Source: Naegleria gruberi
Lineage: Eukaryota
Strand: one strand, 5' to 3'
NCBI GenBank assembly: GCA_000004985.1
Contig: GG738880.1
Length of the DNA stretch: 64,000 bases
Part shown: piece after piece, positions 1 to 64,000 of the stretch
How the letters are laid out: the number at the start of each line of letters is the position of its first letter
How positions within the stretch are numbered: position 1 is the first letter of the stretch
Made by a program: the position numbers and the translations under genes
Notes under the pieces: generated by a model
Database searches by the model: none
Told to the model about the DNA's origin: nothing
What the model saw: the letters and a program-made list of their open reading frames with translations, nothing else

Positions 1-351
1 GTGTTTTGTGCAACCATCTAGACAAACTTTTCAAAGTAACAGAACAGGTACCTTGAAAAGATTACAATAACAATCAGGTGTCCTTTAACTCTTTAAAGCA
101 ACAAATCTCCTGATTGGCTGGCAGACCCTATAATTTTGAAACCATTCATTTTGCATTGTTGTTTTGCATCAAAACTCAACAACCATAAAAATTGTCCTCA
201 CAATAAACTGCTGCCCATAACAGAGTCCGACAAGAATACATGAGGAATTTGATAGAAATTTTGATAATGTTATTGATGATGAATAATTTTGCACAGAGTA
301 TTCATCATCCTAATTAATCATCATCATCATGATGGAGGAGGAATATTGAGA

Positions 352-3300
352 ATGTATGAAGCATCATCTTTGGCTTCATCGGAGGAATATAAAACGAGTA
401 GAAATATTGGAAATTATTATCCGTATAGAACAAGTATGAATATTGATGAAGTTTTAGAGTCATCATCATCAATTCAGAGGTCAACTAGAAGCAGGTCACC
501 TATGAGTGGTGGTATTCAACCAGTAGCAATGATTTATATTAATGAAAAAGTTAGTTATGACAATACATCAACATGTAACATTACTTTTCCATGTTCAAAT
601 CTTGGACAAGCTTTGGATTATTTGGCATCATTGGATGAGGAATCGAGATTGGGAATAATCATATTACAAGTGTATTTTATGAGTGATGTGACGACTTGTG
701 AGAATAGGTGGAGAAATGAATTGAATCCTACTATGGAAGTGTTTTTTTTAAACTATCCAACTAGAGAATCTAGAACATTTGATTGTAAAGGACTTAAATA
801 TTTTATTACGGATTTTGTAAACTCGAATTCTAAGTTGGGTATTAACATTTTTGAAATGAGGTTTGAAAATACATCATTTAAACATGCATTGGATATGATT
901 GGGTTCTCTGGATGTGTTTTGGATACAGTTTCTATTATTGTTGGAAAATCTTCAAAGGTGACTATTACCGACTCATTAGTTCTCAAATCAGGTATTAATT
1001 GTATAGAAGGATATTTAGAAACCTCTAATTCTGTATTTAGGAGTACTCAAATTCATGGATTTAATAACATTGGATCAGCAGTAGTACACCCAATCATAAT
1101 GCAAGATACAAAATTGTTGGAAAAATCAACACTTAGTCTCATATCATTTAGAATAACTATAAGCCAGTTTACCATTTCGGATTCTTCACTTGAAATTAAC
1201 TCAGCTCCATATATTGGAATTACTAATTTCACGGCTAGTAATTCACTTTTGAAATTTGAAGTTGTCAATAGAATGGAAATGAGCGAATTTGAAATATTCA
1301 ATAATGTGATACCAGTGCTATTCTCTGGTATAAACATACTTATAATGAATAATGGAACAATTAGAGATTGTGATGTGACTTCTGATGGTGCCCTTGCATT
1401 CAGAACTATTCTTTCAATGAATTTTCAAAAGTTAAAATTTATTAGAAATAGAAGAGGAATGTTTGCTGATAATGTTAGAACCATGTCATTGAAAAGATGT
1501 GAATTTTCACAAAATTATCAAGGAGTTAATTTACAAAACTTTGAAAATAATAGTCATGCAACATCTTCGTTTTATTTCTGCACTTTCATTGATAATTATT
1601 ATCCAGATGGTAATGGAGGTGCTGTTCAAATGATTAGTCAAGATTCTTTGCGTTTTTTTGCTTGTAAATTTGAGAATAATTATGCAAGAAATGGTGGTGC
1701 CATCTATTCAACTTCAGAGACCTCCATTGAGGCTTCTACATTCCGAAATAACAGTGCTGTATTGTACGGAGATTGCTCTGAAATTACTTGTGGAAATGGA
1801 GGCAGTTTTTACGGCAAGTCCTTTATCACATTGGAAGATGTCGAGTTTTCAGACAATAGAGCTATTAAGGGAGGTGCCTGTTTTTTCAATCATGTCACTA
1901 GATTAGACAGTTTTGGGAATCAATTGTTTCACAATAATGTTGCCTCTTTTGGAGGTGATGATATTTTCCTTCATGATACCTTTACTCAAGTTATGCCATC
2001 AGCCAAGTTTGCCCAATCAAATATTGGAAGTTTGAAATTGAAGTCAAACTATGAATCAAGCAAGAATATTTCTGTAGAGGATAGCTATTTGAAATTGTAT
2101 CCTGGACAATCTATTTCTTTCAGATTTGAACTATTTGACATGTATGGAAATCAGATTAGAAAAATACAATCTAGTCCAAGATTTGTATCCAGCAACCATG
2201 GTATTGTCGTAAAAACAGTGGTCAATTCAACAACCAATATTTCATTGAATTCATTTTCCTATGAGGTCAATGAGAAAATACCAAGTGATGATTTCCAAGT
2301 CCTCGTTTCATTTGACGAAAATTTCAAAGATTATATATTGAATATTCGACCAACTCACTGTCCATTTGGATATTCATTCAAACGACAATTTGAATCAGAG
2401 TTTAGTCAATATGCTTGTGTGAAAGAAAATTATGAGGCCATAATTGCATCATCTGTTATGGGAACGGTGCTTATTGTAATAGTATTGACTGGATGCTCAA
2501 TTGCTGCCTATTTTATTGGAACTCGTATGCATAATCTCTACAAGAGAGAACAAGCTGAAAAAAGTTTAGCCAAGAAACTCATAGATAAGCAATTTATATT
2601 TGGGGAACAGTCAGAGTTGACTGAAAGTTTATTGCACTCCAATGGAAAGGCAAAGCAGTTAAAGAGTCAATGTGATAATATGATTATTCCTCTTACAGAT
2701 ATTGAAATTATCAGCAAGATTGGAGAAGGTAGTAATGGTGTTGTGTATAAGGCTCGTTGGCATGGAACTTTTGTTGCATTGAAAACACTCAAAATTAACT
2801 CACTCTCAGAGGAAGAAAATGAAGAATTTGAACATGAAGCTGCATTATTATCAAGTTTGAAACATCCTTCTATTGTTTCATTTTATGGAATTTCAGTTGG
2901 GGTCAATGTCAAGTACATGATTGTTGAATTTATGCCGAATGGAAGTTTGGATCATTTAATTAGAGAATGTAAAAGTGGAAAGGTACATATAACTCTGCGA
3001 CAAAAGATTAATATAATTCTTGGTATTGCCAATGGATTACTCTATTTACACAATCTGAAACCTCTCTCAATCATTCACAGAGACATCAAACCTGGAAATA
3101 TTTTACTAGATCATTCATATCAGGCAAAAGTGAGCGACTTTGGATTATCCAAGCTCACTTCAAATAATGGTTCCTCAACCATGACTTCAAACTTGGGCAC
3201 TGTTCTATATATGGCACCAGAAGTAATCATGGAGGGTGAATATGACATTTCACACAAATTGGACGTCTACAGCTTTGCCATAATCATGTATGAATTATTC

Positions 3301-3639
3301 TTTGAGGAAGCTCCATTCAGTTCAGGTAGCTCCAAACTAAATAGATTTTCCAAAGATGAAAAGGAAGTGAAAAACCTATTGAGTATTCCATGGCTTGTAG
3401 CTAAGGGTGAAAGACCCAAAATTCCATTCACCACAGAGGAGGAACTATCAATGTGGATTGAGGAATTTATAAAGGATGAGAAGGATTTGAATGGTAATGT
3501 TTCACTTTTCAAAGCAGTGCAGGATTATATTGATTTGATGAAGAAGTGTTGGACACAAAATCCCTCCGAAAGACCTACCTTTGCTGAGGTTGTAATTATA
3601 CTTTCGAGAATGTTGTCAAATTATTGGAAAGGAATTTAA
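352..3639 (+). CDS. Receptor-like transmembrane Ser/Thr protein kinase with Pmp-like GGA[IV]/FxxN repeat ectodomain
   Basis: One continuous 1116-aa ORF (frame opens at TTG 289; first in-frame ATG at 352). The N-terminal ~700 aa carry repeated GGAI/GGAV/GGAC and FxxN motifs (NGGAVQM, NGGAIYSTSE..FRNNSA, GNGGSFYG, KGGACFF), typical of polymorphic-membrane-protein/beta-helix repeats. One TM helix follows (VMGTVLIVIVLTGCSIAAYFIG). The C-terminal domain is a protein kinase: glycine loop IGEGSNGVVYKA, VALK lysine, HRDIKPGNILLD catalytic loop, DFG (VSDFGLSKL), APE (YMAPEV). No obvious signal peptide at either candidate start. Confidence 0.8.
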   Translation: MYEASSLASSEEYKTSRNIGNYYPYRTSMNIDEVLESSSSIQRSTRSRSPMSGGIQPVAMIYINEKVSYDNTSTCNITFPCSNLGQALDYLASLDEESRLGIIILQVYFMSDVTTCENRWRNELNPTMEVFFLNYPTRESRTFDCKGLKYFITDFVNSNSKLGINIFEMRFENTSFKHALDMIGFSGCVLDTVSIIVGKSSKVTITDSLVLKSGINCIEGYLETSNSVFRSTQIHGFNNIGSAVVHPIIMQDTKLLEKSTLSLISFRITISQFTISDSSLEINSAPYIGITNFTASNSLLKFEVVNRMEMSEFEIFNNVIPVLFSGINILIMNNGTIRDCDVTSDGALAFRTILSMNFQKLKFIRNRRGMFADNVRTMSLKRCEFSQNYQGVNLQNFENNSHATSSFYFCTFIDNYYPDGNGGAVQMISQDSLRFFACKFENNYARNGGAIYSTSETSIEASTFRNNSAVLYGDCSEITCGNGGSFYGKSFITLEDVEFSDNRAIKGGACFFNHVTRLDSFGNQLFHNNVASFGGDDIFLHDTFTQVMPSAKFAQSNIGSLKLKSNYESSKNISVEDSYLKLYPGQSISFRFELFDMYGNQIRKIQSSPRFVSSNHGIVVKTVVNSTTNISLNSFSYEVNEKIPSDDFQVLVSFDENFKDYILNIRPTHCPFGYSFKRQFESEFSQYACVKENYEAIIASSVMGTVLIVIVLTGCSIAAYFIGTRMHNLYKREQAEKSLAKKLIDKQFIFGEQSELTESLLHSNGKAKQLKSQCDNMIIPLTDIEIISKIGEGSNGVVYKARWHGTFVALKTLKINSLSEEENEEFEHEAALLSSLKHPSIVSFYGISVGVNVKYMIVEFMPNGSLDHLIRECKSGKVHITLRQKINIILGIANGLLYLHNLKPLSIIHRDIKPGNILLDHSYQAKVSDFGLSKLTSNNGSSTMTSNLGTVLYMAPEVIMEGEYDISHKLDVYSFAIIMYELFFEEAPFSSGSSKLNRFSKDEKEVKNLLSIPWLVAKGERPKIPFTTEEELSMWIEEFIKDEKDLNGNVSLFKAVQDYIDLMKKCWTQNPSERPTFAEVVIILSRMLSNYWKGI

Positions 3640-3944
3640 GTTCCTTCTCAATATATTGTTATAAAAAATTAAATATTTAAATAATAATCACAACATTGCA
3701 ATTCCTTTGCAATTAGATCCAATTGCCGACATTCGGCTCTCTACTTCAATTCTTTTATGTGTGTGTTCCTTCCCACACAGCACAATATCCAATACTACCG
3801 GTAAGCACAATACAACAACAGCGCTGGAATAAAATAGCACAAAATAATAACAAAATAACATCACAGCAATTCTATTGTTCCCGCTCAAAAATTCTACAAT
3901 CAGAGAAAGGGCCACACTTTTTGGGCAAATATTTCATCTAATAG

Positions 3945-6900
3945 ATGCACACGACGACGAAGGTAGTAACAACGTCTTCGTTGGTGGTAGGAGGGATGCA
4001 ACAGCATGAGTCGTCAATAGCTTGCTGTAGTAATGATCAGATAGTGGTTGATGAAAATCATCAGGAACACTACAATCATCATCAGCATCATCAATATGAT
4101 ACAAATCTTGTTCTTTCCTCGGAGCATTATCAGCAACATGTACATCCTATAGTAACAACAACAATGATAAATAATCATTCATCACCAATAGCCTCCCAAA
4201 GTCATCATCACAATAATACCTCTTCATTCGAACAACAAAATAGTGCCACCACACCTGTTCATTATCAAAGTAATTGTAATAACATTCATTCGGAAGCTTT
4301 GTCTTCATCACCCAATTCATGCTCATCGACGACAACCAATAGAAAAAAGTCTATCGGATCAACTTCAACAGAACAAGTATTTGCAACTAATATAATAACA
4401 ACACCAACACGACAACAGGCTATTATTATTGCCACAAATTTTAATGAGGATGATAGCAGCTATACCCGAAGTGAGAGTAGTGACAATATTGTTGTAGATG
4501 TGGATAATATTATTGTGGATACTCTGGACCCAAGACAGCCAGTAGATGATGATAATTTATTGGCCACTACAATTCATGAATTACCTACCTCTCTAAGGAT
4601 TCCTTCATCTCATCAAATTTCAAATCTTCAAAATCAAAACATGTATACTATTCCACCAACAACTAACTCGACCGATTTTGCAACTACCATAATTGTAAAC
4701 AATTCTTCACCAAATCATCAACCAAATGAAACTACTAATCATATTATTGAGCTGGACAGATTACCAAATCCTCCAAAAAGAGCTCACCCAACTCACCCTT
4801 CAATTTATAGGCAAACCAATGAAAATTTTCTCCTTACAATTTATTCGGAATTAATCTATTGGGGAAAGGCAATAGCTGTTGGTCACAGAGATAACCCTCA
4901 CTCGAATAATGAACACTTTATCAGATCTATACCCTATCTTTCCGAATATCCTCATCACGATACAATTCCGAAACAATATCCAAGGAGTTCTACCAATTTT
5001 CATCTGTTACTTGCTGACATGCTCCATATAATATTAGGTTTTTTGGATTGTGCTTCAATATTACGATTTTCTAGGTGTACTACCTATTACTATCACATTT
5101 CACATGCTAATGCACTGTGGGATGAGTATATTTATCTCGAGTGTTATATCAAATTTTCAAAAATTACTCTACCTGAAAGATTTGCAAACCTGTACAATAC
5201 CAAACCAGAGAGAAGACGAGAGCTACTCCAAAACATTGATACTGATGAAAATGCTGATTTAGATTTTCGTCAAAAAAGGCTTTTGAATGCCATCGACAAA
5301 TTCTTGACATTCTATCAGCCCTCAAAAGAAGAATCACTCTATAACAAGTATTCTGAACTGAAAAATGAATATCAACAAAAACTAGTCATTCCTCACTCGA
5401 GAGAAATTGTAGCCATTGAAAATAGTGACCACGAAATAACCATCAGAGAGGTTGAAGAAGAAATGGACGAAGAAGAAGCAGAAGCCAACCAAAGTGCTGA
5501 TGAATCCATCAATATTGAGACAGACTATGATGAAGATATCAATCACTTTTTTGAAACTTTAAATAGTGTTTTTAGAAGAGACGAGCACAGCCAAAACTTG
5601 CAAAGTATTAGAACAACAATTTCTCGAGAGGATTCCTCAAAAAGTAATAACAGTAGTAATAGAAGGAATAGTTTCATGGTGGATGAAAGCTCCAATATTC
5701 CTGTTCCAATAATTATTAATAGAGCCTCTACTGACATGCCATCAACACCAGTTCAGATAGGCAGCAATGCCACTGCCTTTAAAACAGATCTGGTCATTCC
5801 AAATAAGCATTTCAGTATCACATCTGAACAGTTGGAGAATGTTAAAATTTGCCCACCAGAAGAAGAACAACCTCAAGTCTCCTGGTTTGTCAGGTGTAAG
5901 GAAACCATCTCACAATACTATAAGAACTTTTCAGCAGAGGCAACCACCAAGAGAAAAGCAGCATCATCTCACGTAAGACATGCTAGAAGTGCTGTCGATA
6001 GATATTATTCATCTTACTGTATTTTCAGACAAGAGAAAATAAGAAACCCATTCATTAGAAGTAGACTGATGAAGCTCTATATTAATCAAATCAAGAGACG
6101 TTACAGACCAATTACCAGATGGATCAACCATGTGAAAATGAGTTCTTGGCTCTTACTAACCATCTTTGCAGTTCTCTTATTCTTGAAATTGGATGAATAC
6201 ATTAATTGGCCATGGTTTGTTGTTTTTGCTCCAGTGCTTGGTTCCAGTTGTTTATCCATCCTGATTTCTTTATTAGTTTGGACTCCAACCATTGGTTGGC
6301 CAATTGTGCTCTATCGATGGGTTTCAGGAGATGCTGTTGGATTCTGGACAGCCTATGCCTACTGTTTAACACCCAGAGGTAGAATTGTTCAGCTTATAGT
6401 TGCAATCCTGCTGGCCCTAACACCTTGTTGTACCTTTTTCATTTCACTATTCCCCGATGTTCCCCAGTATTTACCTTGCATTATTGTGGCAGCTGCTTGT
6501 CTCATTTGGATGTACACTTGCACACAGATTATTTACAAAACCGGAAAGAGAGTCTATCCTTATTTACTTTTCCTTGTTTGGCTTGGAATGGGAATGTTTT
6601 GTGGAGCGATTATTTTGAAATTTGCCATTCCATTCTTTACAGCTAATGTAAAATGGTATTTAATTTGCTCTCCACTGTACATTGTAGTAATTTTGATTAT
6701 CAGTAAGTTTTATTCATAACTTGAAGCTAACATGTATAGTTTATCAAATCAAACTTTCCATCGATTTGAGCGCAGCCTCATCCAAGACCTGTGTGGGTCT
6801 TATATGGTCAATGACATTCTTTGGTTTCATGTCAGTAATTGTCCTCACAATGGTACTTCTTATTTTAAGAATTGATGAAATTGTGAAATGGCAGTATACC

Positions 6901-7065
6901 TTAATATTTACTCCTGGATTCTTAATTTTTCTAATTGGATTAATGTACTATTCTGTCAGGGCATTTACAAGCAAGCTTTCTCCAACCATTCTCAAAAATC
7001 CATTCTCCCTTTTCACTAATGGTATGAAAAATAATGCTGATATGGATACTTATATTTTGTAGTAG
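3945..7065 (+). CDS. Multi-pass membrane protein with His/Gln-rich N-terminus and F-box-like motif; 2 exons joined as 3945..6702 and 6740..7065
   Basis: The 924-aa ORF ends ISKFYS*, but GTAAGT at 6703 and CTAAC...TATAG ending at 6739 define a 37-nt intron. It joins in frame (phase 1) to the downstream 113-aa ORF, adding two more TM helices. The C-terminal region has ~8 predicted TM helices. The middle region has an F-box-like segment (LLADMLHIILGFLDCASILRFSRC). The N-terminus is a His/Gln/Asn-rich low-complexity region. Confidence 0.6.
3990..4300 (+). repeat. His/Gln-rich low-complexity coding tract
   Basis: HQEHYNHHQHHQYD...HYQQHVHP...SHHHNN encoded by CAT/CAA/CAG-rich DNA at the 5' end of the 3945..7065 gene. 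Confidence 0.6.
6703..6739 (+). other. Spliceosomal intron (37 nt, GTAAGT...CTAAC...TAG)
   Basis: Canonical donor GTAAGT and a yeast-like CTAAC branch point 9 nt upstream of the TAG acceptor. Removing it fuses two TM-rich ORFs in frame. Confidence 0.7.
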
Positions 7066-7187
7066 ATCCATAAACACTTTCACTTTCGAATTTGAAAGTT
7101 ATTGAATTACCAACTCTATTTTTACTTTATTAAAAAAAAAAGCCAAACATCTTCTAAGAGAATTGTTCCCTCCAATAAATACTAAGA

Positions 7188-8102
7188 ATGAATGACAGAT
7201 TCAATAGAAGAATAATGAATCATTCTGAACATTTGGAATTTTCACTCTACTCCCAAAATTTGCTAGCTGGATGTTGGTCCACTGATTTAAACGAATATTC
7301 GTATGTTGAAGAGCCAAAAGAAGAACACTTGGAATGGAGTGGAAGGGTGAAGAAATTGGTGAGGGATTTTACAATTCATCAGCCTGATATAATTTGTTTA
7401 CAAGAAGTTGAAACTCTATGTTTTGAAAAGGACATTTTGAAACCATTGCAACAAATTGATGAAAGCTATCGAGGAGTTTTAAAGAAAACACTTGGAGATT
7501 TTCCTGTAGGAGTTGGATGTATTTTTAAGGAAAACGTATTTGAACTAGTTCGATTTTTTGAAACAAGTTGTTCCATAATTCTAGTTTTGAAATTCAAAGC
7601 CAACAATTCATTGATTTATGTTACATCATGTCATTTATTTGGAGATCCTAATCAACCTTACACAAGAATCAATCAATTGAAGTCAATATTCAAGAATTTG
7701 AAAAAATATCAGAAAGGAAACCATTGTTCCACCATTATTTGTGGAGATTTCAATGCAGAACCCAATTCTGCTACCTATAATTTTGTGGTCAACTCACAAT
7801 TGAAATCAAAATCAGAGGAGAATAATGTCATTGCCACAGAGACAGATATTCAACATCAGTTTAAATTCAAAAGTGCCTACAAGGAAATTATTGGAAATGA
7901 ACCTGAGTTTACCTTCAGACCAATTGAAATTGCACTAACGTGTGATTATATTTTCTACAGTTGTGATCCTTTAGAAATTGGTGGAATCATGTCACTTTAT
8001 GAGAATGAACAAGATAGAGAAAGGATACACCAAGTGGGATTACCCAATTCAAAATATGGATCTGATCATTTAGGTCAACAAGCATACTTTTCTTTCAAGT
8101 AA
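7188..8102 (+). CDS. Endonuclease/exonuclease/phosphatase (EEP) family protein, CCR4/nocturnin-like deadenylase or phosphodiesterase
   Basis: 304-aa ORF with EEP-family catalytic motifs: IICLQEVE (catalytic Glu), CGDFNAEPNS, and the C-terminal GSDHL (SDH motif). Confidence 0.7.
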   Translation: MNDRFNRRIMNHSEHLEFSLYSQNLLAGCWSTDLNEYSYVEEPKEEHLEWSGRVKKLVRDFTIHQPDIICLQEVETLCFEKDILKPLQQIDESYRGVLKKTLGDFPVGVGCIFKENVFELVRFFETSCSIILVLKFKANNSLIYVTSCHLFGDPNQPYTRINQLKSIFKNLKKYQKGNHCSTIICGDFNAEPNSATYNFVVNSQLKSKSEENNVIATETDIQHQFKFKSAYKEIIGNEPEFTFRPIEIALTCDYIFYSCDPLEIGGIMSLYENEQDRERIHQVGLPNSKYGSDHLGQQAYFSFK

Positions 8103-8154
8103 TTCCTAGGAAACTTATCACAGCATAAGATGACCAAATAAATAACACTACCAT

Positions 8155-9873
8155 TTAATTATCAAGGATCATGAGAATTGCCTTTGGAAACAGCTTGCCT
8201 TGCTCAAGAGTAATACTATTATCATCAAAGAAGGTGTTTGGAATGGCTTTCAACCTAAATGATGAATTATTCTCCATTTCAACCATGAGCAATCTCCTGA
8301 GGTCTTCAATGGTTTTAGACTTGTGTATGGTGACAATATACTGCATTGTTGAAGACTTTAACTTGATAGTGCACAATTCCTTTGGATTCAGTAATGCAAT
8401 GCCAACATCTTGTATCTCAATGACAGAGGGATTGTCCTGAGAGGCACTTTGAGTTTCCTTAGTAATAACCTTTTCAATTTCCTCTCTGATTGGAATGACT
8501 TTTCCATTCTTTATCACTTGCTTTGGAAGTTTATCTAAAAGAGCCTTCTTATCAAGTGGGGGTTGTTCCTTTCCATTCTCTTCCACATGTTTTAAATAGT
8601 CCATTCCTCGAATGTTGTTTCCCTCATGTTCCTTCAAATAACTGCCCATTCCAACACTTCTCTCGACTTGTCTTGAAAAGTCCTCACTCGTCTTGTCTAT
8701 GATTTTTAATTTTACTCCATCTGGGTGTCTTTCCTTAAATTCATACGGGAAATATCCATCCACTGTTGTTTGGGAAAATTATCATTGCAATTATCATTCT
8801 GAATGAAAAAAACTTACAAATGTCAGTCAAGAAGGCCTTTGTAATATCCCACTTGTAAGGCTTGAATGGTCCACCCTCAACAACAATTCCATTCTTCCAA
8901 AAGGTAACTCTACAAACTGGTTTAGGTTTCAATTGTTTGATATTTCCATTCTTTGAAACTTCTACTAATTCTTCCTCGTCAATCATCTTGTTAAGTGCTT
9001 CCACTCGCTGTTCCAAAACTTTCATATTGATTCTAGATCCTAGGTCATCATCACTAAGTGGTTTAGGAGATTTGCTTCTTCGTTCCTCTGGAGGCTGAGG
9101 AGTAAATCTGGTATTTTCTGGTCGTGGTTGAGATGATGAGCTACTAGAACTTCCAACATTACTTTGCTCGGATGAAAGCGATTTGAAGGAATGTTTCAAC
9201 CCAGCATTATCCATAAACCTCACGAGAGTATCAATGGTCGATTGTTGCTTGTCCTTCTCCGCTGAAAGCAATTCCATCTTTGTTTTTTGTCTCCCAACAG
9301 TGAGTTGAAGATCCTTAATTTGTTGATCTTTGGTGGATAGCTCAGTTTTTTGTTCGGCACACAATTGCTCCATCTTCTTCAAACGAACTATTAAAGTTGA
9401 GGTAAGATCATCTGTAGCTGCTGTGCTCTCAGGTATCACCTCTGTAATAATGTCAAAATAAATTAGGTCATTAAAAACATACCGTCATCTTCACTATTTA
9501 CAAATATTGGAGGTCTTTGAATGGATGAAGAAGAATCATGAGATAACAAACTCGGTCTACTCGGAGCTATTGGCCTTAGGTTTGAACTTGGGTGGTGTAT
9601 CACTGATGGCTTCATAAATAATTTAGAATTGAGACTCTTCTTATTATTCAATACTTGAATATTATGTTTGCTGTACAATCCATTAGTGACCTTATCACCA
9701 TTGTTACTATTACTACTGTTGCTGCTTATTGCATTATTTGGAGGACCTCCCGAAGAAGAGGGACGAGAATTAGAAGCTCCCTCTCCTCCCAAATAGCCAT
9801 TATTGTTGTTATTATTGTTGATACTATTCGGCGATCTCTTCTTGATCAGCAAATTGTTGTTATCTGAGGACAT
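8155..9873 (-). CDS. p47/Shp1-like SEP-UBX domain protein (p97/Cdc48 cofactor); 3 exons: complement 9483..9873, 8818..9441, 8155..8762
   Basis: Three minus-strand ORFs join in frame through two short introns. One is GTATGT...TTACAG at plus 9442..9482 (41 nt). The other is GTAAGT...AACAG at plus 8763..8817 (55 nt). The spliced product reads ...VTFWKNGIVVEGGPFKPYKWDITKAFLTDI-L-DGYFPYEFKERHPDGVKLKIIDKTSEDF..., a recognisable SEP domain, followed by a C-terminal UBX-like domain (TIKLKSSTMQYIVTIHKSKTIEDLRRLL). The N-terminus is Asn/Ser-rich low complexity instead of a UBA domain; a coiled-coil segment precedes the SEP domain. Confidence 0.7.
8763..8817 (-). other. Spliceosomal intron (55 nt) in the SEP-UBX gene
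   Basis: Minus-strand GTAAGTTTTTTTCATTCAG...CAAACAACAG. Phase-1 join restores the SEP domain. Confidence 0.65.
9442..9482 (-). other. Spliceosomal intron (41 nt) in the SEP-UBX gene
   Basis: Minus-strand GTATGTTTTTAATGACC...ATTATTACAG. Phase-1 join of the N/S-rich first exon to the coiled-coil exon. Confidence 0.6.
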
Positions 9874-10084
9874 TATTTACAAGTAGTACTTGATTTTTCT
9901 CTTATATCTTTACAAATAGAAAGATAGGTTCTTTCCCTCTCTTAATAAAAAAACCAATATTAATAATTGATAGTGATGAACCTTATTTTGCGTTAGCCCC
10001 TCAATGCGAGTTCATGCAATTTTTTAAAAATTAGAACTTGGAAAAACGTAAACGAGAACTTGATTTTGGCGCCAAATAAATTTT

Positions 10085-11918
10085 TCATTTCTTTTTATTC
10101 GTCTTCTTGTTGGGTTTCTGTTTGTTCGCAGAAGCATTTGATGTGGAGTTTCTTCTCTTTTTCTGATTGGTTTCAGAACTATTTCCTATGGAACTTTCTT
10201 CACCAATTGGTTTTTTCTGTTCCATTTCCCTCTTTGTCTTACTTCTCTGCCATAATAACTCGGATCTGTAAAGTATATCGCCCGAATCTCGATCAATGAG
10301 GAGGAGAAAGATTATTTTCTTGGGAGCCGATTCTCCTTTCTTTTTCTTTTTTGGAGAGGAGGTGTATTCAATGAAGGAGGAGCTATTGTCAGAGTCGTCA
10401 GAGTGAGGCAATTTGTTATTGTTGTTTGGCGAGGAAGAGCTTGCAATGACAGAGTTTAGTTTCTCCTTTCTTTTACCTCTTTTGGAAGTATTATCCCTCT
10501 TAATTGGTACCTTAATTGAAAAACCAGAAGGGAGATTAGGATCTTGAAGATTGGAAACGAAACGACTATCTGATAAATTCTCATAAAATTCCAAAGCAGT
10601 GAGGTGATCAATTTGTGAAATGTTATTAATCACTTCATTTGGATTCTCGACAACGGAAGAAACTAAATAGCTTCTCATTTGGAGCTGCACTCTATCACAG
10701 AACAAATCCTCAATTCTATTCGAATCAAATCTTGGAATATGCACCAAAATATCATCATTCACAAAAACACTATGAGTAGCTCCCAGTGGCTTGTGATAAA
10801 TATTAATTGTAAATTTTGGATTACATGTCAAAATTATACTTGTTGGAGCTTGTGTGAAAAACCATCCTCCAAACTCTTCATCTTGCAGAATTGACCTGCA
10901 TTCTTCTTCATCATCATCTTGATCTTCTTGCACGACATGGGTTGTGATTTTTTGTAAAGTAGGTTCTGGATTATTTGTTGATCCTTGACTATTGGAACCA
11001 CTCGAAAATCTTGAACGTTTTCCATGTGAATTGTTGGTAATCCATGTGGAGGAAGCTGATGATGAGTGATCATCGTTGTTGGAATTTGTAATTGTTGGTT
11101 GGGAGACTGCTGGTGAAACTATGGAGGTGGAATGAGTGGTTTGGAGTGGATTTAGAACTTGGTTGGTGGATTGTGTTTTGCTTTCTTGTTGAAATGTCTT
11201 GCTATTCGAAACTTGTTCTGATTTTTCAGTGTGTTCGATCCAGTTGCATGGATCAAGAAATAAGGAATCAATATCCAGTTTCAGTAAAGAGTTATTCGAA
11301 TTATTGTTTGTTGCATTCAATCCCAAGGAATCTTGAAAACTATCGAATATGCTTTGGTCGAAACTAACATTGTTAGTATTGCATACAATTATTGTTACTG
11401 CCAGTATCTGAAAATAAACTTCTAAAAAGGATATCATCTCGTAAAAACTCTGTATTGTTGTTACCAAAAGAGGAAACTAAACCATTAGACGAAAGTTGTC
11501 GTTCATTATTCGAAGGAGGCACAAAACGATTATTGGAAACAGAAGCATTCGATGGAGGTAGACATGAAGGTTGTTGTTGATTATTAGAGAGGAAGACAAA
11601 AGGAGGTGAGGATTGGAAAGATATTGAAGAAGTTTGAACAGGATTCGAATAAGAATTATTTGGAAACAACATGTTGCTTGATTGTTGCTCATGTTGCTGA
11701 TGTGTTTGTTGCCCATTTGGAATAATCATGTTTAGATTTTGGTGAAGAAACTGATGGTAGGGAATCAATTTGTTTAAAATTGTCATGTTTTCGAAAGAAA
11801 ACGAAAGTAAATTAATATGTTGAAGATCTTTGTAAATCGCCAACGACCGTGATAAAATGTTAACAGAGAAAGGAAGAAACAGTAACTTCTTAGATATGAA
11901 GGTTGTTGATATTTGCAC
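10085..11918 (-). CDS. Hypothetical low-complexity (Asn/Ser/Gln-rich) protein with Lys-rich C-terminus; probably 2 exons: complement 11465..11918, 10085..11421
   Basis: Two overlapping minus-strand ORFs in different frames become one frame if a 43-nt intron is removed (minus-strand GGTAACAACAATACAG...CTTTTTAG at plus 11422..11464). The join is phase 1. The likely initiator is the ATG of MTILNKLIPYHQ (near 11790) rather than the top of the ORF. No recognisable catalytic domain. Confidence 0.45.
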
Positions 11919-13461
11919 TACCTTCGTACTTTGTTGTTTTTTTCACAAACACCAACAGACGAATCAAACTAAATAATTAGAAACCTACGAGCAGATCAAA
12001 TATATTGAGAGGATTTTAGGCATTGAGTAATAGAGCCTAGCAGATTACTTGTGGAGAGGAAATTGTAAATAGCAAAACGCAGGTTGAAGAGCTCGATACG
12101 AATACGCAAAGATGTCATCATTCAAAACTATTAGAAACTAATTTTTGGTCAGCTAATCAAAATTGGTTATTGGAATTTACAAGACATTAGACGAAAACAA
12201 TTTAAACCATAAACATGAAAGTTATTGGATTAAAATAATATTTAATTTATATTAGAAAAGTTGATTTCAATTCAGCGGCTCATTAACAAAAATTGCTTCC
12301 TGTTGCTTTGGTATCAATTGGGAGGTTTTACATGAAATGCATGCAATCGTTCACTTGCGAATAAATAATCCATTAAAGAGAATTTCAGTGAATAGTCATT
12401 TTGATTTGTCCCTCTTCCTATGTTGATGACCGAATGTGAAACCAAACATTTGATGAATTATGTAAATTATGTTCAACATGAGAGAACCGTTAAAGAGAGA
12501 GGAGTGCTTTCAAACCCTTATATCCAAAATTCGCTCAAGTTGTCTTCCATCTATCAAGTGCAATGGAATCTGTTTGTGTGGATCGGATAATATTGCAATT
12601 TCCTTTTATGAGCAGGGAGCGAATAGAAATCAAACCTTGCCTTTTAGAAATTCCACCTTAATTGTTGTAAATTCTTGGAATTATTATTTTGTTTTGATTT
12701 TAATCAAGTGATTAATTTTTGCTGGGATGTGAAATACTTCTGTGAAACTTGTGGTTCATTGAACGAAATGGCACAAGTATTCGTTCTGTCTTTGTTCTGA
12801 CGTGGAATGAAATGGGTCATCTCTCAATTTTATGCTGAAGAGTGCCTGAAACTATTGTAAGATGGATTTTTGACACAATTCAACATTAGATCGAGGAACA
12901 AGAGGTAAATTTTCTGTTCAATAAGGAGACTAATTCATTTTGGAAAGTGAGCAGTGTGGTATATGAATCTAAATAAAATTAGTAGATCGATCGAAATAGT
13001 TAGAGGATTTTAGGCTATCCTATCTTGTTGATAAATTTTCCCGCCTTATTCTTGTAAATTTTTTAGATTATTTTATTTTTTAATTAAAAAAAAAGCTGCA
13101 TGTGATAGTCTTTGGATGTTATTGTCTAGTGGGTGCATGGTGTGGTTTACTATTCTTGGGAATTAATTATTATGTTTTTTGTGATATCATGATCAGCATG
13201 ATTCCAAGAATATGTGTCCAGATTATTCTAATCAATTTATGATGATAACAATTTTCCATTAATATTATTCATGGAGTTGATGCACTAAGTGGTCTATATC
13301 CGAGGATCTGGATAACTCGTTACCACATTGATATTTTCGAGTACTACATACGATAAGGACTACGTTCGTTCAACTGGAGTTTATCAACTAATCTAAATGA
13401 ACAAAATAGAATAATTTCCTTTAAGAAAATAAGAAGAAATCTCTTGCACTGTCTTAACAGA

Positions 13462-15921
13462 ATGTTTTCATACGGTGACAATCAACCGAATAACAACAAC
13501 CTTGGCCAATATCAACATCGAAGAGAATCAATAATTGGAGGAAGGACAAAGAAGAAGTCAACTTCACGATCTAAACAATCGGATTTCCCAGTTGCTTTCT
13601 ACTCTGATTTTGATAGTGATGATATTGATGAGGCTCCTATCATTCGTCTAAATAATTCTAAAGAAGAATCAAACGAAACTGAATCAAACATCCAAACAAC
13701 ACCACGAAAGAAAAAACGAAAGAAACGACAATCTTCTTGTGGAGAATGCGGAGTAAACTGTAGAAGATATGGTTTCCGAATTATGAACCTAATTTTTGTC
13801 TTGTTTGTTTTTCAAACATTTTTTGGGATTTTGGCTTCTTTCGTCTTGCTGTTCTCTAGTGGATCCGATATTTACAAAAACACAAATGGATACGAAAGGT
13901 GGCAAATGAGCTACAAACTAAGGATGGGAGTTGTGAAAATTCAAAATTCTGCTAGAACTCTGGTTGACTTGATGTTTTACACTCTCTACATTGGAAGATT
14001 GATGGAATTGGATCATGAAATTGAGTGGATGCGATTATTACGAACAGCTGAGAGAATGATTATCAGTCGACAAATATCTTCCATTCAATTTATACGATAT
14101 GATGATTATTATATACTGTATAGAAACCATCTATTCGAAACGAGCAAACATTTCAATACATCAGAGGGCTTGAAAAAACATTTCGTTTATGCTGTAAGGA
14201 ATAATAGTGCACTCCTATTGTCGTATTATGATTTGCAATTGGTTGATAGAGAACACCATCATATTACTTCACCAACGGATAGTGATTGGTATAGGGAGGT
14301 GCAGAGTTCACGTAAGGCGTCTGAGCCTTGTTGGACTCACGCATATTTGAATGAGGAGAACTTGTATTCAGTTTATTTTGCCTATCCAATTTATAGCCAA
14401 ATTCCAACAAGAAACCTGAGCATGTCAGAGGTTAATGAAACTATTGTTGCTACTCAACCAAAAGATTTAGTGCAGTTTAATGGCACATCTGAGGATTATT
14501 TATTTGGAATTGTTGCATTAGAGTTCAAGATCCAATATGTCAACACCTTTCTGAACACTTCCTCTTCGCTACAATCATTCATAATCAATGGAACTGGATA
14601 TGTTTTGGCAAGGAGTAGTGATAGCGACTCTTCTATTGATGAACTTGCTCGTGAAATATATAATACTGGATTACTAAACATGAATCTGAGTGCCAACGAA
14701 TCGTACATTTTTGATTATAAGGGGAAAGTAGTGGAGATTTCAACAGTTAGAGATAATTACAATTTAACTTGGGCTGTTGTGACAACGAGTTTGGAAAGAA
14801 GTTATTTCTCAGAAGTCATATCCACGGGTGTTGTTTCCGTCATTTTATTTATTATCTTATTTGTATTAGAAACCTTAATTGTATTGTGTATTGTTCAATC
14901 TATTAACCAGCCTCTGATAGATATTACCAAACAAATGAATAATCTCATTTCATTTAAAGGCTTGGAATCTCCATACAAGAAACATGCAACAGTATTCAAT
15001 GAAATTAGAGAAATGGATGAAAATATACAAATTACACAGAGAGGAATATTTGCATTCAGCAAGTATGTTCCACACATTGTTGCCAAGATGATTGTCTCAA
15101 ATATGCAAGAGTATGGGAAAATTGGTTTGGAATTAGAACCTAGCATGACAGTCATGTATTGTGGAGTCAATAATTTTGCAGCACTTGCTGAAAAAACCGA
15201 AACCACAGCATTTATTCGAGTCATTACCGAATATTATAGCTCTATATCACAGGTAATTGAAGCTCATTATGGAATTATTGATAAATTCATTGAAGGTACT
15301 ATTATGATATTTTGGAATGAAAAATCATTCAGATGTGCCAATCATGAATCGCGAGCCTGTAAAGCTGCCATTGAGTGTATGGAAATATTAGAAGGTTTAA
15401 ACACTAAATGGAATAATTTAATGGGTATTCAATTGAGTATTTCTATTGGAATCACATGTGGTGAAATGCTTGTTGGTTGTCTAGGAAATAAGAGTAGAAT
15501 GTCATTTACTGTGATTGGTGATGCCTGTAATATTGCATTAAGATTACAATCCCTAGCTCCAAATTATTGTGCCATCCTTGTAAGTGGCGAGATTGTTGAG
15601 AGAGTGAAGGAAGAGTTTGTTTTGTATTTTGTTGATCTAATCAAATTGAGAGGAAAGAGTAATCCAACATGTGTTTACAATCTAGTAGCATTCAGGAGTG
15701 AGGCTTCTGATTTGGAGAAAAAGTTGGAAAATGACTTGTTGCAAGCCAAAGAGCTTCTCTTCGCTGGTCAGTATCTCCAATTTTATAGTGTTTGTGAAAG
15801 ATTGGCTGATGTGTGGAGTGATTCGGCAATAGTTGTAAAGTTGTTCGAAAGAGCTAAACGATTGGTTGCATCAGAAGAGAATATAAGCGATTCAGACAAG
15901 TCTGATAGTGTCTTTTTATGA
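13462..15921 (+). CDS. Class III adenylyl/guanylyl cyclase, membrane-anchored, with an extracytoplasmic sensor region between two TM helices
   Basis: Continuous ORF (opens at TTG 13444; first ATG at 13462). TM1 is IMNLIFVLFVFQTFFGILASFVLLF. A ~330-aa loop follows, then TM2 VVSVILFIILFVLETLIVLCIVQSI. The C-terminal cyclase homology domain has the motifs VMYCGVNNFAALAEK, IDKFIEGTIMIFW and IGITCGEMLVGCLGNKSRMSFTVIGDACNIALRLQSLA. Confidence 0.8.
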   Translation: MFSYGDNQPNNNNLGQYQHRRESIIGGRTKKKSTSRSKQSDFPVAFYSDFDSDDIDEAPIIRLNNSKEESNETESNIQTTPRKKKRKKRQSSCGECGVNCRRYGFRIMNLIFVLFVFQTFFGILASFVLLFSSGSDIYKNTNGYERWQMSYKLRMGVVKIQNSARTLVDLMFYTLYIGRLMELDHEIEWMRLLRTAERMIISRQISSIQFIRYDDYYILYRNHLFETSKHFNTSEGLKKHFVYAVRNNSALLLSYYDLQLVDREHHHITSPTDSDWYREVQSSRKASEPCWTHAYLNEENLYSVYFAYPIYSQIPTRNLSMSEVNETIVATQPKDLVQFNGTSEDYLFGIVALEFKIQYVNTFLNTSSSLQSFIINGTGYVLARSSDSDSSIDELAREIYNTGLLNMNLSANESYIFDYKGKVVEISTVRDNYNLTWAVVTTSLERSYFSEVISTGVVSVILFIILFVLETLIVLCIVQSINQPLIDITKQMNNLISFKGLESPYKKHATVFNEIREMDENIQITQRGIFAFSKYVPHIVAKMIVSNMQEYGKIGLELEPSMTVMYCGVNNFAALAEKTETTAFIRVITEYYSSISQVIEAHYGIIDKFIEGTIMIFWNEKSFRCANHESRACKAAIECMEILEGLNTKWNNLMGIQLSISIGITCGEMLVGCLGNKSRMSFTVIGDACNIALRLQSLAPNYCAILVSGEIVERVKEEFVLYFVDLIKLRGKSNPTCVYNLVAFRSEASDLEKKLENDLLQAKELLFAGQYLQFYSVCERLADVWSDSAIVVKLFERAKRLVASEENISDSDKSDSVFL

Positions 15922-15932
15922 GTGGAAGCCAT

Positions 15933-18900
15933 CTAACTAATGATTTTAAATTGTTTGGCTAGTAATTGTTGCATATTTAGCAATACACTTGCAAATTCCT
16001 TATTTCTGCCAATTTCTAACAGTTGAGGATGAAGGAAAATATCGCTGGTTATGCACGTCTCTCCAGGAACATGTGATTCAAAGATTGTATCCTTTATCTT
16101 TGTGCATGATTCATAACTGTGATTGGCTATGAATAGTTTGTCCTCGACAGAAATAGTTGGATGGGACAATAATGTTTCAATCAAGGCCTTCCACTCATTA
16201 ACACAAGAAGAGTTGGCAGAGTCAATTAACTTTCTAAAGAAATCTCTCTTGAAATACGTTTCAAATAATTGATGAAATAAAGGAGGACATGCCCACATTA
16301 TTGAACACATGTAAACAACAAAGGATGGCCGAAAAGTTTCCTCATTTCTTATATCATTCATAATGGAAGAAACAATAAATTCGTTCCACATACTCTGAGC
16401 AAGTATTGATTCTGACATATTCCTCTTAATTTCCAACAAGTAAAGAGATTTTACAGAATAAAGTGCCAATAAATCTTCATTCTATACATAGGTATCAAAA
16501 AATATTAGTCGACACTGAAGATATGATTGTACTTACACTTAAAATATTATTCAGTAATGAATAAGCCAAGGTAAAACTCCAAACTTTCGAATGATCAATC
16601 TTGCTACTTGTTGACAATATTGTGTGGAATGTACATGTTGAAAGAATTCTTAAAAGTGGAGAATCATTATTCAAATATTGAATGGTAAATTTCAACAATG
16701 TTTCACAAATTTGGGAATTCTCTTCGCTTGATCCCACCATACTACGAAGCAAGGCTGTTATGAGTTGAAAGATGCTAATAATAAAACCACTTGCAATATT
16801 CTCTGAATCAAATAAAGTGAGTAATTTCTCTATGGATTGAAGTGACCTTGTCAAGTTGGATTTGACTTGAAAGCTAGAGAGTCTCTGTAAAGAAATGCCA
16901 TTATCATCTGCTGATCTTATCAAGTAGATAATTTTCGTTAGTATATTCATAGTGAGGCCAATAGTCTTCAAATCTAGCTTTAGGTCTGAAAGAGAATGAA
17001 ATATTTTAGAATAGTGATTAAAAATAGTTGAGAGATAAACAACACTTCTCGAGAAATCCAATATGATGCTAGTGCATTTAGTAATCTCATCAAGAGTTGA
17101 TGTAAGGTTGGTGTTACATCCCTTCTTGAGTGAAATATAAATATTACTCAAAGTAGGTTCTATTATTTTCTGAATGACAAGTGTAGAGTCCTTCTCATGA
17201 ACCAGTGCTTCTGTTGTGAAGTATTCGCTCAGTATTCTCAAGAATTGGGTAGTTGAATTTTTCGATGTTGAATTTTCCATAAAGAGTGAAACTAGAGTTG
17301 GTACAAGATCCACTCTGGCATCCTTTAAAATACCAAGCAAATACGACTCTTGGCTATGTGATTGCATGTTGATAAGACCAGATAATAAGGTACGTGTAAT
17401 ACCACTTGTTGTGCTCTCCTGTTGAGAAGCCCATTTTACAAAGAGTGAGGTTCTCTCCTTGAAGGAAAAATTTGTCAACTTCATACACTCCAGATACCAA
17501 CCCAGAACCAAGTTAGATATTGTGGAGGGAATTGTGCCGAAAGAATAATGTAAGGAAAGACCAACAAAGAGTTCGGAAAGTCTGAGCCTGGAAAGAGTGC
17601 TCAAATTACTAAGGCTCTTATCAAGAATCATTGTTGAAATAGTGGACAATAATGTATTCAGTGGTGTAATAATTTCATTATTAAAAAGGGTGTAATGTAA
17701 AAGAGCAATTCCTAATGCACAAAGATCACTTCGTAACATACCAACAATGCTAGTTGGAGAAAAATCAATCTGATCCAATATGGAGCTCTCTACAGGTGAA
17801 TCCAATAAATCACTAGAGTGCAATACTAGGACTAATAGCTGTTTGTGAGCAAGTGTCATTTCACAGGATGAATTAATAGATAATGATACAAATTTCTTTT
17901 GCAATAGATAATCAAGAATACTGGCCCTTTTTTGTTGAACAAGTCTTTGATAGAAATAGTCGTGACATGTTCTCAAAAATCTTTCATGAAGACTCTCAGA
18001 GATATTAACATGCTCAAGAATGAGCTCATCAATTCTTGATAACAAATCTGATTGTTGAAATTCACTCAATCTTCCAAGCCCAATAGCACAAATCATAAAA
18101 GTAGCAAGTCCCTCTTCAACTTCATCCAAAACTCCATTTTTCAAAATAGTGCTAAATAATACTGTTAAATGGTGTACCAGTTTACTCGTATCGAGTGTAG
18201 ATTGTTGTATGAACATATAGCAAATCTCACAGAGAGTCTTGAAATTCAAGCCAATTGTTGTAACCATCTCCTTTACAACATCACTAGGAAAATTAATTAT
18301 TGTGATACTGATCTGTTCGCACAATGAATTGAAATTATTTTGAAAGTCTTTCTGGGTAGTAAGGCCAAATTCTACACTATTCAAATAGTACATGTAAAAT
18401 ATGCTCAGAATATTATTTGACAAATTCAAGTGGTCAATAGTTTCAACTTTGGATGGAAAAATCTTTAACAATGCTGTAATACCTAACTCTTGGAAATTAT
18501 GCAAAAAATTAGTACCAACCAAATTGTTTCCAGAAACCAAAAGGGAGTGAAATATGGCTAAAATTGATGGGCTTATTTCTCCAGTAGCATCCTTGTTAAG
18601 AGCTTCAAAAAGAAAGTCACTAATATCTGAATTTAAAAATTGAACTCTGGCATCTTGACTTTTTGTTGAGCATTCCAGTATGAGTTGGTTGCAAATAATT
18701 TGTATGGAAATGTTTGGAGAGAGAATCACTGATATGAGAGCATTAATTAATCTTTGGTAGTCAATGATGGAGAGTACATCAAGAGCCTCCCTGTCAAACC
18801 TAACAAGACAATGCAAAACAGCCAAAGCATTAATATGAAGATCTTCATCCTCAGCCTTCAACAAACAAGCAAGAACAGTGTCAATGAATGTCTCATTGGA

Positions 18901-19891
18901 TTTGTTGTTCCACACACCATGTGCAATTCGAGTACAATCACTGTGTAGTTGAATAATTTGGCATAATTTCAATATGATGAATAGAACATCAGACTTTTGT
19001 TCATTTTCCGTCTTGTTGAATGATAGCTGATTGGAAGTAAAGTTGTTGATGAGGATGATGAGCAGTGAAGAGAAGGCTTCCACAGGTATGTTCACTACAT
19101 TCCAACAATCTTCAGATTGAAGACTTCTACAAATCTTGTCAACTAATAAACAGAGAAAGTTGGCACAAACATCACCAAATTGTTGTTGTTCTTCACTTAT
19201 TCCACACATCTAAAAGAACATCACATCCAGGTGGATTCGAATATTGAAGTTTAGAATATAGAGTTTAAAGCAAACTTACCACTTGCACAATTAGAGGAAA
19301 ATCTCTGGAAAGTAACTTATCAGTTGGAACAATTTCCAACCATAAGCGAATAACCTCTTCAAGTATGTTGTTCTCTCCCAATGATGATGCTTGGTATGCT
19401 GATTTAGTCTTCAAGCCTCCTTGACTATTGTCCAACACGAGTGATGATGAAGCAGGAAGGATAGCTTTCAAACAAGTGGAAAGTAACAAAGGACCTACAT
19501 GATCCAAATCATTGACCATTGAATTGATTTTAGGATTCATCCCAGAGGCTAGTGAAGATATAATCATGGCCGAGGAAGAAGGACAAAGAAGTTGCTTCAA
19601 CACATCTAATAGTTTAATCTTCCTCAACGATAATTGGCTCTTATCAAACAGGAATGCCAAGGCACATTCAAGACAAATTGCTTGTTGTGTTGCTTGTTGT
19701 CCAATAGGAAAAGCACTAGTTACATTGTTATGGATTGATGTTGTTCCTCCTATGGTAGATGGTAATGAAGATAGGATGGAGAGAGGATTATGTAAATGAT
19801 GAGAGGAAGCAGCCATTGATGATGAAAGTAGACTACTCGGAAGGCTTGTTGTTGTGGATGATCCAGAAATTGTCTTGTAGTTGAACATCAT
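15933..19891 (-). CDS. Large (~1280 aa) alpha-helical ARM/HEAT-like repeat protein, function unknown; 3 exons: complement 19280..19891, 16537..19209, 15933..16481
   Basis: Three minus-strand ORFs join in phase 0 via two introns. One is GTAAGTTTGCTTTAAAC...TTCTTTTAG at plus 19210..19279 (70 nt). The other is GTAAGTACAATC...CTATGTATAG at plus 16482..16536 (55 nt). The protein is Leu-rich and helical throughout with no catalytic motifs. Confidence 0.55.
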
Positions 19892-20404
19892 GCTGTTCTA
19901 TTTCTTTTTTAATTTTGATCATTGTAGTGAAATATACAAGTTGTAGTGTTGTACAAATAGTTACTTGTAGAAGGCTTTTAAAAGCAAGGCTTGTTTTCTT
20001 CTTTGAAAATTAAGGCTACGACGCAAAGCTTCCGAACATTTTTTATAAAAACCGCGGATAAATTTTACTCGAAATTTATTTTATTAATAAAATCTGATGT
20101 GTGTTTGAGGTCAAAACAATTGGCTACAAGCATATTTTATATATAGTGTTAAAGATTTGACTCTTTCAACCTGATTTCAATACAGATAGTATCCAAAATT
20201 TGAATAATACTTCCAAATAATCATGATATCAATCCCTCCTCATATCATGAAGTGAGGAATCATATTTATTTGAAGAATAACCTCAGGATAATTCGTAAGA
20301 TTTCAAGATCCTAAATACACCAAAGAACCCGTTCTTGAACAGTTGTAAAGTTCTTGTTGGGTGTTATGGTTGATTAGTTGTGTGAAAAGATACCAAAAGT
20401 AAGT

Positions 20405-21428
20405 TTATAAAAATATTAATACGAAACAAATCATAAACACAATGATTTGATGACCAAATGCTTGAAGAGTCAATTCTCCATTTTCCATTGAACTATTTCT
20501 TATAGATACATTTCTGAATGGTGGTGAAATTGAAGTTTTTGGGTTTGATGTTCCATTGTAAAATTGTGGAGCCCAGCTCATAAGAGGAGTTCCACCACCA
20601 GAACCCATTGAACCATTGGATGCAGCTACTTGTTGCCACATTCCCATATTCCAATTATCAACAACTGAAATATTTGAAAACAATAATTTCACATCGAGTG
20701 CCCACTGATTACCACGTGATCCAAATTTTAGACCATATGCTTTTTCAAACTGATCATTATAGCTTCCCTCAGCTGATATTTCAGTACCAATATTGATTGC
20801 ATTCCAAAAGGTGTCATCCACTAGATAGACTCCATAATTTTGAAGTGTCCCATAGAATAAATATCAATATTACTATTGAGAGCGAGTAGAGATCCTTTCT
20901 AAAATAATTTTTGGCTGCCCATAAATCAGCTTTTAAGGCATGACGTACTGGATGAACTGTTCCATTAGCATCTGGAATTAACTCTCCCAATCGAAGAGCT
21001 CCTCCAATAGATGACAATCCAGATCCTCCATGAGATCCAAGTCTTCCATCTCCATATAAATTAACCTTGATAATATTGGTCATGGAGGTTACATTTGATG
21101 TGGCAGTACTATTTGTACAATGACACAATGGTTGTGTCTGTACCAATGTCTGTCCATCTTGCATCAATATGGCAGCAGCATAATTAGCCAAACTAGATGG
21201 CAACACAAGATCACTTGGAAATGGAACAGTGGCCAAAACCTTTGGTGGATTCACAATATCACAACGTGCATTTCCTCCATTCCAAGAACCTGTCGAATAG
21301 TAAATTGGAGTGAGTGGATAACTAGAATTCATAATGAGCACATCTTCATCTGGTAGAATTATAGTACCACTATCAATGTTACGAATATTGGCAGGAACAT
21401 AGATTGCATTCTTTCCAATTGGTAAATT
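20405..21428 (-). CDS. Hypothetical secreted/GPI-anchored-like protein, frame disrupted near 20814-20821 (possible pseudogene, sequencing frameshift or unresolved intron)
   Basis: Two protein-like minus-strand ORFs overlap by 8 nt in different frames. The upstream one contains NGGNARCDIVNPP and YGDGRLGSHGGSG. The downstream one contains TFWNAINIGTEISAEGSYNDQFEKAYGLKFGSRGNQWALDV and ends in a hydrophobic tail (IIVFMICFVLIFL) compatible with a GPI signal or TM. The only candidate intron (GTAATA...TAG, 53 nt) gives the wrong phase. The upstream frame stays open to about 21428; the start is unresolved. Confidence 0.4.
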
Positions 21429-21989
21429 CTATTGTAATCTGCGAATGGCCATTTGAGTGCAGAACGAGTGGAGGGAGATGGAGTAACTTGGAATGAATAG
21501 GTAGCAGTAGCTTTTCTCTAAACATAATCTAAAACTTCTGATAATCTATTCCAACTTAAATTCAAGCATTCCATTAGAAATCCCTTGTCGTCTTTGCTCG
21601 TTTTCATTTCATTGAAGAAATAGGAAAATATTTTATATTTTTTAAAAAAAAATTATCTAAACCAAAATGATGTTTGATAACACACCAAGTTTGCTTCCTG
21701 AGCGAAAGATGCACTTGTTCTTCCTTCGACATTTGCTTGTTGTTTGTAATCTGTGCACTTTAAAAACTCTAACCTGATGATTAATCATTTGACCTCCACC
21801 GAGGTTGTACTGATGTAACTTGATTGAAAAAGTGATTCCCCTAACTGATAGAGTAGATTTTATTCACCAAATGAAACATTCTTTTTTGGCACATTTTGAA
21901 TCCAAAGATAAAAACCTTTGATATTTGGGTGTATACTGAAAAAAGAGCGCCAAATAATCAGTACTATTTCTTAAAGCATTAGAAAAAAA

Positions 21990-23840
21990 ATGAATCTCCC
22001 ACCTTCTTCCTCAAACTTGAGCCTTACATCAATACCCACTATTTCATCGAGTACTAGTAGCTTGGCACAAAATGATGAGGATTTTCTTCAATATGGTGGA
22101 GGAGGTGGCGATAATCAAAAGAATAATTATCAAGATGATTTGGCAAGTAGTAGTTCGGGTGATGAATCGGAATTATGTTCAGGATTGAATACAAGAGCCT
22201 CATTGAATGACTCTATTCAAGCTCCATTAACTTCAAGGAGGATTGCCTCAGTCACAAACATTATTGATGATGAATCGCCTGATGTTGTTTTACATACATC
22301 GGTGAGTGAGGATTCCTTTCTGAGGTCATCATTGACAAGTAGTAGACCAAAAGTTCCAACAAGGGAGACATCGTCACTGATGAATTCCATTGACGATTTT
22401 AATTCAATCACATCCCAAATGTATAATGTTAATAGTAGTATTCCAGATATCAAATTGAAATCACCGAGAAGTACAACAGCAGTTCTTAAGAACCCAACAC
22501 CTCCAATGCCTATCGATTTACAGCAACAACAGCAACAGGTACTCAACAGACCAACATATAAGGGAAATTTATTATTTGATTCATCTTTTGAGAGTGGAAA
22601 CTTGGAGAAGGTAATTCGTGTCGATGAGAATGAGTATGATCTTTATGTGAGAGGAGATACTTACAATCCAGGAAAGAGGATGTGGTATTATTTCAAAGTA
22701 TCAAATGTTTTGAAAAATCAAAAAGTCTTGTTTACAATTACAAATTTGAGTAAGAACAAATCACTCTACAGACAAGGAATGACACCACTTGTGTCAAGTA
22801 CTAGCAGACCCAAGTGGGAGAGAATTCCTGAAAAACAAGTTTACTATTACAGAAAACCTGCAAAATATGCCAATATTGCAACAGCACCCAATTTGTTATC
22901 ATTTGTTTTTGTCTTTGATAGAGATGAAGATGAATATTACTTTTCCTATTGCTATCCTTATACTTATACCGAGTTGCAAAAATTCCTTTTCGTTATTGAA
23001 TCCAAGAACTTCAATTATTTTCATAGATCAGAGCTCTGTAAAACAGCCCAAAACAGGAGGTGTGACATTTTGACAATTGCCAGCCCATCTCTTCTGGCTG
23101 ATACTACCATCAAGAAGAAAAAGATTGTCTTTATCACCTCAAGAGTCCATCCAGGAGAAACTCCTGCCAGCTTTGTTTGTCATGGATTTATCAGTTTTAT
23201 ATGTTCCAACCATCCTGTTGCTGTACAGTTGAGAGAAAAGCTAATTTTCAAAATTGTTCCAATGTTAAATCCTGATGGTGTCGCAATTGGAAATTACAGA
23301 ACCTGTAGTATGGGATTCGATCTTAATAGACATTGGCTGAGTCCTCAAGAGTGGAGTCAACCAACTATTTATCATGTGAGAAAGTACTTGCTCGAATTGA
23401 GAAACGATCCAAATTATCAAATCGATTTCTTTATGGATCTACACTCTCACTCAGCTGCAAACAATGGTTTCATGTATGTAAATTATGGAAACAAACCAAA
23501 CAGTTCCACAATGGATTCGGATCAACTCAGATTCCCAAAACTTTTAGATTATAGAGCTAAAGAATTTTCTATGAGTGACACTAAACGATGTAAAGATCCA
23601 TCCAAACTCGGTGCAAGTAGAAGAGTATTGGGAGAGGTTCTCAATGTTGCAAAGTATTGCTACACCTTGGAGGTTTCTTTCTTTAGTTACAAATCCAGTG
23701 CAGAATCAACGAAAATGAGCCCCTTCACAATGGAAAATTATTGCAATCTTGGAAAGAATATGTGTATGGCTTTGGCTGATTTTTATGGTCTAGATACTGC
23801 TAGCATTGTCATTCCTTCAGCTCAAGAATCTAAAGATTAA
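21990..23840 (+). CDS. Cytosolic carboxypeptidase (M14 family, Nna1/CCP-like tubulin deglutamylase)
   Basis: 616-aa ORF with the CCP N-terminal domain motif FESGNL (FDSSFESGNLEKVIRVDENEYDLYVRGD). The M14 zinc-carboxypeptidase core has HPGE (SRVHPGETPASF), NPDG (PMLNPDGVAIGNYR) and DLHSHS. Confidence 0.8.
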   Translation: MNLPPSSSNLSLTSIPTISSSTSSLAQNDEDFLQYGGGGGDNQKNNYQDDLASSSSGDESELCSGLNTRASLNDSIQAPLTSRRIASVTNIIDDESPDVVLHTSVSEDSFLRSSLTSSRPKVPTRETSSLMNSIDDFNSITSQMYNVNSSIPDIKLKSPRSTTAVLKNPTPPMPIDLQQQQQQVLNRPTYKGNLLFDSSFESGNLEKVIRVDENEYDLYVRGDTYNPGKRMWYYFKVSNVLKNQKVLFTITNLSKNKSLYRQGMTPLVSSTSRPKWERIPEKQVYYYRKPAKYANIATAPNLLSFVFVFDRDEDEYYFSYCYPYTYTELQKFLFVIESKNFNYFHRSELCKTAQNRRCDILTIASPSLLADTTIKKKKIVFITSRVHPGETPASFVCHGFISFICSNHPVAVQLREKLIFKIVPMLNPDGVAIGNYRTCSMGFDLNRHWLSPQEWSQPTIYHVRKYLLELRNDPNYQIDFFMDLHSHSAANNGFMYVNYGNKPNSSTMDSDQLRFPKLLDYRAKEFSMSDTKRCKDPSKLGASRRVLGEVLNVAKYCYTLEVSFFSYKSSAESTKMSPFTMENYCNLGKNMCMALADFYGLDTASIVIPSAQESKD

Positions 23841-23870
23841 CTTTTAAACAATAGAACACGAACTTTCACT

Positions 23871-24836
23871 TTAATGGTAGCGAATCTTTAGGTAATCTTT
23901 GAGTTGAGGACTTTCAATTTGCGATAATGTTTCATAAGATAATGTGGACCAAGTAAGAAGAGAATATAATCCCCTATCTGACCTACTAGACACTTCCTCA
24001 ATTGCTATCTGTAAGAAATCAATCCTTTCATTGAATAATCTTGCTAAATTCGTGTACATGGGTAATTTGAGACGTTTCATCATTTCTCGAAACAATTCAC
24101 AACTAACTGTTTTTGGATTCATGTTTTGGATTAGATATCCACGTACTTGAAACGTTGGATTTTTCATTAAAATCTCTATACATTCTTGATCAAATTTAAC
24201 CTTTTCCAAAAGTCCTCTTTGAAATTCTATGGCACGTTCACTTTCCAACACTCTTGAAACTTCTTTCGAATAGGTTTGAGATTTTTTAACAAAACTTTCC
24301 ATAAAGCTCCTCATACATACTTCTGCATCTTTAAATTGAGGCTTATAACTCAAATTCCTACAAATCAGAATTTCCTTAACATCCTCACTAGTCAAACCAT
24401 ACTTTAACTCATCAAATCTATTACAAAAGTTTTGAAATAAATAATACCATTCATGAGCAATAATTCGTATCAATATCTCCCTACTCGATGTTGCAACATG
24501 TTGCAATCCATTTCTCTGTGCTTTTCTTCTCAATTGTTTGGCTCTCTTTTTATAACATATTCTCATTCCCTTCTTGAAATTTGTGAGCATCACCTTTTTA
24601 GAATTCTGTTCAAAATTTAAATTTTCTTGCCTCGATTTTGAATAAAGTTCTTCATAGTGATGAGCAGTTTGTTCTAGAAAGTATCGAATTTGAATTGTCC
24701 AAGTGTTGTTCGGTAAATTCTCAGTAATGAAGAACCAATTCTTGCAAACGAGTGATGCTCCGAGAAGTAAATCAGCAAGTGGAAGAAACGAAAATACTTC
24801 ACCAACACAATCATCATGCAAGTAGTTGTTCATCAT
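23871..24836 (-). CDS. F-box domain protein
   Basis: 321-aa ORF with an N-terminal F-box (VFSFLPLADLLLGASLVCKNWFFI). The remainder is helical with no catalytic motifs. Confidence 0.6.
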   Translation of the reverse strand: MMNNYLHDDCVGEVFSFLPLADLLLGASLVCKNWFFITENLPNNTWTIQIRYFLEQTAHHYEELYSKSRQENLNFEQNSKKVMLTNFKKGMRICYKKRAKQLRRKAQRNGLQHVATSSREILIRIIAHEWYYLFQNFCNRFDELKYGLTSEDVKEILICRNLSYKPQFKDAEVCMRSFMESFVKKSQTYSKEVSRVLESERAIEFQRGLLEKVKFDQECIEILMKNPTFQVRGYLIQNMNPKTVSCELFREMMKRLKLPMYTNLARLFNERIDFLQIAIEEVSSRSDRGLYSLLTWSTLSYETLSQIESPQLKDYLKIRYH

Positions 24837-24962
24837 TTTTTTAAATATTTGCAGAAATTATTACAAAAAACTTTAATAATATATTTAACATTTAAATATA
24901 TTGACATTTAATATTATCCAAATCATAATGACGGATTTCATTTAAAAACTCCGTTAAAAAAA

Positions 24963-26645
24963 ATGACTCAACAAGCAGCAGAAGAAGAAATCACACTCGT
25001 TGTGAATGACAATGATTCGGGAGTTGTAGCTGTTGAAGATCAACAACATTCCGAACAGCAAAAACAATTAACCGCCATTGATAATTATTCTCTTAATAAT
25101 AATGATCAGAACCTCATTGGATTCAAGCCAATTACATTAGATTCCAACCTCCGATATCGAAATAAGAAATTCAAAGCAGAGTTGAATGGTGATTTTCTGA
25201 TATTGCGAAATTTGGAGGGAAAGAAGAGCAACGACAATTTGGTGCCTCTCTTGACGATTGAAATGGAATCTATATTTGCTGTTCATAAGAAAACGGATCA
25301 ACCTCTTGTGTTTGTTGTGTTTACATTTAGGGCAAAGGATTGTAAGAAGATTGTTTATGAATTTGAGGCTTTGGGGAATGAAGAATGTGCAGAGTGGGTT
25401 GATAGTATTAGATCGAATGCTTTTAAAACTAATTTAATCATGTCGGGATCTAAATCATTTGGAAATCGTAGAGTTTTGCTTTTTATTAATCCATTCAGTG
25501 GAAAGAAGACTGGAACCAAGATTTTTGAGAAACAAATCAAGCCAATGCTTGATGTTGCTCATCTTTCATATGATGCAATTATTACAGAGAGGGCAGATCA
25601 TGCATTTGAGTTTTGTTCTACCTCTGATAAGATTTTGGAATATACAGATATTTGTGGAATGGGAGGAGATGGTATTATTTATGAAATAATCAACGGAATT
25701 GGAAAGAGAAAGGATTGGAAGAATGTATTTGATCGTGTCAGGATTGGTCATATTCCAGGAGGAACTTCCAATGCTTTGGCTGTATTTTCTGGATCTCAAG
25801 TTAAAAGTGGAAAGCCAGCAGTTCCTGAAATGGCCGCCTTTATTATCGCCAGAGGGTTCCATCAACCTATGGATCTTTTATCCTGTTTTCAAGAGGCCAA
25901 TAAGAGATACATCTCATTCCTGAGTATTACTTGGAGTGCTATTGCAGATGTGGATATTGGCACTGAAAATATGAGATGGCTGGGTGCAGCCAGAAACACG
26001 GTCGGAGCTATCAAACAAATTATGAACAAGAAGGCATACAGAGGAAAGCTTAAATATGTTCAACAATCTCAAGAATTGAAACGTGTAAAATCTCTGAAAA
26101 ACATTCGAGAGAATGAACAAAGGTATTCATCCTATACAGAGAGTAGTATTGAATTTTTACAAGGAAAGGAAAATGAAAAGGGTCAACTAAGTTGTCCACT
26201 CTTGGAACAATATTTCCATGAGGAATTTAAGAAATTGGCTCCAGAATATTGTTCTGAAAAGGAACCAAATATCACTGAGGATTCCACCAATTCTCACTTG
26301 GAAGTCAAAGAAATTGAGGACAGATTTTGCATGTTCCTGGCCGCCAATATTTCACACATTTCCTTTGATTTCATTGCCTCACCAATGGCTCACCATCATG
26401 ATGGTTACATTGATTTGGTCTATGTGAAGGATGACATTTCAAGAGGAGATTTCCTCAATATCTTTTTGGCAGCAGAGAAGGGAGATCATATTTTTGAAAA
26501 GTGTGTTGATTTGTCGAAAGTGAAGGCATTCATGCTTACACCAATTGATACTGGATCGTTTGTTGTTGTGGATGGAGAGGCTGTTGATTATAGTCCAATA
26601 CTTGTAGAGGTTCATCCTTCTTGTTGTAAACTTTTAACTTTGTAA
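24963..26645 (+). CDS. Ceramide kinase / sphingosine kinase-like lipid kinase (DAGK catalytic-domain family) with an N-terminal PH-like region
   Basis: 560-aa ORF. DAGK_cat motifs: RRVLLFINPFSGKKTG, GMGGDGIIYEIINGI and GHIPGGTSNALA. The ~170-aa N-terminal domain preceding the kinase resembles the PH-domain arrangement of ceramide kinase. Confidence 0.7.
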   Translation: MTQQAAEEEITLVVNDNDSGVVAVEDQQHSEQQKQLTAIDNYSLNNNDQNLIGFKPITLDSNLRYRNKKFKAELNGDFLILRNLEGKKSNDNLVPLLTIEMESIFAVHKKTDQPLVFVVFTFRAKDCKKIVYEFEALGNEECAEWVDSIRSNAFKTNLIMSGSKSFGNRRVLLFINPFSGKKTGTKIFEKQIKPMLDVAHLSYDAIITERADHAFEFCSTSDKILEYTDICGMGGDGIIYEIINGIGKRKDWKNVFDRVRIGHIPGGTSNALAVFSGSQVKSGKPAVPEMAAFIIARGFHQPMDLLSCFQEANKRYISFLSITWSAIADVDIGTENMRWLGAARNTVGAIKQIMNKKAYRGKLKYVQQSQELKRVKSLKNIRENEQRYSSYTESSIEFLQGKENEKGQLSCPLLEQYFHEEFKKLAPEYCSEKEPNITEDSTNSHLEVKEIEDRFCMFLAANISHISFDFIASPMAHHHDGYIDLVYVKDDISRGDFLNIFLAAEKGDHIFEKCVDLSKVKAFMLTPIDTGSFVVVDGEAVDYSPILVEVHPSCCKLLTL

Positions 26646-26674
26646 ATACAAGATTGATTCAACACCACACTATT

Positions 26675-27358
26675 TTATTGTTGAGGTTTGGACAGATTTA
26701 CAATTTCTTCAAGTAAATTTTCAAATGGCAAAATAGCTTCTGGTTGAATTTCCATATTGTCTCTGTTTTCATGGAGCATGATAAGACTCTTTTCAATGGC
26801 ATTCTTGGCCTTTTCCAAAGATTCTCTTCTTGCATTCAAATCAGATGATTCCATTGCTAGTTCTCTATAAAGTTTGGCAAGGAAATAATTTGCCTTTGGT
26901 TGAAATTCAACAGCATTAATAATTAAATCATCCATTTCTTCTGCAGTTGTGTAAACTTCTGGAATTTTAGTTAATTCAATAACGTGCTCCAAGTGTGGAA
27001 TGGCTTCCAATTTTCTATTCAATTCAAATGCAAGAATATATCCAATTTGAAGCATTGCAAAAATTGAATCTGGTTTCATTTCCACAATTTCCTGATAAAC
27101 TTTAATAGCTTCCTCGAATCTTCCAAGTTTTTGATTAGTTATGGCCTTTGATGAGAGTTGTCCTAATTTTTGAACTGCCAAAAATTCCTTTCTTCTCTTT
27201 TCTTGTTGTTCCGATGTTGATGATGATGAAGAATATTTCTTTGCATTATTAGAACAAGAATTATTAATAATTAAATGATGAGAGTAAAATAAATTCTTTT
27301 TAATGTGATAATTTTTCACAACAGCTGATGTGAAACACCTTGAACCAATTCTAAACAT
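26675..27358 (-). CDS. TPR-repeat protein (possible organellar targeting N-terminus)
   Basis: 227-aa ORF. TPR-like helical hairpins: EEAIKVYQEIVEMKPDSIFAMLQIGYILAF and YFLAKLYRELAMESSDLNARRESLEKAKNAIE. The N-terminus MFRIGSRCFTSAVVKNY is rich in basic and hydroxylated residues. Confidence 0.5.
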   Translation of the reverse strand: MFRIGSRCFTSAVVKNYHIKKNLFYSHHLIINNSCSNNAKKYSSSSSTSEQQEKRRKEFLAVQKLGQLSSKAITNQKLGRFEEAIKVYQEIVEMKPDSIFAMLQIGYILAFELNRKLEAIPHLEHVIELTKIPEVYTTAEEMDDLIINAVEFQPKANYFLAKLYRELAMESSDLNARRESLEKAKNAIEKSLIMLHENRDNMEIQPEAILPFENLLEEIVNLSKPQQ

Positions 27359-27458
27359 TTTTTTTGATTTGTTTTGTAATCTTTATTCCTACTTTGAATA
27401 AATTGTTATTTCACATTGCGAAAAAGTTGGGTGTTGGTTAGTATTATTTACAAGTTTC

Positions 27459-28811
27459 TTAAAGGAAATATTGAGAAACATCAAAACTGGACTCATCACC
27501 ACCATTGATAGAGGTTGCCACTTTGAAATCTCCATTGCCATTCTTTGGCTTGATGAGTTTCATTGTACTCTTGTGGAGTTTACTATCCACAGTGCATTCT
27601 CTTGCGTGTGAAGGAGCATCTTCAAATATATTGAAAAACATGTTCAATTCCTGGTCAATTTCCAGAACTGATGCCTTATTACCACATCGATAACAGTAAT
27701 TTGGTGCGCTCCACACTGTACTGAGTCTATCATCGAAGAGTAATCGATAGCCAGCATCACACAATTGGTGAGCTCTGCACATGTGAATGGCACTATTGAA
27801 ATGGAGGAACTTTTTAACAATATCACCTCCGAATAAATAGCCAGCCCCTCTTGAATTATTAGTTCCGAATCCTTCACGATCTGGATCTGGATCAGACCAC
27901 AATAAATCCACAAGTGGACCCTCCATTCCAGGTTCTCCAAATCTATCCAAAACTCTTATCTGATCCAGAGAGGTAATTGCAGGAGAAAGTCCACCATGTA
28001 CACAGAAAATCTTTTCATCCACCAATGCAGCCACTGTTAAATAATCAAAAAGATCAGTAAAATAATTCCAAGTATTTGGACTTCCATAATATTCCATACA
28101 TTCCTTATAAAAACCATAAGTTCTAGAAATTCCTCTAGTTTCATGATTACCTCTCAATAGAGTAATCCTTTGTGGCCACTTTAATTTATAACACAGCAGT
28201 AAACTCATTGTCAATACAGAGTGTTTTCCTCTATCCACATAATCTCCCAAAAACAAGTAATTAGTATTCGGTAAAGGTCCTCCAACTCTAAACATTTCAA
28301 TTACATCCCAAAATTGACCGTGAATGTCTCCAACAACTGTAACAGGAGATGAAACTCTCACAATATTACTTTCATTCATCAAAACTTCCTGTGCCTTGAT
28401 ACATAATTGTTTAATTTCAATTTCTCTCAAAGGAATTCCCTTCTCCAATCTTTCAATACAACTGTTTATAAAATCCGATGAATTTCCACCTATTGATGAT
28501 GATGTAGTATTCATCATCGTCATCATATTATTATTATTAATTAATTGTGATGAACATGAAATACAAGAAGCCTCTGATGAATAATTAGCATCACAGGAAG
28601 GCTCTATAGCTGTACAATAATCAACATTTCCCAAATTCCTTGCCCAGGTAAATGGCGATTGGTGTAATGTTGAAACTCTATTCAATATTTGCTGATAGGA
28701 AGAGTTTGTAGTTTTTAGTTGGTTGAAGATTTTAATAGAGTCGGGATCTTCTTCGATAGTTTGATTGGTGGATTTCTTCTTTCTTCCGTAGGCAGGAGTG
28801 GGTGAGGACAT
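27459..28811 (-). CDS. PPP-family Ser/Thr protein phosphatase catalytic subunit (PP2A/PP4/PP6-like) with ~130-aa N-terminal extension
   Basis: 450-aa ORF with the full PPP signature: GDIHGQ, GDYVDRG, GNHE, HGG, RG and SAPNYC (WSAPNYCYRCGN). Confidence 0.85.
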   Translation of the reverse strand: MSSPTPAYGRKKKSTNQTIEEDPDSIKIFNQLKTTNSSYQQILNRVSTLHQSPFTWARNLGNVDYCTAIEPSCDANYSSEASCISCSSQLINNNNMMTMMNTTSSSIGGNSSDFINSCIERLEKGIPLREIEIKQLCIKAQEVLMNESNIVRVSSPVTVVGDIHGQFWDVIEMFRVGGPLPNTNYLFLGDYVDRGKHSVLTMSLLLCYKLKWPQRITLLRGNHETRGISRTYGFYKECMEYYGSPNTWNYFTDLFDYLTVAALVDEKIFCVHGGLSPAITSLDQIRVLDRFGEPGMEGPLVDLLWSDPDPDREGFGTNNSRGAGYLFGGDIVKKFLHFNSAIHMCRAHQLCDAGYRLLFDDRLSTVWSAPNYCYRCGNKASVLEIDQELNMFFNIFEDAPSHARECTVDSKLHKSTMKLIKPKNGNGDFKVATSINGGDESSFDVSQYFL

Positions 28812-29038
28812 TTTCTAATTAGTTAAATATTAGTTAAATAGTTAAATAGTTAAAGTATTTAAATGATGAAGAAGGAATGGATGATTTATATATTTTGTAC
28901 AATGAATTGATGATTCAGAAGAGCAACAGGTTTTGGCTTGTTGCTATTTTTTTTTAATATTTTGTTGTTACTTTAAATACTATTTAATATTTAAATATAT
29001 TTTTACAATAATATTATTCAAGAGGTAGAGAATCAACT

Positions 29039-30031
29039 TTACTCAGCATTGTCCTCCACATGTTTTAAAATAATTTCATAAATTTTGAATAACAAATTTG
29101 GAGAAACAATCTTTTCATCCTCAATTCTTGTAAGGAAATTGGAAAATACTTTCGGTATGGCAAAGTAAGTATTCGATTTAGCATTGGCGGTATTTGTTGC
29201 TGGAGTTGGAGTGTTTGCTTGCTTTTTGTCTCCCTTTTGATCAATCTCAATCAAATGTTTGAGGAATTTTCTCAGTTGACTTGCATTTTCTCCCACAACT
29301 TTATCAGCCGAATCAATAGTTGCAAATTTAATCTTACACCAATCGTGAATGGCTTGATAGAAAATTCCTGACGACAATTCAGATGCCATGTTTGGTAAAA
29401 ATTCATTGATCATGAAATTTAAATCCCATCCACTAATTATTTCAGGAGAGAATGAATCTTCCTGACTTTCCACAATGTATTTCCTCAAATTATCAATCTT
29501 GGAATAATCTTCGTGATCCTTTGCGAGATTCTCTGAGAAATTTTGCACAATGAATGGCCACATATTCACATTCAAATAATCATCGTGAATGCAATCCAAT
29601 ATTCTACTCTTCACTTTTGGGGAACACTCAAATAGTGTGAGCAATGTGAGAATAATCCTAAAATCAGTCATTGATAAATCTCTCGTCAATGAAACTCCAT
29701 AAATTAATTGTAGAAATGTAATGACAATGAAGGATGGCAAAAAGAAGGTAATTTCCTTCTTATCCGGTGATAGTGCCATCACTTTGGAAATATCCTCCCT
29801 CCTACTCGTAGCAATATCATCATTAAATAATTGTTTAAAAACAGATGCTGATTCGGAAAGTTTTTCCATGTTTAAATAAAAGACTCTATCCTTTACTTGT
29901 TCACTTAAAATTCCAAGTTGATCATACTCTGTCTTACAAATACATTTAATATCCTTCTCGGGTGTTGCTGAGTGATCATTCCAGCCAGCACATGTGAATG
30001 AAGTGTGCGGAAGGTAAACTTTTCCTGGCAT
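29039..30031 (-). CDS. Hypothetical protein with possible BTB/POZ-like domain
   Basis: 330-aa ORF. The region SESASVFKQLFNDD...KKEITFFLPSFIVITFLQLIYGVSL...LTLFECSPKVKSRILDC loosely resembles a BTB fold. It begins only 9 bp downstream of the stop of the histidine-kinase gene on the same strand. The real initiator may be an internal Met (for example MEKLSESA). Confidence 0.4.
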   Translation of the reverse strand: MPGKVYLPHTSFTCAGWNDHSATPEKDIKCICKTEYDQLGILSEQVKDRVFYLNMEKLSESASVFKQLFNDDIATSRREDISKVMALSPDKKEITFFLPSFIVITFLQLIYGVSLTRDLSMTDFRIILTLLTLFECSPKVKSRILDCIHDDYLNVNMWPFIVQNFSENLAKDHEDYSKIDNLRKYIVESQEDSFSPEIISGWDLNFMINEFLPNMASELSSGIFYQAIHDWCKIKFATIDSADKVVGENASQLRKFLKHLIEIDQKGDKKQANTPTPATNTANAKSNTYFAIPKVFSNFLTRIEDEKIVSPNLLFKIYEIILKHVEDNAE

Positions 30032-30040
30032 TTTTTTCTA

Positions 30041-33000
30041 TCATCTTCTTACAATATCGAGCACTAGCTGTCTGATATCACTTAACCTGGTTGGCTTTGA
30101 CATGAAGTATTTTACACCATTGTTTAAGAGTTGTTCCTCTTCCTTCTTATTTACAATGTTTGCTGTGAGGAGTACAATGTTTGGAGCATTTTCTTTACAG
30201 GTTTCATGAATGATTCGAGACGTGTCAAACCCATCGAGTCCATCCATGAAAAGATCTAAAAAGATAATGTTAAAGCAGCTATTCTTGACATATTTGATAG
30301 CTTCCTCACCACTTGAAGCTATTGAAATCTTTTGTAATCCAAGTTTGATTAGCATGTGTGAGAGAACCTTTGAATTAATCATGTTATCATCCACAATGAG
30401 AACAGAAAAGTGACCAGCAATGCTCAGTAATTCGTCCTCAGGTACAATTGATCGTTTCTCTATAGGTTTGACCTCTTCAATTAGGTGCGATTTGAGGGCC
30501 TGTGTAAAATCGGCAAGTTTGAAAATTGGCTTGCTTAAATATGGACCTTCTTTCAGGCAAGAAAATTGAACCATGGAAGGCAGTATATGAATCTTGTTGT
30601 GATTCAATGGCAAGTTCAATTCATGACAAATACTTTCAACATTCGAAGATTGTAAAGCTTCCAATAAATTTAAATCCACCACTATTATTAGCTTATCCAA
30701 ACTGTCCAATTTAGATAATGAGCCTTCTAAGGATTCAATAAGTGATTGTTTTGAATTGCATATTACGAAATTCTCCTCTTCATTGTAACCCGTTGCAACA
30801 TTGAAACCCCTGGAGAAATTTTTCAAACTCTGTGAAAATAAATCATTCCTATCCAGTACCATATATTGAGTATTGCGAGGAGAGCTTGTATTCTTCCACT
30901 TTGAAAAAAAGTTTACATGTTTGGAGTTATTCTTTTCCATGTTGGCACGATCTTCAAGTGAAAGTTCCTCAATTTCCTTGAAAGTTGTCTTACATGTAAA
31001 GATGAATTTTGATCCCTTATTTAATCCTTCACTTTCTGCCTTCAAGCTTCCCCCGAGCGCGTTTGAAATCATTTTTGAAATGGAGACACCTAGACCTGTT
31101 CCTTTTGGTGCATGCTGGGTGTTAAATTGGAGGAATGGTTGGCCAATTTTTGTTAAATTTTCCTTTTCAATTCCAATACCCGTATCACAAACTTGAATTT
31201 AATGTCTATGAATAATGATATTATAAATATTACAAACCTTCTATTTCCAAGTGGGCTTGTTCAGCATCAATTTTGACCAATTGTACACCAATATAAATAT
31301 AGCCAACCTCTGTAAATTTCACAGCATTAGACAATAAATTGAGTACAACTTGCTTTAGTCTCCCTTTATCACTATTTAGAATTATATTAAAAGGAAAATC
31401 TGGTTTGTAGTCAACTATGAGATCAAGTTTCTTTTTTGTACATTCCAAAACTACAAGGTCAATAACCTCTTCAATTGGTTCATTAGCATAAAAATATTCT
31501 GAATTGAGTTTCATATGTTGCTCCAATTTCATTAAATCGAGAAAATCATTTATCAATGAGAGCATAGTCTCTCCACTATTCTTAATCATGGTCAGATATT
31601 CATAATGCTCATTACTGATATTCACTGATGATCCAAGTAATAAATCAGAAAGACCCAAAACGCACACAAGTGGAGTACGTAGATCATGTGATGTATTTCT
31701 CAAAAATTGCTCCTTCTCCATAATGACTTTCTCTGATATTTTTCGTTGCTCCAACAATTCTTGCTCCACTTTTCTTCTCTGTTCCACTTCCTCTTTAAGT
31801 TTAATATTGCTACGTAATAGCTCCTCGGTTCTTTGCTCGATCCTTTGTTCGAGATTTAAATTTGCCAACTTGAGTTTTTCCTTTGCCTCTTCTCTTTCCA
31901 AATAATACTGCCAAGAAACAATGATCGTGGAACAGGTTGTGCAAATTGGCTCCAAGAATGAAATATCCTCCTCACGAAATCCTCCTTCTTTATTGGCCAA
32001 TCCAATCATGCCAACAATTTTGTTATTATGTATAAAAGGTAGTCCAAGAAAACTATTGAGGGGTGGGTGTCCTAATCCAATAATTATTCAAAAAATATAA
32101 TCAATCGATTCAATCAACCAATACTTGAACATACCTGGAGGAACATGATTAGGTGATGCAAAAGGATGAGTTTTTGGGTGATTAGTCAGTAAAGGTTGCC
32201 CTGTCATCATTACATGACCAAAGAGACTGTTCATGTTATTGAACTTAAAGCCTACTTGTGTACATTTTTGAAATAGATCGAGTGCTTCTTGAGATAATTT
32301 CGTTCTGGCGAAAGATATAGCATGTGAGTGTAGAAAAGGTTTTCCATCATCTGTGTACTTGACCTCACCAATGAAACTGTACTGGCAACGAATGAGAGAT
32401 ATGACCTCATTCAGCAAGTCTAAGAAGAGTTTGGATGGATTTTCCATATGCAAGGCTGCACTCAGTTGTGCATTATAAATTGATCTTAGTAAGTCATGAG
32501 AACGGCTAGCGTGTCCATCACTCTCCGGAGAATTTGGGGAGTGATTGGATTTGAAGGAACATTTACCAGAGTGTTTTCGGTTTATCTTGAGTTCATCCTT
32601 AAATTCTAGATCAATGGCACATGCCTTTCTATTCATACTAATTCGTTCCAATGTTTGTGTTGATTGTTGAATTTCTGCAAGGAGGTGATGTTTTCTCAGA
32701 AGTGAATCCAATTGTGATGTTGCAAATGATGTCGTTTCGTCGTCATCCATATTCGAGGATGAGGAAGACGAGGAAACACTAGATGAGGCTATTGAAAAAT
32801 GTCGTCCTGTTGAACTTGGATCAGAAATACTTTCAGAAGAGAATGGACATGAAAATCCAAAATCACCTGAAATACTTTCTCTATGATGAGGAGGTGAGAA
32901 TGCTTGCTGATGAGATGTAGGTGTGCAAACAACACTTTCCTTATGATGATTATGTTCGGTTATTAAATTAATGTCTGTTCTGTTTGTTTTATTTGTTGAG

Positions 33001-33254
33001 GAGGATGGAATAGAATCACCCTGTTGTTCCATTGCTCGCGTATTGTTGTTGTACAACTCTTGTTGAGAACAGCACTGTTGTTGAGTGACCATGCTGAGAA
33101 GAGTTTTGTTTTTTTTTTGGCTAATCGCTTTGGACATTTTAAGTGGTTTAACTACCGTAAAAGAGAGCGTTAAGAAAACAACAGTAGTTGTCACAATAAA
33201 GTCGTAAGGAAATTGTTGAGGATATGATTGAAAAATAATATGAGCGACAAACAT
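30041..33254 (-). CDS. Hybrid sensor histidine kinase (GAF - HisKA - HATPase_c - receiver); 3 exons: complement 32144..33254, 31238..32080, 30041..31191
   Basis: Exon 1 is joined to exon 2 by GTATGTTCAAG...TGGATTAG (plus 32081..32143, 63 nt, phase 1), continuing a GAF-like domain (FIGEVKYTDDGKPFLHSHAIS...G-HPPLNSFLGLPFIHNNKIVGMIGLAN). Exon 2 has the H-box FLRNTSHDLRTPL and the N-box LLSNAVKFT. Exon 2 is joined to exon 3 by GTTTGTAATATT...AAATTCAAG (plus 31192..31237, 46 nt, phase 1), giving EIE-V-CDTGIGIEKENLTKIGQPFLQF...GTGLGVSISK (G1/G2 boxes). Exon 3 ends with a receiver domain (VLIVDDNMINSKVLSHMLIKLG...IIFLDLFMDGLDGFD...LLTANI...KPTRLSDI). The true start could be the internal ATG near 33140 (MSKAISQ). 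Confidence 0.8.
31192..31237 (-). other. Spliceosomal intron (46 nt) inside the HATPase_c region of the histidine kinase
   Basis: Minus-strand GTTTGTAATATTTATAATATCATTATTCATAGACATTAAATTCAAG. Removing it restores the G1 box (EIEVCDTGIGI). Confidence 0.7.
32081..32143 (-). other. Spliceosomal intron (63 nt) inside the GAF region of the histidine kinase
   Basis: Minus-strand GTATGTTCAAGTATTGG...ATTATTGGATTAG. Phase-1 in-frame join. Confidence 0.7.
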
Positions 33255-33885
33255 AGTTGTTCCCTTAATTATCCATAATGAAGGATTTATTGATATTAAT
33301 ATTATGAATATTTTGCAACTTTGATTGCTTAACGCAGAAAGATATCTATGGAGAAATAATACATGTTTGTTCAGAATAGTTATCTGTTAAGAATCTGGAC
33401 CCTATCAAGATATCAAATTAGAAAAATATCAAATTTATTTCAATTATCCATGTAACATTCAAGCTGCTATCAACCTTATTACGTTCCTTGAAACGTTGAG
33501 CCTTGTTTTTTTGCTGTTCAACTTTACAAACTTTTTAAAGTGTTAATTCAATAAACATCCTGTCCCTCTAGCCATGGAGAGTTTCATATTGTGAGTTACG
33601 ACTTCCGAGGTATTCTGTTGAGTCGTTATCAAATTTTAGTGCTGATTACAAGATTTAGATTTTTTTTCAAAATAGAATTAGATTTGATATTATTGCACAA
33701 GAAAAATACTAGACACTCCTTTCGCTAATTTATTATCACTACTTGTGGTCCTGCTTTTTTCTCAACTGTCTGTTACTCTTTTGATATTTTCAGTTAAGTG
33801 AAAACAACATCAGAGAAACTTGTTCTTCTTTCTGTACTCCATAATAGATCATATTATTATTGAGTAGATTAATATTTAAATAATC

Positions 33886-35648
33886 ATGGAATGGAATTGT
33901 TGTGGTATTAAACCATTGGCTCTTTTCCTAACGTTTTTTCTCGTGTTAGGATCAGGTTTAATATTGTTTGGAGTATTGTTTGGTGTTTTGGGACCTAGAA
34001 CACCATCCGATCCAAAGGATATTGCCCGATTTAATTCTCTAGCAAAGGTTTGTTAACATATTAATTCTATAGTATTAACAAGTAATATTCCGTATGGTTT
34101 AATTTTACATTGATGAATAATTACAATGTGGATTTTAATTTAATATTATACTGTATGGTTGACATTATAATTAATAATGCGGAATTATGATATACTATTG
34201 TGCTAATATTATGTAATGATTAAATTATTATCAATTAATTGGATTAATTAAATATGTAATGATTAAATTATTATTATTAATAATGATTCGGATAATATTG
34301 ACAGCAATGGCAAGCAACCAATAGAGAATTGTTTGCAGCCTTTAATTTCAACATGACTGCAACACTTGTAAATAATGCTCCTATTCCTCCTGCTCCTTCT
34401 GTATCTGCAGTTCCCTCTCCCTCCACTTCTACTTCAACACTTCCTCCTTCAGCAAAGAAAAAGAACACCAATTTTGTCAATCTTCATGAGCCAGGTGTTG
34501 TCATTCCTCCAAAACTAAACTCTATTTATTCTAGGTTAAACTATGAGAAACCTAAAGTGGAGACCCAAAAGGTCGTCAAAACAATCAAACAATCAACTAT
34601 TGTTAAGAATACTACATTGGATGAAAATCTCATACTTTTGGATAATGTCATAATGCAGAGCAATATGGATTCTGATGTTTTTCATCCTGGCGATCCATCC
34701 TTCTTACTCAAATATGACTCTCTTAAATATGAAGTTAAAAATCCGAATCCATCCCTCTTATTCAACAAACCAATCAAGACCAATTTTGACAAGGCACTCA
34801 ATATGACCATCTCATTTACCAATACATTAATGCTGTCAGTGAAACCAGAAGATAAGGAAGATGGAAAAAAGGGAGGTCTCACCCTCATGACAAATACTCC
34901 TAATACTACTCCTCACACAACACATATTGTGAATGGACCAGTCCTTACAGTACAAGCTCCTCTCGTATATTTGTTTTTGAAGACTGAATCTCCTATTTAT
35001 GATTCTGGATCATGTAGGTATGGATTTATGGAAGATGGAAAGTGTTACCTTGTCCATAGATTGAGAGAAATTTGCCTAAAGGTAAAAATTGTCAGTGGTG
35101 TCGCAGTATTAGATAATAGTTTGTAAGTACTTTAATTTTACAAAGTATTTTAATGAATTATGGAACTAATTTCATTCTCAATTAATAATTGATAATATTC
35201 TATGTGGACATGATTAAATAATTCAAGTGGAGGATATGGATGTGGACCAACAGATTTGCCATATGTACCAGCCATTCGATCAACATTTTCTGGATTGACC
35301 TATGTTTACAGTTTACTCAATACTGGTGAAGATGTCTACAATCATACAGTACTTTTCCAAGATTTAACCATTACACTGCGGTCATCCAATGACCCATTCG
35401 TGTATGCCGAGTACATTACCAATGGTACACTCAATTTCCAACCTTGGTATCACTATTATCAAAATATTGATGATGATATTGGCTTTGTGAGAGGATTTTT
35501 TGGATTTGGAAGTTTGGGATTGGGTGTTGTGATTGTCTTACCGAGCTTGCTATTTTGTTTATTATTTTGTTGTTGCAGTCCAACTCTTAGAAAGAAATTC
35601 ATGGTTGACGATCTAAGAGAGGAGCATGCACTCCTATTGAATATGTAA
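33886..35648 (+). CDS. Hypothetical bitopic membrane protein (N-terminal signal-anchor/TM and C-terminal TM); 3 exons: 33886..34047, 34305..35122, 35228..35648
   Basis: Exon 1 (ATG 33886) encodes MEWNCCGIKPLALFLTFFLVLGSGLILFGVLFGVLGPRT... and ends at the donor GTTTGT (34048). A 257-nt AT-rich intron ends at TTGACAG (34304) and joins in phase 0 to the 265-aa ORF. Its true end is the donor at TTT|GTAAGT (~35123). A 105-nt intron to AATTCAAG (35227) joins in phase 2 to the 130-aa ORF (GGYGCGPTDLPYVPAIRSTF...), which has a C-terminal TM (GLGVVIVLPSLLFCLLFCCC). The ORF-track frame implies my nucleotide indexing is off by 1 somewhere between 34329 and 35120, so exon-2/3 coordinates are approximate (±2). 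No known domain. Confidence 0.5.
34048..34304 (+). other. Unusually long (257 nt) AT-rich intron containing internal direct repeats
   Basis: Donor GTTTGTTAACAT, acceptor ATATTGACAG. The interior contains two copies of ATGTAATGATTAAATTATTAT about 55 nt apart, plus related TGTATGGTT motifs. The intron is about 85% AT, and all other introns recognised here are 35-105 nt. Confidence 0.55.
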
Positions 35649-36292
35649 GGTTAAAAGTTCACCATTTCCTTACCTTTTGTTGCCTTTATTAATATCTATT
35701 TCCAAAACTATTTTTTCATTTGTGTTGGCCAACATTCCATTAGGACACAACAAGAACAAAGGGAAAGCAAAAATTTCAAACATCTTCTCTATCCAAACCG
35801 AAAGCAACCAGGTTATTAGAAACATGTTACTCGAGAATCAATTGATTATCCAAGCATGAAAGTTTGTTTACTTTAATGCAGTCCAAAACCCAAAAGGCTA
35901 GTGCACTTTCAAACAATAATGTTATCTCGTTATTGTTGATTAGCATGCTTTGACAGCCCCTTCCATAACAAATCCCTCTCAATACATAACAGACCAGACG
36001 TTTGAGTGCTGCAACACGTACTTCCAAATTTTAAAAAAAAAACCGCCCATAACCAGGTCTTGGCTGACACACTTACCTCTCAATAAAGTTCAGCAGCATC
36101 AAAACCTTGCTCTCTCTGTGTGTGTTCGTGTTCGTATTTTCGTTTGAACGGCAACAGTTTCTTCAAATTTGTTTTGCAATTTTCTTGTTGTTTGTAATCA
36201 ACAACGACAGGGAGAAAGAATTACTGATAGTAATAGGAGGATTCATAGAGAATCATCGTAAAAAGTAATATCATCACAAAATAGTATATCAA

Positions 36293-38833
36293 ATGATGAG
36301 AGAACTTGCCACTGATGATAATTCACATGCAATAGCATCAACGTTATCTTCTTCTTCTGAAAAGATGAAAAGGCCTCAACAACAACCAACCACAATCAAA
36401 ATGGTTGCTCGTACCAAGTCGGCAAGTGTGAGGGCTAAACAATTATTTGAACAAGAGCAAGCCTTAAAAAGACAGATGCAAGAACAAGAGCAGAATACTG
36501 AGGAGGATGATGGTGATGGTGATGAGAATGAGAAGGATGAATCAGATAATAGTAGTGATAATAGTAGTAGTTTGAGTAGTTATTCGATTTCTTCTGAGGG
36601 GAGTTTGGAAGAAGTTTGTGCAAAGAGTTTGATGGTTCTTAACAAACAAGAAGATAATAACATTGCAATAGTAGAAATAACGGATGATGAAAAGAGTAGT
36701 AATGGTAGTGGAAGCAGCAATGGTGGCGTTGTGGAAAATTCAAAATCCAATGAAACTACCACATCAAATTGTACTAATCAGAATTCCACTATAATTTCTG
36801 ACAATGAACAAGTATTGAGAGAACCCAAAGTCATTGAGGATGATGTATTGAACACATTGGTGGCAATGAAACATCAGCAGGATCAACCTCAGGTGCAATG
36901 CACGATAACCAATGTTGCATCATCACAACAAGATGGTTCTGTATCGTCACTGCCTGAGAAGAGGACAATCGAAAATGTTAATGAACGGATACAACCTTGT
37001 GACGATACAACAACTCGGGAGCATTCAAATATGAAAAATACTGAAATTGGAAATACTCAACACCTTAATCTTTCCTATAATCCTAATCATGCTGAGGCAA
37101 GATCAACAACTGATGTTTCAGACAATACAACACAACAATACTCCTCATCTGTTGATGGACAATTACAAATGCACACAACAGTCACTCCATCAATACATAC
37201 AACCCTGAAAAACAGTTCATTACCTCAAACACAGCAGCAGCAGCTGCAACCATCTCTTCCCCAAATTTATCATCACAAAGATGATCATCAATACTCATAT
37301 AGTACCTCAACAATTTCAACAATCGTTACTACAGCCAATGCATCTGTAACAAAGTCAGCATCTACTGCATATCATCAACACCAATACACTGTAAACTCGA
37401 GTCCATCAAACAAAACCACCTACCCAGAGTCTCACTACCTTAATTCGTATGGATCCTCTGGTGGACCAATACCAACAATAACAACTAGACATTCACCACC
37501 TCAAAGTCCTACCATTATTACTAATAGTATACCACCACAACAACCATCATCCTCATCATCACATTATAGTGGTAGTAGTAGCTCTGCATTTTCAAGTCAA
37601 GTATTCTCATCACCTCCAAGATATGATCCTTCTATTAGTAATAATACTGTCCCACCTGCATCTATTCATTCTACACCACCACCACCACCACAAAAGGTAT
37701 CTTCACATATCTATGATCATGGTGTTTATACCAAACACTATCACCAACCTCCAATGGTTTATCATTATCATCAACCTTATCTTCCTCCAATGTCTGTCCC
37801 TCCACCACCTCATCATCATGTTCCTTATATGCAACCCTATATGACCAATCCAATGATGAGCATTCCTCCACACAATCAAACATCTTCGTATAGTTCAATT
37901 CCTCAACAAGAGCAATATTATTATCAACAGCAAACAAGCAGCAGTTCTAAACCACCAATTCAAGGATCTTATCCTTCTTCTTCCACAACAACTTATGTAA
38001 ATAGCTCACCACATCATCAACCAGCTCTATCAAATCAAAGTTCAAGTTCAAAATCAACTAGTCCACAACCACTAACACCATCGCATGAAACTCTTGGAAA
38101 TTCATCCAATAATAATCAACCAAAAAACTCGTTTTTTCAAGATATTATTCAAATTCCAAAACCAATGGAATCTACCAAAAGAAAGCGAGAATATCTCAAA
38201 GATATTGTCTTGGATACTGCAAAATTAGGCCAATTAGAATATGAAACCTTTGTGGCTGAACAACAACGAAGACAGGAAGGAGCTATCACACCTAACAAGA
38301 AGAGTAAGCTTTTTAATATGGATTTTATGAATACAGTCGATCCAAATATCATGAGAGACAAGATTGAAATTACAAAAAGAAAGGAATTTTATGCTGATCC
38401 AGCTCCACCTAGAACAGAATATTTGGAAATTTTGCAAGGTGTTCGAGCCAATGCAGAATACAAGTTTGGAGATCCACTGCCTGATCATGTTGTCAAGGTA
38501 ACATTTGGTAGATATAGTGAAACTGCCAAGTCAGCTTCTGTTAGACTTTCAATTTATGGAAGAGGTCTTAGAGATGAACCAAAAAAGAGGAAGTTTATTC
38601 AAGCCATTGCAAATTTTGAGTTGGAGGTCATTAATGGAGCAGCAAAAGTCACCTTTTCAGATCTTGCAGCAAGACATGCTAGTCACAAATTTGGGAAAAT
38701 GTTGTTTTTGAGATTTGGATTATTGTGTGATGGTGTAGAAGTTTCTTCAGTTGAAACTGAAGGTTTTACCACCATCACCTTACGAGGTATTCAAAAGAGA
38801 CAACAACGACAGAATAAAGAAGTCAATCAATAA
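36293..38833 (+). CDS. Low-complexity (Gln/Ser/Pro/His/Thr-rich, prion-like) protein with a conserved ~190-aa C-terminal globular domain; function unknown
   Basis: Continuous 846-aa ORF. The N-terminal ~640 aa are compositionally biased (poly-Q, PPPP, HHH, S/T runs). The C-terminus (KRKREYLKDIVLDTAKLGQLEYETFVAEQQRR...VKVTFGRYSETAKSASVRLSIYGRGLRDEPKKRKF...KVTFSDLAARHASHKFGKMLFLRFGLLCDGVEVSSVETEGFTTITLRGI) looks like a folded, possibly beta-sandwich DNA/protein-binding domain with adjacent basic NLS-like stretches. Confidence 0.55.
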   Translation: MMRELATDDNSHAIASTLSSSSEKMKRPQQQPTTIKMVARTKSASVRAKQLFEQEQALKRQMQEQEQNTEEDDGDGDENEKDESDNSSDNSSSLSSYSISSEGSLEEVCAKSLMVLNKQEDNNIAIVEITDDEKSSNGSGSSNGGVVENSKSNETTTSNCTNQNSTIISDNEQVLREPKVIEDDVLNTLVAMKHQQDQPQVQCTITNVASSQQDGSVSSLPEKRTIENVNERIQPCDDTTTREHSNMKNTEIGNTQHLNLSYNPNHAEARSTTDVSDNTTQQYSSSVDGQLQMHTTVTPSIHTTLKNSSLPQTQQQQLQPSLPQIYHHKDDHQYSYSTSTISTIVTTANASVTKSASTAYHQHQYTVNSSPSNKTTYPESHYLNSYGSSGGPIPTITTRHSPPQSPTIITNSIPPQQPSSSSSHYSGSSSSAFSSQVFSSPPRYDPSISNNTVPPASIHSTPPPPPQKVSSHIYDHGVYTKHYHQPPMVYHYHQPYLPPMSVPPPPHHHVPYMQPYMTNPMMSIPPHNQTSSYSSIPQQEQYYYQQQTSSSSKPPIQGSYPSSSTTTYVNSSPHHQPALSNQSSSSKSTSPQPLTPSHETLGNSSNNNQPKNSFFQDIIQIPKPMESTKRKREYLKDIVLDTAKLGQLEYETFVAEQQRRQEGAITPNKKSKLFNMDFMNTVDPNIMRDKIEITKRKEFYADPAPPRTEYLEILQGVRANAEYKFGDPLPDHVVKVTFGRYSETAKSASVRLSIYGRGLRDEPKKRKFIQAIANFELEVINGAAKVTFSDLAARHASHKFGKMLFLRFGLLCDGVEVSSVETEGFTTITLRGIQKRQQRQNKEVNQ

Positions 38834-38874
38834 ATTGAAAGTTCTTTGTCTTAATATTAGTGGATTTTAATTTA

Positions 38875-40377
38875 TTAAAAACAAAGAGCAAGTGTTCCAC
38901 TTCTCAAAGCAAAGGAGGCTTCCATATTTGAACTCTCATCTTGTGAAGGAGATTGATTGAGCAGTGATCTCTCTAATTGTTTCAATTGAGAGACAAAACC
39001 TGAATTTGGTTGAACTAAACCTCTCTTTGCCTTGACAAACTCGAGAGCAGTTTCAAAAGACCACTCATTCTTTTTCATCAGATAGGATATCAATACAGAG
39101 GCAGATCTTGATTTTCCCTTCATGCAATGAACCAACACTGACGATCCAGAACTTATTGCCTTCTCTATAAACTCGTAAGATATTTGGAAAATATCAGAAA
39201 TATTTTGATCTTCCTCATCGTAGAGGTGCAGATTCAAATACTCGAATCCCTTCTCAGGGTAAATTGGCTCCAAGGATTTCACACAAGTGACAATGTGAGT
39301 AATTCCAAGTTGCTTTAAAACTGGTTCATTGAATGCATCATCAATATCACCTAGAAAGAGATTGTCCAAAATTCTTGTGGCTGCAAACTCTGACTTGGGT
39401 GTTCCATATCTTGCAATCTGACACAATTTGTAATAATATTTCAATGCCTTTCTCGATAAAAAGTGACTAAACTTTTCAGGTGATTGCAAATAGAGAATTG
39501 CCTTCTTGTTATGCTTAGCCTTATGTAGAATATCTATGGAATCATCAGGTGGACTATTCTGTGATTCTCTCTGAGATGTCACCATTCCAAGTTCAAGCAT
39601 TCTCAAAAACTTTTTCTTTACATTGACATATCTCTGTTTGATTTCTTCCTCTTGTTGAGATTTCTTCTCCAACTTTTCAATCTTTTGCAATTTATATTCC
39701 AATCTCTCTAGAACCACATCGAGAGGAGCACACGACTTGTTTTTACATATTTCCATAGCTTTCTGATCTCTATTCTCTATCTTTTCATTATATTTACAAC
39801 AGGATGAGGAAGAGCTATCATGCTCCTCAGTATTTACAAGAACAAACTCAAAAGTGTTTGTTTCAAATAATGAATTTCCAGCCTTATGATTGAGAAGGAA
39901 AGATGGAGAAGAAATTGACCTTTTGTAATTCCTCTTGTGATTATAGAAATGCTTGTTTGATTTTGGACTTGACAGATGGTGTACTTTTCTTGAATTGACA
40001 GCTGCTGTAGGACCATTCACAGGTGAGGCAATTGATGAAGCTGAATTTTGAATCATTGAGCAAGTTGACTCTATATATTCAAGATCATGAACAGCTTCAT
40101 CCAAAGATGAATCCTTACTTAATTCATCTTCATCGCAGTCATTACATTGTTCTATTCTTTGTTGTTGTTGATCATCTTCTATGTGATTCTTGGAATTCTC
40201 CAAAACATCTTCCCATTGATCATCCGAAGGACTTGGACAAGTAGCACACTTGAATACCAAACCCTCATCATATTCCTCATCATTTTCATTGATCTTATAT
40301 TGTTTCTCCATAGTAGTGCGGTTATGATTGAGCATGAGCAAAGCTTCGTTATTAGTGGCGAGACGCAAGGCTTTCAT
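38875..40377 (-). CDS. Dual-specificity protein phosphatase (DUSP) with long acidic/low-complexity N-terminal region
   Basis: 500-aa ORF. The C-terminal DSP catalytic domain has NLFLGDIDDA, the HCX5R P-loop VLVHCMKGKSRSASVLISYLM and the downstream AxxFVxxxR helix (ALEFVKAKRGLVQPNSGFVSQL). Confidence 0.75.
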   Translation of the reverse strand: MKALRLATNNEALLMLNHNRTTMEKQYKINENDEEYDEGLVFKCATCPSPSDDQWEDVLENSKNHIEDDQQQQRIEQCNDCDEDELSKDSSLDEAVHDLEYIESTCSMIQNSASSIASPVNGPTAAVNSRKVHHLSSPKSNKHFYNHKRNYKRSISSPSFLLNHKAGNSLFETNTFEFVLVNTEEHDSSSSSCCKYNEKIENRDQKAMEICKNKSCAPLDVVLERLEYKLQKIEKLEKKSQQEEEIKQRYVNVKKKFLRMLELGMVTSQRESQNSPPDDSIDILHKAKHNKKAILYLQSPEKFSHFLSRKALKYYYKLCQIARYGTPKSEFAATRILDNLFLGDIDDAFNEPVLKQLGITHIVTCVKSLEPIYPEKGFEYLNLHLYDEEDQNISDIFQISYEFIEKAISSGSSVLVHCMKGKSRSASVLISYLMKKNEWSFETALEFVKAKRGLVQPNSGFVSQLKQLERSLLNQSPSQDESSNMEASFALRSGTLALCF

Positions 40378-41183
40378 TTGCAGTCTTTTTTTTTATTGTA
40401 GATGAAAAAATCTCTCGTTTGCTGTTGTGCTGTTGTTGGAGCTGTTCAGTTCGGTCGTTGTTGTTTGTATCTCCAAATTACTTGTTTTGATTTATTTGGA
40501 AATTTAAATGATGATTTGAGTTTGGAGAGAGGTGCTAGTGGAATTATTTGTTATATGTTGGATTGAGAAGATTTGGTAAGAAAAATGATATTGAAAATTG
40601 GCGGTTTTTTTTCAAGATAAGAAATGATATCTCGTTAATGTTTGATGTTTTTATTTTGTGTTGTTATCAATTGTTTACAAATATTACATCTGAAAAGATG
40701 ATTGAGCGGAATTGCTCTCATCACACCTCAATATTTATAAGGGAATAAGGTAACGCGATTTTTTGCATTTTTATTGTTCGTTTGGTTGGGAATCGTCGGG
40801 GATTGAAGATATTATGAGAAGTTGTAGTTTGAGAAGATATTGTTATGAGGATTTTTGTTAATTATTGTTGTAGTGGTGCTGTGCTGATTTTGTATGATGG
40901 CTGCCGAAATCCAAGTTATTGTAATAATAGCTATAATAACTGAAATTTTGCAATTTTAAGATTTCGCCATTAATTTCGGAACGTTGATGATGATCATTAC
41001 ATAAAGTATATTACAAATTAATATTAAGGAAATATTAGAAAGATTGTATTATATTATGAAATATTGATCCAAATGATTTTCAAATTATCAGGTCTTGAGT
41101 TTCTCCAAAAGAAATAGTATATATGATGAAATAATTATCATGTTCATTGAATCTGCCTAGTAATAGTATCGGAATCATTATTA

Positions 41184-42907
41184 TTAACAAGTATATGAAC
41201 CATTCCAATTCAAAAATACATAGGCACTTTCCAAAATGGATGGATTTGCTGGAGTATACATGAATACAAACTTGATTGACATTTCTGCCAATTTACCTTC
41301 TTTCAGCTTGATCATGGCTCTGGCAGTTCTTTCAGCTCTGAGATGAGATTGTTGCAAAACAGCAAGTCCATTATCGACATGTGAAATTATTGTTTCTCTA
41401 GTTGCCTTGGCTTCACATAACAAATTGAGTTGAGTTTGAATGAAATCAGGGCCCATAATTGAATCCAATCGAGTCAATGGTTGCTCTTCAAACATGGTAG
41501 AGAGTGGATCGCTCACATACTGAACAGATGTAAAATCAGAACCAACAGCAACAACACCCAATGGCTTTTCAACAAGTTGTGATGGAGTAGTGGCATCATT
41601 CACTGGATAGACATTAGTTGATGTTGAAGTAAGTGTTGTAATAATTGATGGAGTTGTTGGAGCATGCGCAATATCAGAAGAAGTCATAATCTCAACCTTA
41701 GAGAGTTTTGGTTTGGTTTCAAAGTTTTGCTCTGCTTCATTTGGAGATGATTTTCTCTTCTTTGATTCGGCTGAGGTTTTAGCTTTGGTCTTTTTACCAG
41801 ATTTACCATTTTTATCCAATGCCACTGAGGTATTATTTGATTCGATATCTTGATTTGAACCCATTGTTGATCTTCCTCTCTTCTTGGTTGATTTCATTTC
41901 CACACATTCCAAACCCAATCTTACGCATCTTTCACATGGTCGTTCGAAACCACATCTTGTATGACGTTTCTGACATTCAACACATGCTTTGCTTGCTCTC
42001 TTTCTGCCATTAGGATAGGGTGAATTCTTTTCTTGACTATTGGTTGGAGAGCTAGTTCTTGTACTGCTCTTATCTCCAGTTGGAGTTGTATTGACATTGG
42101 CATGTCCACGTTGTTTTTGGCCATTTGAACTATTGCCAGAAGAATGAGATGGTGATTTAACATCATGTTGTTGATCTTGCTCATCCTCAGTTAAATGATC
42201 AAAATCATCATCTTCTTCCTCAGCATGCTTTCTATTCGAAACAGTTCGATTCTTCCTTGATTGTCTTTGTGGAGAAGTTGCAACAATAGTTGGATTGAAA
42301 GAATGATGATCTTCAATATCGAATGAAGTTAGTGGTTCTGAATTATCCAACAAGTGAATAAAATCTTCCTCTCCTTTCAAAATTGAAACCATGCCATCCA
42401 CATGTTCAGGTGAAAAGAAGCCCTGATGTGGCTGATGTTGTTGTGATGATGATTATTATTCATGTGAGTGGTATCTACATTATAGTGGTGGAAAGTTGTT
42501 GTTGCATTATTGTTTACATGTTGTTGGAATGCTTGTTGTGGATTGGAATGTTGTTGTGGATTGTTGTGATAGAAATGTTGGTCAGGGAGATTTGAGTCGT
42601 GATAGTAAGAAGGAAGCATCATATTCTGTTTCGAATTGTGATGTTGGGAAAGGATGGCTTGATTTCTCGAATAGATATCCATCAGGGATTGTTTAGTAAC
42701 TAATCCATTCATCATCATTGATTCCATAGTGTGGTCAATTTGTGCACCACCATGTTCCAAGTAAGGATGCTGACTTGGCATTGAATAATTGTTATTATTA
42801 TTCAATGGTGGCATATAGGATGGAAATGAATTCACGAGATTACCATTGTTAATAGTACTATTATTTGTTGCTGAATTATTTGCTGCTGACATGACACGTG
42901 TAGCCAT
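41184..42907 (-). CDS. Zn(2)-Cys(6) binuclear-cluster (fungal-type) DNA-binding domain protein with Gln/Asn/His-rich N-terminus; probably 2 exons or a frameshift at ~42380-42460
   Basis: The 405-aa ORF has the six-cysteine pattern ACVECQKRHTRCGFERPCERCVRLGLEC, flanked by basic residues. The upstream 176-aa Q/N/H-rich ORF overlaps by 25 nt in another frame. A weak 47-nt intron (GTAGAT...CATCAG) or a single-base frameshift would fuse them in frame, since both frames are open across the overlap. Confidence 0.55.
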
Positions 42908-44582
42908 CTATCAAAAGTATTGTTGCTGAAATATTTGCTTTTGCTACTTCTATAATGTGACAATATTCTCTCAGTTGTGTCGAATATATTGTTGATGTCA
43001 GCTGAGTGAGTATGAAAGAAATGGACTAATGCGCAATTAGAAAAATCAAAACTGATGTGTCAGGCAACAGTTGTTGGTTTTTTTTGGTGTGTTTTTGTTT
43101 TTAGAATTATTGTTTTTGGGTATTAGCTGATATTGTCGAACCATGAAAGATGGTGGAGCACTATCAAACAACGCAAACACAGTTGGATTCGCATCTGTCA
43201 GATGTTCTCAGCAAAACGCCATTAATTTACTGTCAGAAACGACATCATGCCTGTTGGCGTTATGCTTTGAATTTGAGGGTACCATCAAACAATTGGTCAT
43301 AGATCAATGGTTTTAATGTCCAATATTTTGTGTGCATACCGAAACATACCGATTATTTGAGTTGTTTCGAATATGAAAACAAACAAGTAGATGACAAACT
43401 TGTTTCCTACCTTATCACCATTTGGTTTAGATCCTCAAACCAAGGCAATCCACCTGATTTATCTAATCACCCAGATCTGCAACTTTTCCTATTGCATCAC
43501 TAGATGTTAAATCGAAACTTTCGCATAACACAATTAGTATGGAAAGTTGGTACTTTCAGGCAGTGCACTGTCTTGTCTCACCTTATCTTCTTGCCTTCAA
43601 TAATGTTTTGACACAAGTCGACAAGGTTTCAGACAACATTAAGAATTACAAATCAGAGGAGTCTGAGGAGGTTGACCATATTTGTCATGCATTGCACAAA
43701 CTGTTAAAATTTTCCATTACTTATTGCAAACTTCATTCCACAAGGAAATATTATCATTGGTTCATTATGGCGCACTGTGAAAGCTTGATAGATATCTGTT
43801 GGTTGTAATCCACCATCCAAATATTGTAATAATAACATTAATGTTGTTGTATAATAGAATACATGTTGTTGTGTGGTTGCAATTAGCAATGTTTCAAAGG
43901 TTGTTGATGTTTTCTCAGTCACCACAGTAAAGACCAACACAAATTGGCATAGACCGCCTTTTCGGTTTGAATATTTCTTTTAGGAAGAAAATTAATACGC
44001 AATCTCAAGAAACGAGGTATAAACAATTATGGCTATCCATCAAAATTTGGCAGATTTGATAACTATTATAAAATTCGGCGTTTGTAAACCACTTGATTGC
44101 TTGGGACATTGGCATGTAAGGAATGCTGTTCCTTTTGGGTTCCTTTGTATAATGTTCTTCTTTAGCAATTTTGCAAACCCTCCTTCAAAACTACAGTAAA
44201 GAACTACAGTTATTAGATTTGAAACAAAGTGTTGAAAATGTTAAATAATGAACTCATTGTTTGAGGAATTGGTGCACCTGAGCTCTGTAACACTGACTTT
44301 TGTGTGTAATAGGGTAAATTAAAGCGTTGACTATCAGCACTCCGAAACCGGTTAATATTCAATGCAATATTTGTTATGAGATATCCTAATATTGAGGCGG
44401 ATCACGTACCACATGTTAAATCAATAATAAGTTCAAATGGTAAATGGGTTCAAATCTTGGCTTATGTACATGAGACCATGCGAAAGTTAGAGCATTCCTT
44501 GTTACATCAAATTCGAAAGTCAATTATCTTGTTTATCTACAGATTCTGAGTCGATTTACAATTGTACATGGTCAGGAGTTGT

Positions 44583-45809
44583 TTAAATCTTAATATTCTT
44601 CGAGTATTTAAGGTGAAGAATGATTGCTGAATAGACAAGTAGACTGTGAGCATACTTGATGTCTGTGTTAGTGATTTCTACATAAAGACCTCCCTTCAAT
44701 TTGTCAAATGCCAACAGTTGAGCACGTTTTCTATACTTCCTTTCTTTTTCTGTTACAAGATCAGACTTGGTTCCAACTAATACCACTTCCATTGGATTGT
44801 GTTGTTCCAAATCTTTGATGTGCCTATCCAATCTATCCAAAGTTAGTGCACTATTACTTAAATCAAACATGGCAAATGCTACATGTCCTCCTCTGTAGTA
44901 TATTGGAGATAGTGTTGCAAATCTCTCTGGACCACTGTAATCCCACAATTGCAATTCAGAGATGGAATTGGGAATGAGTTTGTATCTTTGTTTCAAGAAG
45001 GAAGCTCCAATGGTCGGCATGTCTTCCTTTTGTCTACAATTAATATTCTTAATGGCACACTCCAAAGTGGATGTCTTTCCCACATAACAGTCACCAAGCA
45101 TGATTACTTTGAAAATTTGTGTCCCCTCAGTGATCATTGGTTTGTTTGGTTTCCTTTCAATTTGAATCGATGATGCTGAACTGTTATTTTTAAAGAATGA
45201 TGACAAGTAATGTAAAACTGAACTCATAACACCACTACTATTCTTTTCATCTGATTTCTTCTCAATTTCTACTTTGGAATTATTAGAAACAACTTGATCT
45301 GAATTAATAGGACTTTCCACCTTCCCAAAGAATTCACTATAACACTCTATCATTTCCAATTCAGTTCCAAACCATTCATATTCTTTCTTACAAAAATCCA
45401 TTGTAATCGTTGCATGCAAATTTTGTGTTCTAACCTCACCCATCTTGGTTACCCCAATCAATCGAGTCGCCAATTCATAAACATGTTCCTTAAACATCAT
45501 CTTGATGAAATTTCTTCCCATTCTACTTTGAAAAAGGCTTGAAAATGCTTCATCACCACCACTATTATTCGAATCATCATCAACCAATTGCGCATAATCT
45601 TGATAACGTTTCCAAATGATCGGAAGGGAAATCTCCCTCCACGACCTACAAACTCTCACCACGGAAAAGATCAAGTGGGTCATGGATAAATGTTGGAAAA
45701 TCTCTCCAGTGAGTTCATCCGGAAGGGTGGAAAATATTTCCTGGAAGGAATACTGCTTGGTTTTAGAGTTGAAAAACAGGCGAGTGAGGGCTGAATTGTT
45801 GTTGATCAT
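44583..45809 (-). CDS. F-box domain fused to a Rab-like small GTPase
   Basis: 408-aa ORF. The N-terminus has an F-box-like motif (LPDELTGEIFQHLSMTHLIFSVVRVCRSWREI). The C-terminal half is a Ras-superfamily G domain: G1 IMLGDCYVGKTS, switch II/G3 LWDYSGPERF, G4 LVGTKSDL, and a Rab-like fold (EITNTD...). It lacks the C-terminal CaaX/CC prenylation motif. Confidence 0.7.
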   Translation of the reverse strand: MINNNSALTRLFFNSKTKQYSFQEIFSTLPDELTGEIFQHLSMTHLIFSVVRVCRSWREISLPIIWKRYQDYAQLVDDDSNNSGGDEAFSSLFQSRMGRNFIKMMFKEHVYELATRLIGVTKMGEVRTQNLHATITMDFCKKEYEWFGTELEMIECYSEFFGKVESPINSDQVVSNNSKVEIEKKSDEKNSSGVMSSVLHYLSSFFKNNSSASSIQIERKPNKPMITEGTQIFKVIMLGDCYVGKTSTLECAIKNINCRQKEDMPTIGASFLKQRYKLIPNSISELQLWDYSGPERFATLSPIYYRGGHVAFAMFDLSNSALTLDRLDRHIKDLEQHNPMEVVLVGTKSDLVTEKERKYRKRAQLLAFDKLKGGLYVEITNTDIKYAHSLLVYSAIILHLKYSKNIKI

Positions 45810-45934
45810 TTTTTTTTTAAAGATTTTTTATTGTAATCTCAATGAATAGTAAATAGTCTTAATATGGAAGGTGAAAAATTTCATCATTTGGGATAAATTG
45901 AATGAACCATCATGTGGAAAAGAGGCTAATTTCT

Positions 45935-46909
45935 CTAAGGAATGAGTAAAATCTTGCCAGTACTTTTACGTTGTTCCAAAAATTCATGAGCTAGAGCTCC
46001 CTCACTCAATTTGAAATTCTTCCACTCACTAATTGTAATCTTTTTTTGAGAAATCCATGAAAATAATTCAGTGGAACGTTTCAATCTCTCCTCCCTACTT
46101 GTTAGGACATTCCACAAGTCGCCACCAGTGAGTGTTTTTGAGCCATCCATTAACATTCGTGGATTGATGAGTGGAGGATCGCCACCTGCCATTCCATAGA
46201 ATACGACAGTTCCTCCAATTTTTGTAATTTTGAATGAGTCCATGATTGTTGAACCAACTGATTCGTAGACTACGTTAACACCTATTTGATTGGTCAATTG
46301 AAGTATTTGTTCAGTCCAATTATCCTTATATAGAAAAACATGATCTGCTCCAATTTGTTTTGCAATTTCTGCCTTTTCTTCACTTGAAGTCAGTCCAATA
46401 ACTGTTCCTCCCAATAATTTGATAATTTGGGTAAGCAATTGACCAACTCCACCTGCCACTGCATGCACCACTGCAACAGTTCCCTCCTTCACAACAAATG
46501 AATCTCTTGTCAAATAATGAGCTGTCAATCCTTGCAACAAGACAGCTGCTGCCATCTCTGATGAAATCTCATCTGGCAGAGGAATTGCCTTCTCCACAGT
46601 AACTTTCACCAATTGAGCATTGGCATGAGGCACATCAGCAAAACCAACTCTCATCCCCACTCGAATCAAATCAGAGTTCACCTCACTTCCAATCTCTTCT
46701 ACAATTCCAGCCCCTTCATATCCCAAAATATAGGGAGGTTCTCCCACCAAATGATAATTTCCATTCCTTCTGTAAATATCTGCAAAATTCAAGCCAATGG
46801 CCTGAGTCCTAACCAACACATCATTCTTTCCAATTTGTGGTTTTTCCAATTCTTTCATGTAGAGAACTTGAGAAGCTTCTCCGAATCGATCAAAAACAAG
46901 AGCTTGCAT
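45935..46909 (-). CDS. NADPH:quinone oxidoreductase / zeta-crystallin-like medium-chain dehydrogenase
   Basis: 324-aa ORF. MQALVFDRFGEASQVLYMKELEKPQ, GLNFADIYRRNG and the Rossmann motif VAGGVGQLLTQIIKLLGGTVIGLTSSEEK match the quinone-oxidoreductase subfamily. Confidence 0.8.
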   Translation of the reverse strand: MQALVFDRFGEASQVLYMKELEKPQIGKNDVLVRTQAIGLNFADIYRRNGNYHLVGEPPYILGYEGAGIVEEIGSEVNSDLIRVGMRVGFADVPHANAQLVKVTVEKAIPLPDEISSEMAAAVLLQGLTAHYLTRDSFVVKEGTVAVVHAVAGGVGQLLTQIIKLLGGTVIGLTSSEEKAEIAKQIGADHVFLYKDNWTEQILQLTNQIGVNVVYESVGSTIMDSFKITKIGGTVVFYGMAGGDPPLINPRMLMDGSKTLTGGDLWNVLTSREERLKRSTELFSWISQKKITISEWKNFKLSEGALAHEFLEQRKSTGKILLIP

Positions 46910-47278
46910 GATACTTTAATTTGTTGTGTTGAGCTTTTTTTTAGAGATTATGCATGACGTCTCTTGTGTGATGAGGAGGAGAATTGTTCATTGGTAATTA
47001 CGGAATTAGAGTAATTAAAGCGTCCTTATTGATGGAAAGTTGCAATTGTTTTTACTGTTTTTTTTGGAGTTGATGTGAAAATGTCTGAACTCACTCTTCT
47101 AGTCTGTGAATCATGGCAACTTCTGCTGGATATTAAGCCATGCTGAACTCTTATTGTGAATCTACGAAGAGTTTCGTCTTGTTTTTTAGAAGAAATATGT
47201 TAAATTAATTAAAAATACACTATTTTATTTAAAACACAGCGCGTTAAGTATTGAAAAAAGACAAACTATTTTGATCAC

Positions 47279-48652
47279 TTATTGTTCAGTGTACTTTTTC
47301 AATTCTTGTTGGAGATTCCAATTTTCCTTTTCCAAAGCTTCAACACGTTGTCTCAATTCTTCATTTTGCTTGACCAATTCTTGTGGATTTGAAGTCTTGG
47401 CTGGCAAAACAGTCTTTGGTTGTTTGGCCTTAATTTCAACGTTTGGTTTGAAATCACGGAATTGAACATCAATTTCCTTATCTTCTGGATTCATGGAAAC
47501 CAAAGATAATTCAGCATCTTGACCAGAGAAGTAATCAGAAGCAGACAAGGCAGGAGATGGAGAAGCAGTCTTTGGATAGATATCAGATTGGAACAATTCA
47601 GACTTTCTTGGAACAGTGAATGAAATTGGAGTAATTTGATTAGCAGTCAACTTGAACAATCTGACAATTTCGTTAGAAGTAGTATCAACAGCAATCTTTG
47701 GAAGCATAGCCATACCCATTTGTGGATCAGTTGATCTAAATTCAGACAATGAGTGAATGTATGGTTCTTCATTAGTAACTTCAAAGAATCTAATGTTACC
47801 ATCACCCTTACCAGCCAAGAAGAGCAAATTAGTATCTGGATCATAGAATGGCATAATCAAACCAGAAGCCATATCAATATTAACAGTGTGCAATGGCTTT
47901 TCCAATGAACGTGGATCCCACATCATGTATTGTCTTTCAGAGGTCTTTGAGAAACCAACAGAGAACAATCTATCAGTATTGGTAATCCATTGAACACGAG
48001 ATCCCTTAGTACCACCATGACCTTCAACTTCAAGAGCAACTGCACCCTTTCTAGGATCAATAATTCTCAACTTTTTATCCTTTGAAGTGGAGGCAAACAA
48101 TGAACCATTCTTATTGAAAGAAATTGATTGAATATCTTTCCACAAATCTTTCATTTCAACTTGGCTCTTACCAGTTTCAATATCCCACAAAACAACTTTG
48201 TGATCTTGACCAGCAGTCAACAAGACATTGTTAGCAGTTGGATGGAATTCCAACAAACCAACCTTCTTCATGTGACCTTCCAATGTAACTGATGGTTCAG
48301 TAACAGTGCTTGTCAAACCATCTTGTGGAATTGACCAAATCTTGGCAGTAGCATCAACTGAACCAGTTGCCAAAATATATTGATTGAATGGATGGAACTT
48401 TAAATCCAAAACAGCACCAGTGTGGCCAGATAAAAGTGGCAAATCAGCAGCTTGTTTACCTGGAGTCTTTTGGTTCAAAACAGCAACTGAACCACCACCA
48501 CCTTGCCATGGAACAGCAACGAACAAGGCATTAGCAGCAAGCCAATTAGAATCCCAAGCACCAACATTTGGACGAATGTTTTGGAAGGCGAATTCTGCCT
48601 TGTATGGTTCACCGAAAACGTGACGATAGAGTGATGATCTGACAATGGACAT
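47279..48652 (-). CDS. Coronin (WD40 actin-binding protein with C-terminal coiled coil)
   Basis: 457-aa ORF with the coronin N-terminal signature (SSLYRHVFGEPYKAEFAFQNIRPN...), WD repeats (LSGHTGAVLDLKFHPF, WSIP, LEGHMKKV) and a C-terminal heptad coiled coil (QELVKQNEELRQRVEALEKENWNLQQELKK). Confidence 0.85.
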   Translation of the reverse strand: MSIVRSSLYRHVFGEPYKAEFAFQNIRPNVGAWDSNWLAANALFVAVPWQGGGGSVAVLNQKTPGKQAADLPLLSGHTGAVLDLKFHPFNQYILATGSVDATAKIWSIPQDGLTSTVTEPSVTLEGHMKKVGLLEFHPTANNVLLTAGQDHKVVLWDIETGKSQVEMKDLWKDIQSISFNKNGSLFASTSKDKKLRIIDPRKGAVALEVEGHGGTKGSRVQWITNTDRLFSVGFSKTSERQYMMWDPRSLEKPLHTVNIDMASGLIMPFYDPDTNLLFLAGKGDGNIRFFEVTNEEPYIHSLSEFRSTDPQMGMAMLPKIAVDTTSNEIVRLFKLTANQITPISFTVPRKSELFQSDIYPKTASPSPALSASDYFSGQDAELSLVSMNPEDKEIDVQFRDFKPNVEIKAKQPKTVLPAKTSNPQELVKQNEELRQRVEALEKENWNLQQELKKYTEQ

Positions 48653-49389
48653 TTTTCTATTTAATTTATATTGTATAAATGTAAAAGGTGTATAGATTTT
48701 TCAAAACGTGTGGATTAAACATAGAGTTTCGAATAAAAAGTGTGTGAAAGCATGTTAAAAAAAAATTAAAGAGAGAAATTAGCTACGTACGGTTTTTGTG
48801 TATTTTTTTGATTTGTTTGCTGGTGCCTTCGCTTACGTATTATGATGATAATTTGCTAGTTGATGTGCATGTCAATCAAACATGTCCAACTGTCAAAAAA
48901 AATCAACCAATCAATGTTGATGGACATTAATCGTTGAAAGATAGGTACGTGTGAGTATTCGATATTGTTGGCACAATGTTCCATAAGGTCTGAGAGCGTT
49001 GGGGGAAATAGTTCAATTTTAGAAAGTAATACTACCTTGTTTAATACTTTACAATAAAATGTTTAATTAAAATAATTGTTGACATGTTTGGAAACAATTG
49101 AATCTCTTTCTTTTGTAAGAGAAGTATTCGTAGAAGGTTACATTGAAATTTAACATTTTTGAATAATAATGAGAATTCGAAACCTTTCTAATACCAGTTG
49201 AGATAAAGAAAATGATGAGAGAATTGTTTTGCAGGAAAATAGGGTGCAATTGATCTTTCTTTATCTCATATAAAAATAAATTTTAAAAAAAATTATTAAT
49301 AATAACATTTTTATTTTCCAAATAAACCACTTCCATTTTAAGAAATACTATATATTAAGCAATTATTCAACAACAATTCTAAAAAAAAA

Positions 49390-49674
49390 ATGAACGAACA
49401 AGAAGAAAAGGCAATCAGAGAACACGACAAACAAGAAGAAAACACTCGACTCTATTATTTAGCACAGGTGCCATTTGTCAGTTCTTATGGAGGTTTGATG
49501 GGAGATTGCATGTTTTATGGACACGGCGATGTTGGAGAATCTTCTGGAAAGTATAAGGGAGCAAAGATTGAACACAAGATTCGAACGGAAGAAACTAAAC
49601 TATTTGATGATAAAGGAGAGGAAATTAAATATGATCAAGAAGAGGAGGTTGAAGAAAAACAAGTGAATCCTTAA
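49390..49674 (+). CDS. Small acidic hypothetical protein (94 aa)
   Basis: Isolated ORF starting at ATG, preceded by an A-rich leader, with no overlap with other genes. Charged E/K-rich, no recognisable domain. Confidence 0.3.
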   Translation: MNEQEEKAIREHDKQEENTRLYYLAQVPFVSSYGGLMGDCMFYGHGDVGESSGKYKGAKIEHKIRTEETKLFDDKGEEIKYDQEEEVEEKQVNP

Positions 49675-49833
49675 TGAAAACCTTTCAGTTTATGACCGTT
49701 TGGGATTGTGGACATCTTTCGTCCGAACTTTCAGTGACACATCCAAGTTTCGAATAAAAAATCCAAAACTAATTGACCTAAACCAACAAAAAAATCAGAG
49801 AAGGTTCACCATCACTCTGCTGAAGGTGTCAAA

Positions 49834-52800
49834 ATGTCATCAACCCGATCAATTTTCCTTCAAATTTTCATCACTTCCTTCATTGTTTTGTTTTTTTCAT
49901 CATTTAATTGTTTTTTATTATTATCAGATAATGAACATGATAATAATGATGGAATAATCATACAATCGACAAGAGAATCAGGATTAAGTTTCGGATTGGT
50001 GGAAGCTAGTCTATTTTATGGAAATATTACACTTTCGAATATGAATTATTTGACCTCTCTTAGGTATAATCCAATTTATTATGATTATCCGAATGGAATT
50101 TTATATGCTTTTGGAGGAAATGATAGTAAGAAACGAGTTACAAAATCAGTGGCTGCTACTAAATCTTTAAGAGAAATTAGAAAAAGTAATGGAAACGTTT
50201 ACAATACAACTGTTCATTCAGATTTTGGAGATTTTCAACAAATTTCAACTCTCACCACTGCTATGGTCAATTATGCTGTTTATTCGATTAATAATCCAAC
50301 TGGTGGAAGATTAGTTTATTTATTTGGTGGAGATTCAACATTTGGAATTATTCAGGCCTCTAACTCAATTACTAATCTAAATTATTATTCACCAAATTTG
50401 GCAAATATTCCACCAACCTATTTTGCACACTTCATTACTGAACAATATATTTATTTAATTGGTGGTATTTCGAATGGTGGTGTTTATGATAATGGAATTT
50501 TCAGAGCTAATCTTTCAAGTTTATTAACTCAATGGGAAAGATTTGCTGATTTTCCAGTAACTATTGCAAAGGCAAATGCATTTCTATTGAATGGAGATGT
50601 TTATGTCATTGGTGGAAAGAATAATGAGACTGATGATAATCGGATTGTTTATTCTGTTCCATTGAATGATTTGGAAACACTTTCTGCTAATTTTATTGAG
50701 ATTGCTACCTTGAGCCGACCAACAGTTGGTTCTTCACTCGTATTGACAAGGGATTATGGTTTCCTATTTGGAGATGAGAATGCTGGTTCTGGAGTAGGTA
50801 TTGATACTGTCCTTGTTTTTCCCACAAGTGATGTTTCACAAATATTCGAAATTGGTATCAATGATTATTATTTCTCTTATGGTGTTCCAGTTGTGGTTTC
50901 TGGAACTATTGCTAGTTTCTTTGAGAGCACTCGTTCAGAACTTGTTGAAATTGAATTGGCATCAGATGCAGTTCCATATTGTTTCGGATTGGATGCAACG
51001 AATCCAGTTGCATGTTCGGGACATGGAAATTGTGTTGCCAATGAATACTGCAGCTGCAAGAGAGGATATTATGGCATGGATTGTTCAGTCACCTTTCTAT
51101 GCAATGGAACCATTTCCTATTCTCAGAATGTGTGCAGTGGCTACGGTTCTTGTGTCAATACGGATGAATGTTCCTGTAGAGCCAATAGAGATGGAAAGTT
51201 TTGTCAATTCAGTTATTGTAGTGGTATTCTTAATACTGATCCAACAGTTTGTAATGGAAAGGGATCTTGTGTGAATTCAGTTTGTCAGTGTGAGCAGGGA
51301 TTTTATGGAAGTGAGTGTAAGAATTATTCGTGTTACGAAATACCTTCCACTAATTCTTCAGCTGCATGTTCAGGACATGGCACTTGCAATTCACCAAATA
51401 ATTGCACTTGTTATGGACCTTATTCTGGAGACATGTGTCAGAGATTTTATTGTGGAATTTTCTCGAATGAAGATGCCGATATGGCTTGTAGTGGGAATGG
51501 AAAGTGTACTGAACCTGGCAAATGCACATGTAACAGTGGATTTTATGGAGCCAATTGTGAATCTTTTAATTGTTATGGTGAAATATTCAATAGTTCAAGA
51601 GTGTGTAATGGAAACGGTTCATGTATTTCACCAGATCACTGCACATGTCGAAATGGCTATACTGGATCAAACTGCTCAATTCCAACTTGTTTTGGAGAGA
51701 ATGGCACCTTGGCTTGTGATTCACACGGAATTTGTACAGCTCCTGATACATGTAATTGTACAGGAGGATACTATGGCAGTAGATGTTCAATGTTTACGTG
51801 TTTTGGAGTCGATTACAAGGAACCATCTGTTTGTTCTTCTGAAGGTTCTTGTGTAGCTCCAGATACTTGTGAATGTAATCAATTCTATACAGGAAATAAC
51901 TGTTCTCATTACACATGTTTTGATGTGAGAGATGACAATTCAACTTTAGTTTGTTCAGGAAATGGAAAATGTACCAAACCTAATGTTTGTTCATGTAAGG
52001 AGGGATACACTTCTGCCAATTGCTCTGCGTATTCTTGTAATGGTATTGGACATGATAATTCAAAGGTCTGTAACTCTGTTGGTGTTTGCACATCACCAAA
52101 TAATTGTACCTGTCAATCAGGTTACTATGGTTCTGATTGCCAAGTTTCAGAGTGTTTTGGAATTAGAAGTGATAATCAAAGTGTTTGTTCTGGAAGAGGT
52201 GAATGTAGTGGAAGAAATGCTTGCAACTGCTCTCAAAATTATTTAGGATCCCAATGTGAATTGACATCTTGTTTCGGCATTCTTTCGAATATATCCAATG
52301 TCTGTAATGGAAATGGAAAATGCATAGACTTTGATCAATGCTCTTGTAAGGAGGGATATTCAAGTCCCCAATGCACAGATTTCTATTGTGGAACTTTTCA
52401 TTTTAATAATTCTGCAACTTGCTCCGGAAAGGGAAGTTGTGTTTCGCCTAATTCATGCAACTGCTCAATTCCCTACTTTGGAAAGTATTGTGAAAACTTT
52501 AATTGTTTCAATATTTTGAATAACCAATCAACAGTTTGCTCTTCACATGGATCTTGCATAGCTCCCGATACTTGCAAATGTGAAGAAGGTTATTTGGGAC
52601 AAAATTGTTCCTCCTTTTCATGTTTCAACAAGACAGCTGATAGTGATGATGTTTGTTCTGGAAGAGGTTTATGTATTTCACCAAATACATGCATGTGTAC
52701 TGTGGAAGGGTTCCTTGGAATGGATTGCAACTTGTCATTGCCATTTGATATTTATTTGAATGTTTCGAATAGTATTGTTATTTATAGTGATGATAATCCA

Positions 52801-55800
52801 ATTATTGGATTCAAAGTTTTATCAAATTATAACGAATCTGATTTCTTTGGATACAGATTAACATCTTCTGGAATTGCTCCTGTCAATCAAAAGAGCAATG
52901 AATTTACTCTTGACACTAGTCAACTTTCTATTGGCCTTACCAATTATTTCCTAATTGCCAGATTGAAGAACAGCAGAACTTCCTCATCTCTAAAACTTTC
53001 TGTTGTGAAATTACAAAAATCCAGACCATCAATTGCAATTTCCAAGTTTGTATCTGTCAATGTTCCTGAATTTATTGTTTCTAGAAATGCCACAACATTT
53101 GACTTTTATTTATTGAACTTGACAATTAGTGGGCAGTCTGTTTCTTCATTATTTGGATGTAATTCTAAATGTTTAGCCGATTATTCTTATTAATATTTAC
53201 TTGACAGGTGATTCTTTGGATTCAGTTTACAATATTTCCTCTTTACAAAGTTCTTCCTATGTTCTTATCAGTGATGCAAGCAATTCTATTGGATTTAGTC
53301 CAATTCTTCAAATTCCATCCTTTACTCTAACTAAATCTCAATTGGAACAAGCAACATTTTTACAATTTGATTTTACAATTGGATCTGCAATTGGTTCCAA
53401 GAGAATTCCAATCATTTCTGCACCAAAACCAAAGAATGGTGTACTCACAGCTAGTAGCTCAATTTCAAGAGGAGTTGCCCTGACAGATGCCTACAACATT
53501 GCATCAGTTGAGTTTTCAGCTGCCACTCAATTGTTACCTCTCAGTTATGCTTATGCATTCTATGAGCCATCACAAGGCAGAGTTCTTAGAATGAGTTCAT
53601 TCTCTACTAGCTCAGTTGCCTCCATTTATTTACCATTCATTGCAAGCAGTGGAAACGTCAGTTCAGTTGACATTTATTTACTTGTTAAGGATGATTTGGA
53701 TTTTATTGATCAGTATTACATTTTCACTCTAGAAGTCACACCATATTTAGGAAATACTGATTCATTGTTCAATCAAACTCTTCCAGATTCTATCAAGACA
53801 GTTTTTGCGTATGATAATTCCATCAAACAGTCGAATTCTGTTGCAGATCAAGTTGTGAAAAACATTGAAATTCCAACAAATTCACCAGAAGCATCTCTCT
53901 CTGTCATTCAACAAATTCTTCCACAAAATGCCAATACTCCATCAGTAGTTAAGGAAGTTCAATCAAAAGTTCAATCATTCCTTGGCAGTGTCCAAACAAG
54001 TCAATCAGAGGAAATGAAAAAGTATGGTTTCGTAAAGAATCCACTCAGTAGTACTGCACTCCAATCGACTTTGAATCTCATTTCGGATTTATTCTCATCC
54101 AATAGGAAATATCCAGCTACTGGAAACACTTCAACAACAGAATCTCTAGTTTTATCATTTAGTAAGATTTTACTTTCGAATGCTTTACCGAAAGTTGTCA
54201 ATTCCAAAGATTCAGACCTACCAAATGTTAATTATCATTCCAGTGAAATGAATGTCACTGTCTCTTCACTAATTTTCGGCTCAACCACTGACAATGCAAT
54301 TCAACAAACTCTTCATGGAACAAACTCACAACTTTCATTGAATTTAAAGAAAGTTGCCAAACAATTTGGTGGAGAATCAACAAATATTGGATTATCATTG
54401 ATAACCTATTCTCAAAATGTTAAATCGGATAATTATTCTGCAAGTGTTCAATCTGGATCAACTCTGGTTGAATTTAAATATTATCAAGATGCACAAGTAG
54501 TGACATTGAAGGATTTGGATTCACCATTTACTTTGATATTCACACCACTCAATGATCAAATCAAACAAAATTTAACACTCAACACTACGAATGTTAAATG
54601 TATGTATTGGAATGAGGAAGTGTCAATGTGGAAATCAGATGGCTGTCAATATTCAAATTCCTCAAAAGATTCTATCATTTGTCAATGCACTCACACAACC
54701 AAATTCTCCACTTTTATTGAGTATACTTCATCCTATTCGAACACAACTAAATTGACCGAAACTGAACTATTGTACATTGCCAGCGTGTACAGTGCAGAGA
54801 TTAGTTTTGGAATAATGTTTGCAATCTGCTCTGCCATCATTCTCATTGTCTTGATTATTTACAGGAAGGAACAACCATTACTTTCAAGATTCTTGACTCC
54901 ATTCTTGGGAATGCTTGCTCTATTAGTGGAAAGTGTTTTAATTTCAATTGTGCAAAGATCTGTACTTGTTAGTCAACTCTTACCAAGTCAATCTAAAATG
55001 TGGGAATCTGGAGGCGAAACTGCCACTAATATTGTTGGAAATGTCACTATGATTATTGTAAACACATTGAATTTGACAGCCATCTTGGCATATGTCATCC
55101 AAGTTATTAGATTCCAGCTCCTCAAATATTTATATGATGTGATAGCTCAGAAGAATAATGGTCAATCATTCATGATGAAAGTATTGAGATTCGTCACTTC
55201 TAAAAAGCTTTTCGTCACTCTGATTGTCATTTCATTAATCTTTAATTTGTGCTATTGGTTAATGTGGGTCTTGTTAGTGAGATTGAGTGTTATTACTGCA
55301 TCTGTTTATACTGAGGCAGTTTCCATTTCGTATACAGTTATTATATTCGGATATAGTGTGATTATTAGTATTATAGCAATTGTGGATATTATTTCTAGTA
55401 CAAGACAAAAGAAGATTAAGAGGAGAAGAAGGTCAACTGTCAATTCATTGTCTTCAACTAGCTCAACAAAATCATCCCAGTCACTTATTCCATCAAAATC
55501 TACTCGAAGATTCTTTTATTTGGATGCTCCTTTATTTTTCAGATCTGAAATGTTCATGTATTTGGTCTGTTTTGCACTCATGATTATTCAACAAGTTATT
55601 GGATTAGTTTCTAATAATTTCAGATTTATTGATGCAAATGCTTATGAAATTGCAATTTATTTTGATGGAATTCGATTTGCATTTGAAGTATTGTACACTT
55701 GTGTGTATTTACTTGTATTTGGAGGTTTTGCTATTCTTGTACTAATTGTCTACAAGGTAAAAATTAACAAGAGAAGAAAACAACTGGTCAACCAAGATTT

Positions 55801-56281
55801 ACAAGATACTGAAATGATTGAAACCATCTCGGATGACAGAGGTTACGACCTCTTTGAACAATTCTGCATCCAAGAATTAGCTACAGAAAATCTCTACCTC
55901 TTGGAATTACTGAGATACAATCCAGAGTTTGTGGAAGGAAGAAGTATGAATGAATTGCCAAACTTTTTAGAAACCATTCATGATTTGTTCATCAAGACTG
56001 GAGCCGTTTCTGAAGTGAATATTCCATCAACAACTAGAAAGAGATTCCTGCAAATGATGAAACTTGTAAAGGAGGAAAAGAAAATGTCAGTTGAAAAGAT
56101 AACTCTTGAAGTTCAGCAATGTTTTGAAGAATTGCATGATCAAGTTTCTGTTAATTTGGGAGATACCTTTTCAAGATTTGTTCTAACAGAAATTTATGAG
56201 CAATACAGGAATCAACGTGCTTTGAAAATGGAATTGGTCAAACAAGCCAATATTGATATTGAATTGGAAAATTTGAAATAA
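49834..56281 (+). CDS. Giant predicted multidomain receptor: signal peptide - Kelch-like repeats - ~27 tandem EGF/tenascin-type repeats - GPS/GAIN-like motif - 7TM - C-terminal RGS domain; 2 exons: 49834..53158, 53208..56281
   Basis: Exon 1 (1108 codons) begins with a signal peptide (MSSTRSIFLQIFITSFIVLFFSSF). Kelch-type motifs follow (LYAFGGND, VYLFGGDS, IYLIGGIS, VYVIGGKNN). About 27 Cys-rich ~31-aa repeats (CSGHGNCV...C.C..GY.G..C) span ~50960-52740. The donor T|GTAATT at 53159 and acceptor TTGACAG ending 53207 (49 nt, phase 1) join to exon 2. Exon 2 has a GPS-like motif CMYWNEEVSMWKSDGCQYSNSSKDSIICQCTHTTKFSTF immediately before seven hydrophobic helices. It ends in an RGS domain (YDLFEQFCIQELATENLYLLELLRY...FLETIHDLFIKTGAVSEVNIPSTTRKRFLQMMK). 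Confidence 0.75.
50960..52740 (+). repeat. Coding tandem repeat array: ~27 EGF/tenascin-like modules (~93-99 nt each)
   Basis: Repeating C-x3-5-C-S/N-G-x-G-x-C protein periodicity (e.g. CSGHGNCVANEYCSCKRGYYGMDCS, CNGKGSCVNSVCQCEQGFYGSECK). The periodic codon usage generates many spurious antisense and off-frame ORFs in the track (51290..51856+, 50801..51274+, 51962..52246+). Confidence 0.8.
53159..53207 (+). other. Spliceosomal intron (49 nt) separating the ectodomain and GPS-7TM-RGS exons
   Basis: GTAATTCTAAATG...TTACTTGACAG. Phase-1 join gives ...SSLFG-C-DSLDSVYNISS... in frame. Confidence 0.7.
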
Positions 56282-56411
56282 ATTTATTACCTTTTTCAGA
56301 ACAATCGACAATAAGAGTATTGTGATAATTATTAATACTTGAAGAATATTAATCTAATTGAGGTTTTAGAAAGAAATGAAGATACACTAAAAATTGTCTT
56401 GGTTTTGACCT

Positions 56412-59400
56412 TTAAAAAAGATCATCTTCTCTTGCTTGTTCAGCTACAAAAATCTTCATCTTCTCCATTACTCTCCTAGAAATATAGAACAAGTGTGTAT
56501 CAGAAAGTCTTTCAAAGAGTGGGGAATTGTACAAGTGTTCCAATAACATGCAAGTTTCTGGGAGAATGCCTTCACCATGTAATTCTTCCAAGCAATATTC
56601 TGTTAATCTGAATATCGAAGTGGCCATGGCAATCTTCTCCTCATCCAAATCTTCATTACTATCAGAAATTACATGTTCAATGAAACTAGAACTGAAGGAC
56701 ATGTATTCAGGGGCAACAAGATCAATATCAATCAAACTAATATAAGCAATAGTAATGCAAACATTTGATAAATATCCAGTAATGTCATCAATAACCTCTT
56801 CAGTTGTGTAAAAGTCCTTATTGGCAAATAATTTCAAAACTCGAATCAATTTTGGAGCCATCTCCTTCATGAACTTGTAAAATCTTTCATCTTTAACACC
56901 CTTTCTACCAGCAGATAGAATAACTCTTCCCAAAGACCATACTGCATTGTGATAGACAATAATCTTCTTTTTCATGATGGAATCATCTTCAAGAGTAGTC
57001 TCCTCATAAAATCTGTCACCTACAACGGCTTCCTTTTTCAAAACCTGAAAGACAAAATCATATAAAAAGTCGTGGGTTGCATCTTGTGGAGTAACCTTGC
57101 CAGTTTCCTTATCAACATCGAATGGACACAAATGGAACAAGTCAGCATTACTCATATTACCAATGGTGTGAACAGCACAATCTCTGGCTCTGTAATTACA
57201 ATGGTTATGGCAAACTCTGACGAATTGTGTGAGGAAGGTGAACATGTCGTGTTTCTGGAAGAGTTCTACAAGAACCTTGCCATCAATATTTCTCATAACA
57301 GCATTAATTGTTGTAGAAAAGGCAGAAATTAAATCTTCAGTCTTGTCAACTTCCTTCAATGTGAAAATATTTTGCATAATTTGCTTCTTTCCATAATCGA
57401 GGAATTTCTCAATAAGATTGGTATCTGAAAAGTGCCTTGTAAATTCCAACGAGTCGTAGAATGAGTCAAAGAGACAAACCACAACAAGGTGATGTTGTCT
57501 CTTCTTTTCTTCTTCAGTGAGATTTTCCAAATCTTCAGGATAAATCAACTCTCCACTTTCACATATCTTTTCAAACAAGTTGGAATATAACTTGTTAAAA
57601 TGTGGTGTGAATCTAGTGTAGGTTCCCTTAGAGTATGATGTTTTGGTAGTGACTATTGGTTGATTGTCATCATCTACGAGAGTAATCTTTCCACTCTCGA
57701 GCTTGTCTGTAACAGCTGTAATAATGACACTGAATTTCACAAAGTTCTGTACAAAGGTCTCGCAAGTTTTCAGAATTTCTAAAATAAAACTCTCCTTCAA
57801 GACTTTCATTTCTGAAATGTAGCTGGCAAGTGAGACACAGGCAGCTTCTCTAATGCTATAGTGACTATCTACAAGCTTTTTAGGCAGCAATTCCATAATT
57901 TCCTTTCTGAAAACATGAATAAACTCAATAATCTCTTTGATTTCATCAGAGGTATCAGCTTGATTGCTAATATGTTCAATTAGACCCCAATTATTCGAGG
58001 CCTCTCCTTCTCTGTTGGTATACAGCTTACTGAAGGCAAATGTGACCAAAATGGCGGTTTGCTTTACTATAATGTCATGAATATCCACTGGTGCTTGTTT
58101 CATTTCTTCCAAAGCATAACGACAGAATGGATCCACAAAATTTTCAATAACAAATTCAACAATTTCATAACTTGGAACAACATTTCCAGTTACTCCACCT
58201 TTTTTCAAGACATCATTAATTATTCAAATTTGTAATTTAACAATATTAAATGAAATATTAAATATGAAATTAACATCAAATGATAAAATTTCTCACATAC
58301 CTCCTAGAGTAATATTAGTTGTGAGCATTTCTCTCACTAGAATACCCACACAATTGTAGGCCTTTTGACGAACAGTCCAACTGACTTTTCCTCTATTTCT
58401 TCCCTCCGTCAGTCGTAAAAGAGGATTTGACACACCGGTTACTTTCAAGTCCTCTAAAAGCATTGGTAACAGAGCTATACAAAGTGGCTTACCAAAGCAA
58501 TTGCACAAGGCTCCTACTACTGTTTGTGAGTGAGCTCGTATGCTGTCCATATTTCTAAGTAGACCCTCTCGAATGTGAGATTGAGTACTCTCATATTCAC
58601 TAAACTCGTAAATTAAAGGAAGGAATGGTTCGAACATATAATCCTTGATGATGTGAGCAATGAATCTCTTCATGTCCTTGATTTGTGCAATTGTAAGATT
58701 GGTTTTGAGTGGATCCGAGAAGGTTGAATGTTGCATTGTTGATGATGGTGTTGTTGTTGTTCTTATTTCATCTAGCTCGTTTGCTCCAACAGTTCTGAAA
58801 CCTCTTCCGTCAAATACATCCTCAAGTTCATCTTCTTCATCTTCGTCGTCTTCATCCTCTTCGTCTTCCTCATCGAGAGCCATTTGTTGATCTTCTCTGT
58901 GAGTTGAAGTAATTGAAGAGATGAATACTCCCCAATAAATTAAGCATTCCTTCAATAGTCTTTCTTCAATGATATTTCTATTCCATTGAGTAATTTCCGA
59001 AGAGGTGGCATTATCGAGAGTGTGTTTTACCTTTCTATCATAGAAATACTTGAGTAGAATGAATTGGAAGAAGGGTAAACTTTGGAAAGTCGATCCCTTC
59101 AATTCTGGTGCTTTCTTCTTCTTGATTGCATTCAAAATTCGCTGTCTATCTGTTAATTTTGGTTTTGGACCAAATTCATGTAAGTATTTAATTCCCCAAG
59201 GTAATAACTCTGTTAAAAAACTAGTAAGGAAATAATACATGAGCATTACCCAATTGGGTATTGAATCATTCTCATTAGTATAAATAACTGTAGCAGCATG
59301 TGTCCTCCACGGAAGAACCTTAAAAGTATTATCCTCTTCCTCTGCCCACTTTTCATAATCATACTCCTTGTAATTATCCATGAATATCTGATAGGATTTT

Positions 59401-59939
59401 TCATATAATTTATAAATCTTACTGTGCAATAGCAAGACATGATTAAATAATGGTTCAAAGAATTCAAAGTCAATATCTTGTCCAAGCTTTATATGATAAA
59501 TAAGATACCTAAAAGATAAAATCATTGTTCTAATATTCAGTACTATTTCATCATCACTCGATTGAAAAAGATTGTCGGTTATTATCAACTCTCTATACTT
59601 TCCTTCCACCTCCAAAAACGACTCCAAAATATTCATTGTCCTTTTTTGTGTCTCATCGACAGACATTTCTTCATGCTTTGAATAGGTCTTATCCTTTTCA
59701 AAAGATACTAGATTTGTTACAAACATCCGATGCTTCTCACTCGGAATGTTGGCTTGCAAATGCTTCACCAGCTTATCAAAAAAGCTTTTAATATCAAACG
59801 TCGTTGATGATGGTGTTGAAGCTTCTTGTTGTTGAGGCATTTTTTTTGTGTTCATCTTCAAATTTTCATATTTTTGAAACGGAAATTTTTTTGTTGAACA
59901 AATATTGCAACAATTTTGAGCGGAATGATTAAATCTCAA
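56412..59939 (-). CDS. Large (~1140 aa) helical-repeat (HEAT/ARM-like) protein with an acidic Asp/Glu tract; 2 exons: complement 58301..59939, 56412..58198
   Basis: Two minus-strand ORFs are joined by a 102-nt intron (minus-strand GTATGTGAGAAATTTT...TCTTGAAAAAAG, plus 58199..58300, phase 1), giving ...NITLG-G-GVTGNVVPSYE.... The product contains a poly-acidic stretch (DEEDEEDEDDEDEEDELED) and repeated helical hairpins (SWTVRQKAYNCVGILVREML). No catalytic motifs. Confidence 0.5.
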
Positions 59940-60361
59940 AGAAAAAATCTCATCCTATTTACAAAGTTTATTGTATTTGATATTAAATTTTTCTTGGAAT
60001 GTTTTAGAAGCCATTAAAGAAGATGTTGTTATTGGCGCACTTTTTTTGGTAACGCTTCCAAATAGCAGTTCGATGTCGCATTTTTCAATTTTTAAAAAAA
60101 TTTATTAAAAAAAATTGATCGAACACATCATCAATAATTTCTCTTTGTTGTTGGAAAATCTTCTTTTTTGATTGTGGCCACAATACACCGACAAACAATA
60201 GCAACAGCAATAGTATATTTAGTAAATTGCAGAGGCTTATAGAAGAATACAACATTATAAGAACAACAACAACAATTTTGGATCTGAAAGAAACAATCTT
60301 TGGATACCAATTATACTAGTAGTAGAATAGATAGTAATTTATTTACATTTTAATCGGAAAG

Positions 60362-63300
60362 ATGAATGATTACGTAGCCAACTATTTAATCAAGAATAAT
60401 TTCATGCTCACTGCATTGGAATTCTATCAAGAACTTTTGGAAGAAGGACAAGAATTAAAACTTTTGAGAGATTACTTTGAAAACAAGGAATATAAGAATG
60501 AACAAGCATCATCATCCAACAGCAATGGTATGATGATTCAAGTCGATTCACAACATACAAAAGCTCTCGAAGAACAATTAAAAAAGAAGGATGAAACCAT
60601 TTCAATGATGGAATACGAAATTAGACTTCTCCAATCAGATATTGCCAAATTAAAAGGTCAAGCAAAGGAAAGTTTTGTTATACCAACAGTAAACAAAACA
60701 GCTAAAGCAAATGAAAACACTGAAGGTAATGAAGATGAAAATGCCGAAGGAAATGATGAACCTACAACACCAAATGTAGATCACAAGATGGCCTCCGAAC
60801 CATTAACAGTACACGAAAAGCAAGTTGTAAATTATCTTGTTAAAGATTACTTGGTTAAACAAGGATATAAAATCAGTGCTATTAGTTTCACTGATGAAGT
60901 ACACGAAATGGACATGTTCAATTTAGATGAAGTTTTATCAAATAGTGATGAAAATGAATTGCCAATAGGTTTGTCATATCTGTATAGACACTATTATAGT
61001 GGAGGTGATAAGACCAAACAAAATATGAAGGACACAAAGGCACTCAGAGAAGCTCTTGCTCAATTGGAACAAAAGGATAAATTGATTCAATCTTTGGAAA
61101 AGTCAATTCAACGTCAAGATAAAGCAATAGAAAAGCTCAAGTCTCAACTTGAATCTAATGCAACATCAGCAACTACTTCAGATGAAACACCACTAAATTC
61201 AAGCACTGATGAATCTAACTCAGTTGTTTCACAAGATGTTATGGTACTTCAAGCCAAACTTAGAGAATTTGAAAATCAAGAATCGAGTATTATTCAAATT
61301 TTGGGTGAAAAACTCCCTGCTCTTTTGGAAACAGCCAAATCAAACAAGAGACAAGAATTCATGCCAATTCTTGTTGCAACCCTCCAATCACACCCAGATG
61401 CCGAAGTGAGAGAAACACTCTCCGAATCTCTATTCAATCTCATCAAGAAACCTGATGATCAACAACGTCAAATGATCATTAATGGATGTATTAGTTTAGC
61501 TAGACGTATTTCTCCAGATAGATTTGAAAAGGAACTTCTCCCTCAATGTTGGAAACAAATTACTCACAAGTATACTGAAAGAAAAATACTGGTTGCTGAG
61601 GCCTGTGGTGAATTATCTCACTACGTAAAGGCCTCTCTGAGACCAACAATGCTCTTGACAACTCTCTTCAAACTCATGGAAGATAAAACTGATGAAGTGA
61701 GAGCTTCAGTTGTTATCAACTTGGCCAAATTAGTCAAGACTTTCACAGAGGAAGAAGATGTTGAAAGTAAGAGTAAATATTTCCAAATCGAAGAAATGAC
61801 ACTCAAATTCCTGTACGATAAGTCAGAAGCTGTTGAAGATGCTGCAACAACACAACTTGTACCATCTCTCATAACATGGTGCTTTACCTTTGATTATTTA
61901 TTTGAAAAGTTTGCTCCAACCCTGTTGAGTAACATTGAGAATTTGATTAAGAAGAGACTCAAGAGTGGATCAAATGCCAGTAGCTCCAAGATTGTTGTCC
62001 TTTTGAGATGTTTCAGTGGTGTCATACCATACATTCTCAAATTAATGACCAAGACAATGCCAGCAGAAATTCACAACTCTGAAAATACCAAGGATGAACA
62101 ATCCATGAAAAAGATTATGGATAAGTATATTGGAGAAACTTCTCTTTCGGATTTGGAAAAGACCAAGTCTGCATCTTGGAAGGGTCTTTACTGGTTACTC
62201 AATGTTTGCACCAGAAGACTCTTATCTGTTGCTGCCTCTGTAAACATTGAACATACCAATGTAAGTATATGGATTTTAATTGTTAATATCAACAATATTT
62301 AAAGATTTCTAAAGAAATTTACACAATTTTCAATGGATTATGTGAAGCATTTGGAGAACCTGTTATTTCAAAGATTTTCGAACAAAAGATTGTTTCCCTC
62401 TTGGAAACAAGCTCAGACACCATCATTGACGGAACTATTGAAGTTGTAAAGAAGGAAAAGGACACTGAAAGAACCAGTGTAACTATTGTAAAGGAAAGAC
62501 TCTTACCAGTGTATATTTGTGGTGTATTACCATTCAGTCCTAAGGAAAGAATTTCTGAAGTACTGAGAACACTCATTATCAATGTATCCATCTCAGAGAG
62601 AACATGGGAAAGCTCACATATGCCATTCTTGTACAATGCCCTTATTAGCGGTGTAACCATGAATGAAAAGCTGAGAAATGACATTCTTACTGTTGTATGC
62701 AAACTTGCTGTTAATCCTTCCAAGGTTGTTCGTTCATCAGTTGCTGATATTTTAACTGAATTAATTGAACCATTGGAATCTGAAATTTTGGCAGCTCAAA
62801 TCTTGCCTGCACTCATTACAGTTGCCTCTGATATGGAATCTGACATTAAGATGAAGGCTGTTAGAGGTTTGGGAATTTTGGCATGTAGTTTGAGTGAAGT
62901 AGCAGATTTTAACAAGCTCTCCACTCAATTTGACATGCTTTTAGATTCTAGAGATAGAAGTATGTTCAAGGAAGTGTTGAACGTTTTTTCAGAAATTATT
63001 CCTCAAGTTGATCCATACTTCCGTGATAGTTTCATGATTAAGAAATTAGTCTGGCTAGGTAAACAAAATAACCAAAATAGTGATTTGAGAGATCGTAGAG
63101 ATACTGCCAATTTATTATTGGACAATTATCGTGCTCTTAATGGATGTATTATGACCGATGAAATTATTTCTGACATTATTGAAGGATTGAAACTCTTGTC
63201 GAATGATTGTGAACTCATTACTGACTCTTCTGTAGCATCATTTGTTTCACAAATGAAAGAAGAATTGGAAGCCATTGTCCAACAACATGCCAAGGAACAA

Positions 63301-63603
63301 ACAAAGGGCTCAACTCTTATTTCATTCTCTGCACTCATTGACAAGATGAAACCAAACATGGAAGGAGGAAGTGGAGCCATGAGTTCTCTTGCCTCTTCCA
63401 CTGCCAGTATTTTAGGATCCAAGGAAAATAATTCTCCAAACAATGCCACATCAACAGCCTCTACAACAGCCAACAATAATCCTTCAAACAACTCGACCAA
63501 TTGGCAAGGTATTGGAAGTGGTAATCCTGGTAAATCAAATGAAGAAGTTAAGGAAAATCTTAAAAAGATCTTTACTTTTGGTTTGGCAGGCAAGAAGCAA
63601 TAA
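60362..63603 (+). CDS. LisH-domain and HEAT-repeat protein (RELCH/KIAA1468-like); 2 exons: 60362..62260, 62305..63603
   Basis: N-terminal LisH motif (DYVANYLIKNNFMLTALEFYQELLEEG) and a second LisH-like motif (QVVNYLVKDYLVKQGYKISAISFTDE). Coiled-coil segments follow, then HEAT repeats (ILVATLQSHPDAEVRETLSESLFNL..., ILVAEACGELSHYV..., DEVRASVVINLAKLV...). The 44-nt intron GTAAGTATATGG...ATATTTAAAG (62261..62304) joins in phase 0 and continues the HEAT repeats (ILPALITVASDMESDIKMKAVRGLGILA). Confidence 0.65.
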
Positions 63604-63690
63604 ACTTTGTTTACTTTCTTCCCAAATCTTGCTTCAAAAAATGTATATTCGGTGCAGATCATTTATGAGAAAGTTTCAATAGTTGTTTTA

Positions 63691-64000
63691 TTATGGCTTG
63701 TCAATTTTAATCTTGTACAATTCCTTGCCATTCTTATCCATTGCAATCATGTAAATGAATGATTTTTGAATTTCCACAGCAAAGAATCCAGAGTCATTGT
63801 AAACATTACTCGAATACTTGTTGTAAACTGTTGGTCTAGTATTCCCAGCTCCTCCTCCAGAGATGACATAGTTTGTAACTTCATTTGGATCCTTAAGCCA
63901 ATTCAAAAAGTGGTCATGTCCTGAAAGATAGAGTGGAAGCTTGTACTTTTTAAAGAGAGGCAAATAATTCTCAATGAGAGTGGTAGTATCTCCGTGTATT
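63691..64000 (-). CDS. Purple acid phosphatase / tartrate-resistant acid phosphatase (metallophosphatase) C-terminal part; gene continues beyond window end
   Basis: The ORF ends ...LPLYLSGHDHFLNWLKDPNEVTNYVISGGGAGN...FFAVEIQKSFIYMIAMDKNGKELYKIKIDKP. It contains the GHDH metal-ligand motif and the type-5 acid phosphatase C-terminal topology. The reading frame is still open at position 64000. Confidence 0.55.
   Translation of the reverse strand, partial: IHGDTTTLIENYLPLFKKYKLPLYLSGHDHFLNWLKDPNEVTNYVISGGGAGNTRPTVYNKYSSNVYNDSGFFAVEIQKSFIYMIAMDKNGKELYKIKIDKP

What the first reader, a model, noticed from the sequence alone, without database searches (positions are those of the whole stretch)
289..3639. 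Receptor-type kinase whose ectodomain is built from Chlamydia-Pmp-like GGA[IV]/FxxN beta-helix repeats, but no signal peptide is visible
Several GGAI/GGAV + FxxN pairs (e.g. NGGAIYSTSETSIEASTFRNNSA) lie upstream of a single TM and a complete Ser/Thr kinase domain. That pairs an autotransporter/adhesin-type repeat with a eukaryotic kinase. The N-terminus lacks a hydrophobic leader at both candidate starts. An upstream exon may therefore lie outside the window; AATTTTGCACAG at ~285-296 looks like a 3' splice acceptor. Alternatively the topology is unusual.
Basis: partly seen in the sequence, partly recalled or inferred. Interest (0 to 1): 0.55.

Follow-up and report, generated by a model that had tools for sequence, protein, structure and literature searches.

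The report
Naegleria receptor kinase with beta-helix ectodomain
This is a Naegleria gruberi gene for a membrane receptor kinase whose outer part is a beta-helix carrying Pmp-type repeats; it belongs to an uncharacterised amoeba-specific family, and its "missing" signal peptide is probably encoded 50 bases upstream in another reading frame.

Summary
The window is Naegleria gruberi. ORF 289-3639 contains the annotated "predicted protein" (starts at ATG 352, 1095 aa, 100% identity).

- FxxN/GG[AS]x repeats at aa 384-560, with a marginal Pfam Chlam_PMP hit (21.0 bits against a 20.6 cut-off).
- One TM (aa 717-745).
- A complete, catalytically intact TKL-type kinase.

The gene is not a one-off. At least six N. 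gruberi paralogues, plus N. fowleri and Willaertia magna relatives, share the same collinear layout. 10 of 12 aligned members hit Chlam_PMP.

The signal-peptide puzzle is probably a gene-model problem. ATG 240 opens a signal-peptide-like mini-ORF (MRNLIEILIMLLMMNNFAQ) in a different frame. A short intron starting at GT 298, or any 1-base deletion at 286-317, joins it to the main ORF. Which of the two applies is unresolved.

The closest non-heterolobosean repeat relatives that could be identified are algal, archaeal and rickettsial, not chlamydial. The result is real and moderately interesting: a new variant of a known kind.

The parts
240..297 (+). Candidate exon 1. ATG plus 19 codons (MRNLIEILIMLLMMNNFAQ) forms a signal-peptide-like n/h/c region, in frame 3 relative to the main ORF in frame 1.
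   Evidence: Translation. The 11-residue hydrophobicity maximum is 2.81. Only 21 of 1163 (1.8%) ATG-initiated peptides of at least 19 codons in the window look like this. Paralogue signal peptides end in similar N-x-F-A / G-N-F motifs, though the similarity is not statistically significant.
298..361 (+). Zone of the frame break. The candidate short phase-1 intron has donor GTATTC at 298 and a CCTAAT branch-like motif at 309-314. The in-frame acceptors are AG 337 (40 nt), AG 340 (43 nt) and AAG 361 (64 nt). Alternatively there is a 1-bp frameshift.
   Evidence: All frame-compatible GT..AG pairs are enumerated. Candidate window introns are 37-70 nt, but the scan that found them required GT[AT][ATG]GT donors. 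Deleting any single base at 286-317 also restores one continuous ORF from ATG 240.
352..528 (+). Annotated start (ATG 352) and a low-complexity Ser/Glu/Tyr-rich linker (aa 22-80). This is probably the mature N-terminal linker, not intron.
   Evidence: P0001 starts here. Frame 1 stays open across 289-520, 77 codons, with P about 0.003 by composition. The closest paralogue P0078 and W. magna P0116 have comparable linkers between signal peptide and cap.
529..594 (+). Conserved N-terminal cap motif: [FY]-[IL]-[DN] ... C-x5-PC (MIYINEKVSYDNTSTCNITFPC).
   Evidence: Family alignment A1, columns 265-295. Coordinates.
1138..1980 (+). Confidently modelled right-handed parallel beta-helix (ORF aa 284-564).
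1438..1968 (+). Pmp-type repeat region: 9 FxxN motifs, 5 of them followed by GG[AS]x or GG. The Pfam Chlam_PMP hit is at aa 460-475 (nt 1666-1713).
   Evidence: 549 library proteins match with E<=1e-3; among the 150 listed, the multi-stretch repeat-protein matches fall inside this stretch.
2056..2424 (+). Membrane-proximal beta-sandwich stalk with the family-conserved YPGQ (aa 604) and CPxG[FY]...C (aa 691-710) motifs. The fold is possibly Ig-like.
   Evidence: A1 conservation: G606, C691, P692 and C710 are invariant. Model pLDDT is 50-77 here. Foldseek gives weak Ig-like and S-layer matches with E above 0.07. Low confidence.
2437..2523 (+). Single transmembrane helix (aa 717-745). The N-flank is acidic and the C-flank basic.
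   Evidence: Kyte-Doolittle maximum 2.36. Flanks are ...KENYE | TM | RMHNLYKREQAEKSLAKK.
2524..2700 (+). Juxtamembrane segment with the family signature K-R-E-x-A-E-K ... K-L-x-D-K-Q-F-I-F-G and I-I-P-[IL]-x-D-I.
   Evidence: Alignment A1, columns 1190-1290; A756 is nearly invariant and E757 and I800 are invariant.
2701..3594 (+). TKL-type Ser/Thr protein kinase domain (aa 805-1102). All catalytic motifs are present and there is no intron.
   Evidence: Pkinase 3.1e-56 and PK_Tyr_Ser-Thr 2.3e-50. Motifs. Best PDB relatives are CTR1 (3e-42), TAK1, IRAK4, RAF and CERK1.
3637..3639 (+). Stop codon (TAA).

Best explanation
The gene encodes a type I receptor-like Ser/Thr kinase of the TKL group. It belongs to an uncharacterised family that so far appears restricted to Heterolobosea (Naegleria gruberi, N. 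fowleri, Willaertia magna).

Shown from sequence, homology or model:
- An extracellular right-handed parallel beta-helix whose C-terminal coils carry Pmp-type FxxN / GGA[IV] repeats.
- A conserved beta-sandwich stalk.
- One TM helix and a conserved juxtamembrane motif.
- A catalytically complete kinase.

Inferred:
- The protein enters the ER through a cleavable signal peptide encoded at 240-297.
- The public gene model misses this because it lies in another frame.
- It is joined to the main ORF by a short phase-1 intron beginning at GT 298, with acceptor at 337, 340 or 361.
- The beta-helix binds an extracellular ligand, most plausibly a glycan or the surface of a prey or partner cell, as other beta-helix adhesins and Pmp proteins do.
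- Ligand-driven clustering then activates the kinase by trans-phosphorylation, as in other single-pass receptor kinases.

Sub-probabilities:
- Receptor-kinase architecture and family membership: about 0.9.
- 240-297 is the true signal peptide: about 0.7-0.75.
- Joined by an intron rather than a frameshift, given that it is the signal peptide: about 0.55-0.6.
- Ligand is a glycan or cell surface: about 0.4.
For: Identity and domains:
- 100% match to the N. gruberi predicted protein.
- Pkinase 3e-56 and Chlam_PMP above the gathering cut-off.
- Motif counts well above shuffles.
- TKL relatives are the best PDB matches.
- Catalytic motifs are intact.

Fold:
- The AF2 model has a confident beta-helix core.

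Family:
- There are collinear single-stretch matches to P0077, P0078, P0079, P0086, P0113, P0116, P0128 and others.
- These are named as N. gruberi, N. fowleri and W. magna proteins.
- Alignment A1 shows invariant cap, repeat, stalk, juxtamembrane and kinase positions.
- Chlam_PMP hits 10 of 12 members, best E 5.7e-13.

Topology:
- Five full-length paralogues have N-terminal signal peptides.
- The TM flanks obey the positive-inside rule.

Signal peptide in the window:
- The mini-ORF is seen.
- Only 1.8% of comparable ATG peptides are signal-like, and about one such ATG is expected in the 110-nt upstream zone.
- Frame-compatible short introns exist, with lengths typical of this window.
- The CCTAAT branch-like motif resembles that of the candidate intron at window 9442-9482, minus strand.
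- One candidate intron in the window would also use a donor without G at +5: 53159-53207, GTAATT.
- An N. fowleri paralogue shows the same pattern. A signal-peptide-like ORF lies 300 nt upstream of the annotated ATG and is cut off by an in-frame TAA. The sequence is identical in two independent assemblies.
Against: - The donor GTATTC lacks the G at +5 and T at +6 seen in the one homology-supported intron (GTAAGT). The scan only looked for GT[AT][ATG]GT donors, so it cannot say how common weak donors are.
- Acceptors 337 and 340 are GAG. None of the shortest candidate introns has G at -3.
- No transcript or alternative protein model containing the leader exists in the 5.8-billion-protein collection; P0001's cluster has a single member.
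- W. magna paralogues and the N. gruberi-like paralogue contig L001 have the signal peptide contiguous with the ectodomain, so an intron at this position is not a family feature.
- The similarity of the mini-ORF to paralogue signal peptides is not significant against shuffles.
- The Chlam_PMP score for this protein alone is marginal.
- The N-terminal about 200 residues of the model are low confidence.
- Ligand and signalling mechanism are pure inference.
Confidence: 0.6

Rival explanations
1. The signal peptide is the same (ATG 240), but there is no intron. The reference sequence carries a 1-bp insertion between 286 and 317. This would be an assembly error, a null allele of the sequenced strain, or a very recent pseudogenisation in a fast-evolving paralogue family.
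For: - Deleting any one of 32 consecutive bases (286-317) yields one continuous ORF from ATG 240 to the stop.
- The break lies beside a (CAT)n/AT-rich microsatellite-like stretch.
- The candidate donor and two of the three candidate acceptors are poor.
- Other public models of this family are visibly defective (P0226, P0077, P0086).
Against: - The rest of the 1116-codon ORF is intact with all catalytic residues, so any inactivation must be very recent.
- The N. fowleri paralogue has a comparable interruption that is reproduced in two independent assemblies. That makes a sequencing artefact unlikely there and suggests a biological device such as an intron.
- A base-call error falling in a specific 32-nt zone of a finished assembly is rare a priori (own knowledge, not tested).
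Confidence: 0.25
2. The public model is right. Translation starts at ATG 352 and there is no cleavable signal peptide. The upstream mini-ORF is a chance or regulatory uORF. The protein either reaches the ER by an unconventional route or keeps its N-terminal domain in the cytosol.
For: - No in-frame hydrophobic leader exists.
- Trichomonad Pmp-like proteins traffic through the ER although, according to their authors, no signal peptides are detectable (PMC6701047).
- About 2-4% of random ATG peptides in this AT-rich genome look signal-like.
Against: - Five full-length paralogues with the same ectodomain have classical signal peptides.
- A roughly 700-residue N-terminal domain with 15 Cys ahead of a single TM is not expected to translocate without one (established knowledge of type I versus type III insertion).
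- With ATG 240 and two more ATGs at 329-334 upstream, scanning ribosomes would rarely reach 352 unless transcription starts after about 335.
Confidence: 0.1
3. The leader exon lies upstream of the window, and AATTTTGCACAG|AG (285-296) is the 3' splice site.
For: TTTTGCACAG is a plausible pyrimidine-rich acceptor, and frame 1 is open from 289.
Against: - It would require an intron of more than 296 nt, whereas the shortest candidate introns found in the window are 37-70 nt.
- No ORF with a leader is visible in 1-239.
- It leaves the adjacent signal-like ATG ORF as a coincidence, at P about 0.02-0.04.
Confidence: 0.04
4. The Pmp module was acquired by horizontal transfer from Chlamydiae, which infect amoebae, and was then fused to a eukaryotic kinase.
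For: The Pfam family is named after Chlamydia Pmps. Chlamydia-related bacteria do live in amoebae (own knowledge).
Against: - The best non-heterolobosean matches that carry a source name are Caulerpa (green alga), Methanomicrobiales and Methanobacteriaceae MAGs and a Rickettsiales MAG. None is chlamydial.
- The same module-plus-kinase layout occurs in the amoebozoan Protostelium.
- Identities are only 30-37% over short repeat stretches, so no donor can be named.
Confidence: 0.03

Closest known systems
Chlamydial polymorphic membrane proteins (Pmp; type V autotransporters; Pfam PF02415 repeat)
   Same: Both have FxxN and GGA[ILV] tetrapeptides recurring about once per beta-helix coil. In Pmps these motifs map to the coils of a predicted beta-helix (PMC10715098 and PMC11166332, abstracts). 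The fold modelled here is also a parallel beta-helix. Both are expected to be surface-exposed.
   Different: There is no Pmp middle domain and no autotransporter beta-barrel; the C-terminus is a TM helix plus kinase. Only 2 strict GGA[IV] motifs are present and the HMM score is marginal. This is a eukaryotic gene. No specific sequence affinity to Chlamydiae was found.
Trichomonad Pmp-like surface proteins (e.g. TVAG_212570, TVAG_140850)
   Same: Both are eukaryotic proteins in which FxxN/GGA repeats are followed by a single TM helix instead of the bacterial autotransporter domain. The trichomonad proteins increase adhesion when over-expressed (PMC6701047).
   Different: Trichomonad proteins have a short cytoplasmic tail with endocytic motifs. 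This protein has a roughly 370-residue cytoplasmic part with an active-looking TKL kinase. No orthology was shown.
Single-pass receptor-like kinases of the TKL group (plant RLK/Pelle such as CERK1/LysM-RLKs; animal IRAK/TAK1/RAF as cytosolic relatives)
   Same: The layout is ectodomain, one TM, juxtamembrane segment and TKL-type Ser/Thr kinase with an HRDxKxxN catalytic loop. CTR1, TAK1, IRAK4, RAF and CERK1 are the best solved relatives.
   Different: The ectodomain is a beta-helix with Pmp repeats, not LRR, LysM, lectin or malectin. Whether the kinase belongs to the RLK/Pelle clade was not tested. It has a roughly 35-residue insert after the APE motif.
Heterolobosean paralogues: N. gruberi XP_002679420 (P0078), XP_002670975 (P0077), XP_002676060 (P0228), XP_002669923 (P0226), XP_002670288 (P0128); N. 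fowleri XP_044567378 and CAG4708412; Willaertia magna KAL9658702, KAL9649164 and others
   Same: All share a collinear architecture: signal peptide, cap C-x5-PC, beta-helix, Pmp repeats, YPGQ stalk, CPxG, TM, KxEKAEK...DKQFIFG, then kinase. Identity is 22-35%.
   Different: This copy has degenerate repeats, an intronless kinase domain (paralogues have kinase introns), and a signal peptide displaced into another frame. No orthologue above 50% identity exists in the databases.
Protostelium nocturnum EP01117_P010373 (P0009) and unnamed environmental proteins P0003 and P0005
   Same: All combine a beta-helix and/or Chlam_PMP ectodomain with a TM and a protein kinase (Pfam PF13229 and/or PF02415 plus PF07714). 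P0009 has a clear signal peptide.
   Different: There are many more repeats (about 30 or more). The P0009 kinase has an HRDLAARN (Tyr-kinase-like) catalytic loop. Ectodomain similarity is limited to the repeats. This is probably independent domain shuffling.

Membership tests
Chlamydial Pmp autotransporter family | Multiple GGA[ILV] and FxxN tetrapeptide repeats; Pfam PF02415 at or above the gathering score | tested here: met
   There are 2 GGA[IV] motifs (0.04 expected), 4 GG[AS]x motifs and 9 clustered FxxN motifs. PF02415 scores 21.0 bits against a cut-off of 20.6, which is marginal. The aligned paralogue set scores far better: 10 of 12 members, best E 5.7e-13.
Chlamydial Pmp autotransporter family | C-terminal autotransporter beta-barrel (type V secretion) preceded by the Pmp middle domain | tested here: not met
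   Pfam finds only kinase families C-terminal to the repeats. The C-terminus is a TM helix plus kinase.
Chlamydial Pmp autotransporter family | Passenger domain folds as a parallel beta-helix | tested here: met
Trichomonad-type eukaryotic Pmp-like surface proteins | Pmp repeats followed by a single C-terminal TM and a short cytoplasmic tail with endocytic motifs | tested here: not met
   Repeats and TM are present, but the cytoplasmic part is about 370 aa with a kinase domain. Definition taken from PMC6701047.
Receptor-like protein kinase (single-pass, type I) | Complete eukaryotic protein kinase domain with catalytic residues, C-terminal to a single TM | tested here: met
   Pkinase 3.1e-56. 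GEGSNG, VALK, HRDIKPGN, DFG and APE are present. The TM is at aa 717-745.
Receptor-like protein kinase (single-pass, type I) | N-terminal signal peptide and extracellular orientation of the N-terminal domain | tested here: inconclusive
   There is no in-frame leader. A signal-like mini-ORF lies at 240-297 in another frame and needs an intron or a 1-bp correction. The positive-inside rule and the paralogues' signal peptides favour N-out. No dedicated signal-peptide predictor and no transcript data were available.
TKL kinase group | Kinase domain most similar to TKL members, with a Ser/Thr-type HRDxKxxN catalytic loop | tested here: met
   Top PDB sequence matches are CTR1 (3e-42), TAK1, IRAK4, TNNI3K, RAF and CERK1. 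This is classification by best hits only; no phylogeny was made.
RLK/Pelle (IRAK) clade | Monophyly of the kinase domain with plant RLKs, Pelle and IRAK in a kinase phylogeny | not tested
   IRAK4 and LysM-RLKs are among the hits, but so are MAP3K-like TKLs. A tree with curated TKL families is needed.
Heterolobosean Pmp-repeat receptor kinase family (unnamed; N. gruberi, N. fowleri, W. magna) | Collinear cap C-x5-PC, beta-helix with FxxNxA..GGAIY coils, YPGQ stalk, CPxG..C, TM, K-x-E-K-A-E-K..D-K-Q-F-I-F-G, I-I-P-I-x-D-I, then kinase | tested here: met
   There are single-stretch alignments over up to 700 residues, E from 9e-30 to 1e-8. Invariant and near-invariant columns run across all modules. 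Organisms are identified.

The most novel reading that the evidence does not exclude
Heterolobosean amoebae may possess their own expanded family of pattern-recognition-style receptor kinases. A Pmp-type beta-helix would bind surface glycans of bacterial prey, or of other amoebae, and signal directly through a TKL kinase. This would be an independently evolved analogue of plant RLK immunity and feeding receptors. Some members, including this one and an N. fowleri paralogue, would have the signal-peptide exon separated by a short weak-donor intron, so that surface expression could be switched by splicing.
Probability: 0.15. Interest if true: 0.6.

Novelty: new variant of a known kind. Interest (0 to 1): 0.33.

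Why it matters
Receptor kinases outside animals and plants are poorly mapped. My full-text searches found no paper on Naegleria receptor kinases or on Pmp-repeat kinases. A lineage-specific family that couples an adhesin-type beta-helix to a TKL kinase would give candidates for how Naegleria senses prey, surfaces or partners. That includes the pathogen N. fowleri, which has members of the family.

There is also a practical point. The public model of this gene, and of several paralogues, is N-terminally wrong. Secretome and surface-proteome predictions for Naegleria will therefore miss them.

By itself the gene is an ordinary member of a domain-shuffled receptor class. It is not a new principle.

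Tried and rejected
- **Long intron (298-457, TTTTAG acceptor, or 298-523/526).** This would remove the annotated N-terminus. I rejected it as the main model because frame 1 stays open through the whole stretch (P about 0.02 for 53 codons, about 0.003 for 77). Paralogues P0078 and P0116 also have comparable linkers.
Rejected as too short compared with the 37-70 nt candidate introns in the window.
- **Search for a transcript-derived or re-annotated protein with the leader.** None was found. Two word-indexed searches and one exhaustive HMMER search returned only P0001 at high identity. I ran no further search on the candidate spliced isoforms for that reason.
- **The look-up of encoding contigs for P0001 and P0078.** Neither is on record, so the N. 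gruberi genomic context outside the window is unavailable.
- **Metagenome scan for near-identical loci from other strains.** Nothing found.
- **Conserved intron after the signal peptide in paralogues.** Not found in W. magna or in the N. gruberi-like contig L001.
- **Similarity of the mini-ORF to paralogue signal peptides.** Not significant against shuffles.
- **Literature on the N. gruberi splice-site consensus.** Nothing usable; the genome paper is not held.
- **Chlamydial origin.** Not supported.
- **Antisense ORFs inside 289-3639.** All are 94 aa or shorter and were not pursued.

Full report
**Origin and gene**

The window is AT-rich (GC 0.32-0.38) and gene-dense, with long ORFs on both strands. 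The ORF at 289-3639 (+), 1116 codons from a mechanical TTG start, contains the 1095-aa "predicted protein [Naegleria gruberi]" P0001 at 100% identity, which starts at ATG 352. The window is therefore N. gruberi nuclear DNA. The finding is a real gene that is annotated but uncharacterised.

**Checking the observation**

- Pfam gives Pkinase (E 3.1e-56, aa 806-1102) and PK_Tyr_Ser-Thr (2.3e-50).
- Pfam also gives one Chlam_PMP repeat at aa 460-475, scoring 21.0 bits against a curated cut-off of 20.6. This is a marginal pass.
- Strict GGA[ILV] occurs twice where 0.04 are expected (0 of 2000 shuffles reach 2). GG[AS]x occurs four times. FxxN occurs 12 times against 5.5 expected (P=0.005).
- Nine FxxN motifs are packed into aa 384-550. 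Five of them are followed within 4-19 residues by a GG motif.
- There is one strong hydrophobic segment, aa 717-745. Its N-flank is acidic and its C-flank strongly basic (RMHNLYKREQAEKSLAKK). By the positive-inside rule this puts the kinase in the cytoplasm.
- The kinase has GEGSNG, VALK, HRDIKPGN, DFG and APE.
- Its best solved relatives are all TKL-group kinases: CTR1 (3e-42), TAK1, IRAK4, TNNI3K, RAF and LysM/CERK1 receptor kinases.

The descriptive core of the finding is therefore correct. Two qualifications apply. Recognisable Pmp repeats cover only about a quarter of the ectodomain. And the HMM evidence for this protein alone is thin.

**Fold**

I built an AlphaFold2 model of aa 75-715 on a 19-sequence family alignment. 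Overall confidence is modest (mean pLDDT 64.6). The core is mostly confident: 10-residue-block pLDDT is mostly 80-97 for model residues 230-470 (ORF aa about 304-544), apart from a dip to 31-35 at model residues 267-290, and the structure there is all short strands.

Foldseek on the whole model was weak. It pointed the same way for the helix, and to Ig-like or S-layer domains for the membrane-proximal part. That stalk assignment is low confidence.

Published structure predictions show that chlamydial FxxN/GGA motifs recur once per beta-helix coil (PMC10715098 and PMC11166332, abstracts). The repeat-and-fold relation seen here matches that.

**It is one of a family**

An exhaustive HMMER search with the ectodomain found 549 proteins at E<=1e-3. 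Among the 150 listed, most are repeat-rich proteins whose best-matching stretch falls within aa 340-575. About a dozen align in a single collinear stretch of up to 700 residues, with E from 9e-30 to 1e-8.

These collinear hits are:
- N. gruberi XP_002670975, XP_002679420, XP_002670288, XP_002669923 and XP_002676060.
- N. fowleri CAG4708412 and XP_044567378.
- Willaertia magna KAL9658702, KAL9644148, KAL9649164 and KAL9657879.

The alignment (A1) shows a shared plan:
1. Signal peptide, with a variable linker after it.
2. A cap with [FY]-[IL]-[DN]...C-x5-PC.
3. A beta-helix whose last coils read FxxNxA..GGAIY.
4. A stalk with YPGQ and CPxG..C.
5. A TM helix.
6. A juxtamembrane K-x-E-K-A-E-K..D-K-Q-F-I-F-G and I-I-P-I-x-D-I.
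7. The kinase.

Chlam_PMP hits 10 of 12 members, best E 5.7e-13, and Beta_helix hits 2. The window's copy is a repeat-degenerate member of a genuine Pmp-repeat family.

No orthologue above 50% identity exists in the collections, so the family evolves fast.

The same module combination, beta-helix/Pmp plus TM plus kinase, also occurs in the amoebozoan Protostelium nocturnum and in unnamed environmental eukaryote-like proteins.

The best non-heterolobosean repeat matches that carry a source name come from Caulerpa, methanogen MAGs and a Rickettsiales MAG, not from Chlamydiae. The "Chlamydia" in the name says nothing about origin.

**The signal-peptide question**

Neither in-frame start has a hydrophobic leader. 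However, five full-length paralogues (P0078, P0086, P0113/P0228, P0115 and P0116/P0227) begin with ordinary signal peptides. One is therefore expected here.

Translating the 288 bases upstream shows, in frame 3, ATG 240 followed by MRNLIEILIMLLMMNNFAQSIHHPN*. This has a basic n-region, an 11-residue hydrophobic core (Kyte-Doolittle 2.81) and an N-N-F-A-Q end. That end resembles the ...E-N-S-F-A|S and ...E-G-N-F of paralogues.

In this window only 21 of 1163 ATG-initiated peptides of at least 19 codons (1.8%) have such features. About one such ATG is expected in a 110-nt zone. A chance occurrence right in front of a gene that needs a signal peptide has P of about 0.02-0.04.

**How the mini-ORF is joined to the main ORF**

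The two frames overlap at 289-314. Two simple solutions exist.

(a) *A phase-1 intron with donor GT at 298.*
- The in-frame acceptors are 337, 340 (40 and 43 nt) or 361 (64 nt).
- The shortest candidate introns I could delineate in the window are 37-70 nt. One intron supported by a paralogue protein is 48 nt.
- The candidate contains CCTAAT 23 nt before the first AG, like the candidate intron at window 9442-9482 on the minus strand.
- Against it, the donor is GTATTC, whereas the homology-supported intron has GTAAGT. The scan only searched for GT[AT][ATG]GT donors, so it cannot measure how often weak donors occur.
- Also against it, acceptors 337 and 340 are GAG.
- One other plausible window intron would use a donor without +5 G: 53159-53207, GTAATT, which joins two long ORFs in frame. 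It is unverified.

(b) *A 1-bp excess in the reference.*
- Deleting any single base at 286-317 gives one continuous ORF from ATG 240.

Longer introns that would remove the annotated N-terminus are disfavoured. Frame 1 stays open for 77 codons (P about 0.003), and paralogues P0078 and P0116 have similar linkers.

**A parallel case in N. fowleri**

The N. fowleri paralogue P0079/CAG4708412 is also annotated without a signal peptide. Upstream of its annotated ATG, locus L002 has an ATG 300 nt further up. This ATG opens MTRSRRKSHTHVSAASSLLSMGVCLLLFPILIKFIL..., in the same frame as the annotated ATG, and the ORF is cut by a single TAA.

Several short GT..AG introns would remove the stop, for example 2330-2389 at 60 nt. 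The sequence is identical in an independent Logan assembly, so it is not an assembly error.

In both loci where I could inspect the DNA upstream of an apparently leaderless family member, a displaced leader ORF is present. This favours a biological explanation, namely a weak-donor intron after the signal-peptide exon, though not decisively.

W. magna paralogues and the N. gruberi-like contig L001 have contiguous signal peptides. The intron is therefore not ancestral to the family.

No transcript-derived protein with the leader exists in the databases, and a metagenome scan found no other strain. Transcript data are needed to settle this.

**Mechanism**

Shown: the domain order, the beta-helix prediction, the intact catalytic motifs, the family conservation and the topology signals.

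Inferred:
- The protein is a type I plasma-membrane receptor.
- The beta-helix is a binding surface. All close structural analogues bind or process polysaccharides or act as adhesins. Trichomonad Pmp-like proteins increase adhesion (PMC6701047).
- Ligand-induced clustering activates the TKL kinase, as in other single-pass receptor kinases.
- The conserved juxtamembrane motif suggests a family-specific regulatory or docking element.

No catalytic residues for a glycan-degrading activity were examined.

**Comparison and novelty**

This is not a member of the chlamydial Pmp autotransporter family, because there is no barrel. It is not a trichomonad-type Pmp either, because it has a kinase tail. 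It shares only the repeat and beta-helix module with both.

It works like, and is built like, a TKL receptor-like kinase. Whether it belongs to the RLK/Pelle clade was not tested.

My literature searches found nothing on Naegleria receptor kinases or on Pmp-repeat kinases. I rate it as a new variant of a known kind, inside an unnamed heterolobosean family, and of moderate interest. The concrete correction is to the gene model: the start is probably ATG 240.

Noticed in passing
window 49834-56281 (+): Two adjacent long ORFs can be joined in frame by a 49-nt GT..AG intron (53159-53207, donor GTAATT) into a 2133-aa protein. The first ORF (49834-53193) has many EGF/teneurin-type EGF repeats plus weak Kelch-like hits. 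The second (53201-56281) has a GPS motif, about 7 hydrophobic segments and a C-terminal RGS domain. Together they would form an adhesion-GPCR-like receptor with a built-in RGS domain.
   Followed up: partly
L002:2201-2501 (N. fowleri contig ERZ2098899 NODE_113); same sequence in L005: The N. fowleri paralogue P0079/CAG4708412 is annotated without a signal peptide. A signal-peptide-like ORF (MTRSRRKSHTHVSAASSLLSMGVCLLLFPILIKFIL...) starts 300 nt upstream in the same frame and is interrupted by one TAA. The sequence is identical in two independent assemblies.
   Followed up: partly
proteins P0226, P0077, P0128 (N. gruberi), P0086 (W. magna; locus L004): Several public gene models of this family look defective. 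P0226 starts about 100 residues inside the protein compared with the over-90%-identical environmental copy P0115, which has a signal peptide. P0077 starts inside the beta-helix and P0128 starts without a signal peptide or cap region. P0086 carries a 993-nt 'intron' that fuses a truncated kinase to an unrelated C-terminal region.
   Followed up: partly
window, both strands: 6703-6739(+), 62261-62304(+), 8763-8817(-), 9442-9482(-), 16482-16536(-), 19210-19279(-), 31192-31237(-), 32072-32134(-): These are short candidate spliceosomal introns (37-70 nt) with GTAAGT, GTATGT or GTTTGT donors and TAG, CAG or AAG acceptors that link long ORFs. They were found with a scan that required GT[AT][ATG]GT, so donors without G at +5 would have been missed.
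   Followed up: partly
window 13444-15921 (+): An 825-aa ORF with a C-terminal adenylate/guanylate cyclase catalytic domain (PF00211, E 1.4e-13).
   Followed up: no
window 21990-23840 (+): A cytosolic-carboxypeptidase-type M14 peptidase: the N-terminal CCP domain plus Peptidase_M14.
   Followed up: no
window 3945-6719 (+), immediately downstream of the kinase gene: A 924-aa ORF with no Pfam hit. It has a His/Gln/Asn/Ser-rich N-terminal half and a hydrophobic, apparently multi-spanning C-terminal part. A candidate 37-nt intron (6703-6739, GTAAGT...GCTAACATGTATAG) would extend it past the apparent stop.
   Followed up: no
window 30020-30060 (-): Two long minus-strand ORFs (30041-31072 and 29039-30031) are separated by only 9 nt (tga tag aaaaaa ATG). 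They are either two very tightly packed genes or an unrecognised splice. A 28-nt GTAAGA..CAG candidate does not keep the frame.
   Followed up: partly
window 60362-63603 (+): A LisH/HEAT-repeat ORF (60362-62302) is probably continued into the next ORF (62401-63603) by a 44-nt GTAAGT intron at 62261-62304.
   Followed up: no

What the first reader, a model, noticed from the sequence alone, without database searches (positions are those of the whole stretch)
13462..15921. Two-TM class III nucleotidyl cyclase with a ~330-aa extracytoplasmic loop
The TM1 - sensor loop - TM2 - cyclase topology is that of bacterial receptor-type cyclases (CHASE/Cache-like sensors), not the 12-TM metazoan adenylyl cyclase. 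The loop (YKNTNGYERWQMSYKLRMGVVKIQNSARTLVDLMFYTL...NGTGYVLARSSDSD) may bind an external ligand. Whether it makes cAMP or cGMP cannot be decided from substrate-specifying residues without alignment.
Basis: partly seen in the sequence, partly recalled or inferred. Interest (0 to 1): 0.5.

Follow-up and report, generated by a model that had tools for sequence, protein, structure and literature searches.

The report
Naegleria dCache receptor with crippled cyclase domain
This gene of the amoeba Naegleria gruberi encodes a bacterial-style membrane receptor with an outside sensor and an inside adenylyl-cyclase-like domain, but that domain has lost both metal-binding aspartates and so probably cannot make cAMP on its own.

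Summary
ORF 13462-15921 (+) encodes 819 aa, identical to the Naegleria gruberi 'predicted protein' D2VLK9. It has two hydrophobic spans, a 324-aa sequon-rich loop and a C-terminal class III cyclase-homology domain (Pfam E 1.4e-13).

The substrate residues are Lys608/Thr683, the ATP-type class IIIb pair, and Asn690/Arg694 are kept. Both metal-binding aspartates are glycine (G568, G612). Twenty-four canonical comparators all have Asp/Asp.

The loss is shared by every relative found, all from Naegleria. There are two partly complementary subtypes. Type A, including this protein, keeps Lys and Arg. Type B keeps the second Asp/Glu but has lost Lys and Arg. All lack the first Asp.

So this is not a self-sufficient cyclase. 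It is most likely a C2-like half-site that needs a partner, or a nucleotide-binding pseudo-cyclase. No partner was identified and nothing was tested biochemically.

Cache-linked 'bacterial-type' cyclases in Naegleria were already reported. The family-wide catalytic degeneration appears undescribed in the literature searched. Interest is moderate.

The parts
13462..15921 (+). Whole gene: single-exon ORF of 819 aa plus stop codon, equal to N. gruberi D2VLK9 / NAEGRDRAFT_69817
13462..13779 (+). N-terminal cytosolic tail (residues 1-106): low complexity, an acidic DFDSDD patch, a KKKRKKR stretch and a CGECGVNC cysteine cluster just before TM1
   Evidence: Sequence itself. Basic residues lie on this side of TM1. 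The DFDSDD patch and the cysteine cluster are conserved in paralogue P0002.
13780..13854 (+). TM1 (about residues 107-131)
   Evidence: Hydropathy peak 2.43. 100% identical to paralogue P0002.
13855..14826 (+). Extracytoplasmic dCache_1-type (double PDC) sensor domain, residues 132-455, with 10 N-glycosylation sequons. Contains the D275-W-Y motif in the position of the Cache 'RPWY' motif, and G349-IVALEF. Residues about 317-342 form a low-confidence, sequon-rich insertion.
14827..14895 (+). TM2 (about residues 456-478)
   Evidence: Hydropathy peak 3.27. 90% identical to P0002.
14896..15141 (+). Cytosolic helical linker, residues 479-560. Its N-terminal part is HAMP-like in length and position only. 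Its C-terminal part ('FSKYVPHIVAKMIV') is conserved with the segment that precedes the catalytic domain in bacterial dCache- and CHASE2-cyclases.
   Evidence: HAMP is not detected by Pfam or hhalign. The pre-catalytic segment aligns with P0034, P0036, P0038 and P0035. 88% identical to P0002.
15142..15681 (+). Class III (subclass IIIb-like) cyclase-homology domain, residues 561-740
   Evidence: Pfam PF00211 E 1.4e-13. PDB hits: CyaB 2e-18, CyaC 1.5e-14, OaPAC 4e-13.
15163..15165 (+). Codon GGA = Gly568, at the position of metal-binding Asp 1 ('MYCGVNNF' against the canonical 'FFSDIxGF')
15283..15297 (+). K608-F-I-E611-G612. The adenine-specifying Lys is kept. Metal-binding Asp 2 is replaced by Gly (GGT), with Glu one residue earlier ('KFIEGT' against the canonical 'KFxGDA').
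15508..15543 (+). T683 (class IIIb Thr in place of the substrate Asp), N690 and R694 (transition-state Asn/Arg), all retained ('SFTVIGDACNIALRL')
15682..15918 (+). C-terminal tail, residues 741-819, predicted helical from its heptad-like pattern. It is conserved in the Naegleria family, and its start aligns with the tail of bacterial CHASE2-cyclases.
   Evidence: Family alignment. The start of the tail aligns with P0022 (sequences). No Pfam family matches.

Best explanation
The gene encodes a bacterial-type receptor of Naegleria gruberi. Its parts are a cytosolic N-tail, TM1, a glycosylated extracellular dCache_1-type ligand-binding domain, TM2, a helical linker, a class IIIb cyclase-homology domain (CHD) and a helical C-tail. 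Like all such 2-TM dCache receptors, it should act as a dimer in which ligand binding outside shifts the helices that lead into the CHD pair (inferred). The CHD keeps every residue that one subunit contributes to the substrate side of a class III active site: Lys608 and Thr683 for adenine, Arg679, Asn690 and Arg694. It has glycine at both metal-binding aspartates (G568, G612). It therefore resembles the C2 domain of mammalian adenylyl cyclase or the beta subunit of soluble guanylyl cyclase. A homodimer cannot form the two-metal centre, so any cAMP synthesis needs a partner subunit that supplies the carboxylates. The only candidates seen here are the 'type B' paralogues (P0014, P0033). They share the whole architecture, have kept Asp/Glu at the second metal position, and have lost Lys and the transition-state Arg. 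Shown: the architecture, the dCache fold, the residue pattern and its conservation. Inferred: inactivity as a homodimer. Speculative: the identity of the partner.
For: CHD homology. G568 and G612 replace the two Asp in alignments to three solved homodimeric cyclases. The same holds in MAFFT alignments with canonical comparators, all of which have Asp/Asp. There are 24 comparators in total, counting P0023-P0025 read by eye and L001-L004. The codons were read directly. The loss is shared by paralogue P0002 and by relatives in N. lovaniensis and N. fowleri. The CHD is nevertheless 83% identical between the two N. gruberi paralogues, against 61% for the loop. That points to a domain under constraint rather than a decaying one. 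Lys, Thr, Asn and Arg are kept in all type A members, a pattern expected if nucleotide binding still matters. Type B (P0014, P0033) shows the partly complementary pattern S / M / G-[ED] / K. [quoted passage not shown] In chytrid rhodopsin cyclases the NeoR cyclase is inactive alone and works only in heterodimers (PMC10622942).
Against: No subunit carrying both aspartates and the same architecture was found, and every family member lacks Asp 1, so even an A/B heterodimer would have only one carboxylate. Type B was seen only in N. gruberi, although the search tools were insensitive. An acidic residue (Glu/Asp) is conserved one position before the lost Asp 2 in all type A members, and Cys567 precedes G568. 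A non-canonical metal site cannot be excluded from sequence alone. The roughly 80-108 other Naegleria cyclases could not be retrieved and checked. There are no expression or biochemical data.
Confidence: 0.45

Rival explanations
1. Fully non-catalytic pseudo-cyclase. The dCache receptor signals without making any cyclic nucleotide. The degenerate CHD pair would serve as a nucleotide-binding (ATP or cAMP) or protein-docking module, in the way degenerate GGDEF/EAL domains act as c-di-GMP receptors.
For: Asp 1 is missing in every family member of both subtypes, so no combination within the family rebuilds the canonical site. The domain is still conserved, 83% between paralogues. The base-, ribose- and phosphate-contacting residues are retained, which is compatible with binding without turnover.
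Against: Asn690 and Arg694 mainly serve the transition state, so their strict retention is not obviously needed for a pure binding module. The partly complementary losses in type B look like subfunctionalisation of an active site. No downstream partner or binding function is known.
Confidence: 0.3
2. Self-sufficient homodimeric adenylyl cyclase with a non-canonical metal site. Glu611, and perhaps Cys567 or water, would replace the lost aspartates after a one-residue register shift.
For: Glu/Asp at the position before the lost Asp 2 is conserved in all five type A sequences (IEGT, MDGT, IEGS, VDGT). All other catalytic residues are intact.
Against: No acidic residue replaces Asp 1 anywhere in strand beta-1 in any family member. 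Cys before Asp 1 is also common in canonical enzymes ('FCDL' in P0005, P0007 and P0008), so it is not a special adaptation. On a beta-strand the neighbouring side chain points the other way (structural reasoning). Both Asp are described as essential for metal coordination (PMC3591389).
Confidence: 0.2
3. A receptor guanylyl cyclase that makes cGMP.
For: The Pfam family covers both activities.
Against: The substrate positions are Lys608 and Thr683, as in CyaB, CyaC and all ATP-type comparators, not Glu/Cys. The metal site is missing in any case.
Confidence: 0.02
4. A decaying pseudogene or an assembly or annotation artefact.
For: Loss of two catalytic residues is what a dead gene might show.
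Against: The 819-codon ORF is intact. A second N. gruberi copy carries the same substitutions, with 83% CHD identity and 100% TM1 identity. The same substitutions occur in two other Naegleria species.
Confidence: 0.03

Closest known systems
Bacterial dCache_1-(HAMP)-class IIIb adenylyl cyclases (P0034, P0036 and P0038 found here; M. tuberculosis Rv2435c is named as a double-Cache cyclase in PMC4822843)
   Same: They share the 2-TM layout with an extracytoplasmic dCache_1 domain, the conserved pre-catalytic helix 'F..YVP..V', and a class IIIb CHD with the Lys/Thr/Asn/Arg set. P0034 aligns over 62% of the type B paralogue P0014.
   Different: All bacterial relatives examined keep both metal-binding Asp, whereas this protein and its whole Naegleria family do not. 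P0036 has a recognisable HAMP domain in the precomputed Pfam column, whereas none is detectable here. The Naegleria loop is heavily sequon-decorated, as expected for eukaryotic glycosylation.
Other N. gruberi Cache-cyclases already in the literature (D2VLR9 and D2V3A4; described as a 'bacterial-type adenylate cyclase' in Upadhyay et al. 2016, PMC4822843)
   Same: Same organism, with a Guanylate_cyc output and a dCache_1 sensor. The authors attribute them to horizontal transfer from bacteria.
   Different: D2VLK9, D2VUL0 and D2V3R6 (this protein and two relatives) are not in the stored part of that list. Those other proteins were not detected as relatives of this loop in an exhaustive search. 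Their catalytic residues could not be examined here.
C2 domain of mammalian membrane adenylyl cyclase and the beta-1 subunit of soluble guanylyl cyclase
   Same: Each is a CHD that supplies the base-specifying and transition-state residues but cannot bind the metals, so it is inactive as a homodimer (PMC3591389; the C2 comparison rests on my own knowledge of Tesmer et al. 1997/1999).
   Different: Those partners (C1, alpha-1) carry both Asp and are known. Here no such partner is known, and the closest candidates (type B) carry only one carboxylate. The architecture is also entirely different: a dCache receptor, not a 12-TM or haem-NOB protein.
Heterodimeric rhodopsin guanylyl cyclases of chytrid fungi (RGC/NeoR)
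   Same: They are single-CHD receptor proteins of a microbial eukaryote in which one subunit's cyclase is inactive alone and works only in a heterodimer (PMC10622942).
   Different: They have a rhodopsin sensor, GTP specificity and experimentally shown heterodimers. None of that is shown here.
Homodimeric class IIIb cyclases CyaB (P. aeruginosa, 3r5g) and CyaC (Spirulina, 1wc0)
   Same: They are the best sequence matches among solved structures (E 2e-18 and 1.5e-14). They share Lys/Thr/Asn/Arg and the overall CHD.
   Different: They have Asp at both metal positions and two symmetric active sites. Their sensor domains are also different.

Membership tests
Class III nucleotidyl cyclase (cyclase-homology domain, Pfam PF00211) | Sequence homology of the domain above the curated threshold | tested here: met
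   51.3 bits against a cut-off of 21.9, E 1.4e-13. PDB cyclases match down to E 2e-18.
Class III nucleotidyl cyclase (catalytically competent enzyme) | Two metal-binding aspartates (strand beta-1 'F-x-D-I' and hairpin 'G-D') | tested here: not met
   G568 and G612 occupy these positions. All 24 canonical comparators have Asp/Asp.
Class III nucleotidyl cyclase (catalytically competent enzyme) | Transition-state Asn and Arg ('N-x-x-x-R') | tested here: met
   N690 and R694 in 'CNIALRL'.
Class III nucleotidyl cyclase (catalytically competent enzyme) | Dimerisation and measurable cAMP or cGMP synthesis | not testable with these tools
   Needs biochemistry or a multimer model. Only single-chain prediction was available.
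Adenylyl (not guanylyl) specificity, subclass IIIb | Lys at the first substrate position and Thr/Ser, instead of Asp, at the second. Guanylyl cyclases have Glu and Cys. | tested here: met
   K608 and T683 align with the Lys/Thr of CyaB, CyaC and all bacterial relatives. The subclass definition comes from my knowledge of Linder and Schultz 2003.
dCache_1 (Pfam PF02743) extracytoplasmic sensor | Pfam match above the gathering score | tested here: not met
   20.6 bits against a cut-off of 45 (E 3.7e-4) for this protein. Best family member scores 36 bits as a whole protein (E 6.8e-9), and E 2.4e-10 when its loop is scanned alone. 5 of 8 members match.
dCache_1 (Pfam PF02743) extracytoplasmic sensor | Homology to a bona fide dCache_1 domain by profile comparison | tested here: met
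   The family profile against P0029 gives probability 97.6% and E 3.5e-12 over 195 columns, inside P0029's dCache_1 domain (70 bits in Pfam) and running on into TM2.
dCache_1 (Pfam PF02743) extracytoplasmic sensor | Double PDC fold with a long N-terminal stalk helix, placed between two TM helices | tested here: met
dCache_1AA amino-acid sensors | Ligand motif Y121, R126, W128, Y129, Y144, D173 (PctA numbering; PMC10589655) | tested here: not met
   By register with P0029 and the family alignment, this protein has W276 and Y277. It has no Arg two residues before the Trp ('DSDWY'), it has His at the Tyr144 position and Glu354 at the Asp173 position. The assignment is by alignment only and is approximate.
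CHASE domain sensors | Best structural or sequence match to CHASE rather than Cache | tested here: not met
HAMP domain | Recognisable HAMP sequence profile after TM2 | tested here: inconclusive
   No Pfam hit at E up to 10. hhalign against five HAMP domains gives probability 0.3%. Length, position and a Pro after TM2 fit HAMP, and no structure model of this part was made.
Obligate heterodimeric cyclases (C1/C2, sGC alpha/beta, RGC/NeoR type) | Catalytic residues split in a complementary way between two different CHDs, one of which carries both Asp | tested here: inconclusive
   Type A (G/S, K, [ED]G, R) and type B (S, M, G[ED], K) are partly complementary, but no member with both Asp was found. 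The other Naegleria cyclases could not be retrieved.

The most novel reading that the evidence does not exclude
Naegleria has turned a bacterial-type homodimeric dCache adenylyl cyclase into a genus-specific receptor family. In this reading the catalytic domain has diverged into two complementary degenerate subtypes. Type A keeps the substrate Lys and the transition-state Arg. Type B keeps only the second metal carboxylate. The two would work as obligate A/B heterodimers with a single, unusual one-aspartate active site, or as ligand-gated nucleotide-binding pseudo-cyclases. This would be an independent, receptor-level parallel to sGC alpha/beta and chytrid RGC/NeoR.
Probability: 0.3. Interest if true: 0.6.

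Novelty: new variant of a known kind. Interest (0 to 1): 0.4.

Why it matters
Naegleria carries one of the largest cyclase repertoires of any eukaryote, at least 81 by one count (PMC9928731), and almost none has been characterised. This subfamily shows that counting 'Guanylate_cyc' domains overstates the number of working enzymes. It also gives a concrete, testable case of how a horizontally acquired bacterial homodimeric sensor-cyclase can be remodelled into a partner-dependent or non-catalytic receptor in a eukaryote. An ortholog-like relative exists in the pathogen N. fowleri (P0012/P0017), and the family was found only in Naegleria and one unassigned environmental sequence. Its extracellular dCache domain is therefore a potentially specific surface target. 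None of this is established beyond sequence and fold inference.

Tried and rejected
1. AlphaFold on the loop with a two-sequence alignment gave an unusable model (pLDDT 37). The eight-sequence family alignment was needed.

2. A loop family profile searched against PDB sequences found nothing meaningful (best E 0.025, an amylase). Only fold comparison worked.

3. HAMP was looked for twice and not detected, so I do not call the linker a HAMP domain.

4. CHASE was considered and rejected in favour of dCache.

5. The word-index protein search was too insensitive for finding partners. It did not even return known family members P0010-P0014. The other Naegleria cyclases, including the published dCache-cyclases D2VLR9 and D2V3A4, therefore could not be inspected.

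6. The DNA of paralogue P0002 is not on record, so no dN/dS could be computed.

8. The afdb50 fold library was unavailable.

9. Metagenome scans found no close relative. A scan with the pattern '[SNE]M[TI]VM[FY]CG' returned no confirmed relative, and the four loci recovered are ordinary bacterial cyclases with Asp/Asp.

10. No second cyclase domain exists in the 64-kb window (tblastn; Pfam).

11. Pseudogene and guanylyl-cyclase readings were rejected on conservation and on substrate residues.

12. The weak Pfam hits COG4_m and DHHC are treated as noise.
Full report
**1. What is there**

The window is eukaryotic DNA from Naegleria gruberi, about 34% GC and densely packed with long ORFs. The ORF at 13444-15921 (+) has its first ATG at 13462 and encodes 819 aa. 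This protein is 100% identical over its full length to the NCBI/UniProt entry XP_002675071 / D2VLK9, 'predicted protein [Naegleria gruberi]', NAEGRDRAFT_69817.

**2. Topology**

A Kyte-Doolittle scan with a 19-residue window finds only two TM-grade peaks, at about residues 107-131 and 456-478. A 106-residue N-terminal tail ends in KKKRKKR and a CGECGVNC cluster just before TM1.

The 324-residue stretch between the TMs carries 10 of the protein's 14 N-x-S/T sequons. Shuffling the loop predicts 3.7 (P = 0.002), and the cytosolic parts show no such excess (4 against 3.8). Loops of the relatives are equally sequon-rich. An N-in, loop-out, C-in topology is therefore well supported, although it is still a prediction.

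**3. The loop is a dCache_1-type sensor**

- Pfam gives only sub-threshold dCache_1 hits for this protein (E 3.7e-4, 20.6 bits against a cut-off of 45), plus a faint MCP-like_PDC_1 hit for the first module.
- An exhaustive phmmer search of the loop against 1.84 billion representatives found just seven real relatives. Six carry Naegleria names and one is an unnamed environmental sequence. They are P0002 and P0014 (N. gruberi), P0010, P0011 and P0013 (N. lovaniensis), P0012/P0017 (N. fowleri) and the environmental fragment P0015. The eighth hit is a spurious TPR protein.
- Five of eight family loops hit dCache_1, best E 2.4e-10.
- The family profile aligns with the dCache_1 region, TM2 and the start of HAMP of a cyanobacterial histidine kinase (P0029; its own dCache_1 scores 70 bits). 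Probability is 97.6% and E 3.5e-12 over 195 columns, including the Cache 'RPWY' and 'GV..DF' motifs.
- AlphaFold with the eight-sequence family alignment gave a usable model, pLDDT 72.7 and pTM 0.74. It has a long N-terminal helix followed by two alpha/beta modules.
- In Foldseek against the PDB, nearly all of the top 50 hits are annotated dCache or tandem-PDC ligand-binding domains of bacterial chemoreceptors, kinases or GGDEF proteins (probability 1.00, E down to 9e-9).

The canonical amino-acid-binding motif of dCache_1AA (Y121, R126, W128, Y129, Y144, D173; PMC10589655) is not intact. By alignment register only the Trp-Tyr pair is kept. The ligand is unknown.

**4. Linker**

About 80 residues connect TM2 to the catalytic domain. 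Length and position suit a HAMP plus a transducer helix. HAMP is nevertheless not detectable by Pfam or by hhalign against five real HAMP domains, so I leave it open.

The last part of the linker ('FSKYVPHIVAKMIV') clearly aligns with the pre-catalytic segment of bacterial dCache- and CHASE2-cyclases.

**5. The catalytic domain**

Residues 561-737 match Pfam Guanylate_cyc (E 1.4e-13). The best matches among solved structures are the homodimeric class IIIb adenylyl cyclases CyaB (3r5g, E 2e-18) and CyaC (1wc0, E 1.5e-14).

The printed alignments and two MAFFT alignments agree on every functional column:

| Position | Residue here | Status |
|---|---|---|
| Substrate Lys | K608 | kept |
| Second substrate position | T683 | Thr, as in class IIIb; not Asp, and not the Glu/Cys of guanylyl cyclases |
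| Phosphate Arg | R679 | kept |
| Transition-state Asn | N690 | kept |
| Transition-state Arg | R694 | kept |
| Metal-binding Asp 1 | G568 | lost ('MYCGVNNF' against 'FFSDIRGF') |
| Metal-binding Asp 2 | G612 | lost ('KFIEGT' against 'KFVGDC') |

The two glycine codons are GGA at 15163-15165 and GGT at 15295-15297.

All 24 canonical comparators have Asp at both positions. These are three solved enzymes, 17 database proteins including bacterial dCache- and CHASE2-cyclases, and four metagenomic loci.

**6. The loss is old and conserved**

Paralogue P0002 (D2VUL0) has the same two glycines. Identity between the paralogues is 100% in TM1, 90% in TM2, 88% in the linker and 83% in the CHD, but only 61% in the loop. 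The output half is thus under stronger constraint than the sensor.

The relatives from N. lovaniensis and N. fowleri also lack Asp 1 (Gly or Ser) and have [Glu/Asp]-Gly instead of Gly-Asp, while keeping Lys, Thr, Asn and Arg. I call this 'type A'.

Two further N. gruberi paralogues, P0014 (D2V3R6) and P0033 (58% identical to each other), form a 'type B'. They have Ser at Asp 1 and Gly-Glu or Gly-Asp at the canonical Asp 2 position. Their substrate Lys is Met and their transition-state Arg is Lys. The two types are partly complementary, but neither has Asp 1.

**7. Mechanism**

In class III cyclases the active site lies at the dimer interface. One subunit gives the two Asp that hold the two metals. 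The other gives the base-specifying, ribose and phosphate residues. This is established knowledge. For sGC the two Asp of the alpha subunit are called essential for metal coordination, and homodimers are inactive because the residues are split between subunits (PMC3591389).

A homodimer of this protein would have two sites, each with the substrate half but no carboxylates. I therefore infer that it is not a self-sufficient cyclase.

- **Partner-dependent half-site (0.45).** The protein is a C2-like or beta-like half-site that needs a partner. Retention of Lys, Thr, Asn and Arg across species fits this, as does the complementary decay in type B.
- **Nucleotide-binding pseudo-cyclase (0.30).**
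- **Non-canonical but active enzyme using Glu611 (0.20).** This remains possible.
- **Guanylyl cyclase (0.02) or pseudogene (0.03).** Both readings are unlikely.

**8. Relation to what is known**

Naegleria's very large cyclase repertoire is known: 'at least 81 cyclases' (PMC9928731).

Upadhyay et al. 2016 already noted a Cache domain in a 'bacterial-type adenylate cyclase' of Naegleria and ascribed it to horizontal transfer. Their table lists D2VLR9 and D2V3A4, but not D2VLK9, D2VUL0 or D2V3R6 in the stored part.

The closest full-length relatives outside Naegleria are bacterial dCache_1-(HAMP)-cyclases and CHASE2-cyclases with intact sites.

I found no paper describing the catalytic degeneration of this subfamily. 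That covers only the open-access library available here.

**9. Verdict**

The protein is a new variant of a known kind, the dCache-linked class IIIb cyclase receptor. What distinguishes it is a genus-wide loss of the metal-binding aspartates and a split into two partly complementary subtypes. Interest is moderate (0.4). It would rise if an A/B heterodimer or a pseudo-cyclase signalling role were shown.

Noticed in passing
P0014 (D2V3R6) and P0033, N. gruberi paralogues on other scaffolds; not in the window: A second subtype of the same receptor family ('type B'). It has Ser at metal Asp 1 and keeps Glu or Asp at metal Asp 2. The substrate Lys is replaced by Met and the transition-state Arg by Lys. 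This is partly complementary to the window protein.
   Followed up: partly
window 13738-13761 (residues 93-100, CGECGVNC): A cluster of three cysteines lies immediately before TM1 on the cytosolic side and is conserved in paralogue P0002 (CGECGLNC). It could be a palmitoylation or metal site. The weak Pfam DHHC hit there is probably noise.
   Followed up: no
window 15919-15935: The cyclase stop codon (15919-15921) and the end of the convergent minus-strand ORF 15933-16469 are only 11 bases apart. That ORF probably belongs with the 904-aa ORF 16495-19209, and neither has a Pfam match. The 3' ends of the two genes must nearly touch or overlap.
   Followed up: no
window 29039-33254 (-): Four consecutive minus-strand ORFs include a HisKA domain (31230-32009) and a response-regulator receiver domain (30041-31072). 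This is probably one intron-split hybrid histidine kinase, another bacterial-type signalling protein.
   Followed up: no
window 53201-56281 (+): A 1026-aa protein carries a GPS (GPCR proteolysis site) motif and a C-terminal RGS domain. It recalls the seven-transmembrane RGS proteins described in N. fowleri (title of PMC9283941, seen).
   Followed up: no
window 44583-45809 (-): An unusual fusion of an N-terminal F-box with a Ras/Roc-type small GTPase domain.
   Followed up: no
window 41184-42401 (-): A Zn(2)-Cys(6) binuclear cluster domain in a heterolobosean (E 1.8e-8). Pfam labels this domain 'fungal'.
   Followed up: no
window 289-3639 (+) and 49834-53193 (+): Two further large putative surface or signalling proteins. 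One is a 1116-aa protein with a C-terminal protein kinase domain. The other is a 1119-aa protein made of teneurin-like EGF repeats.
   Followed up: no
P0012 versus P0017 (N. fowleri), alignment columns 711-756 of A2: The N. fowleri relative has a 46-residue insertion between the pre-catalytic helix and the CHD that no other member has. It may be a retained intron in the gene model. P0013 (N. lovaniensis) likewise looks like a mis-joined model that lacks TM2, the linker and half of the CHD.
   Followed up: no

Follow-up and report, generated by a model that had tools for sequence, protein, structure and literature searches.

The sensor kinases DosS (DevS) and DosT of Mycobacterium tuberculosis bind haem in a GAF domain, the proximal haem ligand being His149 in DosS and His147 in DosT (review PMC4082495). 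Each has two GAF domains, lacks a receiver and works with DosR as partner. Other bacterial kinases, of the BarA/TorS/ArcB class, are hybrid proteins in which PAS, GAF, HisKA, HATPase_c, two receivers and Hpt follow one another, as in Rheinheimera (P0009), Cyanobacterium stanieri (P0015) and Okeania (P0029). Among amoebae, hybrid kinases are found in Dictyostelium, where the relay runs from a sensor kinase to the Hpt protein RdeA and on to RegA, a receiver-cAMP phosphodiesterase. There the partners are unlinked, which is normal for phosphorelays in eukaryotes. For Naegleria gruberi, published counts give 24-28 histidine kinases and 33 receiver domains, and among the 24 histidine kinases of N. 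gruberi NEG-M, NgrubHK11 is the sole one containing a GAF domain (Kabbara et al. 2019, PMC6324907).

In this study, a 64-kb stretch of N. gruberi DNA (the window) was analyzed, in which the original prediction had placed an intron-containing GAF hybrid histidine kinase. The gene is like NgrubHK11 in genus, as assigned from best hits and synteny, and in architecture (GAF, HisKA, HATPase_c, receiver). As first stated, the finding adds little, since Naegleria histidine kinases, including a GAF one, are already published and the type is catalogued. The new point is the likeness of the sensor to bacterial haem gas sensors: the GAF subfamily to which it belongs, widespread in bacteria and unstudied, has an invariant His at the position of the haem ligand in DosS and DosT, the dormancy sensors of mycobacteria.

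On the minus strand, three stretches of open reading frame (33254-32135, 32071-31238 and 31191-30041) become contiguous when two GT-AG introns, 63 nt and 46 nt long, are spliced out. The adjacent same-strand ORFs measure 388, 259 and 343 aa, and a single open frame is obtained only with both introns removed. Exon 1, taken as the maximal ORF (32135..33254), codes for an N-terminus that is rich in Ser and poorly conserved, and then for the GAF domain up to two thirds of its length. It is followed by intron 1 (32072..32134, GTATGT...TTAG, GC 0.24), in phase 1 within codon 374 (Gly374) and directly preceding the family-invariant His375; if this intron is left unspliced, a stop codon is reached after 15 codons. 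Exon 2 (31238..32071) runs from the end of the GAF domain through the coiled-coil linker (residues 425-492) and HisKA, which includes His502, into HATPase_c, of which it encodes the N-terminal half together with the N box. Intron 2 (31192..31237, GTTTGT...CAAG, GC 0.17) lies in phase 1 within codon 652 (Val652) and separates the N box (619-626) from the G1 box (654-658). Exon 3, stop codon included (30041..31191), encodes the remaining boxes of the catalytic domain (G1, F, G2) and both receivers, the degenerate one and the one at the C-terminus. The chosen splice pair gives gap-free alignments with the Naegleria orthologues at both junctions, and with bacterial homologues at the GAF junction as well. 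Further putative introns within the window are alike in size and ends. Other in-frame GT-AG splice combinations were discarded, as each loses invariant residues or conserved motifs.

The product is 1034 aa long when counted from the ATG at 33254, which is merely the start of the longest ORF, and 995 aa from the conserved Met40. An environmental contig of independent origin (L002, 98.5% DNA identity) bears on this choice: its indels throw codons 1-39 out of frame, and its ORF begins at the equivalent of Met40, so that the true start is probably Met40, with its ATG at 33137..33135. In the same contig both introns are identical and the frame is intact from Met40 to the stop. Codon differences with the window gene are 16 synonymous and 11 non-synonymous, 5 of the latter falling within the 40 residues that follow Met40. 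The locus is one two-intron Naegleria gene, its predicted splice sites and start codon being read from sequence comparison.

In the protein, a GAF domain, a coiled coil, HisKA, HATPase_c, a degenerate receiver and an intact receiver succeed one another, and the Pfam matches all exceed curated cut-offs. The GAF domain (Pfam GAF_2, PF13185, residues 274-424, 31920..32435 with intron 1 in the span) is matched at 7e-19 and has the GAF fold; the protein is devoid of PAS domains. The coiled coil that leads from GAF to HisKA spans about 65 residues. The HisKA dimerisation and phospho-acceptor domain (residues 493-558, 31518..31715, Pfam 1.3e-13) contains the H box SHDLRTP, with the phospho-acceptor His502 at 31686-31688. 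The HATPase_c catalytic domain (residues 608-719, 30989..31370 including intron 2, Pfam 3.2e-22) has its N box LLSNAVKF (Asn622), G1 box DTGIG (654-658), F box PFLQF and G2 box GTGLG (682-686). At the C-terminus lies a canonical receiver (residues 915-1028, 30062..30403; Pfam Response_reg 1.8e-17, local HMM 3e-31), with D919/D920, D964, T994 and K1017 in place, the phospho-acceptor Asp964 at 30254-30256, and an AF2 pLDDT above 90. HisKA with its H box, the HATPase_c boxes and a fused intact receiver are therefore all present, and the protein qualifies as a hybrid sensor histidine kinase. The kinase is a soluble protein and has no transmembrane segment. NCBIfam places the kinase core with BarA/TorS/ArcB-type hybrid kinases through generic matches that are below cut-offs, and returned no sensor-specific match.

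Between HATPase_c and the canonical receiver, residues 759-888 (30482..30871) form a degenerate receiver-fold domain. Pfam gave no match to it; hhalign aligned it to a receiver profile over 123 columns (76% probability, E 2e-5), and in the AF2 model its topology is (beta-alpha)5. The acidic pair is replaced by D765-R766, while Asp824 and Lys872 are kept. In alignments with bacterial homologues that have two receivers, it falls on the first of these.

The nearest proteins were found within the genus, in N. fowleri (P0001, 50% identity) and N. lovaniensis (C9374_006534 / P0002, 54%); no full-length identical protein was present in the protein collections searched. The N. fowleri protein, recorded as an 'unnamed protein product', aligns colinearly over all three exons, starting at residue 195 and continuing through to the C-terminal end, which joins these exons into one gene. 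A divergent upstream neighbour gene is syntenic with the orthologue loci. The two orthologues have four intron positions in common, none of which is used by the window gene; its two introns lie 25 and 18 nt from two of the orthologue introns. The structural part of the original prediction was borne out: the H, N, G1 and G2 boxes and the C-terminal receiver are recovered with the two introns removed, and these introns sit exactly where it had put them, one within GAF, the other between the N and G1 boxes.

We hold it very probable, for the account taken as a whole, that this is a working, spliced nuclear gene for a soluble hybrid sensor kinase with a bacterial-type sensor, acting in a relay. 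What the analysis shows is the structure of the gene, its domains, the catalytic residues and the presence of orthologues in the genus; kinase activity, ligand and partners are predicted from them. The GAF domain would bind a cofactor or small ligand, and the signal would pass along the coiled coil to a dimeric HisKA/HATPase_c core, leading to autophosphorylation on His502. Intramolecular transfer of the phosphoryl group to Asp964 of the C-terminal receiver would come next, the degenerate middle receiver having probably a structural or regulatory role. From there, it would pass to an Hpt protein and to response regulators whose genes lie at other places in the genome, as in other eukaryotic phosphorelays.

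As had been noted at first reading, no such partner lies nearby. A local HMM scan of six-frame ORFs of at least 25 aa found no Hpt in the 64-kb window (best match E 3.8; the model detected yeast YPD1 at 2e-13), and the same scan found neither a second receiver gene nor a second kinase there. Little can be concluded from this absence, since eukaryotes do not keep the genes of a phosphorelay in clusters. The literature searched contained no statement on a Naegleria Hpt. A candidate target, by analogy with Dictyostelium, is a RegA-type receiver-cAMP phosphodiesterase, RegA being reported as conserved in N. gruberi (PMC4399386). The likeness to the Dictyostelium Dhk kinases is one of analogy, without demonstrated orthology: the best amoebozoan match, from Acytostelium (P0054), reaches only 1e-41, and its GAF domain is without the H-P-P motif.

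What the GAF domain might bind was approached through its relatives. When the family profile was compared with the PDB, the best matches were the haem GAF domains of DosT and DosS (E 7e-7 and 2e-6; DosS/DosT GAF-A structures 2w3d and 2vzw). His375 (codon at 32067-32069) aligns with DosS His149 and DosT His147, the residue numbering having been verified with the construct used for crystallisation, as given in PMC4082495. The position of His375 is invariant in the 27-sequence family alignment; in a wider set of 43 homologous segments, 39 had a readable motif, and the His is present in 36 of these and absent in 3. Around the proximal ligand, the motif P-x-x-H-P-P-x-x-x-F-L-G-x-P is common to DosS/DosT and to the Naegleria GAF domain, with HMMER aligning no more than the C-terminal half of the domain. 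DosS/DosT and the Naegleria protein are all cytosolic sensor kinases with GAF, and they differ in that the Naegleria protein has one GAF domain and receivers; the phospho-acceptor domain of DosS/DosT is presumably also of another type. With modest confidence, these comparisons point to haem as the likeliest ligand class, as in DosS/DosT (sensing of O2, NO, CO or redox state), rather than cAMP/cGMP. Haem binding stands here as a lead rather than as a result.

The distal Tyr of the DosS/DosT haem GAF domains, which hydrogen-bonds the bound ligand (DosS Tyr171, DosT Tyr169), is missing: Gly397 takes its place, within a conserved G-x-I-G-L-A-N motif. This fits an alternative that comes close to an even chance, namely that the domain senses another small metabolite or a redox signal without haem, like the GAF domains of PtsP (EI-Ntr) or of fRMsr type, and that the His-Pro-Pro is structural or serves another ligand. 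Bacterial members of the family also have varied outputs (GAF alone, OmpR-type DNA-binding, GGDEF, STAS), a variety typical of a general ligand-sensing module. Against it, PtsP is without the His-Pro-Pro and has only the generic FLGxP strand in common, and the family profile favours DosT/DosS, in which the invariant His occupies precisely the same place.

Returning to haem, we regard it as possible, though tentative, that the Naegleria kinase and its N. fowleri orthologue are a bacterially acquired gas or redox sensor of DosS/DosT type, feeding a eukaryotic phosphorelay, for example cAMP signalling and encystment via RegA. We know of no haem-GAF sensor kinase in eukaryotes, and the Naegleria kinase, if this were true, would be the first. 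A literature search for haem-binding GAF domains brought up only Anabaena All7016-type proteins, which we take to be a separate, Cys-linked family. Should haem binding hold, Naegleria would have an O2, NO or redox sensor, and a large uncharacterised bacterial GAF subfamily, with motif P-x-G-H-P-P-x-x-x-F-L-G-L-P, would consist of haem sensors. Naegleria alternates between oxic and low-oxygen habitats, and one of its species, the brain-eating amoeba N. fowleri, is a pathogen lethal to humans. Humans have no histidine kinases, and these are discussed as drug targets (PMC6324907).

The original prediction had suggested for the GAF domain a role as a cyclic-nucleotide or small-molecule sensor. A cAMP/cGMP sensor, as in PDE2/5/6/10/11 and cyanobacterial CyaB1/2, coupled to cyclases such as the one in the window, now appears improbable. 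Cyclic-nucleotide GAF domains, those of PDE5A, Lcd1 and PDE6, are the top Foldseek matches (E 3e-7 to 1e-6), but fold searches rank GAF domains that do not bind these nucleotides (PtsP, fRMsr, DosS) equally high. With the family profile, cyclic-nucleotide GAF domains are reached only at E 0.13 (PDE10A) and 0.18 (Lcd1), five orders weaker than DosT/DosS. The string N400-K401-x3-F405-x3-D409 loosely resembles the NKFDE signature, in which N-K is followed further on by F-x3-D-E at a longer spacing; the string is without the final Glu (I410 is found there) and is not conserved among the bacterial family members, which mostly have NR...Y. Neither an NKFDE motif nor a significant sequence relationship to cyclic-nucleotide GAF domains was therefore found, and the claim is a weak one.

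As for the cyclase itself, a gene announced at about 15 kb, it is real: a class III cyclase domain (E 1.5e-13) is carried by the ORF 13357-15918 on the plus strand, 14.1 kb from the kinase 3' end. cAMP signalling is known in Naegleria, and the presence of this gene in the window would suit a cyclic-nucleotide sensor. No functional link with the kinase is evident, however, the two genes being on opposite strands with about eight genes between them. Cyclases form a very large family in Naegleria, reportedly around a hundred in N. gruberi, and chance proximity is plausible because they are so numerous.

We examined the origin of the gene through its best matches and their taxon distribution. After Naegleria, the next full-length matches are bacterial PAS-GAF-kinase-receiver(-Hpt) proteins (E 1e-72 to 1e-60). 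A search with the GAF profile gave 105 matches at E <=1e-10; the minority that bear an organism name are all bacterial, and two ORFs without one were traced to the window gene and to its N. fowleri orthologue. The hybrid kinases of Rheinheimera, C. stanieri and Okeania have a GAF domain of the same subfamily (identity across the domain 30-41%), which shares the motif P-x-G-H-P-[PA]-x-x-x-F-L-G-L-P, the same kinase core and the same receiver pair, of which the first is often degenerate. Unlike them, the Naegleria protein is without PAS and without a fused Hpt. It differs further in the greater length of the coiled coil that connects GAF with HisKA, in its N-terminus of low complexity and in the spliceosomal introns of its gene.

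This distribution suggests an old bacterial acquisition of the gene, or at least of its sensor, before the Naegleria species diverged, the introns being gained later. Because outside Naegleria the GAF subfamily was found only in bacterial-type proteins, uptake ahead of the radiation of the genus is a better fit than an ancient origin within eukaryotes. From the introns, the gene had been judged ancient or well integrated rather than a recent bacterial transfer. Its being well integrated, and not recent, stands: it has orthologues and conserved synteny, its GC and GC3 are like those of neighbouring genes, and its introns recur in the environmental contig. Antiquity does not follow from the introns, because the orthologues share none of their positions.

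A reading of the locus as contaminating bacterial DNA, an assembly error or a pseudogene in decay, which its bacterial closest relatives outside Naegleria and the three ORFs called by a prokaryotic gene caller on a metagenome contig might suggest, is hardly credible and was rejected, in view of the two AT-rich GT-AG introns that restore a single frame, the clearly eukaryotic flanking genes (coronin, a PP5-like phosphatase, an F-box/Ras protein), the orthologues with introns of their own and synteny kept in two other Naegleria species, the catalytic residues, all intact, and the frame kept from Met40 to the stop in a second strain.

The locus offers a clean case of intron gain by a gene of bacterial type, with different introns acquired in sister lineages. 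It also illustrates the effect of a prokaryotic gene caller on such a gene, which on a metagenome contig is broken into three ORFs.

The kinase gene, on the minus strand from 33254 to 30041, is made of three successive same-strand ORFs of 388, 259 and 343 aa. All GT...AG pairs around the two gaps between these ORFs were enumerated, and of the few combinations giving a single open frame, only one kept the conserved residues. In this model, intron 1 (32134-32072, minus strand, 63 nt, GTATGT...TTAG, phase 1) splits codon 374 inside the GAF domain, and intron 2 (31237-31192, minus strand, 46 nt, GTTTGT...CAAG, phase 1) splits codon 652, in the interval between the N and G1 boxes. Both are AT-rich, with a GC content of 0.24 and 0.17 respectively versus 0.365 for the coding sequence, and they resemble two further putative introns of the window in length and ends. 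Left unspliced, exon 1 runs into a stop 15 codons on.

Read from 33254, the start of the maximal ORF, the spliced product is 1034 aa long and Pfam recognises four domains in it, each clearing its curated cut-off by a wide margin: GAF_2 (aa 274-424, 7e-19), HisKA (aa 493-558, 1e-13), HATPase_c (aa 608-719, 3e-22) and Response_reg (aa 915-1028, 2e-17). The sensor is assigned to GAF, as anticipated. The kinase boxes H (His502), N (Asn622), G1 (DTGIG, 654-658), F and G2 (GTGLG, 682-686) are intact, and the C-terminal receiver has its complete residue set (D919/D920, D964, T994, K1017). The original prediction had recovered the splicing, the boxes, the receiver and the intron sites, and its structural description is correct in every detail. 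The region of about 190 residues separating the ATPase from this receiver has no Pfam name; it is most likely a degenerate receiver (30482-30871, minus strand), as suggested by profile-profile comparison with a receiver alignment (76% probability, E 2e-5, 123 columns), by its alignment to the first of two receivers in bacterial homologues, and by an AlphaFold prediction of a (beta-alpha)5 fold. Asp824 and Lys872 are conserved in this alignment, and in N. fowleri too; we call the domain degenerate because D765-R766 occupies the position of the acidic pair.

A metagenome contig of 3804 nt from a very close Naegleria strain (L002; ENA ERZ929261, run ERR1078381, project PRJEB11402) is 98.5% identical to the kinase gene at the DNA level, with both introns unchanged. 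Within the first 160 nt of the maximal ORF, it carries two indels (5 nt inserted, 3 nt deleted) that put codons 1-39 (33137-33254, minus strand) out of frame, and its ORF starts at the Met equivalent to Met40 (33137). From Met40 to the stop, 16 synonymous and 11 non-synonymous codon differences were counted, 5 of the latter within the first 40 residues. The only hydrophobic, transmembrane-like stretch of the 1034-aa product (aa 18-35) lies N-terminal to Met40. Given the start of the L002 ORF, the conserved start is probably Met40, which would leave this stretch out and give a soluble kinase of 995 aa. On L002, a prokaryotic gene caller had called the three exons as separate proteins of 348, 259 and 343 aa, an example of how eukaryotic genes can mimic bacterial operons in metagenome protein sets.

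The best database matches are an N. fowleri protein of 1144 aa, which is 50% identical and runs colinear with the kinase all the way from residue 195 to its C-terminal end, and a partial N. lovaniensis protein (54%). The GC content of the window, 0.35, is in keeping with the N. gruberi group, as is an identity of about 50% to N. fowleri. In N. gruberi NEG-M, 24 histidine kinases have been catalogued, exactly one of which, NgrubHK11, has a GAF domain (Kabbara et al., PMC6324907); another count gives 28 kinase and 33 receiver domains (Sheikh et al., PMC11589745). The kinase gene very probably corresponds to NgrubHK11, or else to the NgrubHK11 orthologue of a closely related strain, and is an ordinary member of an already published gene family.

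Its surroundings are typically eukaryotic: a two-exon PP5-like phosphatase gene (26678-28814, minus strand; TPR repeats, then a calcineurin-like phosphoesterase domain), an ORF with the unusual pairing of an N-terminal F-box and a C-terminal Ras/Roc GTPase (44586-45827, minus strand), the zinc alcohol dehydrogenase adjoining it (45938-46915), and a nearby coronin (47282-48700). The GC and GC3 (0.325) of the kinase gene are within the range of the window's eukaryotic genes. Three genes neighbouring the kinase gene, 29042-30037 (minus strand), 34302-35645 and 36269-38830 (plus strand), have no Pfam match; the second, upstream and divergent, has a conserved counterpart in N. lovaniensis (35-71% identity), which there adjoins the orthologue of the kinase gene.

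Introns were compared between the window (32072-32134 and 31192-31237), the N. lovaniensis locus L001 (7470-7590 and 8545-8625) and the N. fowleri loci L003 (7915-8070 and 9000-9150) and L004, these two reached via ORF P0209. Within the conserved part, N. fowleri and N. lovaniensis have four intron positions in common (HPK^RSP, ILGF^SDLL, DTGI(G)^IEK and GGNLK^VDSQ), none of which is used by the kinase gene: its intron 1 lies 25 nt downstream of the first, and its intron 2 lies 18 nt upstream of the third, in identical phase. Introns may have slid to produce these offsets, or may have been lost and gained independently. The introns mark the kinase gene as a resident eukaryotic gene, as had been proposed; being lineage-specific, they are silent on deep ancestry, and the suggested antiquity does not follow from them.

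Beyond the genus Naegleria, bacterial PAS-GAF-kinase-receiver(-receiver-Hpt) proteins come closest over the full length (E 1e-72 to 1e-60). The top amoebozoan kinase match, from Acytostelium, reaches only 1e-41, and its GAF is without the family motif. A search with a profile restricted to the GAF domain returned 105 proteins at E <= 1e-10, mostly unnamed metagenome proteins with bacterial-type architectures; the named ones are all bacterial, the sole exceptions being two unnamed ORFs traced to the kinase gene and to N. fowleri. These similarities suggest that the Naegleria lineage acquired the gene from bacteria before its species diverged, and that the introns were gained later.

No phosphorelay partner was found in the window, as had been noted. 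An Hpt HMM, built from 29 Hpt segments of bacterial homologues and able to detect yeast YPD1 at 2e-13, gave a best E of 3.8 over all six-frame ORFs of at least 25 aa; a regular-expression search for HxxKG returned nothing, and receiver and kinase HMMs matched the kinase gene only. Since the genes for a eukaryotic kinase, its Hpt and its regulator usually lie at unlinked loci, this absence is uninformative and carries no weight as an argument. On the model of Dictyostelium, RegA, a cAMP phosphodiesterase with a linked receiver, would be a reasonable downstream candidate; its conservation in N. gruberi has been reported (PMC4399386).

The class III adenylate/guanylate cyclase announced some 15 kb away is present, as an 854-aa ORF (13357-15918, plus strand; domain at residues 596-772, E 1.5e-13) without a Pfam match over its N-terminal 590 residues. 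The distance to the 3' end of the kinase gene is 14.1 kb; the cyclase is on the opposite strand, with about 8 ORF-defined genes intervening, and nothing ties the two together. With around a hundred cyclases reportedly present in N. gruberi, it is unremarkable to meet one within 15 kb. A 904-aa ORF (16498-19209, minus strand) without Pfam match has a weak phmmer match to the cyclase domain (E 0.011), which may be due to chance or to a very divergent cyclase-like region.

As to the ligand of the GAF domain, the kinase sequence taken singly matched the solved GAF structures of PtsP (6.5e-4) and DosS/DevS GAF-A (1.2e-3), a cGMP phosphodiesterase scoring 0.34 only. An alignment of 27 family members has invariant P372, G374, H375, G397 and N400 and an equally invariant F-L-G-x-P motif; its profile ranks DosT (7e-7) and DosS (2e-6), haem-GAF sensor kinases of Mycobacterium tuberculosis, ahead of PtsP (4e-5). 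In both the single-sequence and profile alignments, His375 is paired with DosS His149 and DosT His147; His149 is the proximal haem ligand in the crystallised DosS construct, against which its numbering was checked (Asp63-Arg210 plus five residues, PMC4082495). Another small ligand takes the balance of probability left by haem and cyclic nucleotides, and is what we rather expect. DosS/DosT-like haem binding is a tentative second: the profile ranking and the shared proximal His speak for it, but the kinase has a Gly in place of the distal Tyr171 of DosS, the DosS/DosT alignment is confined to the domain's C-terminal half, and the His is missing in 3 of 43 homologous GAF segments. Cyclic nucleotides, which had been proposed together with a link to the cyclase, are improbable, PDE10A and Lcd1 being far behind in the profile ranking (0.13-0.18). 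The DosS/DosT-like His is the sole lead that merits an experiment. To our knowledge, this GAF subfamily has been characterised by nobody, and the annotation of bacterial examples (P0125, P0128, P0132, P0193, P0196) goes no further than 'GAF domain-containing protein'. Its bacterial forms occur alone, with an OmpR-type DNA-binding domain (Motiliproteus, Aliamphritea), with GGDEF, beside a hemerythrin domain, or with STAS.

What the first reader, a model, noticed from the sequence alone, without database searches (positions are those of the whole stretch)
41184..42907. Fungal-type Zn2Cys6 binuclear cluster domain in a protist-like genome
The spacing CVECQKRHTRCGFERPCERCVRLGLEC matches the Gal4-type C-x2-C-x6-C-x5-12-C-x2-C-x6-8-C cluster, classically considered fungus-specific with sporadic occurrences elsewhere. 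Its presence with a Q/N/H-rich activation-like N-terminus is worth documenting. The gene also needs an intron or frameshift to be contiguous.
Basis: partly seen in the sequence, partly recalled or inferred. Interest (0 to 1): 0.5.

Follow-up and report, generated by a model that had tools for sequence, protein, structure and literature searches.

The report
Naegleria zinc-cluster PAS transcription factor
This is a real Gal4-type (Zn2Cys6) transcription-factor gene of the amoeboflagellate Naegleria gruberi that also carries an unannotated C-terminal PAS domain; public databases already flag the zinc cluster, and its broken reading frame is most likely a one-base deletion, not an intron.

Summary
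On the minus strand, 41184-42907 holds one gene split into two ORFs. The peptide CVECQKRHTRCGFERPCERCVRLGLEC (41904-41984) matches Pfam Zn_clus above threshold (E 1.8e-8, 34.8 bits, cut-off 21) and matches solved Pho7, Put3 and Gal4 DNA-binding domains.

The window is Naegleria gruberi. With an 86-nt "intron" removed, its translation is identical to the public 545-aa "predicted protein", which already carries PF00172. Neighbouring genes are protist-type, so this is not fungal contamination.

A roughly 99% identical contig from a related strain has one extra A at 42450/42451 and reads as a single 571-aa ORF. The N. fowleri and Acrasis relatives are single-exon. The proposed intron starts GTAAAC, unlike the GTAAGT/GTATGT seen at other junctions in the window. 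The frame break is therefore most likely a 1-nt deletion (sequencing error or strain mutation) that the public model hides.

The finding is ordinary to mildly interesting.

The parts
41184..42907 (-). Whole gene. It gives a 574-aa protein if one A is restored. The public model is 545 aa and the allele in the related strain is 571 aa.
   Evidence: ORFs. The translation with the 86-nt gap equals P0001 exactly, and restoring one base gives a single ORF.
42377..42907 (-). Upstream ORF (176 aa) encoding the N/Q/H-rich low-complexity N-terminal region, a putative activation region. After the frame break it runs into TGA at 42377-42379.
42450..42451 (-). Site of the 1-nt deletion. The window reads AATAATAATC-ATCATCAC; the related strain reads AATAATAATCAATCATCAC.
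   Evidence: DNA alignments. Position derived from the ruler and the sequence.
42432..42517 (-). The 86-nt GT..AG interval (GTAAAC...ATCAG) that the public gene model removes. It is probably coding sequence, not an intron.
   Evidence: It is 87 nt, in frame and without stops in the related strain. The 5' hexamer differs from GTAAGT/GTATGT at other junctions.
42168..42221 (-). Acidic stretch EEEDDDFDHLTEDEQDQQ, a putative acidic activation segment.
   Evidence: Sequence and coordinates. The function is inferred.
41868..42017 (-). Zn2Cys6 DNA-binding module with its conserved flanks: YPNGRKRASKAC..C..H..C....RPC.RC..LGL.C......KKRGRS. The six cysteines lie at 41904-41984 and the Pfam match at 41880-41990.
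   Evidence: The block is invariant across the family. AF2 with alignment A8 gives block-mean pLDDT 72-86 and two short helices (17-22, 33-38), one starting at each CxxC pair.
41745..41804 (-). Lysine/arginine-rich stretch KSGKKTKAKTSAESKKRKSS inside a disordered linker, a putative nuclear localisation signal.
   Evidence: Sequence. The linker has pLDDT below 50 in both models. The function is inferred.
41187..41567 (-). C-terminal PAS-fold domain (about 125 aa, ending ...YVFLNW), a putative dimerisation or sensor module.

Best explanation
This is a vertically inherited Naegleria gruberi gene for a sequence-specific transcription factor.

Domain layout, from N to C:
- an N/Q/H-rich region followed by an acidic region (inferred activation region);
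- a Gal4-type Zn2Cys6 binuclear cluster with basic flanks, which binds DNA (inferred from family membership);
- a roughly 100-residue disordered, K-rich linker (inferred nuclear localisation signal);
- a C-terminal PAS domain.

No coiled coil follows the cluster. The PAS domain therefore most likely provides dimerisation and/or signal sensing (inferred).

The broken reading frame in this assembly is a single-base deletion relative to the intact allele. It is either a base-calling error or a mutation specific to this strain. It is not an intron, and the public 545-aa model bridges it with an artificial 86-nt intron. Whichever it is, the Zn2Cys6-PAS core remains an open 405-codon frame with an in-frame ATG at 42390-42392.
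For: Shown:
- Zn_clus scores above the Pfam threshold and matches solved Zn2Cys6 domains. The cysteine pattern is unique in the window, with 0 matches in 200 shuffles.
- The translation is identical to the public N. gruberi protein.
- The PAS fold is predicted with high confidence twice, and every PDB hit shown is a PAS domain.
- Relatives with the same Zn2Cys6 + PAS layout occur in N. fowleri, Willaertia, Acrasis and Pharyngomonas. The N. lovaniensis relative has the cluster but no PAS segment in the sequence held. Together these span both major heterolobosean clades.
- The related-strain contig is collinear. All four other coding indels are multiples of 3, and the single 1-nt difference sits exactly at the frame break, giving a continuous 571-aa ORF.
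- Between the two strains there are 9 synonymous and 8 non-synonymous changes. None of the non-synonymous changes falls in the cluster or the PAS domain.
- The N. fowleri and Acrasis genes are single-exon.
- Other ORF junctions in the window carry GTAAGT or GTATGT, whereas this gene has GTAAAC or GTAGAT. GTAAGT and GTATGT are 2-3 fold depleted in the window; GTAAAC is not depleted (39 vs 44 expected) and GTAGAT is less so (24 vs 44).
- The linker is disordered with no helix after the cluster.
Against: - There are no expression, splicing, DNA-binding or zinc-binding data.
- GT..AG intervals of 86 nt or 47 nt would also restore the frame, and the public model uses the 86-nt one.
- It is unknown whether the related-strain contig is DNA or RNA.
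- The extra A could in principle be the error, although that would require it to fall by chance in the ~80-nt overlap of the two frames.
- The PAS assignment rests on predicted structure. At sequence level Pfam gives only a PAS_9 hit of E 0.098 in 1 of 8 members.
- The intron 5' consensus was inferred from a handful of junctions, not from annotated introns.
Confidence: 0.8

Rival explanations
1. The gene has a genuine short spliceosomal intron (86 nt at 42432-42517, as in the public model, or 47 nt at 42432-42478), and the assembly is correct.
For: Both intervals have GT..AG ends and restore one open frame. The 86-nt version reproduces the public protein exactly. Real introns of about 45-110 nt appear to exist elsewhere in the window.
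Against: - The interval is coding-like (N/H/Q/T codons) with no in-frame stop.
- In the related strain it is 87 nt and in frame, so the whole gene there is one ORF.
- The 5' hexamers GTAAAC and GTAGAT do not match the GTAAGT/GTATGT seen at other junctions.
- The N. fowleri and Acrasis genes have no intron.
Confidence: 0.12
2. The 1-nt deletion is real in this strain. The gene is then truncated or on its way to becoming a pseudogene. Either only the 176-aa N-terminal peptide is made, or the Zn2Cys6-PAS core is translated from the internal ATG at 42390-42392 without its N-terminal region.
For: The deletion is not in a long homopolymer, where sequencing errors usually occur. The downstream frame has an in-frame ATG just after the break.
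Against: The rest of the gene shows no further damage. It has no other stops or frameshifts, and only synonymous changes in the two domains relative to the related strain. A single-base miscall in a draft assembly explains the data equally well. This cannot be separated from an assembly error without the reads.
Confidence: 0.3
3. The locus is fungal contamination or a recent transfer from a fungus.
For: The domain is by far most abundant in fungi.
Against: - The flanking genes are protist-type: an F-box-Ras fusion, coronin, an EGF/GPS/RGS receptor, a hybrid histidine kinase and a dual-specificity phosphatase.
- GC content is uniform at 32-38% across the window.
- Homologues occur throughout Heterolobosea.
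- No fungal protein appeared in any search.
Confidence: 0.02
4. The cysteine spacing is fortuitous and the protein is not a zinc-cluster protein.
For: None beyond the general possibility.
Against: The Pfam score is 14 bits above the cut-off. PDB matches have aligned cysteines. The motif and its flanks are invariant across distant relatives. Shuffles gave no matches.
Confidence: 0.01

Closest known systems
Gal4-type Zn(II)2Cys6 binuclear cluster transcription factors (Pfam PF00172). By sequence the closest solved examples are S. pombe Pho7 (6e33/6o19) and S. cerevisiae Put3 (1ajy/1zme).
   Same: It has six cysteines with canonical spacing and the RPC proline between the two halves. Basic residues lie between Cys2 and Cys3, and a basic tail follows the cluster. 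It scores above the Pfam threshold. The model shows two short helices, each starting at a CxxC pair.
   Different: The host is a heterolobosean, not a fungus. There is no coiled-coil dimerisation element after the cluster and no fungal 'middle homology' domain (Fungal_trans). A histidine is invariant at the fourth position after Cys2 (C..C...H..C) across the family.
Fungal AcuK/AcuM family: Ert1/Rds2/Gsm1 in S. cerevisiae, Aod2/Aod5 in Neurospora, Pas2/Rds2 in Cryptococcus, Zcf11/Cwt1 in Candida.
   Same: The architecture is the same: one Zn2Cys6 DNA-binding domain plus a single PAS domain in a nuclear regulator. In fungi the PAS domain is needed for function and is thought to mediate partner binding (PMC12719309; PMC8092316).
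   Different: No sequence similarity to any named fungal protein was detected with the PAS profile (23 hits in 1.84 billion representatives) or with family profiles. The searches recovered a single copy for each named heterolobosean species (not checked systematically), whereas fungi use a paralogue pair acting as a heterodimer. Targets are unknown. In fungi they are gluconeogenesis, alternative oxidase and the hypoxia response.
Zn_clus ('Fungal TRF') proteins reported in non-fungal eukaryotes: haptophytes, stramenopiles and the red alga Galdieria.
   Same: They show that the domain is not confined to fungi (PMC4827209).
   Different: Those reports do not cover Heterolobosea and do not describe the PAS partnership. 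No paper in the searchable library mentions the domain in Naegleria.
bHLH-PAS factors of animals (HIF, ARNT, CLOCK, AHR).
   Same: They are among the best structural matches to the C-terminal domain. The logic is the same: a DNA-binding domain plus PAS-mediated dimerisation or sensing.
   Different: They use a different DNA-binding domain and two tandem PAS domains, and they share no sequence similarity with this protein.

Membership tests
Zn(II)2Cys6 binuclear cluster domain (PF00172) | Six cysteines spaced C-x2-C-x6-C-x5-12-C-x2-C-x6-8-C | tested here: met
   CVECQKRHTRCGFERPCERCVRLGLEC at 41904-41984(-). It is the only match in the window and 200 shuffles gave none.
Zn(II)2Cys6 binuclear cluster domain (PF00172) | Score above the curated Pfam gathering threshold | tested here: met
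   34.8 bits against a cut-off of 21, E 1.8e-8, profile positions 1-38 of 39. All 8 relatives tested also match.
Zn(II)2Cys6 binuclear cluster domain (PF00172) | Similarity to experimentally solved Zn2Cys6 DNA-binding domains with cysteines in register | tested here: met
   Pho7 E 4.6e-7 and Put3 E 2.1e-5, with weaker matches to Lac9, Ppr1, Cep3, Gal4 and Leu3. The predicted fold has two short helices at the CxxC pairs, block-mean pLDDT 72-86.
Zn(II)2Cys6 binuclear cluster domain (PF00172) | Binds two zinc ions and recognises DNA (typically CGG triplets) | not testable with these tools
   Needs metal analysis and a DNA-binding assay.
Classical fungal zinc-cluster regulators (Gal4/Put3/Leu3 type) | Linker plus coiled-coil dimerisation element directly after the cluster | tested here: not met
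   The residues after the cluster are disordered (pLDDT below 50) with no helix in either model. The sequence there is K/S/T-rich.
Classical fungal zinc-cluster regulators (Gal4/Put3/Leu3 type) | Fungal_trans 'middle homology' regulatory domain | tested here: not met
   No such Pfam match in this protein (E up to 0.01) or in 8 relatives (E up to 1).
PAS domain superfamily | Five-stranded antiparallel sheet with flanking helices, superimposable on solved PAS domains | tested here: met
PAS domain superfamily | Significant match to a PAS sequence profile | tested here: not met
   Only PAS_9 at E 0.098 in 1 of 8 relatives. One bacterial PAS kinase scored E 9e-4 in the profile search. The PDB sequence search with the profile found nothing significant.
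Fungal AcuK/AcuM (Ert1/Rds2) Zn2Cys6-PAS regulators | Zn2Cys6 domain plus one PAS domain in the same polypeptide | tested here: met
   The fungal architecture is taken from PMC12719309 and PMC8092316.
Fungal AcuK/AcuM (Ert1/Rds2) Zn2Cys6-PAS regulators | Detectable sequence homology to fungal family members beyond the generic cluster | tested here: inconclusive
   No named fungal protein was recovered. However, fungal sequences could not be fetched for a direct profile-profile test, and the AlphaFold database library was unavailable.
Fungal AcuK/AcuM (Ert1/Rds2) Zn2Cys6-PAS regulators | Paralogue pair acting as an obligate heterodimer, controlling gluconeogenesis and alternative oxidase genes | not testable with these tools
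   Only one family member was recovered for each named heterolobosean species. Partners and targets need experiments.
Spliceosomal intron at 42432-42517 | GT..AG ends whose removal restores the reading frame | tested here: met
Spliceosomal intron at 42432-42517 | Splice signals and non-coding character like other introns of this genome | tested here: not met
   It starts GTAAAC, against GTAAGT/GTATGT at other junctions. It has no in-frame stop. In the related strain it is 87 nt and read through as coding.
Spliceosomal intron at 42432-42517 | Absent from mature mRNA | not testable with these tools
   No transcript data are available.

The most novel reading that the evidence does not exclude
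The heterolobosean Zn2Cys6-PAS factors may be true homologues of the fungal AcuK/AcuM (Ert1/Rds2, Aod2/Aod5, Pas2) regulators. A similar layout also appears, from the sequence alone, in a Physarum protein (P0011). If so, this regulator type would predate fungi or have moved between distant eukaryotes long ago. In Naegleria, including the pathogen N. fowleri, it might then control the switch between respiratory modes, gluconeogenesis or low-oxygen adaptation through its PAS domain.
Probability: 0.15. Interest if true: 0.55.

Novelty: new member of a known kind. Interest (0 to 1): 0.25.

Why it matters
In practical terms, the public N. gruberi gene model is probably wrong: it uses an artificial intron to hide a 1-nt deletion. 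The protein also has a PAS domain that domain databases miss.

In biological terms, the gene defines a small family conserved across Heterolobosea. In it a 'fungal' DNA-binding domain is wired to a PAS module, the same design fungi use for carbon and oxygen-related reprogramming.

Almost nothing is known about transcription factors in Naegleria, and N. fowleri has an orthologue. The gene is therefore a reasonable candidate for study. It does not, however, change current understanding, because Zn2Cys6 domains outside fungi are already documented.

Tried and rejected
- **Exact-protein look-ups:** the neighbouring phosphatase ORF and the public protein P0001 were not on record, so the public scaffold annotation could not be read.
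- **AlphaFold database fold search:** the library was not available. This would have been the direct way to see whether fungal AcuK/Ert1 models are the nearest folds.
- **Profile search with the zinc-cluster region alone:** it returned one anonymous 76-aa protein.
- **Profile search with cluster plus PAS:** it returned only family members and no fungal proteins.
- **Scan of JGI metagenome contigs for either allele of the frameshift site:** 0 hits.
- **PDB sequence search with the PAS profile:** nothing significant.
- **Literature searches:** Naegleria combined with Zn2Cys6, Zn_clus or binuclear cluster gave no papers. The 12 papers holding 'Naegleria' and 'Cys6' looked unrelated by title; the one opened was irrelevant. 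The project accession of the related-strain contig was not found. No paper opened gave the Naegleria splice-site consensus; of the 11 hits only one was read.
- **Enumerating GT..AG intervals that join neighbouring ORFs:** this gives many alternatives per junction. The intron consensus used here is therefore an inference from visible GTAAGT/GTATGT sites, not a validated set.
- **Programmed -1 ribosomal frameshifting:** considered and rejected by inspection. There is no X XXY YYZ slippery heptamer in the ~80-nt overlap of the two frames (sequence).
- **Synteny:** the N. fowleri and Willaertia loci share a Peptidase_C26 neighbour. None of the window ORFs scanned has that domain, so synteny did not help.

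Full report
**1. What is in the sequence**

The interval 41184-42907 is read on the minus strand. It holds two ORFs in different frames that overlap by 25 nt: 42377..42907 (176 aa, starting MATRVMSAANN) and 41184..42401 (405 aa).

It is the only match to the six-cysteine pattern in all six frames of the 64-kb window. None occurred in 200 shuffles of the window.

Pfam Zn_clus (PF00172) matches residues 138-174 of the 405-aa ORF. The score is E 1.8e-8 and 34.8 bits against a gathering cut-off of 21, covering 38 of 39 profile positions.

A search of all PDB sequences with the 60-residue region finds these solved DNA-binding domains:
- S. pombe Pho7, E 4.6e-7;
- Put3, E 2e-5;
- Lac9, Ppr1, Cep3, Gal4 and Leu3, more weakly.

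In the alignments printed (Pho7, Put3) the cysteines are in register.

**2. Whose genome it is**

The first homology search returned "predicted protein [Naegleria gruberi]" (P0001, 545 aa, on a 416-kb contig), with PF00172 already precomputed. Translating the window with the interval 42432-42517 removed reproduces P0001 residue for residue. The window is therefore the N. gruberi reference (Discoba, Heterolobosea).

The surrounding ORFs encode the following:
- a dual-specificity phosphatase;
- an F-box-Ras/Roc fusion;
- a zinc-type alcohol dehydrogenase;
- coronin;
- a large EGF-repeat protein followed by GPS and RGS domains;
- HisKA and receiver domains of a hybrid histidine kinase;
- a DAG kinase;
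- a cytosolic carboxypeptidase.

GC content is an even 32-38% across the window. Nothing suggests fungal contamination.

**3. Intron or frameshift**

Many GT..AG intervals would restore a single frame, including one of 86 nt (GTAAAC...ATCAG, 42432-42517) and one of 47 nt (GTAGAT...ATCAG, 42432-42478). The public model uses the 86-nt interval.

A 2.5-kb contig from an ENA metagenome (L001) is collinear with the window through the gene and both flanks, at about 99% identity. It encodes a continuous 571-aa ORF (P0002).

Within the coding region the two sequences differ by indels of 6, 3, 3 and 3 nt and by exactly one 1-nt indel. That single-base indel sits at the frame break: the window has AATAATAATC-ATCATCAC where L001 has AATAATAATCAATCATCAC. 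The position is between 42451 and 42450. Restoring that A in the window gives one 574-aa ORF.

Further points argue against an intron.
- The supposed intron continues the N/H/Q/T-rich coding pattern, has no in-frame stop, and is 87 nt (in frame) in L001.
- The N. fowleri gene (2445 nt for 814 aa) and the Acrasis kona gene (1278 nt for 425 aa) are single-exon.
- At other places in the window where co-oriented ORFs abut, the junctions show GTAAGT or GTATGT followed by AT-rich sequence.
- Those two hexamers are 2-3 fold depleted in the window (14 and 21 occurrences against about 44 expected). GTAAAC is not depleted (39). This is what one expects if GTAAGT and GTATGT are the functional 5' splice signals. 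This last step is an inference from a small sample.

I conclude, with about 75-80% confidence, that there is no intron. The assembly carries a one-base deletion, and the public model bridges it artificially.

Whether the deletion is a base-calling error or a real allele of this strain cannot be decided without reads. Either way the Zn2Cys6-PAS part stays open, with an in-frame ATG at 42390-42392.

**4. What else the protein contains**

Alignment of the relatives showed a second conserved block at the extreme C-terminus: MGVI..S....P.IQYVS...L...HL..E..G.A......NP..L...Y.FLFW. Pfam does not recognise it. The only match was PAS_9 at E 0.098 in one of eight relatives.

AlphaFold2 was run on residues 125-405 of the ORF with two different family alignments. 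Both gave the same confident C-terminal domain, with block-mean pLDDT about 80-96 and a topology of two strands, then helices, then three strands.

With the more diverse alignment the zinc-cluster region also became confident (block-mean pLDDT 72-86). It shows two short helices, each beginning at a CxxC pair, which matches my recollection of solved Zn2Cys6 domains.

The roughly 100 residues between the cluster and the PAS domain are disordered and K/S/T-rich. They include KKTKAKTSAESKKRK, a likely nuclear localisation signal. No coiled coil follows the cluster.

**5. The family**

A profile of the PAS block was searched against 1.84 billion representative proteins. It found only 23 proteins at E of 1e-3 or better.

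Of the 16 whose sequences I read, eight also carry the Zn2Cys6 pattern upstream. These include compact proteins of 210-305 aa from anonymous assemblies and a Pharyngomonas kirbyi transcript. The weakest hit is a bacterial multi-PAS histidine kinase, which fits a PAS assignment.

Named members come from N. gruberi, N. fowleri, N. lovaniensis, Willaertia magna, Acrasis kona and Pharyngomonas. These represent both Tetramitia and Pharyngomonada. The gene was therefore probably present in the heterolobosean ancestor.

Among the long heterolobosean members, the DNA-binding block YPNGRKRASKAC.EC..+H.RCGF.RPC.RC..LG..C......KKRGR is nearly invariant. A histidine at the fourth position after Cys2 is invariant across all 14 members aligned.

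Between the window and the related strain there are 9 synonymous and 8 non-synonymous changes. All non-synonymous changes lie in the low-complexity regions, and none in the cluster or the PAS domain. This indicates purifying selection on both domains.

**6. How it most likely works**

- Shown: a Zn2Cys6 domain and a PAS fold, joined by a disordered basic linker and preceded by N/Q/H-rich and acidic segments.
- Inferred from the established behaviour of Zn2Cys6 proteins: the cluster binds DNA in the major groove, typically at CGG-like triplets.
- Inferred from the absence of a coiled coil and the general role of PAS domains: the PAS domain supplies dimerisation and possibly ligand or redox sensing.
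- Inferred from composition: the N-terminal and acidic regions act in activation.

Targets and signals are unknown.

**7. Comparison with what is known**

As a Zn2Cys6 protein it meets every sequence criterion tested. It lacks the coiled coil and the Fungal_trans domain that are typical of, but not defining for, fungal members.

Zn_clus proteins outside fungi are already reported in haptophytes, stramenopiles and a red alga (PMC4827209). Public databases already label this protein's relatives "Zn(2)-C6 fungal-type domain-containing" and "GAL4-like DNA-binding domain". I found no paper discussing the domain in Naegleria.

The closest known architecture is the fungal AcuK/AcuM group (Ert1/Rds2/Gsm1, Aod2/Aod5, Pas2/Rds2). 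These are Zn2Cys6 plus PAS proteins that act as heterodimers on gluconeogenic, alternative-oxidase and hypoxia genes, and they need their PAS domains (PMC12719309; PMC8092316).

The Naegleria protein resembles them in design. Membership was not shown: no named fungal protein was retrieved by any search, and the tools did not let me fetch fungal sequences or search the AlphaFold database.

From memory only, as a lead and not a test, yeast Ert1 also has a histidine at the corresponding cluster position.

**8. Verdict**

It is largely already recorded in databases.

This analysis adds three things:
- the frame break is most likely a 1-nt deletion masked by a false intron in the public model;
- the protein has a C-terminal PAS domain that Pfam misses;
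- Zn2Cys6-PAS is a family conserved across Heterolobosea and analogous to fungal AcuK/AcuM.

I rate it a new member of a known kind, with interest about 0.25.

Noticed in passing
window 49834-56281 (+): Two long ORFs only 7 nt apart on the same strand. The first (1119 aa) is full of EGF/teneurin-type repeats. The second (1026 aa) has a GPS cleavage motif and a C-terminal RGS domain. Together they look like one giant adhesion-GPCR-like receptor fused to an RGS domain, split by a stop or a short intron.
   Followed up: partly
window 29039-33254 (-): Four co-oriented ORFs. One has a HisKA domain (31230-32009) and one a receiver domain (30041-31072), and a GTATGT site lies at one junction. This is probably a single multi-exon hybrid histidine kinase gene.
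   Followed up: partly
window 44583-45809 (-): A 408-aa ORF combining an N-terminal F-box with a C-terminal Ras/Roc GTPase domain, which is an unusual fusion.
   Followed up: no
L002 1-1940 (-), N. fowleri contig: A second, different Zn2Cys6 gene (851 aa, cluster CVSCRKLHRKCDKTLPHCAYCVKTGKQC, long helical-looking body) lies about 5 kb upstream of the orthologue, beyond four intervening called genes. Naegleria therefore has several kinds of zinc-cluster proteins.
   Followed up: partly
L002 2209-3273 and L003 8651-9697: A Peptidase_C26/GATase gene lies close to the Zn2Cys6-PAS gene in both N. fowleri (about 3.7 kb away, three small called genes between) and Willaertia (directly adjacent). No such domain was seen in the N. 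gruberi window ORFs that were scanned, so local gene order is not conserved in N. gruberi.
   Followed up: partly
L003 7001-8635, Willaertia magna: The gene range is 75 nt longer than its 519-aa product needs, so that model contains a short intron or a patch. The protein also has a 10-residue insertion (SGGNNNIQQE) inside the PAS domain. Its gene model may need the same scrutiny.
   Followed up: no
window, both strands: The hexamers GTAAGT (14) and GTATGT (21) occur at a third to a half of the roughly 44 expected from base composition, while GTAAAC occurs at the expected rate. This is consistent with avoidance of strong 5' splice signals in this gene-dense genome.
   Followed up: partly
P0011 (Physarum polycephalum transcript): A 548-aa amoebozoan protein with a similar cluster (ACAACQSKHCACDEQRPCSRCVRLRLAC, with the same histidine) and a C-terminal segment that looks PAS-like by eye. 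It hints that the Zn2Cys6-PAS design is wider than Heterolobosea and fungi.
   Followed up: no

Follow-up and report, generated by a model that had tools for sequence, protein, structure and literature searches.

The gene analyzed here lies on the minus strand of a 64,000-nucleotide stretch of Naegleria gruberi DNA (the window). It almost certainly encodes the protein deposited as XP_002675157.1/D2VLL9, whose true length is 408 amino acids (aa) and whose architecture is an F-box, a linker, and a GTPase domain. In sequence comparisons, this combination of an F-box, a helical linker, and a divergent, unprenylated Rab-like GTPase defined a heterolobosean-specific, paralog-rich family. Neither the gene nor its family is new, both having been described in 2021. 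What the comparisons appear to add to the literature is a member in Willaertia, a polarity for the Q-to-P and ITNT changes of the GTPase domain, a helical linker module, and the lack of a close ortholog of the 408-aa protein.

In the earlier description, the Ras superfamily was re-annotated in both N. gruberi and N. fowleri (Herman et al. 2021, BMC Biol 19:142; PMC8296547). Additional file 10 (Table S8) of that study contains the entry XP_002675157.1*, flagged as corrected, assigned to class “Rab,” and given the extra domain “F-box”; the 408-aa sequence printed there, beginning MINNNSALTRLFF / MINNNSALTRLFFNSK, is identical to the one read from the window. The novelty implied by the original prediction was thus lost, with both the gene and its architecture present in that table. 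Additional file 4 of the same study describes three divergent Naegleria-specific Rab-like subgroups (RabX clades) whose conserved N-terminal extension is an F-box, and only one of the three is prenylated. The supplement also describes birth-and-death evolution with decayed members in this F-box Rab-like family, and “GTPase-dependent ubiquitination” was proposed by the same authors. The present gene is a member of these clades, carries the same F-box extension, falls in the subgroups without a prenylation motif, and shows no difference in kind from them.

The open reading frame started with an ATG and encoded 408 aa plus a stop in a single exon (Table 1). Residues 43 to 408 were 100% identical to the N. 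gruberi “small GTPase” EFC42413.1/XP_002675157.1/D2VLL9, a 366-aa public model for which the precomputed domains are Ras and Roc only. The public model starts at Met43, inside the F-box, and thereby cuts this domain in half. The 408-aa reading is the right one, because the Pfam F-box match (aa 26 to 68) spans Met43, the LP motif and the family-invariant P30 lie upstream of Met43, and the sequence contains no second ATG between the upstream stop and position 45809. Furthermore, an in-frame TAA seven codons 5' of the ATG makes a 5' extension of the reading frame impossible without an intron. Contigs encoding the 408-aa or the 366-aa protein were searched for independent contig or transcript context, and none were on record. 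Because the F-box is concealed in the RefSeq/UniProt entry (366 aa, “small GTPase”), automated surveys of domain architecture miss the fusion, an omission that the literature has already corrected. The upstream neighbor, a zinc-type quinone oxidoreductase gene (45935..46909), ends 125 bp away. The other neighbors were eukaryotic genes for a coronin (47279..48652), a dual-specificity phosphatase, a Zn2Cys6 protein, and an EGF/teneurin-like protein, the last followed by a gene for a GPS+RGS protein. The GC content of the window was about 35%, and no tRNAs were found in it. Its dense long ORFs and this GC content had raised a bacterial or giant-virus origin, which was rejected in view of the eukaryotic neighbors and the 100% match to N. 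gruberi.

Table 1. Coordinates in the window of the gene and of the features of its product.
Feature	Position	Strand	Basis
Complete single-exon CDS, corrected longer form of XP_002675157.1	44583..45809	-	ORF list; identity; Table S8
In-frame TAA, 7 codons 5' of the ATG	45828..45830	-	Read from sequence
ATG of Met43, start of the public 366-aa model, truncating the F-box	45681..45683	-	Public protein begins MTHLIFSVV
F-box, aa 26-68, FSTLPDELTGEIFQHLSMTHLIFSVVRVCRSWREISLPIIWKR	45606..45734	-	Pfam; family-invariant residues; weak PDB matches
Conserved linker, aa 69-228: predicted helices at ~aa 96-124 and 137-162, then a Ser/Asn-rich disordered low-complexity stretch	45126..45605	-	Alignment; AlphaFold2
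Rab-like small GTPase domain, aa 229-402 (~175 aa)	44604..45125	-	Pfam; PDB; Foldseek; model
G1/P-loop GDCYVGKTS, aa 239-247; Cys and Tyr where Ras has G12 and G13	45069..45095	-	Sequence
G3/switch II WDYSGPERF, aa 289-297; Pro294 for the catalytic Gln	44919..44945	-	CCA at 44928-44930
G4 TKSD, aa 347-350	44760..44771	-	Sequence
Family-specific G5 equivalent EITNT, aa 378-382, instead of Rab ETSAK	44664..44678	-	Family comparison

An N-terminal F-box, as claimed by the original prediction, was matched by two Pfam profiles above their curated cutoffs, F-box-like PF12937 (35.4 bits; E value, 9e-9; aa 26 to 68; gathering cutoff, 24.3) and F-box PF00646 (26.2 bits; aa 26 to 61; cutoff, 20.5). That prediction was to be given up if no F-box profile matched, and with both profiles matching above cutoff the reading stands. 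Only 25 residues precede the domain. The motif residues L29-P30-D-E-L, I37-F38, and V53-C54-R-S-W57 were all present, and among these, P30, V53, and W57 were invariant across a nine-member family alignment. In the PDB, the only sequence matches of the N-terminal 167 aa were the F-box proteins FBXO44, FBXO6, FBXL17, and FBH1; these were individually weak (E values, 0.085 to 1.2) and shared one common register, aa 27 to 70. The F-box region of the AlphaFold2 model was of moderate confidence (pLDDT, 53 to 77). A literature search on Skp1 and cullin of N. gruberi returned nothing usable.

The interdomain segment of roughly 160 aa appeared, from the alignment and the model, to be a family-conserved, mostly helical module and not filler. 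The family consensus contained the linker motifs GRxFxKxLLR..ExA..L and ELExLKxYFxxF, and E150, Y157, and F161 were invariant in the nine-sequence alignment; no Pfam family matched the linker in a search down to an E value of 10. The AlphaFold2 model was built with this alignment as input, a single-sequence run reaching a pLDDT of only 36. The whole model had a mean pLDDT of 62.6 and a pTM of 0.68. Within the linker, pLDDT was about 76 to 86 at aa 91 to 120 and below 50 at aa 163 to 227.

The C-terminal GTPase domain was matched by Pfam Ras PF00071 (71.9 bits; E value, 6e-20; aa 234 to 367; cutoff, 21.6) and Roc PF08477 (67.3 bits; aa 234 to 350; cutoff, 27), and no Pfam families besides F-box-like, F-box, Ras, and Roc were found in the protein down to an E value of 10. 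The G1, G3, and G4 boxes expected of this domain were all present, and its predicted length of 230 aa had to be reduced to about 175 aa. Its Rab-like character was borne out by both sequence and structure comparisons. The closest PDB sequences were Ypt51 (E value, 1.4e-18), Rab5/Rab5C, Rab22, and Rab11, and the best matches of the family profile were Rab8 and Rab1. In a Foldseek comparison with the PDB, the best 50 matches were all Rabs, with target-normalized TM-scores (TMt) of 0.69 to 0.83; the Gyp1-Rab33 complex 2g77 was among the fold matches. In the AlphaFold2 model, pLDDT was 61 to 86 over the GTPase domain and about 70 to 86 over its core and the linker helix at aa 96 to 124.

The nucleotide-binding motifs were intact, namely, the P-loop GDCYVGKT, the switch I Thr (PTIGASF), DxxG (WDYSG), and TKxD (TKSD). 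G239, G244, and T246 of the P-loop and D350 of G4 were invariant in the family, and K245 was Lys in 8/9 members and Arg in member P0096. Alongside these, four features of the predicted domain are noncanonical: Pro294, the P-loop Cys and Tyr, EITNT, and the lack of a prenylation motif. The catalytic Gln that follows DxxG in WDTAGQE was absent, and the Pro for Gln noted in the original prediction was confirmed as Pro294 of WDYSGPE (codon CCA). A G5 of the ETSAK type was likewise absent, and EITNT stood at that position. The protein ends in ...LKYSKNIKI, with no CC, CxC, or CaaX prenylation cysteine and no Cys in the last six residues, as had also been predicted. Ras/Rab biochemistry is the basis for expecting slow intrinsic hydrolysis, and TBC-type RabGAPs contribute such a Gln in trans; loss of the cis-Gln alone is therefore no proof of a dead GTPase. 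Slow GTP hydrolysis by the Pro294 domain may thus reasonably be inferred, short of proof of a dead enzyme.

A word-index homolog search had recovered almost no paralogs, and an exhaustive phmmer search was run over 1.84 billion representative proteins. Eight phmmer matches were collinear with the protein as one stretch from about aa 24 to 400, covering the F-box, linker, and GTPase domain. They comprised the N. gruberi paralogs XP_002676638.1, XP_002677004.1, and XP_002674905.1; N. fowleri XP_044563075.1; N. lovaniensis XP_044550302.1; Willaertia magna KAL9657252.1; and two environmental proteins. With a W. magna member, the family is vahlkampfiid and not strictly Naegleria specific. The remaining phmmer matches listed covered the GTPase domain only. 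Multistretch matches (P0034, P0039, and others) were considered as fusion relatives and rejected as tandem Rab domains.

Across the nine aligned members, Pfam Ras was found in 9/9 and F-box in 8/9, and all 16 invariant columns of the alignment were kept in the 408-aa protein. The C termini of the members lined up to within a few residues, so that a 3' exon carrying a prenylation motif is not missing, and none of the nine ended in CaaX, CC, or another prenylation terminus. GPERF was present in five of the nine, including N. fowleri and N. gruberi paralogs, and an ITNT-like G5 occurred in the Naegleria-type members; the Willaertia member KAL9657252.1 retained canonical GQERF and ETSSK. Pro294 and ITNT are therefore retained derived states, not random damage, since they recur across Naegleria species while Willaertia keeps GQERF/ETSSK. 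In addition, G3 was broken in two members, P0096 (G3 lost) and P0068, which fits gene birth and death. The best full-length relative in the phmmer search was an N. gruberi paralog with 36% identity, and the word-index search found no protein of more than 39% identity outside N. gruberi. By these comparisons, neither N. fowleri nor N. lovaniensis appears to have a close ortholog of the 408-aa paralog, whose individual importance is therefore uncertain.

Several known systems resemble this architecture. Like the Naegleria gene, TbFRP (Tb927.7.3790; Euglenozoa; PMC3593210) has an F-box N-terminal to a Rab-related GTPase and occurs in a discobid lineage; TbFRP, however, carries an N-terminal PI3P-binding FYVE domain, whereas the Naegleria protein had no FYVE match even at an E value of ≤10. 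An ortholog in N. gruberi was sought by the TbFRP authors without success (PMC3593210); annotated models were searched, and in the model of the present protein the F-box is truncated. Speculatively, this truncation of the public model may have impeded the 2013 search for TbFRP relatives in N. gruberi.

Rab40 is prenylated and keeps its catalytic Gln. As a Rab-type GTPase fused to a cullin-RING adaptor motif, it is the best functional analogue of the Naegleria protein (PMC8129794, PMC9070665, PMC10509765); the Rab40 SOCS box forms a Cullin5 ligase, and proteins bound to the Rab are ubiquitylated (PMC8129794, PMC9070665). In Rab40, a C-terminal SOCS box (ElonginB/C-Cul5) serves as the adaptor, whereas the putative adaptor of the Naegleria protein is an N-terminal F-box (Skp1-Cul1); furthermore, Rab40 is of metazoan origin and shares no common descent with the Naegleria fusion. 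RhoBTB, which Herman et al. 2021 cite in the same context, likewise combines an atypical, poorly cycling small GTPase with a cullin adaptor domain but differs in its BTB/Cul3 pairing, its Rho lineage, and its N-terminal GTPase, the Naegleria protein being Rab-like and of the predicted F-box/Cul1 type. Neither a SOCS_box nor a BTB domain was matched by Pfam in the 408-aa protein at an E value of ≤10. Legionella effectors combining a Rab-like domain with an F-box or U-box (bioRxiv 10.1101/350777) are reported from bacteria that parasitize amoebae, including Naegleria. These, in contrast, are secreted bacterial effectors, and no relationship to the Naegleria family was detected in a narrow scan. 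That motif scan of bacterial and archaeal genomes, made with a five-sequence alignment and two narrow peptide patterns, returned only an Asgard archaeal small GTPase with 27% identity and gave no support for a bacterial link.

The best-supported model, whose probability we would place just short of even, is that the protein is an SCF substrate receptor in which the Rab-like domain recruits partners. Docking on Skp1-Cul1-Rbx1 would be the task of the F-box, with the helical linker fixing the position of the GTPase domain and the GTPase domain serving as the substrate-recognition module. Proteins binding its switch regions, as Rab effectors do, would thereby reach the E2 and be ubiquitylated. 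The intact GKT, switch I Thr, DxxG, and TKxD would keep a guanine nucleotide bound, and Pro294 together with the P-loop Cys and Tyr would slow its hydrolysis. The predicted outcome is a mostly “on,” cytosolic receptor instead of a membrane-cycling Rab. In Skp2, Fbw7, and β-TrCP, rigid helical linkers join the F-box to the substrate domain. This model leans on the sequence features above and on analogy with Rab40-Cullin5, in which the Rab domain selects substrates, and with RhoBTB-Cul3. Observations on the other side are the moderate pLDDT of the F-box, its individually nonsignificant PDB matches, the decayed family members, and the lack of a close ortholog of this paralog.

An unlikely but serious alternative is that the F-box mainly shortens the life of the GTPase, with SCF auto-ubiquitylation setting its level and output passing through ordinary effectors. 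Auto-ubiquitylation is common among F-box proteins. The F-box of trypanosome TbFRP has been proposed to play such a role; TbFRP undergoes rapid processing, and its level depends on cell density (PMC3593210). The conserved, structured linker points the other way, since it would be expected of a receptor that presents substrates and would be superfluous for a simple degron.

Somewhat less probable again is a complex outside SCF, in which the F-box would bind Skp1 with no cullin and the protein, lacking ligase activity, would regulate trafficking or a different GTPase. The F-box proteins Roy1 and Rcy1, which speak against the SCF model, work with Skp1 in this manner: yeast Roy1-Skp1 binds and inhibits the Rab5-like Ypt52 without forming an SCF, and Rcy1-Skp1 has a role in endosomal recycling (PMC3084679). 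The GTPase domain is nearest Rab5/Ypt51 in sequence, which would fit this reading. Non-SCF F-box proteins are a minority, however, and sequence does not separate the SCF mode from the non-SCF mode.

Lower still in probability is a drifting, dispensable paralog, a pseudo-GTPase in a rapidly expanding and decaying family, in which Pro294 and the unusual G5 would mark early decay. The broken G3 of P0096 and P0068 and the lack of a close ortholog in N. fowleri and N. lovaniensis are in keeping with such drift, but the 408-codon frame is intact, the 16 invariant columns are kept, GKT, Thr, DxxG, and TKxD are undamaged, and GPERF and ITNT are common across species, as conserved derived states would be. 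Finally, a gene-model artifact, with the F-box and the GTPase being two genes or being joined by an intron or misassembly, is effectively refuted: although the public model starts at M43 and has only Ras/Roc domains, the reading frame is single and uninterrupted with a stop seven codons upstream, the F-box match spans M43, manual re-annotation (Herman et al. 2021) gives the same 408 aa, and the intron or misjoin against which the original prediction asked to be checked is contradicted by eight collinear full-length homologues from four species and environmental contigs.

Beyond the SCF-receptor model itself, a possible but tentative extension is that the GPERF clade consists of GTP-locked, soluble SCF receptors that recognize Rab-effector-like proteins via their switch regions, which would make the clade a Cullin-1 equivalent, of independent evolutionary origin, to the metazoan Rab40-Cullin5 ligase. 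If so, dozens of paralogs would provide nucleotide-gated ubiquitylation at the interface between the cell and its environment. More speculatively, the family may share ancestry with TbFRP, with an F-box-GTPase ancestral to Discoba and an N. gruberi relative missed in 2013 via the truncated model. If the SCF reading is true, these proteins would represent a second, independent invention of the principle embodied by Rab40 and RhoBTB, and they may give access to lineage-specific biology of the genus to which the lethal pathogen N. fowleri belongs.

The public N. gruberi model of the F-box–Rab-like GTPase encoded at 44583-45809 on the minus strand (XP_002675157.1/D2VLL9) starts at Met43 of the 408-aa protein (region 45681-45809 of the window, minus strand), leaving out 42 codons that contain the LP half of the F-box. 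As a consequence of this omission, the domains listed in the databases for the protein are limited to Ras/Roc. The model was corrected by Herman et al. (2021, BMC Biol 19:142), and the RefSeq and UniProt entries are still uncorrected.

Several other genes in the window encoded recognizable domains. These included a second F-box protein, which had no further recognized domain and was unrelated to the F-box–Rab-like gene, and an intron-less coronin gene located two genes upstream of the latter. The teneurin-type and GPS/RGS ORFs were both on the plus strand and were separated by a gap of 8 bp; they may constitute a single gene, whose product would be an adhesion-GPCR-like receptor that carries its own RGS domain. 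In addition, a run of minus-strand ORFs (29039-33254) containing HisKA and receiver domains looks like a hybrid histidine kinase broken up by short introns or frame breaks.

Some other ORFs with recognized domains in the window
ORF	Coordinates	Strand	Domains
Second F-box protein, 321 aa	23871-24836	-	PF00646 (26.3 bits, aa 6-43, N-terminal)
Receiver ORF	30041-31072	-	Response-regulator receiver domain
HisKA ORF	31230-32009	-	HisKA
Coronin, 457 aa	47279-48652	-	DUF1899, WD40, WD40_4, C-terminal coiled coil
1119-aa ORF	49834-53193	+	Teneurin-type EGF repeats
1026-aa ORF	53201-56281	+	GPS autoproteolysis motif, C-terminal RGS domain

A scan of bacterial and archaeal genomes with two narrow peptide patterns from the family found no Legionella relative, and its sole prokaryotic match was in a Promethearchaeota MAG (JAHPZA010000004.1, L001 2001-3592), where it corresponded to an Asgard archaeal small GTPase with 27% identity to aa 232-390 of the 408-aa protein. 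A 578-aa protein from a 1791 bp Logan contig (P0202) had a differing F-box–GTPase layout, in which a Ras domain (aa 80-252) came directly after an F-box-like domain (aa 2-46) and approximately 325 more residues made up the rest of the chain.

The F-box Rab-like clades were described as having no close relatives beyond Naegleria (Herman et al. 2021, BMC Biol 19:142). An exhaustive phmmer search identified a full-length non-Naegleria family member, Willaertia magna KAL9657252.1 (P0144). The canonical WDTAGQERF and ETSSK motifs are retained in this protein; the Naegleria members have GPERF and ITNT.
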